From Propionibacterium ruminifibrarum (lineage in GTDB: Bacteria > Actinomycetota > Actinomycetes > Propionibacteriales > Propionibacteriaceae): DNA of 32,000 nucleotides. Every line of letters begins with the position of its first letter. Position 1 is the stretch's first letter. The position numbers and the translations under genes were made by a program. This document shows positions 1 to 32,000 of the stretch, one piece after another. Below the pieces are notes generated by a model. It did not search any database. It saw only the letters and a program-made list of their open reading frames with translations, and was not told the origin of the DNA. The stretch lies in contig NZ_OMOH01000003.1 in assembly GCF_900289195.1 (NCBI RefSeq), positions 120,001 to 152,000 on the forward strand, read 5' to 3'.

Positions 1-95
1 AGCTGGATGACCAGGTCGAGCAGCAGGCAGGCAAGCGTGATGGCGGCCCACTCGGCAACGATCCTGCCGGTGATCCTCACTCCACTCGCAGCCAT
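1..95 (-). CDS. 5' end of an unidentified gene running off the left edge (hydrophobic N-terminus)
   Basis: Minus-strand ATG at 95..93 with AGGGG 5 nt upstream. Open to position 1. Translates MAASGVRITGRIVAEWAAITLACLLLDLVIQ. Too short for the ORF track and too short to classify. Confidence 0.3.
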   Translation of the reverse strand, partial: MAASGVRITGRIVAEWAAITLACLLLDLVIQ

Positions 96-136
96 GGCGG
101 CCCCTGGTATTCCTCGTGGCAATCAGTGCCAGTTTA

Positions 137-217
137 GTTCAGCTCGTCGTGGTCAGGGTGGACGTGCCGTCCGGGCTCGGGCGCACGCTCACCCGCTCGG
201 CGATGCGCTGCTTCATC
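137..217. repeat. Direct-repeat copy A: detached relic of the sbcC 3' end (last 25 codons plus stop)
   Basis: Aligns without gaps to 1656..1736 (offset 1519), 76/81 identical. Mismatches at 143, 178, 184, 198, 213. Minus strand still reads MKQRIAERVSVRPSPDGTSTLTTTS-stop, versus MQQRIAKRVSVRPSPDGTSTLTTTN-stop at the real sbcC end. Confidence 0.9.
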
Positions 218-313
218 GGTGCCTGTGTCTCAGCTAAGAAAAAAGTGGACAGCGTCCAGCGGGAAGTCACTAGGTGTTAACTGGGTACAAGATCACCATC
301 ACTGGATGGAGCA

Positions 314-1582
314 ATGCTAATGGCTAGAGGAACCTCGCTGGCAGGGCCGAACAAATTCGTGGGGTGGGGTATCTGCACCGCAGCATTCCCTTGGGTATTT
401 TTTATCATTCAATGTATCGAGCAAGTGTTTATATCGGTGCGTAATGCTCATGATATCAAGTCAACCATAGTCTCTTCTTTTTCGGGTTCTTTCTCTAGCT
501 TGAAAGGGTCAATGCCTGGAGAGCTCAGTGTAGTTCTGGCGCTGCTTACTGTTGAAGGCATTTTGATGGCTGCAGCGTCGGGGTTTAAGGGGGTTAAGTT
601 TAGACCATGGTCCAAGGTGCGAGGCGAGTCATTATTGACAATTACAAGTGAATATCAAAAAAGATGGTCAGCTTATATGGTGATAGCAGTCTTGGGATCC
701 TCTTCGGGGGTTGTGCTTTTTTGCGGCGTGGTTATCCTCTTTTCCAACCATGGCTTATTATTTGCATTAATCATGATTTGTCTGGCTGCTATGCATGTCG
801 TGGTGAATGTATTTCTCGTTTCGCTAGAGGCGGGTGACTTAAATGAATTTGCCCCGTATGTACTCTATTGCAAGCTCTTTCAGCGCGTAGTTGATGTTAA
901 AGCCGCTGGGCCGCTAAATCGCAGAGATAGCCCGACCGCTGTACCGGTCTTGGCTTATGCGTTGGCGGTGCTGGCGCTACTTCTGTTACCGGTGGTTCCG
1001 CTGATCGGGGTGATAGCTGTTGAGTGGGCTGAATTGCGCGAAGAATATAGATGGGTCTTTGTTGTGTGGGTCTTTGGGCCAGAAGTTGTATTGGCCTGTG
1101 TTGCCTTGTTTGTTGCCCGGTCATACTGGGGTGGCTGCCACTGGTCTGCCGACTATAGTGATAGCGCATCGAAGCGAGTCGCCGTATTGCTCATAGAGTG
1201 GGTGCTGTTTGGGGGTGTGGCTTTGTTCATGGTTCTGTCCCTATTAATATATCATGACGCGGGTGTGAGTGGATTGAGCATGATTCTCTTTGCATTGTCC
1301 GTGATGTGCAGTATCGTCGTAGCGTTCATGGCTGCTTCTCGCTCGGGGGTAATCTGGCGGCGCGGTCTGATGAATAAGCTTTGGAGTCAGATATATCATA
1401 TGGCTGGTCAACAATTCGTTCAGGGTCGTTCTGACCTTTTCAAGATGGACGGCGGCGCGTCACTTGACAGCGCCAATAAGGAGTTGTTGCGAATGTATTC
1501 CGCCAAAGATCGTGCTGAGCTGTCGGTGATCGCAAAACAGATTATTAATTGGGGGTATGACGGCTCCAATTCTGTGGGCTGA
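314..1582 (+). CDS. Orphan polytopic membrane protein (about 9-10 predicted TM helices plus ~80 aa soluble C-terminal tail), low-GC, family unknown
   Basis: 422-aa ORF, the only long ORF in a segment whose GC is far below its flanks (sampled lines ~38-50% against ~70%). Repeated long hydrophobic stretches. GGAG lies 2 nt before ATG 314 and 8 nt before ATG 320, so 320 may be the true start. No motif I recognise. Confidence 0.75.
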   Translation: MLMARGTSLAGPNKFVGWGICTAAFPWVFFIIQCIEQVFISVRNAHDIKSTIVSSFSGSFSSLKGSMPGELSVVLALLTVEGILMAAASGFKGVKFRPWSKVRGESLLTITSEYQKRWSAYMVIAVLGSSSGVVLFCGVVILFSNHGLLFALIMICLAAMHVVVNVFLVSLEAGDLNEFAPYVLYCKLFQRVVDVKAAGPLNRRDSPTAVPVLAYALAVLALLLLPVVPLIGVIAVEWAELREEYRWVFVVWVFGPEVVLACVALFVARSYWGGCHWSADYSDSASKRVAVLLIEWVLFGGVALFMVLSLLIYHDAGVSGLSMILFALSVMCSIVVAFMAASRSGVIWRRGLMNKLWSQIYHMAGQQFVQGRSDLFKMDGGASLDSANKELLRMYSAKDRAELSVIAKQIINWGYDGSNSVG

Positions 1583-1590
1583 TAGGTATG

Positions 1591-1630
1591 GCGGTATGCG
1601 CCACCCATGAAAACAGGTGGCGCATACCGC
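1591..1630. terminator. Perfect 15-bp stem hairpin, candidate bidirectional terminator between the membrane-protein gene and sbcC
   Basis: GCGGTATGCGCCACC (1591-1605), loop catgaaaaca, GGTGGCGCATACCGC (1616-1630), followed by gtttct. Sits 9 nt after the stop of the 314..1582 ORF and just 3' of the sbcC stop. Confidence 0.6.
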
Positions 1631-1655
1631 GTTTCTGGTGTTGCTCGTAGAACTG

Positions 1656-1736
1656 GTTCAGTTCGTCGTGGTCAGGGTGGACGTGCCGTCCGGGCTTGGG
1701 CGAACGCTCACCCGCTTGGCGATGCGCTGCTGCATC
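1656..1736. repeat. Direct-repeat copy B (the functional 3' end of sbcC)
   Basis: Partner of 137..217, 76/81 identical. Contiguous with the full-length sbcC reading frame. Confidence 0.9.
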
Positions 1737-4700
1737 TCGGCGACGTGGCTGATGACGCCGATGCAGCGCCCGCCCGCGCGCAGCTGTTCCAGCTGGCCCA
1801 TGACCGTGTCGAGGGCGTCGGCGTCGAGGCTGCCGAAGCCCTCGTCGATGAAGAGGCTGTTGAGTTCGATGCCCCCGGCCTCGCTCGTCACCGTGTCGGA
1901 CAGGCCGAGCGCCATCGCCAGCGAGGCCAGGAAGGTCTCGCCGCCCGACAGGGTGCGCGGGTCGCGTTCGGTGTCGACGGGCACGTGGTCGACGACGACC
2001 AGCCCCAGGCCCTGCCTGCGGGCCCGGCCCTCGCGCTCGTCGGTGCGGCGCAGGCTGTAGCGGCCGTGCGTCATCACCTCGAGGCGCTCGTTCGCCCGGT
2101 CGATGACCTGCTCGAACCGCTGCCGCAGCACGAAGGTCGGCAGCGTGACGCCCATGAGGTTCCGTTTGCCGGTGGCGTTGGCCAGCTCGGCCATGCGCAG
2201 GTACGGCTCGGCCCGCGGCCCGACGCGGGCGTACGCGGCCAGTGCGCGGTCCAGGCGCTCGGACGCCTGCCGGCCCTGCTTCAGCTGCGAGTTCGCCTCG
2301 CCCAACCGCTGCTGGGCGTCCTGCGCCTCCTGCTGGGCCCGTGCCGCCGCGGCGTCCAAGGCCTCCAGGTCTGGCTCGGGGGCCTGGGCGGCGGCCACCA
2401 GCTGCTCATCGGCGAGCAGGGTGCTCAATTCCGCGGCGCGCGCCTCGTACGCGATGATCCGGCTGGTGAGGGCCGTCAACTCGGCTTCGGGCAGGGCGGC
2501 CGCGAGTACCTGCCCCGGGTCGTCTGCGAAACCCTCATGGGCCATGGCCGCGAGGGCGGCGGCGCGTGTCACCGCGTACTCCCGGCGGGCCTGGACGAGC
2601 TGGTCCAGCGCCTGCTGCAGGGCGGTGATCTGGCTGGCGCGCGCCGCCAGTGACGCGGCCCTCTCAGCGACGCTGGTGAAGCCCTCCCGGGCCTGTGCGA
2701 CGCGGGCCTCGTCGCCGGCGAGCGAGTCCTGCGCGGCCCGGATGGCTTCGGCCAGCGCGGCCTGCCGGGCGGTGAGCGATGCGATCTCCGTTGCTGCCTG
2801 CTCCGCCTCGGCCCGCAGCTCCTCGGCCCTGGTGCCGAGCTGCCCGCGTCGGGTGACGGCGGCGGTGGCCTGGTCGACGGCCCGCTCCGCGTCGTCGGCC
2901 GCTGCCCGGGCCTGCTCGCCGGTCAGGCCCCCGGCGAGGCCCTGCTGCTCGGTGAGGTGGGCGGCGACCCGGTCGCACTCGGCCGTCGCCCGCATCAGGG
3001 CCCTGCCCTGCTCGGCGGACGCCTCGGCCAGCCGTTCGACGTCGTCCCTCGTCGGCGCGTCCGGGGCGAGGACCGCCGGGCTCGGGTGGTCCATCGCGCC
3101 ACACACCGGGCACGGCCTCCCGGGCGCCAGCTCGGCGGCCACCTCACCGGCCAGCCCGTCGAGCCAGCGGGCGCGGGCCGCCGCGTGCTCGGCCGTCGCG
3201 GACTCCGCCGCCAGCCTCGCCTCGTCCTCGGCGCCCCGCGCCAGTGCCAGGGTCTGCTGGTCGTCCTCGGCGGCCAGCGCGGCTTGGAGCCTCGCCGCCG
3301 CGGCCTGCTGGGCGGCCCTGGCGTCGGGCAGGCCATCGGCGGTGGCCGCCAGCTCCTCGGCCTCGGTCACGGCCTCCTCGCGTCGCCGCACCAGGTCGTC
3401 ACGGTCCTGCCTCAGCGCCGCCAGCTGTTCTCCGAGCGACGCGGCCTGGTCCTGCTGGGCCTCGATGTCCGTGCGCCGCCCGGTCAGTGACTGTTCCAGC
3501 TCGACCAGCTCGGTCAGGGCACCGCTGGACTGCTGGGCCTGCCCCAGCGCCTCGGCGAGGGCGGCCCGGGTGTCGGCGATGGCCGTGGGCTCGGCCTCGT
3601 CGGAGTGGCCGCCGCAGGCCTCGAAGCGCTGCGGCAGCGGGACGTCGGACAGGTCGCTCTGCTCGGCGGCCTGCTGCCGCCAGCCGTCGGAGGCCGCCTC
3701 GAGGCGCGCCCGCGCCGTCTCGGACGTGTTGAGCGGACCCTCGCAGCGGGCGGCACGTCGGGCGAGCCCGGCCCGTTCCCGGCAGGTCTCGACCTCGCCG
3801 GCCCGGGCGGCGTGCTCGGCCTGCTCCCGCTGCAGCCGGGCGTGGCGGTCGCGGTCGGCGGTGAGCCGGTGTCCCCGTTGGGCCCCCTCGCGGGCCGCGT
3901 CGGCCGTTCCGGCGGCCCGCTGGGAGGCCTCGTCGAGCCGATCGCGGCGGGCCCGCAGCGCCGAAAGACGCGCTCGGGCCAGGGCGCCGAGCGCGGTGAA
4001 CTCGCCCGTCTCGACGGCGGCCGTCATGGCCTGCGGGTCGTCGGCGGGGGAGGGGCCACCGGTCCCAGCAACGGAACCGCCGGTGTCCTCGGCGGGGCCA
4101 CCGGGAGTCCGGGCGGAGCCGACGGCAGCTCCGGCAAGGCCTCCGGCGTCCTCGGCAGGATCGTCGGCGCCCTCGGCGGGGAACAGGGCACGGTCGTGGG
4201 GAAGACCCGGCTGGGCAGCGGCCGGTTCGCCGTCGCCAGCAGCGGTTCCGCCTGACCCCGCGGCACTGGCCGGCGCCTGTTCGGCGTCGGCCGCGGCCGG
4301 CTCGGTGCCCTGCTCGGCTGATCCGGTGTCCGGCTGCGGCCAGGCGGCGTGGATGAACTCGGAGGCGGCGGAGGCCACCTGGTCGCGGACCTCCTGCACC
4401 CGGTCGGAGCGCTCCCTGGCGAGGCGTTTCAGCTCGTCGGCCAGCGACTCGTAGACCTGGGTGCCGAAGATCTGCTGCAGCACGTCGCGCCGCTCCTCGG
4501 CCTTGGCGCGCAGGAAGGTGGCGAACTGGCCCTGCGGCAGGACGACGGTCTGGGTGAACTGCTCCCGGCTCAACCCGATCGCGGCGCGCAGCTCGGCACT
4601 CGCCTCCTGAATGTTGGACGAGACGGCGACGCCCTCGGTGTCGGCGGGGTCGGACAGCTTCCACAGGGTGATGCGCGGGTTCTCGGTGGTGGTGCCCGCC

Positions 4701-5014
4701 CCGCGCCTCTTGGGACGCTCGTACCTGGGGGAGCGCCGCACCCTGTACAGGCCGCGGCTCGTGTCGACGACCAGCTCGACGTAGGGTTCGACGCCCGGTC
4801 TCAGGTGGGTGGACGCCAGCCGGTCGTTGCTCGACTCGCTGCCGGCCACCTGGCCGTAGAGGGCGAAGACGACGGCGTCGATGATCGTCGTCTTGCCCGA
4901 CCCCGTTGGTCCTTCGAGCAGGAACAGGCCGTTCTCGCCGAGCGCCTGGAAGTCGATGACCTCGCGGCCCGCATACGGGCCGATGCCGCACAGTTCGAGG
5001 CGGAGGATCTGCAT
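1658..5014 (-). CDS. sbcC: SbcC / Rad50-like exonuclease ATPase subunit (SMC-like)
   Basis: 1118 aa. N-terminal Walker A GPTGSGKTT. Long Ala/Glu/Arg-rich coiled-coil with a CPVCG zinc-hook motif. C-terminal signature LSGGETFLASLAMALGLS and Walker B LFIDEGFGSLD. Start is 1 nt after the sbcD stop. Confidence 0.93.
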   Translation of the reverse strand: MQILRLELCGIGPYAGREVIDFQALGENGLFLLEGPTGSGKTTIIDAVVFALYGQVAGSESSNDRLASTHLRPGVEPYVELVVDTSRGLYRVRRSPRYERPKRRGAGTTTENPRITLWKLSDPADTEGVAVSSNIQEASAELRAAIGLSREQFTQTVVLPQGQFATFLRAKAEERRDVLQQIFGTQVYESLADELKRLARERSDRVQEVRDQVASAASEFIHAAWPQPDTGSAEQGTEPAAADAEQAPASAAGSGGTAAGDGEPAAAQPGLPHDRALFPAEGADDPAEDAGGLAGAAVGSARTPGGPAEDTGGSVAGTGGPSPADDPQAMTAAVETGEFTALGALARARLSALRARRDRLDEASQRAAGTADAAREGAQRGHRLTADRDRHARLQREQAEHAARAGEVETCRERAGLARRAARCEGPLNTSETARARLEAASDGWRQQAAEQSDLSDVPLPQRFEACGGHSDEAEPTAIADTRAALAEALGQAQQSSGALTELVELEQSLTGRRTDIEAQQDQAASLGEQLAALRQDRDDLVRRREEAVTEAEELAATADGLPDARAAQQAAAARLQAALAAEDDQQTLALARGAEDEARLAAESATAEHAAARARWLDGLAGEVAAELAPGRPCPVCGAMDHPSPAVLAPDAPTRDDVERLAEASAEQGRALMRATAECDRVAAHLTEQQGLAGGLTGEQARAAADDAERAVDQATAAVTRRGQLGTRAEELRAEAEQAATEIASLTARQAALAEAIRAAQDSLAGDEARVAQAREGFTSVAERAASLAARASQITALQQALDQLVQARREYAVTRAAALAAMAHEGFADDPGQVLAAALPEAELTALTSRIIAYEARAAELSTLLADEQLVAAAQAPEPDLEALDAAAARAQQEAQDAQQRLGEANSQLKQGRQASERLDRALAAYARVGPRAEPYLRMAELANATGKRNLMGVTLPTFVLRQRFEQVIDRANERLEVMTHGRYSLRRTDEREGRARRQGLGLVVVDHVPVDTERDPRTLSGGETFLASLAMALGLSDTVTSEAGGIELNSLFIDEGFGSLDADALDTVMGQLEQLRAGGRCIGVISHVAEMQQRIAKRVSVRPSPDGTSTLTTTN

Positions 5015-5015
5015 C

Positions 5016-6239
5016 TCAACCCCGCCTCTCCGCTGCCTCGAGTGCCTCGGCCAGCACCTGGCGCTCGGCTTGGTTCGGCGGCTCGCCCGACACCTGCCCG
5101 ACGAAGTCCGCCGTCACGGCCAGGGGATCGTCTGCGCCCGGGGCGGCGCCCGCCGCAGACCGGCCGCGGCGACCGGTGGGTTCGAAGAGCACCTGCAGGG
5201 CGTGCGGGAACACCTTCTTGACCTCGTGCACGAGATTGTCGGGCCGGGACTCGCCGGTGACGGTGACCCGCACCCAGTCCTCGCGCCGGGCGGCGAACCG
5301 CGGGCCGAGCACCTCGTCGAGGCTTCCGGCCACGTCGGACAGCCGCCGGGGCACCGGCGCGGGGACGAGCCGCACGCCGGCCACCGCGCCCGAGTCGTCG
5401 AAGTCGACGACGGCCGTGGACTTGCGGTGGTCCTTCTCGGAGAACGAGAACGCCAGCGGCGAGCCCGCGTAGCGCATGACCGGCGCCGGACGCGCCCCGC
5501 CTCCGCCCCGTTCCTGCGGGTCACGGGAGCCGGCGACGGCCTGCGGGCCGTGCAGGTGCCCGAGCGCGACGTAGTCGGCGCCGACCGACGAGAACAGGGC
5601 GGCCGGCACCGAGTCGACGCCGCCGATGCGCAGATCGCGCTCGGACTCGCTGGGCCGCCCGCCCGTGACGAACTCGTGCGCCATGACCACGGCCGGCACC
5701 CGCTCGGCGCCGCCGGACCGGCGGGCGGCCAGGTCGTCTCGGACGAGCCGCAGGGCGGCACCGACGACCGCCTCGTGCGAGCGGGCCAGCGGCTCGTCCG
5801 AACCCGCCGCGGCGGCCAGCCCGGCCCGCGTCATGTCGGGGTCGAGATAGGGCAGCGCGTAGACGAGCAGCCCCGTCGCCCCGTCGGCGGCCGGCACCGT
5901 CACCGGCGTCGCCACAGCCGCCGGGCGGGCGCAGATGTGCAGCCGTTCGCCGAGCAGCCCGGCGTTGAGACCCAGGCGCTGAGGGCTGTCGTGGTTGCCC
6001 GGCGTGACGACCACGCAGGCGATCTCGCACAGTCTCGCGAGCGCCCGGTCGAGCAGTTCGACGGCGGCGACGGGCGGCAGCGCCCGGTCGAAGACGTCAC
6101 CGCTGACGAGCACGGCGTCGACCCGCTCCGCGGCGGCCAGGTCGGCGAGATGGTCGAGGAACCGCTCGTGGGCGTCGGACAGGTCGACCCCGTGCAGGGT
6201 GCGGCCCAGGTGCCAGTCGCTCGTGTGCAGGATCCTCAT
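5016..6239 (-). CDS. sbcD: SbcD / Mre11-like nuclease subunit
   Basis: Track ORF 5016..6521 trimmed to the ATG at 6239, giving MRILHTSDWHLGRTLHG (canonical SbcD N-terminus). Calcineurin-like phosphoesterase motifs include GDVFD and GNHD. The upstream 94 codons are Arg-rich junk. Confidence 0.92.
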   Translation of the reverse strand: MRILHTSDWHLGRTLHGVDLSDAHERFLDHLADLAAAERVDAVLVSGDVFDRALPPVAAVELLDRALARLCEIACVVVTPGNHDSPQRLGLNAGLLGERLHICARPAAVATPVTVPAADGATGLLVYALPYLDPDMTRAGLAAAAGSDEPLARSHEAVVGAALRLVRDDLAARRSGGAERVPAVVMAHEFVTGGRPSESERDLRIGGVDSVPAALFSSVGADYVALGHLHGPQAVAGSRDPQERGGGGARPAPVMRYAGSPLAFSFSEKDHRKSTAVVDFDDSGAVAGVRLVPAPVPRRLSDVAGSLDEVLGPRFAARREDWVRVTVTGESRPDNLVHEVKKVFPHALQVLFEPTGRRGRSAAGAAPGADDPLAVTADFVGQVSGEPPNQAERQVLAEALEAAERRG

Positions 6240-6295
6240 GGCCAGGAGACTAGAGGATCGGTCCGACACACCGGGGCCTGCGCGGTGCCGGTGGA

Positions 6296-6805
6296 TCAGG
6301 CGACGCCGATCCTGTGCAGCCACGCGGTGACCGCCTTGGCGTTGGCGGCCGCTTCGAGGCGGGTCCCCGGCTTCCAGTCGCCGGTGTCGTCGAGGGCGGC
6401 GAGCCGGGTCGCGCTGCTGCCGACCGGTGAGGAGTACGAGGTGCAGAACGGCACGACGGTCTTGCCCGAGAAGTCGTTCTGCCGGACGAAGTCGTCGAGC
6501 ACCCAGGCGGCCTCGCCCCACCAGACGGGGTAGCCGACGAGGACGGTGCGGTAGTCGGCGAAGCCGTCGGGGGTGGTGCTCACCAGCTCCACGTGACGCT
6601 TGCCCGGATCGTCGTGCTCCCTGGAGACCCTGCTGCGGGGGTCGTTGTAGTTCAGGTCCGCCTCGCTGTAGGGGTCGGCGGGGGTGAGGACGAAGGTGTC
6701 GGCGCCGAGCGTCTTGGCGACGGTCTCGGCGACCCGGCCGGTGTGCCCGTGAGCCGAGTAGTACGCGACGAGGACCGAGGAGCCGGATGCGTTCGGAGTG
6801 CTCAT
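6296..6805 (-). CDS. Flavodoxin-family protein (cytoplasmic, short-chain flavodoxin-like fold)
   Basis: Track ORF trimmed to the ATG at 6805 (GGAAGG 8 nt upstream). Reads MSTPNASGSSVLVAYYSAHGHTGRVAE...LVGYPVWWGEAAWVLDDF...GKTVVPFCTS. Pattern recalled for the flavodoxin_4-type family. Paralogous to 14246..14926. Confidence 0.78.
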   Translation of the reverse strand: MSTPNASGSSVLVAYYSAHGHTGRVAETVAKTLGADTFVLTPADPYSEADLNYNDPRSRVSREHDDPGKRHVELVSTTPDGFADYRTVLVGYPVWWGEAAWVLDDFVRQNDFSGKTVVPFCTSYSSPVGSSATRLAALDDTGDWKPGTRLEAAANAKAVTAWLHRIGVA

Positions 6806-7062
6806 GTCATGCCTTCCTGATGGGTGCGCGCGGTCGACGACGCCATGTCTGGTGGTCGTCACCTGGATGGGGTCTGACGTGGATGCTGTGGGCGTGGCCG
6901 GGGACGTGTCGAAGTGCCCAGTCGCCTGGCTGCAGCAGATGCCTGCCTCGGCATTGCTGCCGGCATCGCGGTGACCGCAGGGCAGTTTACCCCCGTCGCC
7001 GTGCGGATCGTGGTCCTGAACCCGACTGCCGGGCACCGGTCAGGGACGGTTCGCCCCGGACG

Positions 7063-7103
7063 CCACGGCGGGTGGAACCCCTCATGGATTCCACCCGCCG
7101 TGG
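7063..7103 (-). terminator. 15-bp perfect stem hairpin downstream of the MFS transporter gene
   Basis: CCACGGCGGGTGGAA (7063-7077) and TTCCACCCGCCGTGG (7089-7103), 36 nt past the stop at 7139. No U-tract on the minus strand, so the terminator function is inferred only. Confidence 0.45.
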
Positions 7104-7138
7104 TCTGTTCTCCTCCGGTCCGCGGCCGTGACCGGGGG

Positions 7139-8617
7139 TCAGACCGTCGCCGTCTCGTCCGATGCCGGCTTCAGGCCGAGCCTTGCCCGCTCGTGGCGGG
7201 CGAACGGGCCGATCTCGGACTCACCGGCACGGCTGTCGGTCAGCAGGGTGAGGTCACGTCCGGCGACCTCGGGCATCGCGATGGCGGCCGACAGCGAGCA
7301 CAGGGAGAAGAAGGCGAGCATGACCGCGATCGGGACCCACGAGCCGGTGGTCGCGGCGACCCAGGCGGAGGCGATGACCGGGCCGGCGCCGGTGCCGATG
7401 ATGGCGGCGAGCTCCTTGGCCAGGGCGAGCTGGGTGTAGCGGTGCCTGGCCCCGAAGATCTCGGACATGGTCAGGTTCTCCAGCGACGCCAGGGCAAGCA
7501 CCGATGCCTGGTGCATGATGATGTAGCCGGCGAACACGGCGGGCACGGTCTTGCCGGACAGGATGAACATCATCGGGAACGCCAGGATGATGGACAGGGA
7601 CGCCATGATGATGTACATCGTCTTGCGCCCGAAGATGTCGCTCAGCAAGCCGATGATCGGGACCGTCGCGAAACCCACGAGCGAGGACACGATGACGACG
7701 TTGGTGCCGACGGACCGGTTCATGAGCAGTACCGCGGTGATGTAGCTCACGAGGTAGGTCTGGATCATCCCCGAGTTGCCGGCCTGACCGAGGCGCAGGA
7801 AGAAGGCGGTGACGAAGGCGCGGCCCTTCTTCTTGTCCGGGGCCAGTACCTCGTCGGCCTTGCCCGCGTTGACGATCTCACGCAGCTCGGACCGGGAGAC
7901 GGCGACGCCGTCCTTGACGTCGGCCCTGGCCTCGAAGACCGGGGACTCCTTGAGGGAGCGCCTGATCCACACGGCGAAGAAGAGGATGACGACCGACCCG
8001 AGGAAGGGGACGCGCCAGCCCCAGGACAGGAGCGTCTCCTCCGACATGGCGGCCACGAGGATGCCCCAGACGGCCGAGGCCAGCAGGGTGCCGGAGTTGG
8101 TGCCCAGCGCGACGAGCGAGCCGATGAGGCCCCGGCGGTGCCTCGGGGCGTACTCGGTGAGCATGACGGAGGAGCCGGCGATCTCGGCTCCGGCGCCGAA
8201 GCCCTGGAGGAGCCTCAGAACGACGAGCAGGATCGGGGCGACGATCCCGACCTGGTCGTAGGTCGGCAGGACGCCGATGAGGGTCGTCGCGACACCCATG
8301 AGCGCGATGGTGTAGTAGAGCACCTTGGTCCGGCCGATGCGGTCGCCCAGCCGGCCGAAGAACCAGGCGCCGAGCGGGCGGCTGAGGTAGCCGACGCCGT
8401 ACGTGGCCATGGCGGCGACGACGGCCATGGCGGCGTCCTCGGTGGTGAAGAAGATCTGGTTGAACACGAGCGCCGCGGCCAGCGAGTACAGCTGGAAGTC
8501 CATGAACTCCAGGGCGGTGCCGAGCCAGCCGGAGACGGCGGCCCTGGCCAGATCCGAGGTGGTCCGTTCCACCACTGTGCCGCTGGAGGAGCGGACGGTG
8601 GTTATCTTCTTTGACAT
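7139..8617 (-). CDS. MFS transporter, metabolite:H+ symporter (MHS) type, probable sugar-acid importer
   Basis: 492 aa and about 12 TM. N-terminal region GWLGTALEFMDFQLYSLAAALVF...GYLSRPLGAWFFGRLGDRIGRTKVL matches the MHS family signature (ProP/KgtP/ShiA-like). Last gene of a co-directional three-gene set. Confidence 0.88.
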   Translation of the reverse strand: MSKKITTVRSSSGTVVERTTSDLARAAVSGWLGTALEFMDFQLYSLAAALVFNQIFFTTEDAAMAVVAAMATYGVGYLSRPLGAWFFGRLGDRIGRTKVLYYTIALMGVATTLIGVLPTYDQVGIVAPILLVVLRLLQGFGAGAEIAGSSVMLTEYAPRHRRGLIGSLVALGTNSGTLLASAVWGILVAAMSEETLLSWGWRVPFLGSVVILFFAVWIRRSLKESPVFEARADVKDGVAVSRSELREIVNAGKADEVLAPDKKKGRAFVTAFFLRLGQAGNSGMIQTYLVSYITAVLLMNRSVGTNVVIVSSLVGFATVPIIGLLSDIFGRKTMYIIMASLSIILAFPMMFILSGKTVPAVFAGYIIMHQASVLALASLENLTMSEIFGARHRYTQLALAKELAAIIGTGAGPVIASAWVAATTGSWVPIAVMLAFFSLCSLSAAIAMPEVAGRDLTLLTDSRAGESEIGPFARHERARLGLKPASDETATV

Positions 8618-8672
8618 GGTGTGGGCCCTTCGTCCCTTCTGTTCGGTGAGTCGTTCTTGATGGAGGGGCCGG

Positions 8673-9686
8673 TCAGTCGATCCACATGGAGACGAGGACC
8701 TTGCCGGACTGTGTGCTGTCCCGGGCGACCCTGAAGGCCTCGGCGGCCTGGTCGGCCGGGAACGTGTGGGTCACTGCCGTGGTGATCCGGGGATGCTGGG
8801 CGATCATGGTGACCGCGTCGTCGATCTCCGCGTCGTAGCGGAACGACCCGACGTAGCGGATCTCCTTGGTCTCCAGGTGGGCGATGTTGACCGAGATCTC
8901 CTCGTCCGGGAGCGTCCCGACCTGGCACACCGTCCCCGTCCGGCGGGCCGCCCGGATGGCCGGTTCGACGGCCCTGGGTGATCCGGAGCACTCGAACACG
9001 ATGTCGTAGCCCGAGTCCTCCGGGCTCTCCTGCCCCAGCTGGATCGTCCGGTCCGCGCCGATCCGGCTCGCCCGTTCCAGGGGGACGGCGAGCATGTCGC
9101 TCGACGTGACCGAACGGGCACCCAGGATCTTGGCCGCGCCCGCGACGAGGAGCCCGATGGGGCCCGCCCCGGACACGAGGACGTCCCGCCCCTCGACGCC
9201 GCCGGCGACGGCCAGGGCGTGCAGGGCGACGGCCAGGGGCTCGGCGAGTGCACCGTGCTCCAGGCTCACCGATTCGGGGAGCGCCCGCACCATGTACCGC
9301 TTGATGAGGACGTACTCGCTGGCGCCGCCCTGGTCATGAGGGAGGTTCGCCGCGCTGCCCATGTAGTGGCTGCCCGGCCACAGGTAGGACTTGTCCTCCA
9401 GCCCGGCGACGGGCCGGCCCGGGGAGGCCGGGGCGATGGTGATCGGCGTCCCCGGGGCGTAGGTGCCCGACGGGTCGGCGTCGACGACACCCGACATCTC
9501 GTGGCCGAAGCTGAAGGGCTCCCGCACGGTGTTGGGCCCGTTGGCGCCCCGGAAGTAGTAGTTGAGGTCGGAACCGCAGATACCGACGTAGTGGATCCGG
9601 ACGCGGACCTCGTCGGGCCCCGGTTCGGGGACGGGCAGGTCCTGGACGACCATGTCCTGTGGGCCGAGGATCTTCAGAGACTTCAT
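8673..9686 (-). CDS. Zn-dependent medium-chain alcohol/polyol dehydrogenase, L-idonate 5-dehydrogenase / sorbitol dehydrogenase-like
   Basis: Track ORF trimmed to the ATG at 9686 (GGAAGGA 9 nt upstream). MKSLKILGPQDMVVQDLPVPEPGPDEVRVRIHYVGICGSDLNYYFRG...FGHEMSGVV carries the GICGSDLHYY / GHE zinc-ADH motifs. GAGPIG Rossmann motif present. Confidence 0.87.
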   Translation of the reverse strand: MKSLKILGPQDMVVQDLPVPEPGPDEVRVRIHYVGICGSDLNYYFRGANGPNTVREPFSFGHEMSGVVDADPSGTYAPGTPITIAPASPGRPVAGLEDKSYLWPGSHYMGSAANLPHDQGGASEYVLIKRYMVRALPESVSLEHGALAEPLAVALHALAVAGGVEGRDVLVSGAGPIGLLVAGAAKILGARSVTSSDMLAVPLERASRIGADRTIQLGQESPEDSGYDIVFECSGSPRAVEPAIRAARRTGTVCQVGTLPDEEISVNIAHLETKEIRYVGSFRYDAEIDDAVTMIAQHPRITTAVTHTFPADQAAEAFRVARDSTQSGKVLVSMWID

Positions 9687-9718
9687 CGTGGGGAGTCCTT
9701 CCATGAGGGTTTCGGCGC

Positions 9719-10933
9719 TCACCAGTCGGTGAGCGTGCCGTCCAGCCGGCGGGCGACGGGCAGGTAGGCGGCGGTGTAGGGATGGGCCCGGAGGACGTCC
9801 TCGTCGAGGTCGACGCCCAGGCCCGGCGCCTCGCCGGGCTCGAGGTGGCCTGAGGAGAAGGTCCACGCGTGGGGGAACGCCTCGTGAACCAGGTCCGGGT
9901 AGCCCATGTACTCCTGGATGGCGGCGTTGTGGGTGGCGATACCCAGGTGGATCGACGCGGCCAGGGTGATCGGCGAGACGTCGGAGGGGCCGTGCGGCGC
10001 CGCCTGCACGCCGTGGACCTGGGCGAGGGTGAAGATCGTCCGGGCGTGGCTGATGCCGCCCGCGTGCACGACGGCGCACCGGATGTAGTCGATGAGTCGG
10101 TTCTCGATGAGCCGCTGACAGTCCCAGACGGTGTTGAACACCTCGCCGATCGCGAGCGGGGTCGTCGTGTGGGCGCGGACGAACTCCAGCGCAGCCTGGT
10201 CCTCGGCCGGGGTGACGTCCTCGAGCCAGTAGAGACCGACGGGTTCCACGGCCCGGGCGAGGCGGGCCGCCTGGTTGGGGTTGAGCCTGTGGTGGGCGTC
10301 GTGGAGCAGCCCGATCTCGTCGCCGACGTGTTCGCGGACCGCGGCCAGGACCGCCGGCACGGTGGCGATGTACCGTTCGGCGTCCCAGCGCTCCTCGCTG
10401 GGACGTGCCGCGCGGCCCGCGGGTTCGTAGCTGGCGGTGCGCGAGACCCCGTAGACGGTGTCCAGGCCGGGAACGCCGCTCTGGACCCGGACGTGGGTGC
10501 ACCCGTCCGCCAGGTGCCGGTCGACCTGGTCGAGGAGCGAGGGCAGGTCCCACCCGAAGGCGTGCCGGTAGGTGGTGAGCCACTGGCGCACCCGTCCGCC
10601 CAGCAGCTGGTAGACGGGCTGGTGCGTGCGTTTGCCGAGAATGTCCCACAGGGCCATGTCCACGCCGCCGATGGCGGCCATCGAGATGGGGCCGCGGCGC
10701 CAGTAGACGCCGCGGTACAGGTACTGCCAGGTGTCCTCGATGGCGTTCGGGTCACGTCCGATGAGGATGGGGGCGACGTGGTCGCGCAGATAGGACGCCA
10801 CGGCCAGCTCCCTGCCGTTCACCGTGGCGTCGCCCAGGCCCACCAGACCGTCCGACGTCGTGATGCGGATCGTCACGTAGTTCCGCCCCGGGCTGGCGAC
10901 GATGACGTCGGCCGACTCGATCCTGTCTGCCAT
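9719..10933 (-). CDS. Enolase-superfamily D-mannonate/D-gluconate dehydratase (ManD subgroup)
   Basis: Track ORF trimmed to the ATG at 10933 (AGGAAAA upstream). MADRIESADVIVASPGRNYVTIRITTSDGLVGLGDATVNGRELAVASYLRDHV closely resembles ManD N-termini as recalled. An alternative start at 10960 adds 9 aa. Confidence 0.88.
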   Translation of the reverse strand: MADRIESADVIVASPGRNYVTIRITTSDGLVGLGDATVNGRELAVASYLRDHVAPILIGRDPNAIEDTWQYLYRGVYWRRGPISMAAIGGVDMALWDILGKRTHQPVYQLLGGRVRQWLTTYRHAFGWDLPSLLDQVDRHLADGCTHVRVQSGVPGLDTVYGVSRTASYEPAGRAARPSEERWDAERYIATVPAVLAAVREHVGDEIGLLHDAHHRLNPNQAARLARAVEPVGLYWLEDVTPAEDQAALEFVRAHTTTPLAIGEVFNTVWDCQRLIENRLIDYIRCAVVHAGGISHARTIFTLAQVHGVQAAPHGPSDVSPITLAASIHLGIATHNAAIQEYMGYPDLVHEAFPHAWTFSSGHLEPGEAPGLGVDLDEDVLRAHPYTAAYLPVARRLDGTLTDW

Positions 10934-11050
10934 GTGGTTTTCCTGTCGCTCGTGCTCCATCGCCAGTGACCGATCGGCTCGCCCTGCCGCCGGACCGTCC
11001 TGCGCTGACGCCACCCGGCATGGAGACATACCCTTGAGTTTCTTTGAACA

Positions 11051-11067
11051 AAACGAATATATCGTTT
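11051..11067. promoter_or_regulatory. Candidate operator palindrome in the divergent ManD / SDR promoter region
   Basis: AAACGA-atata-TCGTTT: perfect 6-bp arms with a 5-nt AT spacer, inside the only AT-rich patch of the 313-bp divergent intergenic region 10934..11246. Confidence 0.4.
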
Positions 11068-11246
11068 GACGAAACATAGTGTTACTCTCATGGTGACCGG
11101 AGGGCAAGTCGGTTTCGGCAATGTCTCGCCGGGACGAGGAGCCGTCCGTCCACGCGTCGTCGCACCGGTCCTGGCGCGCAGGGGCGCAGTCCATTGACGT
11201 GCTGGAAGCAACGTGAGTCTCCCGAGGGGGAGAACGGAGGGAAGAC

Positions 11247-12014
11247 ATGACACCGTCATTCGACATCTCGGGCAGGCTGGCCCTCGTCACCGGTTCGGCC
11301 AGGGGCCTGGGGAACGTGTACGCGCGGGGTCTCGCCGCGGCGGGCTGCGATGTCGTCGTCCATGGCCGTAACCCGGACGCGGTGGCCGAACAGGTCGATG
11401 ACATCGCGCGGACCTACCGGGTCAAGGCCCACCCATGCGTCGTCGACGTGGCGGACCGTGACCGCGTCGCCCAGGCCATCGGGGCCCTCATCGACGAGGT
11501 CGGTGCGCCCGACATCCTGGTCAACAACGCCGGTGTCCAGCGCAGGGCGCCGTTCCACGAGTTCCCCGTCGAACAGTGGGACGAGGTCATCGGCACCAAC
11601 CTGAGTGGCGTGTTCTACGTGTCACGGGCCGTCGCCCCGGCAATGGTGGAGCGGGGCTCCGGCAAGATCATCAACATCGGCTCCGTCGTCACCGTTCTCG
11701 CACGCCAGACGCTGCCGCCGTACACGGCCGCCAAGGGCGGCATCGCGATGCTCACGAAGGAGATGGCGGCCGATCTGACCAGGTACAACATCCAGGTCAA
11801 CGCCATCTCGCCCGGCTACTTCCGCACCGAGATGAACACGGCCCTCATCAACGACCCCGAGTTCGACGCCTGGGTGGTCCAGCGGACCCCGGCCCGACGG
11901 TGGGGCGAGCCGGAGGAACTGCTCGGAACCCTGGTGTATCTCGCCTCCCCGGCCTCGGACTTCGTCACCGGCCAGAACATCCTCGTCGACGGGGGCATGA
12001 CCTCGGTGCTGTGA
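11247..12014 (+). CDS. SDR-family oxidoreductase, gluconate 5-dehydrogenase / 5-keto-D-gluconate reductase (IdnO/KduD-like)
   Basis: 255 aa. TGSARGLG cofactor motif, NNAG, catalytic Ser...YTAAK (YxxxK), C-terminal VDGG. GGAGGGAAG RBS upstream. Divergent from the ManD operon. Confidence 0.88.
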   Translation: MTPSFDISGRLALVTGSARGLGNVYARGLAAAGCDVVVHGRNPDAVAEQVDDIARTYRVKAHPCVVDVADRDRVAQAIGALIDEVGAPDILVNNAGVQRRAPFHEFPVEQWDEVIGTNLSGVFYVSRAVAPAMVERGSGKIINIGSVVTVLARQTLPPYTAAKGGIAMLTKEMAADLTRYNIQVNAISPGYFRTEMNTALINDPEFDAWVVQRTPARRWGEPEELLGTLVYLASPASDFVTGQNILVDGGMTSVL

Positions 12015-12627
12015 GCCCCGGATGCCAGGCGCGCGGCCGGCGTCGAGCGCCCCGATCACGACCTGGATGAATCCCGCCGGCTCAATCTGCGGGCGGCCGA
12101 GCTGCTCGACATCGTCCAGGACGAGATCGTCGCCCAGGGCTCGGACGGGCGCTGATCCGGCGGGGTGCCGCCCGGCCCCGCCTCCAGGATGGCTGCGGAC
12201 CACCCGGCCTGCACTCGCGTGGCCTCGGCGGGTGCGCGCCGCCCGCCGGGCAGCCGGTGCCCGGCGTGTCCTCGACTCGTGCGGGGGCGTCGTCCATGGT
12301 GCGCATCCAGCGCGGCAGCGCCGCATCGACCGGGATTCTCGGGGGATTCACCAAGGGCGCAGGAAAGCCTCACTTAAATACGAGCATGTCCTTTTCCAGG
12401 CCGTGGTGGTCAAGCCCCCAGGGCCATTGTTCAATTATTCCAAGTGCATTCGAAAAATATTACGGACCGTTGTCGATCAATAATTATTAATTCATAAAAA
12501 ACCCTCTGACAAGGTGTAACAATGAGTTATTGGCGACAAGGTCAGCCTGTGCTGTCTTGCGGGCGAGTTGCGGAAGGGGAAGAGTTATAGATATCAGAAG
12601 TGACACCCGGAACATCTGAGAGGATGA

Positions 12628-12906
12628 ATGATCATGACTGCCATCGCCCCCGTCACAACCTGCGCCACCACCGCCTGCGCCTTCAACAATGGCGGCTGCA
12701 CCGCATTCGCCGTCACGGTCGGCAGCAAGCCTGTCTGCCAGACCCTGGCCGTTCTCGATGCCCGCGCCGGCCTCGCCGAGGCCAACGGCCAGGTTGGTGC
12801 CTGCCAGTGCATCGAGTGCGTCCACAACAAGGACCTCATGTGCACCGCCGAGAGCGTGAGCTTCGGCGCCGAGGGCGCCCCCTGCCTGAGCTACGAGGTC
12901 GCCTGA
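12628..12906 (+). CDS. DUF1540 domain protein (small Cys-rich, two repeats)
   Basis: 92 aa: CATTACAFNNGGCTAFAVTV...C and GACQCIECVHNKDLMCTAESVSF...C, the two-repeat Cys pattern recalled for DUF1540. GAGAGGA at 12618-12624 fits the ATG at 12634 better (9 nt spacing), so the true start may be 12634. Confidence 0.78.
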   Translation: MIMTAIAPVTTCATTACAFNNGGCTAFAVTVGSKPVCQTLAVLDARAGLAEANGQVGACQCIECVHNKDLMCTAESVSFGAEGAPCLSYEVA

Positions 12907-12948
12907 TCTGAGCGGTTTCACCGGGGATGCCCGGTGAGTGATCATTCC

Positions 12949-12986
12949 ATTGGGGCCCCTGCCGATCATTCGGCAGGGGCCCCAAT
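12949..12986. terminator. Strong bidirectional terminator hairpin (17-bp perfect stem, 4-nt loop)
   Basis: ATTGGGGCCCCTGCCGA tcat TCGGCAGGGGCCCCAAT, between the convergent genes ending at 12906 (+) and 13013 (-). A second 7-bp hairpin, CACCGGG gatg CCCGGTG, lies just upstream at about 12919-12936. Confidence 0.7.
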
Positions 12987-13012
12987 GCGGTGTGTGCGAG
13001 GCGGGATGAGAG

Positions 13013-13855
13013 TCAGCCGAGGGTCGGTGCCGTGCGGGAGGCCAGCTGCTGAAGGGCTGAGTCCAGTGCCGCCATGGAGTCGACGGGGGAGTCGAATGGG
13101 GCGAAGAAGGTACTCGTCTGGGTCGGCTCCACCGTCATGAGCGTCAGGCCGTAGCGGTCGACGTCGACGCAGTAGATGCGGTTCCAGGTGTGCGGGCACC
13201 CCGCGGTCACGGTGTGTCGCGAACAGATGCGGCCCGCGATGCGCTCGTCGTCGATGGCGTCGGCGATGTTCCACAGGGCGTCCTCGCCGAGGGCCATTGC
13301 TGCGTCGAAGGCCTCGAACTCGTCCTCGATGGTGGGGAAGGGCATGCTGGAACTGGTCTCCATCAGGGTGCCGAAGGCCATCGGGGTGACGCCCGTGGAA
13401 TCGTGCAGCAGCACGCGCTGGGTCCGGATGACGCCCAGCCGACCGTGCGGATGGGCGACGGTGGCGGCCACCCGGGGCGGCAGCTGGCCGTCGGCCAGCA
13501 GCTGCGCCGAGACCTGCAGGGGCATCCACTCGAGGGTGCCTAGCAGGTGCACGGCCGAGGAGATGATGTGTACGCCCGGCTCCTGCGAGGCCTTGGTGAC
13601 GTCGAGGCGAACGGCGATCGACTCGGTCAGCGGCATCTCGGCGACCTCGTCGCCCGGAGTGGGACAACAGGCCACGACGATGCGGCCGGATCTCGTCAGG
13701 CCGTGCGCGAGGAACTCAATACTGACCTGGGGGTCCTGGCGGTATGCGAGCAATGACCCGCAGCCGGAACCACAGAGCAACCGGTAGGCGATCGACTGGG
13801 TGCGTCCCACGAGTGCGTCGGTTGTCGCCGCACCCGCCTCCGGTACCAGGGACAT
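13013..13855 (-). CDS. Hypothetical protein, DUF2470-like (actinobacterial family ending in a ...DRYGL.L... motif)
   Basis: 280-aa ORF with high third-position GC. GGAAGGA 7 nt before the ATG at 13855. C-terminal VDVDRYGLTLMTVE and overall layout resemble DUF2470-type proteins as recalled. The family assignment is tentative. Confidence 0.7.
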   Translation of the reverse strand: MSLVPEAGAATTDALVGRTQSIAYRLLCGSGCGSLLAYRQDPQVSIEFLAHGLTRSGRIVVACCPTPGDEVAEMPLTESIAVRLDVTKASQEPGVHIISSAVHLLGTLEWMPLQVSAQLLADGQLPPRVAATVAHPHGRLGVIRTQRVLLHDSTGVTPMAFGTLMETSSSMPFPTIEDEFEAFDAAMALGEDALWNIADAIDDERIAGRICSRHTVTAGCPHTWNRIYCVDVDRYGLTLMTVEPTQTSTFFAPFDSPVDSMAALDSALQQLASRTAPTLG

Positions 13856-14245
13856 GTCGGGATCCTTCCGTCGGGAAGCGTCGCTCCTGTCATGGAACGC
13901 TTAGGCGAGCCTAATCTGTAGATCCCCGAATGGGAAGATCGAGTCTGCTCTTCGGACGGGAAATTCGCTCGAAAGCGGAACCGGGTCGCTGCTCGGCGGG
14001 CATGCGCGCCTGGTCGATCATGCATGAAACGCATGACTCAAGGCTTCGATGCGCATAGCGGAGAGCTTCCATGGCGGGCCGCTGATTTCATAATCATGCT
14101 TCATGACAGTAAGGGGCCGTCATGCGTTGCCAACAGGGGATTCGATACCACGCGGACGTCTGGCGTCCGTGCTCGTGAGCTGTCGAGGCCCGGCGCCGCG
14201 ACCTGTCAACCGGGCCATGAGCCCCCACCGAACAACAGAGGTTCC

Positions 14246-14926
14246 ATGAAACGCACAAGAATCATCACTCTCGTCGCCGTCCTCGCCGTCCTGGCCGCCG
14301 CGCTGCTCGGCTATGACCTGCTCCGTCGCGGATCCGATGCCGCTTCGCCTGCCCGGGGCCAGTCCGATAGCGGCGCCGCCGAGTCGGCGAACCCATCGGC
14401 CGCCGGATCGGACGCGGGCGACTCCAAGATCCTCATCGTCTACTTCTCCCGCACCGAGGGCGTCTACGACGGTCCGCTCGATGTCGGGCACACCAAGGTC
14501 GTGGCCGACTTCATCCAGGCCCGCACCGGCGCCGACGAATACGAGATCGTGCCCGCCACCGATTACCCGACCGACTACCAGAGCACCACCGAGATCGCCC
14601 AGGCCGAGCAGAACGAGGACGCCCGTCCGGCCATCGCCAACCCGCTGCCCGACGTCGCCGACTACGACACCGTCTTCATCGGGGCGCCGATCTGGTGGGG
14701 CGAGTACCCGATGATCGTGAGAACCTTCATGGACGGCGTCGACCTGAACGGGAAGACGCTCGTACCGTTCACGACCCACGAGGGCTCCGGTCTCGGGACG
14801 ACCCAGAGTCAGCTCGCCGCCCAGTATCCTGATGCGACCGTTCTTGACGGACTGGGCGTACGGGGCGGCGAGGCCGAGTCCAGCCGGCCCGACGTGGATG
14901 AGTGGCTCGAGGGGCTCGGGTTCTGA
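14246..14926 (+). CDS. Exported / membrane-anchored flavodoxin-family protein
   Basis: Track ORF trimmed to the ATG at 14246 (AGAGG 5 nt upstream). MKRTRIITLVAVLAVLAAALLG is a signal or anchor sequence. It is followed by a ~40-aa Ser/Ala/Gly/Asp linker and then a flavodoxin core, KILIVYFSRTEG...VFIGAPIWWGEYPMIV...GKTLVPFTTHEGSG. Confidence 0.8.
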   Translation: MKRTRIITLVAVLAVLAAALLGYDLLRRGSDAASPARGQSDSGAAESANPSAAGSDAGDSKILIVYFSRTEGVYDGPLDVGHTKVVADFIQARTGADEYEIVPATDYPTDYQSTTEIAQAEQNEDARPAIANPLPDVADYDTVFIGAPIWWGEYPMIVRTFMDGVDLNGKTLVPFTTHEGSGLGTTQSQLAAQYPDATVLDGLGVRGGEAESSRPDVDEWLEGLGF

Positions 14927-14947
14927 ACCGGTCGGGTTTCACGCAGC

Positions 14948-15628
14948 ATGTTCAGGCATCACCCCATTGAGTGGTACCTGGCATGGGCCGTCGTCCTCGT
15001 CGCGGCGCCCATGCCATTGGTCTACACGCTGAACATCTCGATGGTCGACGCCCCGCCCCGGCTACTCGTCCACGACCTCGGGGCGGCCGCCTACACGTGG
15101 TGGCTGGTGGCCGTTGCGTTGTCGAGCCGGCCGCGCTGGATCGACCGGATGATCGGGCTGCCGGCCGTCTACACGATGCACGCCGTCCTCGGTGTGCTCG
15201 CCCTGGGGGCCGCCACCGCGCACGTGCTCGCCTCGTTCACGATGCACCCGGTCATCCGCTGGACCGGACGGATCGCGTGGTACCTGGCGATCTTCGGTGT
15301 GCTGTACGCGGGCCTGTTCATGAGCGGCCTGCTCGTCGACCGGCTGCCCCGAGCCGCCAGGCTGAAGGCCAAGGCCGAACGCGTCCTGGCGCATCGGGTC
15401 TCGGTATGGGTCCACCGGCTCAACCTCGTCGCGATCATTCTCATTCTGGTGCACGTCCATGTCATCCCGAGGGTGGCGCGGGCCACCGGCTTCGTCGTCG
15501 CCATGGACATCTACACCTTCGTGGCCTTGGCCGCCTACGTCTGGGGGCGATTCGCCGCTCCGGCGCTCCGGCCGAACCGTGGTGTCGTCATGCGAACGAG
15601 ACGCTCGGGCGGCATACCCGTAGGCTGA
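14948..15628 (+). CDS. Ferric-reductase-like (NOX/FRE/YedZ-type) transmembrane heme domain, N-terminal part of a frameshifted gene
   Basis: 226 aa and about 6 TM. Two His pairs with NOX-type spacing: H-x13-H in YTMHAVLGVLALGAATAHVL and H-x12-H in VHRLNLVAIILILVHV. Ends at a TGA at 15626-15628, while the FAD/NAD domain continues in the -1 frame. Confidence 0.8.
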   Translation: MFRHHPIEWYLAWAVVLVAAPMPLVYTLNISMVDAPPRLLVHDLGAAAYTWWLVAVALSSRPRWIDRMIGLPAVYTMHAVLGVLALGAATAHVLASFTMHPVIRWTGRIAWYLAIFGVLYAGLFMSGLLVDRLPRAARLKAKAERVLAHRVSVWVHRLNLVAIILILVHVHVIPRVARATGFVVAMDIYTFVALAAYVWGRFAAPALRPNRGVVMRTRRSGGIPVG

Positions 15629-15660
15629 GCATCGAACTCGACGGCAGGACGCCGGCCCCC

Positions 15661-16251
15661 ATGGCCGGTGACTACTACTTCATATCGGTGCACGGCGTGC
15701 CGGGAGTGACGACCGAGTCGCACCCGTTCTCCGTCACCTTCGCGCCCTCGGGGGAGCGCGGCAGGACGGTGGACTTCACGATCCGGGAGGCCGGTGACTT
15801 CACCGGAACCGTCGAGATGATCCCCGTGGGCGCTGATGTCGTCCTGGAGGGCCCCTTCGGCCGTTTCGGACCGGTCATCGAGGCCACGAACCCGTCACGA
15901 CGACTGGTGCTGGTGGGTATGGGTACGGGGATCGCCCCGCTGATCGGTATCGCCCAGCAGTACGCCGGGGTGCGGCCGGTCACCGTTCTTCGCACTGTCC
16001 GCTCACCGGGCGATCTGCACGATGATGCCCTGCTGGCGAGGCTCGCCGAGGAGCATGAGTCATTCGTCTACGAGCGCCGCGTGCACCGCTGGGACGCCGC
16101 CCAGGTGACTGCATGCATCGCTCCCGAGGACCTGAGGACCGCACTGTTCATCGTGGTGGGTCCGGCGCCGGCGGTACTCGGCGCGCGCCGCATGCTGCGC
16201 GGCATTGGTGTTCCCTCGCGGCACATCGAGGACGAACGGCTCACGATGTGA
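15661..16251 (+). CDS. FAD/NAD(P)-binding ferredoxin-reductase-type domain, C-terminal part of the same frameshifted gene
   Basis: Frame of track ORF 14971..16251. HPFSVTF (flavin-binding HPF[ST]) and GMGTGIAP (nucleotide-binding). The first ATG in frame is 15661, but domain-like sequence (HANETLGRHTRRLSIELDG...) already starts near 15589 with no start codon. Confidence 0.7.
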   Translation: MAGDYYFISVHGVPGVTTESHPFSVTFAPSGERGRTVDFTIREAGDFTGTVEMIPVGADVVLEGPFGRFGPVIEATNPSRRLVLVGMGTGIAPLIGIAQQYAGVRPVTVLRTVRSPGDLHDDALLARLAEEHESFVYERRVHRWDAAQVTACIAPEDLRTALFIVVGPAPAVLGARRMLRGIGVPSRHIEDERLTM

Positions 16252-16587
16252 ATCCGCCGCCGGGCCCTGCGGTACTCGGCGCGCGACGCCGTGGCCCGGC
16301 GGGCGGGCCGTGGCTCACCGTGGCGGACCGGGCCGAGGGGGCTGGACGGAAGGGACGGTGGCGAGTCCACCGGTTCGCCCGCGACTTCGATGAACGGCAT
16401 GGGCGTTCCTGCCGGCTGATCCTGGTCGGGATGGGCGGGCATGCGGTACGCTCGCGCGGGTCCGGGGCAGGAGGGGCCGTGGTGCGACTCACGGCATCAT
16501 CTTGTTGCCCCGCCGTTCCGCTCGCGCGTTGACCGCTTGGTTCTCCTGATCGACCGAGCCGCAGCGCGATCACTCGAAGGAGACTCG

Positions 16588-17571
16588 ATGAGAGCCCTGC
16601 TGCTCGATGCCCCAGGAGGCCCGGAGACGCTGCGCGTCGGCGAGGCCGACGAACCTGTTCCCGGCCCCGGCCGGGTGCTGGTCCGCGTGCACGCCTGCGG
16701 CCTCAACCCGGTCGACTGGAAGGTCGCCTCGGGCGGCAACCCGGACTGGTCCTGGCCGCACATCCTCGGGCTGGACGTCGCCGGGACCGTCGAGGCCCTC
16801 GGCGAGGGCGTGAGCGGCGTGGCACCAGGCCAGCGGGTCGCTCTGCACCACGACCTGCGCCGTCCCGGCGGCATGGCCGAACTGGTCGTCGTCGACCCCG
16901 TGGCGCTCGCCCCCATCCCCGATGCCGTGAGCTTCCAGGACGCCGCCGCCCTGCCGTGCGCGGGCATGACCGGTTACCAGGCCCTCACGCGTCGGCTGCA
17001 CCTGCACGCCGGGCAGAGCCTTCTCGTCACCGGCATCGGCGGTGTCGGCGGCTACGCCGTCCAGGTAGCCGCCCGCCTCGGCGTCCACGTCATCGTCACC
17101 GCCTCCGCCGCCAAGCACGCCGAGGCCCTTGCCCTCGGCGCCGAGCACGTCATCGACTACGCGGGCGGCGACGTCGTCGCCCGCGTGCGCGAGCTGACCG
17201 ACGGACGCGGGGTCGACGCGGTGCTCGACACCGTCTCGGCCGCCTCGGCCACGGCGAACCTGGGTGCGCTGGCCTTCAATGGCGGTCTCGCCTTCACCAA
17301 CGGCCGTCCCGATCTGACGACCGTGCCCGAGTTCACCACCGCCCCGTCGGTGCACGAGATCTCGCTCGGCGCCGCGTACTCGTCCGGTGGCTCGGAGGCC
17401 CGCGCCGACCTGTCGGCGATGCTCGGTGAGCTCATGGCGCTCGTCGCCGAGGGCTCGCTCGGCGCGCGTATCGCCGACACGCTGAGCCTCGGCGAGGTGC
17501 CGCAGGGGTATGCCCGCATCGAGAACGGGCACATGGCCGGCAAGCTGGTCATGGTCGATCCCTGGGCCTGA
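16588..17571 (+). CDS. Zinc-type MDR oxidoreductase, NADPH:quinone oxidoreductase-like
   Basis: Track ORF trimmed to the ATG at 16588 (GAAGGAGA RBS). MRALLLDAPGGPETLRVGEADEPVPGPGRVLVRVHACGLNPVDWK and the GIGGVGGYAVQVA Rossmann motif are typical of quinone oxidoreductase (Qor) family proteins. Confidence 0.87.
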   Translation: MRALLLDAPGGPETLRVGEADEPVPGPGRVLVRVHACGLNPVDWKVASGGNPDWSWPHILGLDVAGTVEALGEGVSGVAPGQRVALHHDLRRPGGMAELVVVDPVALAPIPDAVSFQDAAALPCAGMTGYQALTRRLHLHAGQSLLVTGIGGVGGYAVQVAARLGVHVIVTASAAKHAEALALGAEHVIDYAGGDVVARVRELTDGRGVDAVLDTVSAASATANLGALAFNGGLAFTNGRPDLTTVPEFTTAPSVHEISLGAAYSSGGSEARADLSAMLGELMALVAEGSLGARIADTLSLGEVPQGYARIENGHMAGKLVMVDPWA

Positions 17572-17608
17572 CGGCAGGCGCGGCGGCCCTGCCGGGCAGC
17601 GCCGTCAG
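17568..17608. terminator. GC-rich nested inverted repeats between convergent genes
   Basis: CTGACGGC (17568-17575) pairs with GCCGTCAG (17601-17608). Inner CGGCAGG (17572-17578) pairs with CCTGCCG (17588-17594). Overlaps both stop codons. Function inferred from position only. Confidence 0.35.
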
Positions 17609-19971
17609 AGGTGTTTGACCAGCAGGTACACGAGCAGGGCCATGCCGCCGAACGGGGTCAGGGCCGAGGCCCAGGCCGCCAGGTCGAGGGCGCTGCGGTG
17701 GGGTTGCTGGGCCTGTGGTGTGGGCGAGGACGTCGGGTCCTGAGAGGACGACGCCGAAGGGTTGTTGCCCGGGACCTGTGAGGGGCCCTGACCGGTGCTC
17801 GGGGCCGCCGTGGTCGGGTTCGCCAGATCATGAGGGCCCGGCGCCGCGTCCGAGTGCTGGGCCTCACCGGCGTCGGTGGCCGTGGTCGGCTGCGTGTCCT
17901 GTTCGGCGGGCGTCTCGGCCCGGTCGGCGGAGTCCTGCTCGGCCGGGGCCGCGTCGTCGGGCGATGCCTGCTCGGTGGCCGGTGCCGCGGACTGGTCCTT
18001 CGCCGAGGTGCCGGGCTGGTCGCCCTGCCATGCGGCGTTCACCAGGGCGCCGCGGTCCGGGCTCTGGGCACTCACGCCGAGCAGGTCGGCGACGGCGGCG
18101 GGCAGATCAGTGCCACTGCCCCTGGCCGGCGAGTCCTCCGACAGGCGCAGATCCGAACTCGCCCACGCCGTGACCTGCTCGGACTCGTGAACGAACAGCG
18201 GGTTCTCAGCGGCCGTGCCGTGCAGGTCGAGCCCATGGGCCTCCTTGCCCAGCGTCGTCACCAGCGGGCTCGCGGTGAAGTCGGACAGGTTCTCGGCGTT
18301 GACGTTCTTGTCGGGCCCCGTCCACAGCACCGTGGTGTTGGGCACATCGCTGCTCTTGTCGCGGTAGTAGACGTTGTGGTCGATACCGGCGACCATCTGG
18401 TTGGCCCAGACCGGGTTGCCCTGGTTGTCGTCGGCGTGACCGACGAACTGCACCGTCGGCGAGTAGTGCCACGGGTCGTCGGGGCCGGAGAGGGTCTCGG
18501 AGGAGAAGATGTTGTTGTAGAGCGTCGTATCGGTAGTGTCCCAGCTCAGGCCGTGCTCGATGCTCCAGGACTCCTCCTGCAGGCAGTTGCCGTCGCCGGC
18601 CCGCTTGTTGCAGCCGCTGGTGCGGCCGTCCTCGTAGGCGTCGATCGAGGTGCGGGCGTGCGAGATCGTGTTGTTCCACACCTGCGTGTGGTCCGAGCCC
18701 GCGATCACGATGGCGCTGCCGGCGCCATTGACGATGTTCGACGCGATGGTCGTTGCCGAGGAGACCTCGGCGATGATCGCCTTTTTCGTGTTGACGAAGT
18801 AGTTCGCGGCGATCGTGGAGTTGATCATGCCCTCGTCGAGCCACAGCGCCGGCTGTCCGCCCGTGCTTCCGGGCTGGGAGCGGTCGGGCGCCCCCGCGTA
18901 GTCGAAGGTGTTGAACGAGAAGGTGACGTTCTCGGAGTGCGTCGCCTTGAGGTCACCGATCGTGCAGTAGGCCCCGCAGTCCGCCAGCGACATCTCGCCG
19001 CGGTTGTTGTCGTACCAGCTGTTGTTCGTGATGGTCACGCCGTGCGACGTGTTGATGCCCAGGCCCCCGGCCGCGTTGCGCGCGAAGGTGTTGCCGCTGA
19101 CGGTGGCACTGGTGGCATCGCTGAGGTCGAGCGCGGTACCCATGCCCGAGTGGCTGAACGTCGCGTTCCGGTAGGTGTTGTCCGTGCCGTGCATCATGAC
19201 CATCTCGGCCCCGGTGGAGGTGCCGATCTCGGGATCGGCGTAGTCCCAGCGTTGGACGGGGGAGTACTTGGTGACATCGAGGCCGTCGACGACGATGCCG
19301 TCACCGCTGAGGGTCAGTGCCCGAGAGTGCTGGGTGATCTCGACGGTGTGCCCGGTGGGATCGGAACCGAGCACGTAGCTGACGCCTCGGTGCGGGGCCG
19401 CGTTGAAACCGCCCCAGCTGTTGCCCTCCTGCTTGAGGGTGACCGGCTGCGGGTCGTCGACGAAGAAGGTGCCCGGTTTCAGCTCGTCCCTGCTGAGCAC
19501 CTGGGTCTGCTCGACGCCGTCGATGAAGACCTGCTCGGGATGGGCCGCTGCCCCCAGGCGCGCCGGGTCGGGATCGGTGGTGCACACGTCGCAGAAACGC
19601 ACCTTGTCGTGCGGGGTGGACCAGGTGCCGTCCCCGGACGCCGTCCAGTCGGTGACGACATCGGCCCCGTTGAGCGTCGCCTTGCCCGCTCCGTCGGCGG
19701 AGACGATCGTCACCTGCTTCCTCACGACGAGTTCGCCCTCCCGGTAGTCGCCGTCGGCCAACTCGATGGTGTCGCCGTCCCCGGCCGCCTCGAGCGCTGC
19801 GCCGAGGGTGCGCAGGGGCGCCTGCGCGCTGCCCGCGTTCGAGTCGTCGCCGGAGACCGACGAGACATGAATGGTCGTGGTGCCACCAGGGGCGGCGGTA
19901 GCGGCGGGCACGTGGAGGCCGAGTAGCAGTAATGGGAGGGCGCACAGGGTGGTGGTTCGCAGGCGACGCAT
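17605..19971 (-). CDS. Secreted right-handed parallel beta-helix repeat protein with Pro/Ser/Thr/Ala-rich stalk and C-terminal hydrophobic anchor
   Basis: 788 aa. Signal peptide MRRLRTTTLCALPLLLLGLHVPAATA-AP. Beta-helix-type repeats (SGNTFARNAAGGLGINTSHGVTITNNSWYDNN, NNTISHARTSIDAY). About 170 aa of low-complexity acidic/PT-rich C-terminal region. Final ALTPFGGMALLVYLLVKHL. Confidence 0.85.
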   Translation of the reverse strand: MRRLRTTTLCALPLLLLGLHVPAATAAPGGTTTIHVSSVSGDDSNAGSAQAPLRTLGAALEAAGDGDTIELADGDYREGELVVRKQVTIVSADGAGKATLNGADVVTDWTASGDGTWSTPHDKVRFCDVCTTDPDPARLGAAAHPEQVFIDGVEQTQVLSRDELKPGTFFVDDPQPVTLKQEGNSWGGFNAAPHRGVSYVLGSDPTGHTVEITQHSRALTLSGDGIVVDGLDVTKYSPVQRWDYADPEIGTSTGAEMVMMHGTDNTYRNATFSHSGMGTALDLSDATSATVSGNTFARNAAGGLGINTSHGVTITNNSWYDNNRGEMSLADCGAYCTIGDLKATHSENVTFSFNTFDYAGAPDRSQPGSTGGQPALWLDEGMINSTIAANYFVNTKKAIIAEVSSATTIASNIVNGAGSAIVIAGSDHTQVWNNTISHARTSIDAYEDGRTSGCNKRAGDGNCLQEESWSIEHGLSWDTTDTTLYNNIFSSETLSGPDDPWHYSPTVQFVGHADDNQGNPVWANQMVAGIDHNVYYRDKSSDVPNTTVLWTGPDKNVNAENLSDFTASPLVTTLGKEAHGLDLHGTAAENPLFVHESEQVTAWASSDLRLSEDSPARGSGTDLPAAVADLLGVSAQSPDRGALVNAAWQGDQPGTSAKDQSAAPATEQASPDDAAPAEQDSADRAETPAEQDTQPTTATDAGEAQHSDAAPGPHDLANPTTAAPSTGQGPSQVPGNNPSASSSQDPTSSPTPQAQQPHRSALDLAAWASALTPFGGMALLVYLLVKHL

Positions 19972-20375
19972 CGGTGAGTTCCTGTTCGAGGCAGGGGTGG
20001 GTGGCCCCCTCAGAGTACGCGAATCTGAGTTTTCTGTGAGACGGTTCCCGGCGGGGAGGATGTGCCCAAGGCTTCCCCCTCGGCACCTGGGCGAGAAGCA
20101 TTCAAGCTAGCCACGATCTGAATTCGCCACGGCCAGGGGTGGGACTCGGTGACCTGCTTCAGGGTATTCCCTGAGGCGTGAAAGAACTGTGCTCGGGATT
20201 CGGCAAGGGTGTTTTCCCGGGTATGCCTGGGCCCTCCCGCAGTCGAGAACTCATGGTGTCGGGTGAATCGGCTGGCTGTTCCTTGCCTCAGCCGATTCTC
20301 GCGAAGTCGCTGGCCCCGTTCGTCCTGCGGTTGTCGGGTGTCTGTTCACGCAGACCGCAGGCCGGATGTGACGAT

Positions 20376-20411
20376 GCCCTCCGGGAAGCGCTGAAACGCC
20401 TGCCGGAGGGC
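20376..20411 (-). terminator. Hairpin immediately 3' of tRNA-Ser
   Basis: GCCCTCCGG (20376-20384) pairs with CCGGAGGGC (20403-20411), 2 nt beyond the tRNA CCA end on the minus strand. No U-tract. A second 10-bp inverted repeat, GAATCGGCTG / CAGCCGATTC, lies at 20265-20298. Confidence 0.35.
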
Positions 20412-20413
20412 GG

Positions 20414-20501
20414 TGGCGGAGGATACGAGATTCGAACTCGTGAGGGCGTGAACCCAACCCGCTTTCCAAGCGAGCGCCATAGGCCTCTAGGCGAATCCTC
20501 C
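20414..20501 (-). tRNA. tRNA-Ser (anticodon GGA), encoded CCA end
   Basis: Minus strand: GGAGGAT acceptor stem, D arm, anticodon stem CTCGC/GCGGG with loop TTGGAAA (GGA), long variable arm, T arm ACGAG-TTCGAAT-CTCGT, ATCCTCC-G-CCA. 88 nt. Confidence 0.92.
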
Positions 20502-20688
20502 GCCCGAGAGCTTAGCGCCTCGGCGGTGCCCGGGCCAACCGGTCCCGCGAGCTGTGCCCTGCCGCACGTGGGACGTCGGACGTGCGGATGCGGGTGCAGT
20601 GCCCGTGGTCGCCACTGCGAGAACGGCTTGAGCAGGCGCTCCCACATGCTGCCGCGGTGGCGTCGGCCGGGGCGGTGCGCGGCACAAT

Positions 20689-21969
20689 GTGCAGGTGAGC
20701 ACCATGGACATGAACCAACTGGCCACTATGGTCGACGAGGCCGCCGACTGCCTCAAGGACGTCGCCGTCGAGACCCCGTTGCAGTACGACGAGCGTCTTT
20801 CGCTGGCCACCGGCTGCAAGGTCTGGCTCAAGCGCGAGGACCTTCAGCCCGTCCGCAGCTACAAGCTCCGCGGTGCCTACACCTTCATCTCGCAGCTCTC
20901 CGAGTCCCAGCGCGCCGCGGGTGTCATCGCGGCATCGGCGGGCAACCACGGGCAGGGCGTCGCCTGGTCGTGCGCCAGGCTCCAGATCAAGGGCACCGTC
21001 TACGTGCCCAGCACCACGCCCCGCCAGAAGCGCGACCGCATCCGCTTCTTCGGCGGCGACTACGTCGACCTCGTCGTCGGCGGCGAGACCTACGACCTGG
21101 CCGCCGCCGCTGCTGCGGCGGAGGCCGAGCGCACCGGTGCGACCATGGTGCCCGCCTTCAACGACCCCCGTACGGCCTCGGGTCAGGGCACCGTGGCCCG
21201 CGAGGTCTTCAGCCAGCTCGGGCATGTGCCCGATGCCCTCGTCATCCCGGTCGGCGGCGGCGGCCTCATGGCGGGCTGCGGCGCCTGGACGCGGGTCAAC
21301 CACCCGGGCGTGCGTCTCATCGGCGTCGAGCCGGCCGGTGCGCGCTGCATGGCCGCCGCCATGTACGAGGGGCACCCGGTCACCCTCGATCGTGTCGACA
21401 GCTTCGTCGACGGCGCCGCGGTGGCCAGGGCCGGTGACTTCACTTTCTCGATGACGCGCCTGATCAGCCCCGAACTGCTGGCCGTGCCAGAGGGGCAGGT
21501 CTGCTCCGAGATGCTCAACCTCTACCAGGTCGACGGCATCATCGCCGAGCCGGCCGGCGCCCTCGCCTCGGCCGCGCTGAGCAACAGGCGGGTCGACGTC
21601 TCGGCCCAGCTGGAGCCCGGCCAGGAGGTCGTCGCGATCGTCTCGGGCGGCAACAACGACGTCTCCCGCTACGCCGAGGTGATCGAACGCTCAGGCGTCC
21701 ACGAGGGCCGCCGCCGCTACTTCCTGGTGAACTTCCCGCAGGAGCCCGGTGCGCTGCGACGCTTCCTCAACGACGTGCTCGGGCCCGACGACGACATCAT
21801 CGTCTTCGAGTACACGAAACGGTCCAACCGCGAGACCGGGCCCGCCCTCGTCGGCATCGAGCTCGGCGACCCGGCCAGCTACCGGTCGCTGCTGGCCCGC
21901 ATCGACGGCTCGCCGCTCAAGGTCGAGGTGCTCGAACCCGACACGGCGATCTACCGCATGCTCGTCTGA
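20689..21969 (+). CDS. ilvA: Threonine ammonia-lyase (threonine dehydratase), biosynthetic type with one C-terminal regulatory domain
   Basis: 426 aa. ETPLQYDERLS...REDLQPVRSYKLRGAY (PLP lysine motif), SAGNHGQGVA, GGGGL. C-terminal ACT-like region RRYFLVNFPQEPGALRRFL. The start at 20689 is GTG; the ATG at 20704 is an alternative. Confidence 0.92.
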   Translation: MQVSTMDMNQLATMVDEAADCLKDVAVETPLQYDERLSLATGCKVWLKREDLQPVRSYKLRGAYTFISQLSESQRAAGVIAASAGNHGQGVAWSCARLQIKGTVYVPSTTPRQKRDRIRFFGGDYVDLVVGGETYDLAAAAAAAEAERTGATMVPAFNDPRTASGQGTVAREVFSQLGHVPDALVIPVGGGGLMAGCGAWTRVNHPGVRLIGVEPAGARCMAAAMYEGHPVTLDRVDSFVDGAAVARAGDFTFSMTRLISPELLAVPEGQVCSEMLNLYQVDGIIAEPAGALASAALSNRRVDVSAQLEPGQEVVAIVSGGNNDVSRYAEVIERSGVHEGRRRYFLVNFPQEPGALRRFLNDVLGPDDDIIVFEYTKRSNRETGPALVGIELGDPASYRSLLARIDGSPLKVEVLEPDTAIYRMLV

Positions 21970-22092
21970 GGGCCGGGGCCGGGCCCAGCGCCGTGGGTTC
22001 TGCCTGAAGGAAGGGTCCGTGACCGCGGGTCATGCCGGCCGAGTCCGCGCCGCGGGCGCCCAGCGGGCACTGGCCCCGTGTCCGCCGAGACG

Positions 22093-22190
22093 AAAAGGGG
22101 CCTCCCGCGCACCCGGAAGAGCTCACTTACCCTTGCTGCCTTCCGACCCTGGGGGAGTTGGGTGAGGTACCGCCGCGCGAGAGACCTTGC
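22093..22190 (-). ncRNA. ffs: Signal recognition particle RNA (small bacterial 4.5S type)
   Basis: Minus strand reads CCCCC-AGG-GUC-GGAA-GGC-AGCA-AGGG. This is the helix-8 layout of E. coli 4.5S (AGG-UCC-GGAA-GGA-AGCA). 12-bp closing helix GGUCUCUCGCGC / GCGCGGGAGGCC followed by UUUU. TAGAGT -10-like hexamer at 22201..22196. Ends are approximate. Confidence 0.65.
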
Positions 22191-22484
22191 GCCCTACTCT
22201 AGCCGGACGACGCGCTGCACCGAAGCGGGGGCACTGGCTTCAGTGTCCCGGCCCGGCCGAGCAGATTCACGGCTCGGCGCAGGGCGAGGCCGGGCTTCGC
22301 GGGTTGCGGGGCCATGGGCTGTGCACCGTGGTCACACCACGGGTGCCGGGTCTGCTTGGTGCGGGGCGCCGGTGCCGTCGGCGGATTCACCTGGGTCACC
22401 CCGCGCTTGGCGGGCCAGCTATTGTTACAGTCCACTTGTAATTAATAGTTCCGGTGGCCCGACCACCCTGCGAAGGAGACCGAT

Positions 22485-22745
22485 ATGGCAGACCTGCCGA
22501 TCACCGAGACACACGATCACGAGCCCGAACTCGACGCCACCCAGATCCCGCACGAGATCCGCCACGCCGCCATCCTCGGCGCGCTGCAGGGCCTTGGCGT
22601 GGGTGGCTCGATGATTCTCGCCGCCCCGCACGACCCGCTGCCGCTGCTCGCCCAGATCGACGGCGCCTGGCCGGACGTCTTCGCACGCGAGTACGTCCAG
22701 GAGGGGCCCGACGTCTGGAAGATCCGCTTCACCCGCCAGGTGTGA
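22485..22745 (+). CDS. DUF2249 domain protein
   Basis: 86 aa with a GAAGGAGA RBS. LDATQIPHEIRHAAILGALQGLGVGGSMILAAPHDPLPLLAQIDGAWPDVFAREYVQEGPDVWKIRFTR matches the DUF2249 pattern as recalled (PP..RH..I...L..G..L.L..DHDP.PL...L......F...YLE.GPE.W.V.I.R). Confidence 0.82.
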   Translation: MADLPITETHDHEPELDATQIPHEIRHAAILGALQGLGVGGSMILAAPHDPLPLLAQIDGAWPDVFAREYVQEGPDVWKIRFTRQV

Positions 22746-22748
22746 CCC

Positions 22749-23435
22749 ATGATCGACGATCCTCACGCCAACAGGACCGCAGGGGCCGACCGGGAGCCGG
22801 GCGCGGTACGCGAGCGCGTCCTGTCGGCCCTGGTCCGGGCGGGCGGTCCGCTGTCCATCGACGACATCGCCGCCAGCATGGACGTGCACCCCAACACGGT
22901 GCGTTTCCACCTCAACCACCTCACCGACGAGGGGATCGTCGAGGCCACCAAGGCCACCGCCTCCGGGCGGGGCCGCCCCCGCATGCTCTACACGGCAACC
23001 GACAAGGCCTTCAGCGCCGGACCCCAGAACGACCGGCTGCTCGCCGACGTCTTCATGCACCACTTCGCCAGCCGGCACACCGGGGCGCTCGGCGCGGCCG
23101 CCGAACGCGCCGGGCGCGAGTGGGCCGAACAGGCGCTCGACGAACGGCCCGTCGTCCCCGGGGGCGACGACGTGGCCCGCCTGGTGGGGCTGCTCGACGC
23201 GTGGGGCTTCTCCCCGGTGCTCGTCGAGGGTTCCGGCGACGAGCGGACCATCGAGTTGTGCGGCTGCCCGTTCATCCACGAGGTCGAGCAGCTCCCGGGT
23301 GTCGTCTGCCCGGTGCACCGGGGCATCGCCGCCGGGGTCCTCGCGCGACTCGGCGGCACGTGGCGGGTGGCCGAGCTGACGCCGCACAGCTCGCCCGGCA
23401 GGTGCTCGCTCACCTGCTGCCTGGCCGATGGCTGA
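22749..23435 (+). CDS. Winged-helix (ArsR/MarR-like) transcriptional regulator with Cys/His-rich C-terminal sensor-like domain
   Basis: 228 aa. wHTH segment LSIDDIAASMDVHPNTVRFHLNHLTDEGIVEA. C-terminal ELCGCPFIHE...VVCPVHRGIAAG...GRCSLTCCLADG. Starts 4 nt after the DUF2249 stop. Confidence 0.82.
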   Translation: MIDDPHANRTAGADREPGAVRERVLSALVRAGGPLSIDDIAASMDVHPNTVRFHLNHLTDEGIVEATKATASGRGRPRMLYTATDKAFSAGPQNDRLLADVFMHHFASRHTGALGAAAERAGREWAEQALDERPVVPGGDDVARLVGLLDAWGFSPVLVEGSGDERTIELCGCPFIHEVEQLPGVVCPVHRGIAAGVLARLGGTWRVAELTPHSSPGRCSLTCCLADG

Positions 23436-23479
23436 GGCGCCCCCCGAACCCGTCCACCCACGACCCACGAAAGGGCACC

Positions 23480-24697
23480 ATGCCGCAGGCCCCGTCCGCA
23501 CCAGCAGAGCCGAGGCAGGGGCGAGCCCCTGCCGGCCAGCTGCGCCGCGTCCTGTTCCTCATCCCGTGCGGGCTGTCCATGCTCATGGGCCTGGACGCCG
23601 CGCTGGCCCTGCTCGACCTGCCCGCCCCGCTCAGCGGGGAGCGCTTCACGAGCGGCCACGGCATGCTCATGGTCATCGGTTTCGTCGGCGCCCTCGTGAG
23701 CCTGGAGCGTTCGGTCTCGATCAAGCGCTGGTGGGCCTATGCCGCGCCCGTCGCCATGGCCCTCGGCTCGCTGCTCACCCTCGTCGCGCCGCTGCCGGTG
23801 CGGGCCGGCAGAGCCGTCATGGTTGCCGGCTGCCTCGCCATGTGCGCGAACTACGTCGTGCTGTGGCGCCGCAACCGGGAACCACTCGTCGCCGTCCAGA
23901 TCGGCGGCGGCATCTCGGCCCTGTGCGCGACGATCGTGTGGCTCGGCGGCGTGCCGATTCCCAGCTTCATCGCCCTGCTCATCTCGTTCCTGGCGCTGAC
24001 GGTCATCGCCGAACGCCTCGACCTGTCGCGCATCGGCCAGCTCGCGTGGACGCCCCGGCGCCGCCGGCTGCACGAGGACGCGCTCGTGCTCCTCGCCGTG
24101 CTCGCCGTCCTGGCCGGGGCGGCCACGGTGACGTGGCCCGCCGTCGCCCTGCCCTGCTACGGGCTCGTGCTCATCGCCCTGTCGGTGCAGTCGGCCTCGG
24201 GCGACGTGGCGCGCCGGGGCATCACGGTGCCCGGCCCCAACCGGTTCATGTCGGTCATGATCCTGGCCGGCTACGGCTGGCTCGTCGTCACGGGCCTGAT
24301 GCTGCTGCGTCCGGCCCTGTCGGGGCTGCGGTACGACGCGACCCTGCACGCCGTCTTCCTCGGCTTCATCATGTCGATGGTCGCCGCCCACGCCTCGACG
24401 ATCCTGCCCGGCCTGCTGGGCATCCGGATGCGATTCGTCTCCGGGTTCTGGGGCGTCGGCCTGGTGCTGCACCTCAGCCTGGTCGTGCGGATCGCCGCCG
24501 ACCTGGCCGACTCGCAGTCCTGGCGCCAGGTGGGCGGCCTGGGCAACATCGCCGCGATGCTCGGCCTCGTCGCCGTGGCCATCTGGTCGGCGACGACGAA
24601 GGACGCCGCCGAGGCCGAACAGCGGCCCCCTCGCCCCGCCGCGCAGGACGGCCCCGGCATCCCGCTCACCACGACGAGCCCGAGGACGAACCCATGA
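23480..24697 (+). CDS. Polytopic membrane protein (about 10-12 TM), possibly NnrS-like
   Basis: Track ORF 22454..24697 trimmed to the first ATG after the regulator (23480). 405 aa of mostly hydrophobic helices with intramembrane His residues (SGHGMLMV, TLHAVFLGFIMSMVAAHAS). The stop overlaps the next start (ATGA). The NnrS assignment is a weak recollection. Confidence 0.72.
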   Translation: MPQAPSAPAEPRQGRAPAGQLRRVLFLIPCGLSMLMGLDAALALLDLPAPLSGERFTSGHGMLMVIGFVGALVSLERSVSIKRWWAYAAPVAMALGSLLTLVAPLPVRAGRAVMVAGCLAMCANYVVLWRRNREPLVAVQIGGGISALCATIVWLGGVPIPSFIALLISFLALTVIAERLDLSRIGQLAWTPRRRRLHEDALVLLAVLAVLAGAATVTWPAVALPCYGLVLIALSVQSASGDVARRGITVPGPNRFMSVMILAGYGWLVVTGLMLLRPALSGLRYDATLHAVFLGFIMSMVAAHASTILPGLLGIRMRFVSGFWGVGLVLHLSLVVRIAADLADSQSWRQVGGLGNIAAMLGLVAVAIWSATTKDAAEAEQRPPRPAAQDGPGIPLTTTSPRTNP

Positions 24698-27357
24698 CCA
24701 TCGACCGCCCCGCACCCACCAGCCACGGCCCCGGACAGGGCCGCGAGCGGCACCGCGGCCTCGCCTCGCGACGCGTCTGGCACCGCATGACGGCCGTCCT
24801 CGTCTGCGCCTGGGCGGTCGTCGCCGTCGCCGGCACGATCGGGCAGCGCTGGCGCTCCGGCCTCGGCTGGGTCGGCCTGCACGCCGCGGCGCTCGGCGTC
24901 GCCACCAACGCGGTCGTCGTGTGGAGCGACTACTTCACCGCCGCCCTCATGCGCAGCCCGGCGACCCGCCGCGCACCCCAGATCGCGGTCCTGTCGGTGC
25001 TCAACGCAGGCATCATCGCCCTCCTGGCCGGCACCGAGAGCGGCCGCGAGGCGCTGCAGACCGCCGGCGCGCTGCTGTGCGTCGCCGCCGTCACCGGTCA
25101 CGTCATCGTCCTCGGCGTGCGCTCCGCGGGGGCGCTCACCACCCGCCTGGGGCGGACGGTGCTGGCCTACTACATGGTCTGCGGCTTCTGGTTCGTCGTC
25201 TGCGGCATGCTCGGCCACCTGATGACGGCCGCCGGCGGCAGCCGCCTGGACGTCTTCATGCTCCCGCACATCGCCACAGGTGTGCTCGGCTGGCTCGGCC
25301 TGGCCGTCATGGGCACCCTGCTCACGTTGTGGCCGACGATGCTGCGCACCCGCATGGTGCCCGGTGCCGAGATCAGCGTCCGCCGCGTCCTGCCCCTGTT
25401 CTGCCTCGCCATCGCGGCGACCGGCCTGGGCGGTGTCACCGCACGCGGCTGGATCTCGGCGCTCGGGCTGTTCGGCTACACCGCCTGCGTCGGCGTGGTG
25501 GCCAGTACCATGTGGGCCGCGGCGAAGGTGAAACGCCCCGTCAGCTACGCCTCCCGCTCGGTGATCTGCGGTCTGGCATGGCTCGTCGGCACGCTGGCCG
25601 TGGCCGTCGTGCTCATGGCCACCAGCACCGACCGCCAGCAGATGCTGGGGCGGCTGCCGCAGCTGGCCTGGCCCCTCCTGGGCGGTTTCGCCGCCCAGCT
25701 CATCGCCGGGTCCCTGTCCTATCTGCTGCCGGTCATCTTCGGTGGCGGCCCCGGCAGGGTGCGCCGCCGCAACGCCATCATGGACACCGGCTCGGACGCC
25801 CGCCTGATCAGCGCGAACACCGCCGGCCTGGCCCTGCTGGCACCGCTGCCGTCGGCGGCCCGCGCGGCCGCGCTCGCCGTCCTGGTCGCCAATGTCCTGT
25901 TCCTCCTCGCAACGATCCTTCGCTGCGGCCTGGCCAGGGAACCGCTCGGCCTCGCCGACGACGACACGCTGGCCGAACGCGGCCGCCGGTTCACCTGGAT
26001 CCTCGGCGCCGGCGCGGTCGCGCTGGCCATGGCGGTCGCCACCGCCGTCTCGCCGTCAACGATGGTCGGTGGCCTCGGCCCCGGGGCGGGAACCGGCGCC
26101 GACGTCTCGGACGCGCCCGTCCAGCGCGTCCAGGTCACGGGCGCCGACATGGCGTTCACGCCGAACCGGATCACGGTGCCCGCGGGAACGCATCTGATCG
26201 TCACCCTGACCAACGAGGACACCGGCGGCCAGGTGCACGACCTGACCTTCGCCGGCGGTGCAAGCAGCGGCCTGCTCATGCCGGGGGCCAGCGCCGAGGT
26301 CGACGCCGGCGTCATCACCGAGTCCCAGGAGGCCTGGTGCTCGGTGGCCGGGCACCGCCAGATGGGCATGGTCCTGCAGATCGTCGTGGAGGGCACCGCG
26401 GCCGCCTCCGGCTCCTCCGCGGGGGATCCCGGCGCCGGCGACCACGCGGTGCTCGACCCGAATGCGACGATGAGCGTCGGCGCCTTCGACGCCGCCCTGG
26501 CCCCCGCCCCGGGCCAGACCGTCCACGAGGTCCACCTGGAGGTCACCGAGGAGGTCGTCGAGGTCGCCCCCGGCGTGCGGCAGCTGCGTTACATGTACAA
26601 CGGCCAGACCCCGGCCCCGATCCTGCGCGGGCACGTCGGCGACACCTTCGTCGTGACCCTCACCAACTCGGGCACGATGGGTCACTCCCTCGACTTCCAC
26701 GCCGGAGACATCTCCCCGGACGACCCGATGCGCACGATCCCGCCCGGCGAGAGCCTCGTCTACACCTTCACCGCCCACCGCTCGGGCATCTGGCTGTACC
26801 ACTGCTCGACAGCGCCGATGTCGCTTCACTTGGCCAACGGCATGTTCGGCGCCGTCATCATCGACCCCGAGGGGCTGCCCGAGGTCGACAGGGAGTACGT
26901 CATCCTCGAGTCCGAGGCCTGGTTCGGCGCCCAGGGTGAGAGCGCCGACGCCGACCGGCTCGGCGAGACCGAACCCGATGCCGTCATGTTCAACGGGTAC
27001 GCCTTCCAGTACGACGAGCACCCGCTGAGAGCCACGGTGGGGGAGAGGGTTCGTTTCTGGGTGCTCGACGCCGGGCCGAACGAGCAGCTCAACTTCCACA
27101 TCGTCGGCACCCAGTTCGACACCGTGTGGAAGGAGGGCGCCTACACACTCGAGTGCGGTCACCAGCCGGCCGCCACGGTGGACGCCTCATGCGCGAGCAC
27201 CGGCACCGGCGGCTCCCAGCTGCTCTCGCTGGGCGCCGCCGAGGGCGGGTTCGTCGAACTCGTCGTCAACGAGCCCGGCCACTACACCTTCGTGAACCAC
27301 TCCTTCTCGTACGCCGAGAAGGGCGCGCACGGAGTCCTCGAGGTGACCGCGCGCTGA
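24694..27357 (+). CDS. nirK: Four-module fusion: N-terminal ~12-TM membrane domain + type-1-Cu cupredoxin domain + two-domain copper-containing nitrite reductase (NirK-type)
   Basis: Track ORF 23428..27357 trimmed to the ATG at 24694 (887 aa). Approximate extents: TM domain 24694-26030, cupredoxin 26119-26390, NirK 26500-27357. Cupredoxin ligand pattern: VHDL...WCSVAGHRQMGM. NirK motifs: GHSLDFHAG, YHCSTAPMSLHLANGMFG, FVNHSFSYAEKGAHG. Confidence 0.87.
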   Translation: MTIDRPAPTSHGPGQGRERHRGLASRRVWHRMTAVLVCAWAVVAVAGTIGQRWRSGLGWVGLHAAALGVATNAVVVWSDYFTAALMRSPATRRAPQIAVLSVLNAGIIALLAGTESGREALQTAGALLCVAAVTGHVIVLGVRSAGALTTRLGRTVLAYYMVCGFWFVVCGMLGHLMTAAGGSRLDVFMLPHIATGVLGWLGLAVMGTLLTLWPTMLRTRMVPGAEISVRRVLPLFCLAIAATGLGGVTARGWISALGLFGYTACVGVVASTMWAAAKVKRPVSYASRSVICGLAWLVGTLAVAVVLMATSTDRQQMLGRLPQLAWPLLGGFAAQLIAGSLSYLLPVIFGGGPGRVRRRNAIMDTGSDARLISANTAGLALLAPLPSAARAAALAVLVANVLFLLATILRCGLAREPLGLADDDTLAERGRRFTWILGAGAVALAMAVATAVSPSTMVGGLGPGAGTGADVSDAPVQRVQVTGADMAFTPNRITVPAGTHLIVTLTNEDTGGQVHDLTFAGGASSGLLMPGASAEVDAGVITESQEAWCSVAGHRQMGMVLQIVVEGTAAASGSSAGDPGAGDHAVLDPNATMSVGAFDAALAPAPGQTVHEVHLEVTEEVVEVAPGVRQLRYMYNGQTPAPILRGHVGDTFVVTLTNSGTMGHSLDFHAGDISPDDPMRTIPPGESLVYTFTAHRSGIWLYHCSTAPMSLHLANGMFGAVIIDPEGLPEVDREYVILESEAWFGAQGESADADRLGETEPDAVMFNGYAFQYDEHPLRATVGERVRFWVLDAGPNEQLNFHIVGTQFDTVWKEGAYTLECGHQPAATVDASCASTGTGGSQLLSLGAAEGGFVELVVNEPGHYTFVNHSFSYAEKGAHGVLEVTAR

Positions 27358-27452
27358 GAACCGGTCCCCGCCCGCGCTCTCCGGGGCGGCCCGTCGTGGC
27401 GGCCGCGGGACGATCCGGGCAGGGCCCGGGCCGTCCGGATGCGGGTCGGGAA

Positions 27453-30035
27453 ATGCCCGCGGCGCCTAATAGTCTGGTTCCCGTGAGCGATCCAGAAGAA
27501 GACGTCGAACCCCTCGATGCCGTCGACGAGGGCTTCTTCGCGCAGACCGGCCCGAGCCTCTTCGGCGACGATGAGCCTGCGATGCCCGCGCCCGCCTTCG
27601 TCGACGAGCCACTGGTCGACACCGAGCTCGACGAGGCCGGATCGGTCGAGGCCAGTATCGAGGAGGGCTTCGACCCCGACGACCCCGCTCTCGGCGAACC
27701 CGACGACGATGCCGACGGCGACGGCGGGGGCCCGGCCGCCGAGATCACCGAGCCCGTCTTCGACCCGGGCCCCGACGAGGAGGCAGAGCTCGAACGGCTC
27801 GTCGAACAGGACGCCTCGCAGGCCCAGCTGGCGCTCTACCGCCGCTACCGCCCCGACACCTTCACCGAGGTGATCGGTCAGGAGCACGTCACCGAGCCGC
27901 TCATGCGCGCCATCGCCAACGGCCGCGTCCACCACGCCTACCTGTTCAGCGGCCCGCGCGGCTGCGGCAAGACCACGAGCGCCCGGATCCTCGCCCGCTG
28001 CCTCAACTGCGAGCAGGGCCCCACCCCCACCCCGTGCGGGCACTGCCGCAGCTGCCGCGACCTGGCCACCGGGGGCCCGGGCAGCATCGACGTCATCGAG
28101 ATCGACGCCGCCTCGCACGGCGGGGTCGACGACGCCCGGGACCTGCGCGAGGGCGTCTACTTCGCCCCCGTCCACTCGCGCTACAAGATCTACATCATCG
28201 ACGAGGCTCACATGGTCACCCCGGCGGGCTTCAACGCCCTGCTCAAGGTGGTCGAGGAGCCCCCCGCCCATGTGAAGTTCATCTTCGCCACCACCGAGCC
28301 CGACAGGGTCATCGGCACCATCCGCTCCCGCACCCACCACTACCCGTTCCGCCTGGTGCCGCCGAAGGTACTCACCGGCTACCTGCAGAAGATCTGCGAC
28401 GAGGAGCACGTGCGGGTCGAGTCCGGCGTGCTGCCGCTCGTCGTCCAGGCCGGCGCCGGGTCGGTGCGCGACTCGCTGTCGGTGCTCGACCAGCTGCTCG
28501 GCGCGGCCGGTGAGGACGGTGTCGGCTACCGGCAGGCGGCCGCCCTGCTCGGCTACACGCCCGACGCGCTGCTCGACGAGATGATCGACGCCTTCGCCTC
28601 CGGCGACGGCAAGGGCGTGTTCGGCACGGTCGACAAGGTCATCGAGATCGGTCAGGACCCTCGCCGCTTCGCCGAGGACCTGCTCTCGCGGCTGCGCGAC
28701 CTGGTCATCATCGCCCAGGTGCCCGACGCCCTCACCTCCGGTCTCATCGACGTCGCGCCCGACCTGGCCGACCGGCTCAACCAGCAGGCCGTGCGCTTCG
28801 GGGCCGGTGAGCTGTCCCGGGCCGCCCAGGTCATCGCCCAGGGGCTCACCCAGATGCGCGGCACGACCGCCCCCCGGCTCTATCTCGAACTCATGTGCGC
28901 GCGCGTGCTCGTGCCAGGCGCCGACGCCTCGGAGGGCGGCATCACCGCCCGCCTCGACCGTCTGGAACGCCGCCTCGGCGTTCCCGCCGGCGGCGGCGAC
29001 CAGCCCGCCTTGGCCCAGCCGACCCAGCAGGCGGCTCCGCCGGTCCCGGCCCCACGGGCACCGTCCCAGAACCCCGTCGCGGCGCCGGCGCAGCACGGTG
29101 CCGACCCGGCGCCCGCCCCGAGCCCCGCCTCCGATCGGCCGGCGGCTCCGGGCCAGGCCAGGGCCCAGCGTCCAGCCGGCCAGCCCCCCTCCGGACAACG
29201 CCCGGCCGGGCAGGCGCCAGCAGCGCAGCCCCCTGCCGCCCAGCGCCCCGCAGGGCAGCGTCCGGCGGGCCACCCGCCCGCCGGTCAACGCCCGGCGGGC
29301 AGCCCCCCGGCCGGCACGCCCGCCCCGCAGCCACCCGCCCAGCAGGGGCCGGCGCCGCAGACCGGCGTCGCCCAGGTCACCACGGCCCAGCTGCGCCAGA
29401 TGTGGCCGCAGGTGCTCGAAGCGGTCAAGGACCGCCGCCGTTTCGCCTGGATGACACTCGGCCCCAACGCCCAGGTGCTCGACGTCAACGGCGGCCGCCT
29501 CACGCTCGCCTTCAACAATCCGGGGGCCCGCGAGTCCTTCGTCTCGCACGGCGGCGCCGACGTGCTGCACGACGCCCTCATCGCCACTCTCGGCGCCGAC
29601 CTCGAGATCGACACGGTCATCGAAGGGCAGGCCGCGGTCAACGACCTTCAGCAGCGGGGCGACCCACCCGCGGGCGGCGGCGACCAGCGCCCTTTTGAAC
29701 CGGCGTCTGCGCGGACCGGCCGGCCCCCGGCCGGTCCCGTGGACGACAACCCCGGTGCCCCGTCGGTTCACGACCCGTGGGCCACCCAGCCCGGCGCCGG
29801 TGCGCCGGAGCCCGCCCCGCAGCCAGGCGCCGACCCGGGCGACCCGGCCCCGGCGGTGCGCCACCACGTCATCAGCCCACCCGACGAGGCCGAGGGCGAC
29901 GAGTACGACCCGGACGCCGATGTGAGCATGGACGACGTGACCATCGTGGATTCGGACAAGCCGGCCACCCAGCTGCTCATCGACGAGCTGGGCGCCGAGC
30001 TGATCGAAGAGGTCGCGAACGAGGCCCAGCCCTGA
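27453..30035 (+). CDS. dnaX: DNA polymerase III subunit gamma/tau with an acidic N-terminal extension and Pro/Ala/Gly/Gln-rich linker
   Basis: Conserved core starts at LALYRRYRPDTFTEVIGQEHV (27828), then GPRGCGKTT, zinc module CLNCEQGPTPTPCGHCRSC, DEAHM, SRTHHY. In-frame start candidates are only ATG 27453, GTG 27483 and ATG 27582. No RBS is decisive, so the start is uncertain. Confidence 0.88.
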   Translation: MPAAPNSLVPVSDPEEDVEPLDAVDEGFFAQTGPSLFGDDEPAMPAPAFVDEPLVDTELDEAGSVEASIEEGFDPDDPALGEPDDDADGDGGGPAAEITEPVFDPGPDEEAELERLVEQDASQAQLALYRRYRPDTFTEVIGQEHVTEPLMRAIANGRVHHAYLFSGPRGCGKTTSARILARCLNCEQGPTPTPCGHCRSCRDLATGGPGSIDVIEIDAASHGGVDDARDLREGVYFAPVHSRYKIYIIDEAHMVTPAGFNALLKVVEEPPAHVKFIFATTEPDRVIGTIRSRTHHYPFRLVPPKVLTGYLQKICDEEHVRVESGVLPLVVQAGAGSVRDSLSVLDQLLGAAGEDGVGYRQAAALLGYTPDALLDEMIDAFASGDGKGVFGTVDKVIEIGQDPRRFAEDLLSRLRDLVIIAQVPDALTSGLIDVAPDLADRLNQQAVRFGAGELSRAAQVIAQGLTQMRGTTAPRLYLELMCARVLVPGADASEGGITARLDRLERRLGVPAGGGDQPALAQPTQQAAPPVPAPRAPSQNPVAAPAQHGADPAPAPSPASDRPAAPGQARAQRPAGQPPSGQRPAGQAPAAQPPAAQRPAGQRPAGHPPAGQRPAGSPPAGTPAPQPPAQQGPAPQTGVAQVTTAQLRQMWPQVLEAVKDRRRFAWMTLGPNAQVLDVNGGRLTLAFNNPGARESFVSHGGADVLHDALIATLGADLEIDTVIEGQAAVNDLQQRGDPPAGGGDQRPFEPASARTGRPPAGPVDDNPGAPSVHDPWATQPGAGAPEPAPQPGADPGDPAPAVRHHVISPPDEAEGDEYDPDADVSMDDVTIVDSDKPATQLLIDELGAELIEEVANEAQP
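29160..29350 (+). repeat. Imperfect tandem hexapeptide-coding repeat inside dnaX
   Basis: Encodes AQRPAGQPPSGQRPAGQAPAAQPPAAQRPAGQRPAGHPPAGQRPAGSPPAGTPAPQPPAQQ. Repeated cagcg(c/t)ccggc(g/c)gg-type units are visible in the DNA. Low-complexity linker. Confidence 0.6.
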
Positions 30036-30119
30036 CCCCGTCGCCACGTACCATGGATGACCGGTGACCGGCCCGTGACGGCCGTGCACGCATCGGCCAC
30101 TCGTCCTGAAAGGCAGACC

Positions 30120-30428
30120 ATGTTTCCCGAGGGTATGGATATGAACGCCCTGCTCGAGCAGGCCCAGCAGGTGCAGGCCCAGCTCCAGGCGGCCCAGCGC
30201 GACCTCGAGGCCACGAGCTTCACCGGCACCGCCGGCGGCGAACTCGTCGAGGCCACCGTCAGGGGAAACGGCGAACTCATCGGCTTGGCCATCAAGCCCG
30301 AGGCCATCGACCCCTCCGACCCCGAGGGGCTCGCCGACCTCGTCCTCGCCGCGGTGCGCGACGCCTCGACGAAGGCCTCCGCCGCCGCCCAGAAGGTCGT
30401 CCCCGATCTCGGCCAGCTGGGTCTGTGA
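30120..30428 (+). CDS. ybaB: YbaB/EbfC family nucleoid-associated protein
   Basis: Track ORF trimmed to the ATG at 30120 (GAAAGG RBS). [65 protein letters not shown] is the typical YbaB pattern. Conserved position between dnaX and recR. Confidence 0.88.
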
Positions 30429-30429
30429 C

Positions 30430-31035
30430 GTGTACGACGGACCAGTCCAGGAACTCATCGACGAACTGGGGCGCCTGCCCGGGGTGGGGCCCAAGAGCGC
30501 CCAGCGCATCGCCTTCTGGTTGCTCGAGCAGCCGCAGGCCGACGTCGAGCGCCTCGCGAACGTGCTCATGACCGTCAAGGAGCACACTCACATGTGCTCG
30601 GTGTGCTTCAACGTCACCGACGCCGAGACCTGCCGCATCTGCCGCGACCCGCGCCGTGACCGCTCGCTCATCTGCGTCGTCGAGGAGTCGAAGGACGTCG
30701 TCGCCATCGAGCGCACCCGCGAGTTCCACGGGCTCTACCACGTCCTCGGCGGCTCGATCAGCCCCATCGACGGCCGCGGCCCCGGCGACCTGCGGATCGC
30801 CGAGCTGGTGCGCCGCCTGTCCGACACGACGGTCGAGGAGGTCATCCTGGCCACCAACCCGAACCTCGAGGGCGAGGCCACGGCGACCTACATCTCACGC
30901 CTGCTGGCCGACACCCCGGGCATCCGGGTCAGCAAACTCGCCTCGGGCCTGCCCGTCGGCGGCGACCTCGAGTACGCCGACGACGTGACCCTCGGCAGGG
31001 CCTTCAACGGCCGCCGCTACATGGGCGACGAATAG
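30430..31035 (+). CDS. recR: Recombination protein RecR
   Basis: 201 aa, GTG start. [24 protein letters not shown] (HhH), zinc finger [16 protein letters not shown], Toprim region, C-terminal [13 protein letters not shown]. Confidence 0.95.
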
Positions 31036-31070
31036 GCACACAGCTTCTCTGGGGACACGGCGGCACGTGG

Positions 31071-31973
31071 TTATGCGGCCCCGCCGCACGGGATAGTGGC
31101 CCTGGCCGTCTCCTTGCCGTCCTGCTCCTCGATCACCACGCACACCTGATTACCAGAGGGGGATTCAGCCGGGCTGCTGCTCTCCTTGGCCTTCTCCAGG
31201 CGTTCCTTGTAGGGCTCCTGGTCGCAATCGACCTTTCTCTCGGACCAGAAGAAATATTCATCGCCTGCACCTCGCCGCTCTTCCCTGACCTTGCAGATGG
31301 GATCACTGGGCTCGGGAGAGGGCGTGGCAGAACTCGGCGGGGCGCTGCTTTCCGATGCGGAGGAGGCAGGGCTTGATGGGGAAGGGGCCTCGGTTTGTGA
31401 GGCAGAGGGACTTTCCGGGGACGTGGGGTTGCTGGGAGTGAGCGACGGCTCAGACGTGCCTGAATCCTCGTCCCCATTGCGGGAATCGGGCCCGCTGGGG
31501 GAGCCCGGCCTGAGAGCCTCGATGATCCGCTCGGGCAGTGAACGCAGGGTCTCGAGGATCTCCTCGAGGATGTTCGGGTCGGTGCCCGGGCCGGCGGGTT
31601 CCAGCTCGGGCTGGGAGGGCTGCACCAGGATGGGGGCATCCGAGGGCGACGCGCTCTGTTCGGGAGACTCGGACTGCGTGGGCGACGATGACGGAGACGC
31701 CGAGGACGACTGGGACGGGCTGGCCGAACTCGGGGTGATCGTCACGACCGGGGTGGAGACCGGAAGGTCGGAGTTGTCGTTCGACGTGACAACGCCGATG
31801 GCGACCCCCGTCGTCGCGATGGCGCCGGCCGTCACCGCTGCGGCGATCTTCATGCGCGCAACACGGCGCGCCTTGATCGCGAAGCCGACCGCCTGATCCG
31901 CCAGGGAGGCGCTCATCGCGGTGGCTTCGGGAGGCGTGGCTGCAAGATCGCGCAGCTCGTCGCTGATACCCAC
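31071..31973 (-). CDS. Membrane-anchored Ser/Pro-rich protein with small C-terminal 4-Cys domain (hypothetical)
   Basis: 300 aa, GTG start at 31973. Short cytoplasmic N-terminus, one TM (KIAAAVTAGAIATTGVAIGVV), ~200 aa of S/P/E-rich low complexity, then a Cys-containing module (C..C..C..C) at the C-terminus. GC visibly lower than neighbours. The real start could be elsewhere or beyond reliable calling near the window edge. Confidence 0.65.
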   Translation of the reverse strand: MGISDELRDLAATPPEATAMSASLADQAVGFAIKARRVARMKIAAAVTAGAIATTGVAIGVVTSNDNSDLPVSTPVVTITPSSASPSQSSSASPSSSPTQSESPEQSASPSDAPILVQPSQPELEPAGPGTDPNILEEILETLRSLPERIIEALRPGSPSGPDSRNGDEDSGTSEPSLTPSNPTSPESPSASQTEAPSPSSPASSASESSAPPSSATPSPEPSDPICKVREERRGAGDEYFFWSERKVDCDQEPYKERLEKAKESSSPAESPSGNQVCVVIEEQDGKETARATIPCGGAA

Positions 31974-32000
31974 AGAATTTCCTTAACCTGTGGCCAGTCT

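Follow-up and report, generated by a model that had tools for sequence, protein, structure and literature searches.

A foreign single-gene cassette between two copies of the sbcC 3' end in Propionibacterium ruminifibrarum JV5

In the rumen strain Propionibacterium ruminifibrarum JV5, a 1.44-kb piece of foreign DNA with a single ORFan gene lies between sbcC and its conserved downstream neighbor and is bracketed by two nonidentical copies of the sbcC 3' end. The structure is a true, strain-specific, and polymorphic insertion. Insertions of this type are already known, do not involve an integrase, and are poorly understood, and the JV5 cassette adds a case with ORFan cargo. As to its origin, we incline towards an insertion with long target duplication into a slot resembling a minimal mobile element, for which host recombination, rather than a site-specific integrase, was probably responsible.

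The sbcC slot and its states

The window analyzed here is a stretch of 32,000 nucleotides from the JV5 genome, which has a GC content of 71%. On the minus strand, it contains an intact sbcC (1658-5014), encoding an SMC-family ATPase of 1,118 amino acids with the Pfam domains AAA_23 and SbcC_Walker_B that matches the JV5 protein SPF67891.1 exactly, and sbcD (5016-6239, minus strand), encoding a nuclease with the domains Metallophos and SbcD_C, whose start was modeled on the 407-aa gene that is called in relatives (L003-L007). Positions 1 to 95 hold the 5' part of a gene for a small membrane protein of 65 aa (PROPJV5_0843; minus strand, ATG at 95-93), which is complete in L001 and L024. Homologs of this gene adjoin sbcC in all related lineages found, and as a conserved downstream neighbor it defines the slot. 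The neighboring genes are housekeeping genes.

Two copies of the sbcC 3' end are present in direct orientation at 137-217 and 1656-1736 (spacing 1519), and our repeat comparison agreed with the first-pass annotation that 76 of their 81 positions are identical. The identical 34-nt core of the repeat occurs exactly twice in the window, while none is expected (100 shuffles). Each copy is made of 76 coding nucleotides (25 codons plus 1 nt), a TGA stop codon (139-141 and 1658-1660, minus strand), and 2 nt beyond. Reading of the sequence bore out that frame and stop codon are kept in both copies and that their five differences consist of three replacements (Q/K, K/E, and N/S) and two synonymous changes (GTT/GTG and CCA/CCG). 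The copy at 1656-1736 (minus strand) is the working gene end and is called the live copy below; the one at 137-217 (minus strand), in which the 25 codons and the TGA (141-139) are followed by AC, is called the orphan copy. An extension of the repeat past the stop codon (ACGAGCAACACCAG versus ACGAGGAATACCAG, 12 of 14 positions after an indel) was rejected as marginal, its score being reached by 10 of 500 shuffles, and has no support from L023.

The orphan copy is separated from the 65-aa gene by the native, ancestral spacer of 43 nt (96-138, minus strand; AC TAAACTGGCACTGATTGCC...GGGGCCGCC). This spacer aligns with positions 1560-1602 of the metagenome scaffold L023 and with the spacer that follows an orphan copy in Propionibacterium australiense, the latter at a score reached by 0 of 500 shuffles. 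L023 holds the empty site for which the first-pass annotation had proposed to look, namely, sbcC directly before the gene starting at 95: there, sbcC, a 43-nt spacer, and the 65-aa gene follow one another, colinear with the orphan copy and spacer of JV5. Compared to the single-copy target of L023, the orphan copy is identical at 79 of 81 positions and the live copy at 76 of 81. The existence of this predicted empty site shows that the structure arose by insertion and is no ancient fixed arrangement.

At least four states of the slot were found. It is empty in L023; in ten relatives of about 98.8% identity, which have neither the cassette nor the duplication, it is filled by a flavodoxin-like gene with no orphan copy (L003-L010, L016, and L017); in P. 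australiense (L011 and L018-L022), the flavodoxin-like gene is accompanied by an orphan sbcC end; and in JV5, L001, and L002, the ORFan is accompanied by an orphan copy. No decayed orphan copy was detectable in the intergenic regions of the L003 and L016 types, where scores were at chance level. As refutations, the first-pass annotation had named a duplicated arrangement common to all relatives and an assembly artifact. The former is contradicted by these states. The latter does not apply either, because a second strain, assembled independently (GCA_040307615.1, L001), has both junctions on one contig, with 6 SNPs in 3.2 kb. In the Logan assembly L002, the left junction and the greater part of the cassette are present.

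The cassette, its gene, and the search for mobility functions

The inserted DNA (218-1655, plus strand; 1,438 bp), absent from L023 and L003-L010, has a GC content of 49.4%, compared to 70.8% for the remaining window, and the GC3 of its ORF is 52%, compared to 92% for sbcC; its composition is un-ameliorated. Composition, ORF, and fold analyses confirmed the earlier description of a low-GC interval containing one membrane-protein gene and a hairpin with a 15-bp stem. The sole ORF of the cassette, PROPJV5_0844 (320-1582, plus strand; WP_147385343.1, 420 aa), is preceded by GGAG (308-311, plus strand), which on direct reading of the sequence would be its ribosome-binding site, 8 nt upstream of the ATG at 320. 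The ORF has 433 stop-free codons, compared to a maximum of 276 in 2,000 shuffles, and hydropathy predicts about 8 to 9 hydrophobic helices, with the last 80 aa or so forming a soluble C-terminal tail. From these features, we read the ORFan as a real gene for a polytopic membrane protein, for which roles such as phage exclusion or transport are guesses.

Between the two cassette-bearing strains, the protein differs by one amino acid (P to S). A word search of 5.8-billion clusters and a phmmer search against 1.84 billion representatives returned only the protein itself, and neither domains or families (Pfam, PADLOC, PHROGs, and NCBIfam) nor a nuclease or methylase signature were found in it. An AlphaFold model made from the single sequence had a pLDDT of 43, too poor for a fold search. 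The cassette DNA had no match in plasmid and phage collections (blastn in "distant" mode).

A perfect hairpin with a 15-bp stem (1591-1630), extendable to 18 bp on the minus strand, lies between the convergent ORFan gene and sbcC. Its RNA folds at -33.5 kcal/mol on the plus strand (z -4.3) and at -36.3 kcal/mol on the minus strand (z -6.8), and it is probably a bidirectional terminator, as predicted from these folds. A candidate minus-strand mini-terminator at 246-258 was rejected, since its fold was no better than those of shuffled sequences.

The earlier statement that the cassette has no integrase, transposase, or terminal inverted repeat was upheld by Pfam, PHROGs, NCBIfam, and PADLOC as well as by a repeat search, which detected no arm-type repeats either. 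Within 100-1780, inverted repeats are limited to the internal hairpin and an 11-nt palindrome in the ORF (600-615), neither of them at the cassette ends. The upstream border of the live copy coincides exactly with a 5-bp inverted repeat, GATGC-N6-GCATC, which was discarded as too short and expected by chance. No recombinase was found in the 32-kb window, and the leftward extension that had been proposed yielded none in 2.8 to 5 kb (via L001, L003, and L006).

Other kinds of element were rejected. For a DNA transposon, IS, or MITE, terminal inverted repeats are lacking, and the duplication is 81 bp long and diverged, whereas those of such elements are under about 15 bp. For a diversity-generating retroelement, there is no reverse transcriptase in the window, and the differences are not restricted to template-repeat adenines: just one of the five falls on an A in the orphan copy, and in the opposite direction it is three of five, with T and C sites changed too. 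A prophage remnant was also considered and rejected.

Origin of the two sbcC ends and route of insertion

The two copies are not equivalent. The orphan copy differs at 1 of 79 positions from L008 and at 2 of 79 from the empty-site scaffold L023, and it agrees with all relatives at four of the five sites that separate the copies. The live copy, in contrast, differs from every other sampled sbcC end at 5 or more of 79 positions, and four of its changes (1717, 1703, 1697, and 1662) are present in no relative. Nowhere else in sbcCD are private SNPs clustered as densely as here, with 5 in 79 nt (top 0.36% of all 79-nt windows in sbcCD; Poisson 9e-6 relative to background). We infer that the orphan copy represents the native end, pushed aside by the insertion, and that the live copy is a replacement end. 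With a native-like orphan copy and a divergent live copy, the junction would fall within the first 4 to 19 nt of the repeat.

Two observations qualify the direction of import, however. Both copies share the AC after the stop codon and a G at 1691/172 that is rare among relatives (otherwise only in L016), which fits a duplication in situ as well as an import from a close relative. In addition, the JV5 slot haplotype is about 6% diverged from relatives, including the 65-aa gene, and its downstream intergenic region is unalignable, while the core sequence bounding it is about 99% identical. This haplotype is old or imported, so the private SNPs of the live copy could be those of the haplotype's own sbcC end, and the orphan copy would then be the odd one. 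No donor lineage with a K...N sbcC end was found among 9 cluster members or 5 species loci, and a scan of metagenomes for the divergent-end pattern gave no match; a scan for the generic end was empty as well, although the JGI contigs L005 and L009 contain that pattern, the scanned collection evidently lacking them, which makes this second negative uninformative. The nonequivalent copies fit the first-pass proposal, in which one end is native and the other may have been imported, better than a fresh duplication.

A parallel case exists in P. australiense, where, at all six loci, the flavodoxin-like gene lies between the sbcC end and an orphan copy that measures at least 93 nt, was originally probably at least 190 nt long, and has the same spacer, AC-TA..CTGG, behind it. 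Upstream, the duplication extends to -79 in JV5 and to -92 or farther (probably -190) in P. australiense, although homology limits can differ between elements even at one crossover point. As the P. australiense cassette is independent and has a different upstream boundary, the same kind of event has taken place at least twice at this slot. In both species, homology ends 0 to 2 nt past the stop codon, as would be expected if the incoming DNA derived from the sbcC locus of another genome, with similarity ending where the coding sequence ends.

According to the scenario that we consider somewhat more probable than all others, the DNA that entered the slot between sbcC and the 65-aa gene in the JV5 lineage, consisting of the ORFan, its ribosome-binding site, and the hairpin terminator, would already have had its cargo linked to a diverged sbcC end. 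Homologous pairing with sbcC on one side would have been combined with illegitimate joining on the other, 79 nt upstream of the stop codon, either by homology-facilitated illegitimate recombination or by a Campbell-type single crossover of a circle. The resulting 81-bp long target duplication covers the last 25 codons and the stop codon of sbcC, which has stayed complete and ends in the proximal copy, while the original end would have been left orphaned between the cassette and the 65-aa gene. Later recombination between the copies could delete the cassette and restore the empty site. Host recombination is proposed because the cassette encodes no recombinase; moreover, short recombination tracts (1892-2003 and 2236-2725) give sbcC a mosaic structure in this population, indicating that homologous exchange is active here.

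Besides the shared G and AC and the diverged slot haplotype, several points do not sit easily with host recombination. At 94% identity, 81 bp are a poor RecA substrate; low-GC DNA would have had to be joined to a Propionibacterium sbcC end in an earlier, unexplained step; and the searches described above (9 cluster members, 5 species loci, and the metagenome pattern scan) did not bring up a donor with the K...N end.

The first-pass annotation had read the repeats as attL/attR of an integrating element. In the corresponding alternative, which we regard as unlikely, a recombinase acting in trans would have inserted a nonautonomous cassette similar to a CIME or pseudo-SCC element, or else a decayed integrative element, with an attP that contained the replacement sbcC end and a crossover at the upstream edge of the identity block. 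The geometry is that seen with integrases targeting gene 3' ends: direct repeats at the boundaries reconstitute the target gene, identity runs from the inferred crossover (first 4 to 19 nt) to just beyond the stop codon, and all foreign variants lie on the live copy and all native ones on the orphan. The slot has also been used twice (JV5 and P. australiense), and the GATGC-N6-GCATC repeat, though expected by chance, is found at the live copy's upstream edge. However, besides the lack of an integrase in the cassette, window, and left flank, none was found downstream of or next to sbcC in the loci of 5 related species, which were all the matches of a genome-contig scan with the sbcC C terminus. 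A search of 2.9 million viral contigs gave no attP-like copy of the sbcC end; the missing arm-type and inverted repeats and the unmatched cassette DNA also speak against such a recombinase, as may the different upstream boundary of the P. australiense cassette. Furthermore, the copies are only 94% identical, whereas fresh att sites are normally identical across the core. Of the three options raised by the first-pass annotation, an import by homologous recombination is favored, mobilization in trans is less probable, and a decayed island is the least likely, because two separate islands, each keeping both att sites, would have had to decay to exactly one gene.

A duplication in situ seems to us equally improbable. 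Foreign DNA would have been taken up where a double strand had broken in staggered fashion, or a fork had stalled, in the sbcC 3' end, and the single-stranded 81-nt overhangs filled in, giving copies that were identical at first and diverged later, with single-strand damage or error-prone fill-in leading to clustered changes in one copy. This is the model implied for the published class of long target duplications, which its authors link to double-strand breakage (PMC2853133). It would account for the G at 1691/172 and the AC common to both copies, and it is in line with the absence of a known donor with a divergent end. Further, the four private changes of the live copy all affect a C of the plus strand (three C>T and one C>A), a pattern typical of single-strand DNA damage with a chance probability of about 0.06 to 0.12. 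On the other hand, random staggered breaks leave unexplained why both events end 0 to 2 nt past the stop codon. The 4 to 5 changes, moreover, are all in the copy under selection and none in the unconstrained orphan (about 0.03 to 0.06 under equal rates), and the repeats are identical in the two cassette-bearing strains, indicating that divergence is not ongoing.

It is more doubtful still that the sbcC 3' end of the P. ruminifibrarum/P. australiense clade serves as a dedicated attachment site for integrase-less single-gene cassettes with replacement ends, captured and released by a trans-acting recombinase or by break repair linked to SbcCD and the perfect palindrome next to it. If true, this would be a gene-tail cassette-capture system with a logic like that of integrons or SCC and a different architecture. 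Finally, the view that nothing has moved, the structure being an ancient, fixed, clade-wide duplication or an assembly artifact, had only been raised beforehand as a possibility and is refuted by the polymorphism within the species with its empty site, by the second strain's assembly across both junctions, and by the un-ameliorated cassette composition.

Relation to known insertion systems

The preferred scenario, insertion by host recombination, has mechanistic analogies in homology-facilitated illegitimate recombination and transformation-induced merodiploidy, in which foreign DNA is integrated via homology at one end and interchromatid or misaligned integration can create duplications without a dedicated recombinase (PMC3240628; Johnston et al. 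2013, PMC3784515). The likeness is one of mechanism only, as these are laboratory phenomena of competent species or of Escherichia coli conjugation. Their typical outcome is a deletion of recipient DNA or a duplication of 100 to 900 kb, whereas JV5 has a neat 81-bp duplication.

A recombinase-less cassette at the 3' end of a housekeeping gene, with direct repeats that preserve the gene, is also reminiscent of CIMEs and pseudo-SCC elements. Examples are the CIME at the fda 3' end of Streptococcus thermophilus, mobilized by ICEs, and the pseudo-SCC elements at the rlmH/orfX 3' end of staphylococci. In these elements, the repeats are true att sites recognized by a known integrase or by a Ccr recombinase, and autonomous relatives integrate there as well. 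For the sbcC slot, in contrast, searches of the cassette, window, flanks, 5 species loci, and viral contigs turned up neither a cognate recombinase nor an autonomous element, and its cassettes have unlike upstream boundaries. CIMEs are recognized as a category of att-flanked, integrase-less elements in ICEberg 2.0 (PMC6323972).

The minimal mobile elements of Neisseria, as outlined in PMC3082526 (Saunders & Snyder 2002; Snyder et al. 2007), share with the sbcC slot conserved flanking genes around varying whole-gene cassettes, the lack of mobility genes, and mosaic tracts of homologous recombination in the flanks. For such elements, a double crossover in the flanks is sufficient and no duplication is needed, while two states of the sbcC slot have a duplicated gene end. 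A simple double crossover does not explain this duplication, which thus points to a single-homology or misaligned event. The mosaic SNP tracts of sbcC and the divergent slot haplotype are consistent with homologous recombination in the flanks. To our knowledge, natural competence is not known for Propionibacterium.

The closest structural counterpart is the class of long target duplications, a name traced to Nobusato et al. 2000 as cited in PMC2853133 (ref. 37). Its members are foreign genes that lack mobility functions and lie between direct but imperfect target repeats of 24 to 423 bp (criterion, 30 bp or more), with, e.g., 384 of 412 or 368 of 393 positions identical and sometimes overlapping a gene 3' end (PMC2853133). 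One actinobacterial case, from Clavibacter, is included (Furuta, Abe & Kobayashi 2010, NAR 38:2428; PMC2853133). The JV5 cassette resembles these insertions in its deviant GC content, its lack of an integrase or transposase, its repeats of more than 30 bp, and the single-copy target in an empty-site genome. Set against the criteria of Furuta et al. 2010, JV5 has an empty-site genome (L023), 81-bp repeats, an insert of 1,438 bp (less than 20 kb), and no mobile-element gene, while in place of restriction or modification homologs it carries one ORFan membrane protein. Judged by its sequence, we assign the cassette to this structural class, outside its restriction-modification-specific definition. 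It further differs from the published cases in that the duplication, reaching 2 nt beyond a stop codon, serves as a replacement gene end, in that the copies are unequally diverged, and in that the slot has been hit twice in sister species.

The locus is a natural example of the gain of a new gene without mobile-element machinery and without damage to a housekeeping gene, complete with an empty site, two occupied states, and a parallel in a sister species. Its 420-aa membrane protein, which has no relative among about 15 billion predicted proteins, is a candidate for studies of ORFan origin. The asymmetric divergence of the copies and the boundary anchored at the stop codon are mechanistic clues that a culturable rumen isolate makes testable. 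The published long target duplications all carry restriction-modification genes, and their authors invoke DNA breakage induced by restriction-modification systems (PMC2853133). By extending the class beyond such systems, the JV5 cassette weakens the idea that this breakage is the driving force and points to a more general route through host recombination.

The insertion behind sbcC and its empty site

The window comes from Propionibacterium ruminifibrarum JV5, whose sbcC product (SPF67891.1) is matched exactly. Both sbcD (5016-6239; Pfam Metallophos/SbcD_C) and sbcC (1658-5014; Pfam AAA_23/SbcC_Walker_B) lie on the minus strand, and the 3' end of sbcC is present as two direct repeats, one ending the gene itself (1656-1736, the live copy) and one beside a gene for a 65-aa small membrane protein (137-217, the orphan copy). 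With a spacing of 1519 bp, the copies are identical at 76 of 81 positions, each comprising 25 codons plus 1 nt, TGA and 2 nt; the five differences are Q/K, K/E and N/S replacements and two synonymous changes. The 34-nt core over which they are identical is found at these two places alone in the window, with zero occurrences expected by chance. The 1,438 bp between them have a GC content of 49.4%, against 70.8% in the rest of the window, and GC3 is 52% in the lone ORF of this cassette versus 92% in sbcC. The first-pass annotation had described a direct repeat with intact stops and these substitutions around a low-GC, single-gene interval with a 15-bp-stem hairpin, and had seen no integrase, transposase or terminal inverted repeat in it; all its factual statements hold, the last also in profile and repeat searches.

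The cassette ORF (320-1582, plus strand; SPF67890.1/WP_147385343.1) is a real gene: a run of 433 codons without a stop compares with a maximum of 276 among 2,000 shuffles, the other five frames contain 14 to 31 stops, and a GGAG is positioned 8 nt 5' of ATG-320. Its product has about 8 to 9 hydrophobic segments and ends in a soluble tail of about 80 aa. A word-indexed search of 5.8 billion clusters and full phmmer against 1.84 billion representatives returned only the protein itself, and Pfam, PADLOC, PHROGs and NCBIfam gave no match, so that by these comparisons it is a strict ORFan. The AlphaFold single-sequence model (pLDDT 43) was unusable. The cassette DNA matched nothing in plasmid and phage collections and contains neither terminal inverted repeats nor arm-type repeats. 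The ORFan gene and sbcC run towards each other, and a perfect 15-bp hairpin (1591-1630) separates them; its fold is strong on either strand (z -4.3 and -6.8), so that it is probably a bidirectional terminator.

The 90%-identity sbcC cluster has nine members, from MAGs and rumen metagenomes, and we compared eight contigs covering five of its variants (L003 to L010). These are about 98.8% identical to the window over sbcCD, yet have neither the cassette nor the duplication. Instead, a 159-aa flavodoxin-like gene (Flavodoxin_5-like; L003 8345-8824) begins 9 nt past the sbcC stop, and about 210 nt beyond it lies the counterpart of the 65-aa gene that starts at window position 95. Variants of the 65-aa protein led us to a metagenome scaffold (L023, ENA ERZ28567010) in which sbcC is followed by a 43-nt spacer (AC TAAACTGGC...GGGGCTGCC) and then by the 65-aa gene, with no insert. 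The orphan copy and window positions 96-138 are colinear with this arrangement, which is the empty site, sbcC directly before the position-95 gene, that the first-pass annotation had asked for. A second-strain assembly (L001, GCA_040307615.1) differs by 6 SNPs in 3.2 kb and has the identical structure on a single contig across both junctions, and a Logan assembly (L002) extends over the left junction and the greater part of the cassette. The cassette is thus a true insertion, and the structure is real and strain-specific, which refutes both an ancient fixed arrangement and an assembly artefact. The scaffold L023 is itself a mosaic, its sbcC part being 97.7 to 98.7% identical to all P. ruminifibrarum-type loci and its 65-aa-gene and nhaA side only 90 to 93%.

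Native and divergent sbcC ends

The orphan copy differs from the sbcC end of L008 at 1 of 79 positions and from that of the empty site at 2, while the live copy is at least 5 positions away from each sbcC end sampled. The live-copy bases at 1717, 1703, 1697 and 1662 are absent from relatives, from other species and from both P. australiense copies. Five private SNPs in the last 79 nt of live sbcC are the maximum for any 79-nt window of the 5.3-kb sbcCD (top 0.36% of windows; Poisson 9e-6 against a background rate of 0.34%). These comparisons indicate that the orphan is the native end and that the divergent live copy is now the working one, in line with the earlier proposal of one native and one imported end; the junction must then lie within the first 4 to 19 nt of the repeat (1736-1718). 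Two features shared by both copies temper this assignment, namely the AC following the stop and a G at 1691/172 that is otherwise confined to L016. Moreover, the JV5-lineage 65-aa gene is about 6% diverged from relatives and the intergenic region beyond it is unalignable, while nhaA is back to about 1%, which places the entire JV5 slot in a haplotype that is either old or imported.

A 5-bp inverted repeat, GATGC-N6-GCATC (1718-1736, minus strand: GATGCAGCAGCGCATC), coincides with the inferred junction at the live copy's upstream edge; the orphan has GATGA...GCATC, and the repeat is too short for significance. An upstream GTG opens a 43-aa ORF (MTSRWTLSTFFLAETQAPMKQRIAERVSVRPSPDGTSTLTTTS; 139-270, minus strand) that runs in frame into the orphan end and is probably unexpressed; the orphan end is preceded by a weak hairpin and a T-run (246-258) whose fold is no better than that of shuffles.

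sbcC itself is a mosaic. Of 41 window-private differences from relatives, 18 fall within 2236-2725 (minus strand), a rate of 3.7% against a background of about 0.3%, and the only five sbcC differences between JV5 and L001 are clustered in 1892-2003, where L001 has the L008 allele. Both look like short homologous-recombination tracts. The JV5 lineage is also unalignable with 99%-identical relatives over two stretches, one separating the 65-aa gene from nhaA (L001 2548-2678; about window -110 to -240) and one past nhaA (L001 1-440; beyond window -2350), which holds a different gene; they suggest further variable slots nearby. The neighbourhood is rich in flavodoxin-family genes, among them a Flavodoxin_4 gene upstream of sbcD (6296-7036, minus strand) and a gene for a 300-aa protein with a C-terminal Flavodoxin_4 domain (14024-14926, plus strand). 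GC is somewhat lower, 64 to 68%, at 12000-16000, and ORFs 12487-12969, 13013-13855 and 14948-15628 had no Pfam match.

A second cassette in the slot of P. australiense

In all six P. australiense loci examined (L011, at 10603-11343, and L018 to L022), a flavodoxin-like gene has the sbcC 3' end on one side and a degenerate, orphaned duplicate of it on the other. This orphan is 93 nt long and about 90% identical, with a 1-nt indel. An extra 31-nt piece corresponds to Walker-B sequence located 190 nt before the stop codon, implying that the copy was once longer and suffered an internal 81-nt deletion. The orphan is followed by TGA-AC-TAGGCTGG... and then the small gene, and this spacer is homologous to that of the window (0 of 500 shuffles reach the score). 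The flavodoxin-like gene is therefore a cassette in its own right, which arrived together with a duplicated sbcC end. The upstream boundary of the duplication differs, being at least -92 in P. australiense versus -79 in JV5; in both cases the homology goes no further than the stop codon. No orphan was detectable beside the flavodoxin-like gene of the other P. ruminifibrarum lineages or of a third lineage (L016 and L017), and the intergenic sequence of all these lineages lacks homology to its P. australiense counterpart. The slot thus exists in at least four states.

Possible routes of insertion and known systems

We lean towards installation of the cassette by host recombination. Incoming DNA, with a diverged sbcC end already fused to the cargo, would pair with sbcC through homology, with an illegitimate join at -79 made by homology-facilitated illegitimate recombination (PMC3240628) or by Campbell-type crossover of a circle; a crossover between the two sbcC-end copies would regenerate the empty site. 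Duplication-creating inter-chromatid integration has been demonstrated experimentally (PMC3784515). In both independent events homology runs out at the stop codon, which would be expected of donor DNA from another genome's sbcC locus; this favours the route, as do the variable upstream boundary and the recombination tracts within sbcC (1892-2003 and 2236-2725).

In-situ duplication at a staggered break, followed by clustered damage, appears unlikely; it would fit the four private live-copy changes, each of which replaces a C of one and the same strand (three C>T, one C>A) and which single-strand damage during the duplication could have produced. Similarly unlikely is an integrase acting in trans, as for CIME- or pseudo-SCC-like elements. 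The analysis covered the window and the retrieved contigs, and the cassette encodes no integrase, transposase or recombinase of any other kind. None was found elsewhere in the 32-kb window (MFS transporter, dehydrogenases, flavodoxins, threonine dehydratase, multicopper-oxidase-like protein, RecR and others), downstream of sbcC in five related species, or in 2.8 to 5 kb of left flank reached through L001, L003 and L006, where the first-pass annotation had proposed to look for an integrase. A tRNA-Ser(GGA) gene (20414-20501) has no adjoining integrase. Nor was an attP-like copy of the sbcC end present among 2.9 million viral contigs. Two metagenome pattern scans gave 0 matches but carry little weight, since the collection evidently lacks contigs known to carry the pattern: GACGGCACNTCCACCCTGACCACGACGA had 0 matches although the JGI contigs L005 and L009 contain it, making the result uninformative for this clade. 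A dedicated system capturing cassettes at gene tails, with a trans-acting recombinase yet to be found, is a long shot. A transposon (no inverted repeats; an 81-bp, diverged duplication) and a DGR (no reverse transcriptase; wrong substitution pattern) were rejected.

Among known systems, integrative elements and CIMEs are defined by recombination functions, and the JV5 cassette has no recombinase. The slot is like a minimal mobile element in the definition quoted in PMC3082526. By its sequence organization, the structure matches the class "insertion with long target duplication", a documented class of unresolved mechanism in which imperfect direct repeats of the target (30 bp or more by criterion, 24 to 423 bp in the tables), sometimes overlapping a gene 3' end, bracket foreign gene units that lack mobility genes, and which includes one actinobacterial case (PMC2853133), although the original definition requires R-M cargo, which the JV5 cassette lacks. 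What sets JV5 apart is the non-R-M ORFan cargo, a duplication that supplies the gene with a replacement end, the unequal divergence of its two copies, and a second hit on the same slot in a sister species. The JV5 case is a tidy, testable natural example rather than a new kind of system.

What the first reader, a model, noticed from the sequence alone, without database searches (positions are those of the whole stretch)
14246..16251. Exported flavodoxin adjacent to a NOX-like transmembrane oxidoreductase: possible outward electron-transfer module
The flavodoxin-family protein at 14246 has an N-terminal signal or anchor sequence (MKRTR + 17 hydrophobic residues) and a disordered linker. This predicts that the flavin domain sits outside the membrane. 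Twenty-two nt downstream begins a gene with the complete NOX/FRE architecture. It has a 6-TM domain with two bis-His pairs (H-x13-H and H-x12-H, the spacing of the two stacked hemes in NOX-family enzymes). It also has an HPFS flavin site and a GxGxGxxP nucleotide site. Such enzymes move electrons from cytoplasmic NAD(P)H across the membrane. An extracytoplasmic flavodoxin immediately upstream is an obvious candidate acceptor. I do not know this pairing as a described system. No flavin transferase (ApbE-like) is present in the window to explain cofactor loading outside the cell.
Basis: inference. Interest (0 to 1): 0.65.

Follow-up and report, generated by a model that had tools for sequence, protein, structure and literature searches.

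The report
Exported flavodoxin paired with NOX-like reductase
An outward-facing, membrane-anchored flavodoxin gene lies next to a NOX-type transmembrane NAD(P)H reductase gene. The pairing is conserved in about 50 actinobacterial and lactic-acid-bacterial genomes and probably carries electrons out of the cell, but in this genome a one-base deletion breaks the reductase gene.

Summary
The described features are real, with one correction. The reductase is not an intact gene here. One base is missing at 15591-15593, so the 6-TM di-heme domain (14948-15628) and the FAD/NAD domain (to 16251) lie in different frames. Three relatives at 97-99% identity carry an intact 428-aa gene.

- **Reductase:** the repaired protein is a divergent homologue of the Streptococcus pneumoniae NADPH oxidase SpNOX (profile E=3e-29; AF2 model TM 0.73-0.78). 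All four heme histidines, HPFS and GMGxGxxP are invariant.
- **Flavodoxin:** it is a Flavodoxin_4 with a signal-anchor helix and a disordered linker.
- **Synteny:** 51 of 55 genomes with this reductase clade have the flavodoxin directly adjacent. In many Actinobacteria it carries a Tat-lipoprotein signal, so it is exported folded and needs no ApbE.
- **Sister clade:** the sister reductase clade is instead paired with ApbE plus a signal-anchored FMN_bind protein, the published "MsrQ-like" flavinylation system.

The flavodoxin therefore most likely replaces the flavinylated protein as extracytoplasmic acceptor: NAD(P)H, FAD, two hemes, FMN outside. I found no paper describing this pairing. Electron transfer, the terminal acceptor and activity in this strain remain inferred. 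I rate it a new variant of a known kind, of moderate interest.

The parts
14246..14926 (+). Gene for a membrane-anchored, exported Flavodoxin_4 protein (226 aa)
   Evidence: Pfam PF12682 E=3.7e-29. AF2 pLDDT 87 overall and above 95 in the domain. Foldseek top hits are the Bacteroides Flavodoxin_4 structures 4ici, 4j8p and 3klb (FMN-bound). There are 1034 homologues, and the closest all share this architecture.
14246..14326 (+). N-terminal signal anchor (MKRTR plus hydrophobic helix, residues 1-27)
   Evidence: AF2 helix at residues 3-27. The N-flank charge is +4 against +1 after the helix. The N-flank is the more positive side in 47 of 50 orthologues.
14327..14422 (+). Low-complexity disordered linker (residues 28-59, rich in S/A/G/D)
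   Evidence: pLDDT below 50 for residues 32-57. S/T/A/Q-rich linkers of 30-45 aa occur in all close homologues.
14423..14923 (+). Flavodoxin_4 FMN-binding domain, with a 10-residue insertion (RTEGVYDGPLDV region) between strand beta1 and the phosphate loop
   Evidence: Alignment to 3KLB shows the 10-aa insertion. Invariant residues are G81, T83, W150, W151, G180 and G182. No [S/T]G[AGS][S/T] motif is present.
14948..15591 (+). Reductase gene, 5' part: six-helix di-heme transmembrane domain. Heme-ligand histidine codons are H78 at 15179-15181, H92 at 15221-15223, H156 at 15413-15415 and H169 at 15452-15454.
   Evidence: ORF list. The histidines are invariant. The AF2 model of the intact orthologue P0001 has six TM helices, pLDDT 92.5. 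Foldseek matches SpNOX 8qt6 with TM 0.73/0.78.
15591..15593 (+). Site of a one-base deletion (frameshift) that separates the TM domain from the dehydrogenase domain
   Evidence: blastn alignment to L001. L082 has GTCGTCATGGCGAAC where the window has GTCGTCATGCGAAC.
15593..16251 (+). Reductase gene, 3' part in the other frame: FAD-binding domain (HPFS at 15721-15732) and NAD(P)H-binding domain (GMGTGIAP at 15916-15939), ending in the conserved C-terminus DERLTM
   Evidence: Frame translations. The family profile matches the SpNOX dehydrogenase domain at E=1.3e-23 and full-length SpNOX at E=3e-29. Weak FAD_binding_8 match.

Best explanation
The two genes form a two-component outward electron-transfer module.

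**Proposed path.** The downstream gene encodes a divergent SpNOX-like flavocytochrome b. Its cytoplasmic C-terminal domain takes a hydride from NAD(P)H onto FAD. Single electrons then cross the membrane through an inner heme (H78/H156) and an outer heme (H92/H169). The upstream gene encodes a Flavodoxin_4 tethered to the outer face of the membrane by a signal anchor and a flexible linker. Its non-covalently bound FMN receives the electrons from the exposed outer heme. It passes them to a still unknown extracellular acceptor, with ferric iron or chelates, free flavins or quinones, or O2 as candidates.

**Relation to the sister clade.** The flavodoxin takes the place that an ApbE-flavinylated FMN_bind protein occupies in the sister clade of the same reductase, so no ApbE is needed. 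In Actinobacteria with Tat-lipoprotein signals the holo-protein is exported folded. In the Sec-type versions, as here, FMN would have to be acquired outside the cell.

**This genome.** The reductase carries a one-base deletion, so the module is either inactivated or mis-sequenced.

**What is shown and what is inferred.** Shown: gene architecture, homology and fold, export signals, synteny, and clade-specific partner exchange. Inferred: cofactor content, direct heme-to-FMN transfer, direction of flow, and the terminal acceptor.
For: 1. **NOX membership.** The family profile hits the SpNOX structures 8qq7, 8qt6 and 8qta at E=3e-29. The AF2 model of the intact orthologue has pLDDT 92.5, and Foldseek ranks SpNOX first over the full length, TM 0.73/0.78. 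The four histidines, HPFS and GMGxGxxP are invariant.
2. **Outside location of the flavodoxin.** It has a signal anchor plus a disordered linker. Of the 50 flavodoxins scored (49 reductase-adjacent orthologues plus the window's own), 23 have Tat plus lipobox signals (TRRxFLAL...AGCS), 6 more have Tat-like RRK motifs, and the rest have Sec-type anchors. The N-flank is more positive in 47 of 50.
3. **Synteny.** 51 of 55 genome loci with this reductase clade have the flavodoxin directly adjacent. The hosts include Actinomyces, Bifidobacteriaceae, Streptomyces, Actinoplanes, Micromonospora, Curtobacterium, Lactobacillaceae, Oenococcus and Pediococcus. The closest metagenomic flavodoxin homologues have the reductase 19-113 nt away.
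4. **Partner exchange.** An NJ tree of 75 reductases splits cleanly. The clade with the flavodoxin partner holds 48 loci plus the window. The clade with the operon FMN_bind-ApbE-reductase shows that partner in 23 of 24 loci. The two partner types are never mixed. The second arrangement matches the published MsrQ-like flavinylated system (PMC8238504).
5. **No flavinylation.** No conserved [S/T]G[AGS][S/T] motif occurs in 51 adjacent flavodoxins. The closest structures bind FMN non-covalently.
Against: - No experiment or complex model links the two proteins, and a multimer prediction could not be run.
- In this window the reductase is frameshifted. A relative (P0002/L084) has an in-frame deletion of about 48 aa that removes the TM3 histidine pair. 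This suggests the module is dispensable in this lineage.
- Limosilactobacillus reuteri has the reductase without an adjacent flavodoxin.
- Most exported Flavodoxin_4 lipoproteins in metagenomes have no NOX-like gene within 4 kb, so an exported flavodoxin does not in general need this reductase.
- SpNOX orthologues themselves stand alone, and SpNOX reduces O2, cytochrome c and iron directly in vitro.
- Many host taxa are heme auxotrophs (general knowledge). In them the reductase would need exogenous heme.
- For Sec-exported versions, how FMN is loaded outside the cell is unexplained.
Confidence: 0.6

Rival explanations
1. The reductase is a self-sufficient ferric reductase or oxidase that reduces small acceptors (Fe(III), O2, flavins) directly at its outer heme. 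The exported flavodoxin would then be a co-regulated but mechanistically separate protein, for example a flavin-binding or flavin-scavenging protein, or a reductase fed from another source.
For: SpNOX reduces O2, cytochrome c and Fe(III) directly in vitro, and its orthologues have no adjacent partner. L. reuteri has the reductase without an adjacent flavodoxin. About 70 exported Flavodoxin_4 lipoproteins in metagenomes lack a NOX-like neighbour.
Against: Adjacency is tight, usually on the same strand with short gaps, in 51 of 55 genomes across two phyla. The partner type switches cleanly with the reductase clade, to FMN_bind plus ApbE in the other clade. That pattern is hard to explain without a direct functional coupling.
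Confidence: 0.2
2. In this particular genome the locus is a decaying remnant. The reductase is a true pseudogene and the pair has no present function. This reading does not exclude the family-level mechanism.
For: There is a one-base deletion relative to three near-identical contigs. A related contig has an in-frame deletion that removes the TM3 heme ligands.
Against: It is a single-base indel in a GC-rich run and could be an assembly or sequencing error. There are no other lesions, and the downstream frame is open all the way to the conserved stop. High GC3 (0.88) was measured on the upstream TM-domain ORF only (14927-15628). The flavodoxin gene is intact.
Confidence: 0.35
3. The flavodoxin domain is cytoplasmic (N-out anchor) and acts on the cytoplasmic side, for example as an alternative electron donor to the heme domain.
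For: None specific. Classical flavodoxins are cytoplasmic, and the window contains a second, signal-less Flavodoxin_4 at 6296-6808.
Against: The positive-inside rule favours an N-in orientation in 47 of 50 orthologues. 23 orthologues have Tat plus lipobox signals. The linker composition is like that of the exported FMN_bind partner in the sister clade. The reductase already has its own FAD/NAD domain.
Confidence: 0.03

Closest known systems
SpNOX, the Streptococcus pneumoniae NADPH oxidase homologue (PDB 8QQ7, 8QT6; PMC11564096, PMC5676040)
   Same: It has six TM helices with bis-His pairs on TM3 and TM5 (x13 and x12 spacing) and a C-terminal FAD/NAD(P)H domain of about 400-430 aa. The full-length fold matches at TM 0.73-0.78 and the profile E-value is 3e-29.
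   Different: Identity is only about 19-25%, and the TM domain misses Pfam PF01794. SpNOX orthologues have no adjacent exported flavoprotein, whereas this clade almost always does. The physiological acceptor of SpNOX is unknown.
'MsrQ-like' flavinylation-associated electron-transfer systems (Meheust et al. 2021, eLife, PMC8238504)
   Same: [quoted passage not shown] The sister clade of this reductase has exactly that operon, FMN_bind-ApbE-reductase.
   Different: Here the partner is a Flavodoxin_4, not an FMN_bind domain. There is no ApbE in the cluster or the window and no flavinylation motif. FMN is presumably bound non-covalently.
ApbE-flavinylated extracytosolic Flavodoxin_4 proteins associated with DUF4405 cytochromes (mSystems 2024, PMC11334425)
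   Same: It is an exported Flavodoxin_4 with an insertion between strand beta1 and helix alpha1, proposed to work in extracytosolic electron transfer with a membrane cytochrome b.
   Different: Those proteins carry an [S/T]GA[S/T] site in the insertion, are flavinylated by a neighbouring ApbE, and pair with DUF4405. This one has a 10-aa insertion without the motif, no ApbE, and pairs with a NOX-like reductase. That paper generalises that extracytosolic flavodoxins are flavinylated, and this clade appears to be an exception.
E. coli MsrQ-MsrP (with Fre)
   Same: A heme-b FRD-family membrane protein hands electrons to a dedicated extracytoplasmic partner protein (cited).
   Different: MsrQ has no fused dehydrogenase domain, and its partner is a molybdoenzyme rather than a flavodoxin.

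Membership tests
NOX / ferric-reductase-domain (FRD) flavocytochromes (SpNOX-like) | Six transmembrane helices followed by a cytoplasmic FAD/NAD(P)H dehydrogenase domain | tested here: met
   The AF2 model of the intact orthologue P0001 has helices at 2-25, 30-52, 57-89, 95-119, 143-166 and 174-197, then a beta-barrel plus Rossmann domain. pLDDT is 92.5.
NOX / ferric-reductase-domain (FRD) flavocytochromes (SpNOX-like) | Two bis-histidine pairs on TM3 (H-x13-H) and TM5 (H-x12-H) for two stacked hemes | tested here: met
   H78/H92 and H156/H169 are invariant in 21 and 46 sequences.
NOX / ferric-reductase-domain (FRD) flavocytochromes (SpNOX-like) | HPFS-type FAD motif and GxGxxP NAD(P)H motif | tested here: met
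   HPFS and GMGxGxxP are invariant. Their window coordinates are 15721-15732 and 15916-15939.
NOX / ferric-reductase-domain (FRD) flavocytochromes (SpNOX-like) | Significant sequence or structure similarity to a solved NOX | tested here: met
   hmmsearch against PDB gives SpNOX at E=3e-29. Foldseek gives 8qt6 at E=2e-19, TM 0.73/0.78 over 426 columns.
NOX / ferric-reductase-domain (FRD) flavocytochromes (SpNOX-like) | Match to Pfam Ferric_reduct (PF01794) above the gathering score | tested here: not met
   There is no PF01794 hit for the window TM domain or for P0001. A sister-clade member reaches only E=0.007. This is a divergent subfamily, recognised only by profile or structure.
NOX / ferric-reductase-domain (FRD) flavocytochromes (SpNOX-like) | Intact reading frame in this window | tested here: not met
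   A one-base deletion lies at 15591-15593.
NOX / ferric-reductase-domain (FRD) flavocytochromes (SpNOX-like) | Binds two hemes b and FAD, and oxidises NAD(P)H | not testable with these tools
   This needs purified protein.
Flavodoxin_4 (PF12682) | Pfam match above the gathering score and a flavodoxin-like fold with conserved FMN-site residues | tested here: met
   101.6 bits against a cut-off of 24. Foldseek hits 4ici, 4j8p and 3klb with TMt 0.77-0.84. The invariant G-x-T loop, WW and GSG loop are present.
Flavodoxin_4 (PF12682) | Binds FMN | not testable with these tools
   Inferred from 3KLB and 3EDO, which are FMN complexes.
MsrQ-like flavinylation-associated system (Meheust 2021) | apbE gene in the cluster | tested here: not met
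   No ApbE is found in the window (best E=0.69; Pfam). None is found in any of the 51 flavodoxin-type loci.
MsrQ-like flavinylation-associated system (Meheust 2021) | FMN_bind (PF04205) or another partner carrying an [S/T]GA[S/T] flavinylation site | tested here: not met
   The partner is a Flavodoxin_4. No conserved motif occurs in the 51 orthologues. In the sister clade, an FMN_bind partner carries an SGAT site (L067 sequence) and another is confirmed as PF04205 by Pfam (L069).
ApbE-flavinylated Flavodoxin_4 (mSystems 2024) | Insertion between beta1 and alpha1 that contains the flavinylated Ser/Thr in an [S/T]GA[S/T]-like motif, with apbE nearby | tested here: not met
   A 10-aa insertion is present at that position relative to 3KLB. 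It lacks the motif, and there is no ApbE.

The most novel reading that the evidence does not exclude
A widespread two-gene module that needs neither ApbE nor quinones, found in Actinobacteria and Lactobacillales. A NOX-family flavocytochrome would hand cytoplasmic NAD(P)H electrons to a dedicated, non-covalently FMN-loaded flavodoxin on the cell surface. That flavodoxin is Tat-exported as a holo-lipoprotein in Actinobacteria and Sec-anchored in lactic acid bacteria. This would be a natural protein acceptor for a bacterial NOX homologue with a flavin that is not covalently attached. It would also be an exception to the view that extracytosolic flavodoxins need covalent flavinylation to keep their cofactor.
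Probability: 0.45. Interest if true: 0.7.

Novelty: new variant of a known kind. Interest (0 to 1): 0.55.

Why it matters
- **Open question on bacterial NOX.** Bacterial NOX homologues such as SpNOX are used as structural models for human NOX enzymes, yet their physiological acceptor is unknown. The SpNOX authors themselves suggest an unidentified protein acceptor (PMC11564096). This clade offers a concrete, genetically linked candidate that could be tested with two recombinant proteins.
- **More routes out of the cell.** It adds to the known ways Gram-positive bacteria send electrons outward, namely the Listeria flavin-based EET system and the ApbE-dependent systems. The new route needs neither quinones nor flavinylation.
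- **Cofactor retention.** It raises the question of how a non-covalent flavoprotein keeps its cofactor outside the cell. The use of Tat in Actinobacteria and the beta1-alpha1 insertion are leads.
- **Hosts.** They include gut, oral and food bacteria (Lactobacillus johnsonii, Companilactobacillus, Bifidobacteriaceae, Actinomyces) and Streptomyces. Roles in iron acquisition, redox balance or reactive-oxygen production would have practical relevance.

Tried and rejected
- **Multimer model.** A fused or paired alignment of reductase plus flavodoxin was prepared for a pseudo-multimer AF2 run. No complex model exists.
- **Third conserved component.** All-vs-all clustering of ORFs in 80 loci found nothing consistently linked in the flavodoxin clade beyond the pair. 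Zn-ADH, SDR, XRE and LacI regulators, and cupin are lineage-specific.
- **Upstream 280-aa gene (13013-13855, minus strand).** It gives only a sub-threshold DUF2470 hit and no PDB or NCBIfam match. No heme-related role could be supported.
- **Regulatory RNA and signals.** There is no Rfam hit, including no FMN riboswitch, in 12000-17000. Promoter and terminator scans were uninformative.
- **Iron regulation.** One IdeR/DtxR-like box lies in the window's intergenic region. No such box is found upstream of the operon in any of 80 other loci, so I did not use it as evidence of function.
- **SpNOX context.** I tested the idea that SpNOX itself has the same partner. Its orthologues in S. oralis and Lysinibacillus stand alone.
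- **Literature.** Searches for extracellular, secreted, periplasmic, membrane-anchored or lipoprotein flavodoxin, for Flavodoxin_4/PF12682, and for SpNOX plus flavodoxin found no description of this pairing.
Full report
**1. What is in the window**

The ORF at 14246-14926 (+) encodes a 226-aa protein that matches Pfam Flavodoxin_4 (PF12682, E=3.7e-29, residues 80-222). It begins MKRTR followed by 17 hydrophobic residues. An AlphaFold2 model built on 50 homologues gives three parts:
- a helix at residues 3-27
- a disordered segment at 32-57 (pLDDT<50)
- a compact domain at 60-226 (pLDDT 95-99)

Foldseek's best matches are the Bacteroides Flavodoxin_4 structures 4ICI, 4J8P and 3KLB, the last of which is an FMN complex. 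After 21 intervening bases, an ATG at 14948 opens a 226-aa ORF with six hydrophobic helices, ending at 15628. The FAD/NAD-type sequence (HPFS, GMGTGIAP) continues to 16251 in a different frame.

**2. The frameshift**

A search with the frame-repaired protein found P0001 (428 aa, 98% identical). I compared the window with four related contigs.

| Contig | Source | DNA identity to window | State of the reductase gene |
|---|---|---|---|
| L001 | carries P0001 | 97% | intact 428-aa gene; the only indel inside the gene is one extra base at 15591/15592 |
| L082 | ENA | 98.8% | intact 428-aa gene directly after the flavodoxin gene; reads GTCGTCATGGCGAAC where the window reads GTCGTCATGCGAAC |
| L083 | JGI | 99.2% | open gene directly after the flavodoxin gene, running off the contig end (385 aa called) |
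| L084 | encodes P0002 | about 90-92% | in-frame deletion of about 48 aa that removes the TM3 histidine pair |

The lesion in the window is specific to this sequence. It is either a real inactivating mutation or a sequencing error, and I cannot tell which. The gene shows signs of being dispensable in this lineage.

**3. What the reductase is**

- **Sequence motifs.** Across 21 and 46 family members the following are invariant: H78 and H92 (x13 spacing), H156 and H169 (x12 spacing), HPFS, GMGxGxxP and a C-terminal DERLTM.
- **Pfam.** Pfam does not recognise the TM domain, and the FAD domain matches only weakly.
- **Profile search.** A family profile hits the solved structures of Streptococcus pneumoniae NOX (SpNOX; 8QQ7, 8QT6, 8QTA) at E=3e-29.
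- **Structure.** An AF2 model of P0001 (pLDDT 92.5, pTM 0.86) superposes on SpNOX over its whole length (TM 0.73/0.78). Human NOX2, NOX5 and DUOX1 appear further down the list.
- **Topology.** The distribution of Arg and Lys in the loops fits the NOX topology, with the N-terminus and the dehydrogenase domain in the cytoplasm. I read this directly from the sequence.

The protein is a divergent member of the NOX/FRD flavocytochrome family, with about 19-25% identity to SpNOX.

**4. Is the flavodoxin outside the cell?**

- **Close homologues.** All share the same design of basic N-terminus, about 20 hydrophobic residues, a 30-45-aa S/T/A/Q-rich linker and the domain.
- **Signals on reductase-adjacent orthologues.** Among the 50 flavodoxins scored (49 reductase-adjacent orthologues plus the window's own), 23 have a textbook Tat-lipoprotein signal (for example MTSTTRRGFLALAAAVAGAGVAGCS) and 6 more have a Tat-like RRK motif. 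A few others start MxRRKMLGL. The rest have Sec-type anchors. The N-flank is the more positive side in 47 of 50.
- **Meaning of the signals.** Tat plus lipobox signals mean export of a folded protein that is then lipid-anchored on the outer face. This is established knowledge of Tat and Lgt/Lsp pathways.
- **Internal contrast.** The window holds a second Flavodoxin_4 (6296-6808, minus strand) with no signal and no insertion.

I regard the extracytoplasmic location as well supported, although it is not experimentally shown.

**5. Synteny**

One scan of 185,579 species genomes with the reductase profile returned 80 loci.
- **Closer clade.** 55 loci carry the closer reductase clade (at least about 38% identity). 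Of these, 51 have a Flavodoxin_4 gene directly adjacent. It is mostly upstream on the same strand. In many Streptomyces it is directly downstream, and in a few genomes it is convergent.
- **Hosts.** They span Actinomycetota (Actinomyces, Arachnia, Alloscardovia, Aeriscardovia, Bifidobacterium bombi, Streptomyces, Actinoplanes, Micromonospora, Curtobacterium, Pseudarthrobacter, Promicromonospora, Nocardia, Kocuria) and Lactobacillales (Lactobacillus, Companilactobacillus, Agrilactobacillus, Furfurilactobacillus, Pediococcus, Oenococcus).
- **Exceptions.** The four exceptions are all Limosilactobacillus reuteri.
- **Reverse survey.** A metagenome scan with the flavodoxin profile shows that only the closest homologues (at least about 50% identity) have the reductase adjacent, at 19-113 nt. 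About 70 more distant exported Flavodoxin_4 proteins, mostly lipoproteins from gut metagenomes, have no NOX-like gene, ApbE or FMN_bind within 4 kb.

Exported Flavodoxin_4 is therefore a broad phenomenon. The NOX pairing defines one subfamily of it.

**6. The sister clade gives the key to the mechanism**

The other 25 loci carry a reductase clade at 30-35% identity. They come from Streptococcus suis and relatives, Levilactobacillus, Lentilactobacillus and several Bifidobacterium species. None has a flavodoxin nearby. Instead, 23 have two conserved genes immediately upstream:
- a signal-anchored protein with an S/T linker and an FMN_bind domain (PF04205; one example carries an SGAT site)
- an ApbE flavin transferase (PF02424)

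Both assignments were confirmed by Pfam. An NJ tree of 75 reductases splits cleanly into these two clades, and partner type follows the clade without mixing.

The FMN_bind-ApbE-reductase arrangement corresponds to the 'MsrQ-like' flavinylation-associated systems of Meheust et al. 2021. They proposed it to move electrons from NAD(P)H to an extracytosolic flavinylated protein, possibly for iron reduction (PMC8238504). The simplest reading is that the exported flavodoxin fills the same role in the first clade.

**7. Cofactor loading**

- **No flavinylation site.** The flavodoxin has a 10-residue insertion between strand beta1 and the phosphate loop relative to 3KLB. That is the place where ApbE-flavinylated Flavodoxin_4 proteins carry their [S/T]GA[S/T] site (PMC11334425). 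Neither the window protein nor 48 of 51 orthologues has any [S/T]G[AGS][S/T] motif, and the three sporadic matches are not at a conserved position.
- **No ApbE.** None is present in the window or in any flavodoxin-type locus.
- **Consequence.** With Tat export in Actinobacteria, non-covalent FMN bound before export is the obvious solution. For the Sec-type versions, including this one, FMN would have to be acquired outside the cell, and this remains unexplained.
- **Relation to published view.** The 2024 paper states that extracytosolic flavodoxins show signs of flavinylation, in contrast to cytosolic ones. This clade, and the many lipoprotein Flavodoxin_4s seen, look like exceptions.

**8. 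Proposed mechanism**

The proposed path is cytoplasmic NAD(P)H, then FAD, then the inner heme (H78/H156), then the outer heme (H92/H169), then the FMN of the tethered flavodoxin outside, then an unknown acceptor.
- **Shown:** the architecture and the pairing.
- **Inferred:** cofactor occupancy, direct heme-to-FMN transfer and the terminal acceptor.
- **Thermodynamics.** One-electron transfer from low-potential NOX-type hemes to the flavodoxin quinone/semiquinone couple is plausible, from general knowledge of these cofactors.
- **Heme supply.** Many hosts are heme auxotrophs (general knowledge of lactic acid bacteria and bifidobacteria), so activity may depend on external heme.
- **Terminal acceptor.** No third conserved gene points to one.

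**9. Comparison with what is known, and novelty**

- **SpNOX.** The SpNOX papers state that its physiological acceptor is unknown, that its outer heme is unusually exposed, and that a protein acceptor may exist (PMC11564096; PMC5676040). SpNOX orthologues themselves have no adjacent flavoprotein, so the present clade is not simply SpNOX.
- **Known designs.** The general design of an FRD-type reductase plus an extracytosolic flavoprotein is known (Meheust 2021). Exported Flavodoxin_4 as an electron carrier is known in its flavinylated, DUF4405-linked form (2024).
- **This pairing.** I found no paper describing a NOX-like reductase paired with a non-flavinylated exported flavodoxin. The searched library does not include most subscription journals.

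I rate this a new variant of a known kind.

**10. Verdict**

- Confidence that the two genes are functionally coupled: about 0.85.
- Confidence that the flavodoxin is the direct extracytoplasmic acceptor: about 0.6.
- Interest: 0.55.

Noticed in passing
window 6296-6808 (-), next to 7139-8617 (-): A second Flavodoxin_4 gene (Pfam E=2.8e-33). Its likely start is MSTPNASGSS... It has no signal or anchor and no beta1-alpha1 insertion, so it is a cytoplasmic-type paralogue. It lies beside an MFS transporter gene.
   Followed up: partly
window 13901-13919 (intergenic 13856-14245): The only match in the 32-kb window within 5 mismatches of the IdeR/DtxR box consensus (ACAGATTAGGCTCGCCTAA, containing the palindrome TTAGGC..GCCTAA). 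About 0.03 matches are expected in shuffles. It lies about 46 bp upstream of the divergent 280-aa gene and about 327 bp upstream of the flavodoxin ATG. No such box is found upstream of the operon in 80 other loci, so it probably concerns the divergent gene.
   Followed up: partly
window 13013-13855 (-) and 12628-12906 (+): A 280-aa protein (only a sub-threshold DUF2470 hit, no PDB or NCBIfam match) and a 92-aa Cys-rich DUF1540 protein. Both are conserved just upstream of the flavodoxin-reductase pair in all four close relatives (L082-L084). Their function is unknown.
   Followed up: partly
window 1-2000: G+C is only 52-58%, against about 70% in the rest of the window. ORFs 314-1582 and 1607-2653 have no Pfam hit. 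This may be foreign or non-coding DNA next to an SbcC-like gene (1658-5014, minus strand).
   Followed up: no
window 23428-27357 (+): A very large ORF (1309 aa) with cupredoxin and multicopper-oxidase domains near its C-terminus, preceded by an ArsR/GntR-type HTH regulator (22749-23435). It may be another extracytoplasmic redox protein. It was not examined.
   Followed up: no
window 17605-19971 (-): A 788-aa NosD/beta-helix/DUF1565 protein with a signal peptide, a long low-complexity C-terminal region and a terminal hydrophobic anchor. It looks like a surface protein and is conserved downstream in L001.
   Followed up: no
L084 (Logan ERR11413715), gene 3464-4624 = P0002: In a relative with about 90-92% DNA identity (its flavodoxin P0055 is 90% identical), the reductase has an in-frame deletion of about 48 aa that removes TM2-TM3 and both TM3 heme-ligand histidines. 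This is a second, independent lesion in this lineage.
   Followed up: partly
L093-L165 (metagenome loci): Exported Flavodoxin_4 proteins with lipoprotein or Tat signals are abundant in gut and other metagenomes. A signal-less Flavodoxin_4 gene often lies nearby. They have no NOX-like reductase, ApbE or FMN_bind within 4 kb and no flavinylation motif in the beta1-alpha1 region. Their electron source is unknown.
   Followed up: partly
L012, L013, L028, L050 (Limosilactobacillus reuteri): These loci carry the flavodoxin-clade reductase without an adjacent flavodoxin. A distant Flavodoxin_4-like gene lies about 2.3-5.6 kb downstream of the reductase. They are the only exceptions to the synteny.
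   Followed up: no
L011, L016, L017 (Lactobacillus agrestimuris, L. johnsonii): Up to four Flavodoxin_4-like genes cluster within 13 kb around the reductase. This suggests local expansion of the family in the Lactobacillus acidophilus group.
   Followed up: no
L166, L167 (S. oralis, Lysinibacillus): True SpNOX orthologues stand alone, with no exported flavoprotein next to them. Their neighbours are a metallo-beta-lactamase-fold protein and a nitroreductase, respectively.
   Followed up: partly
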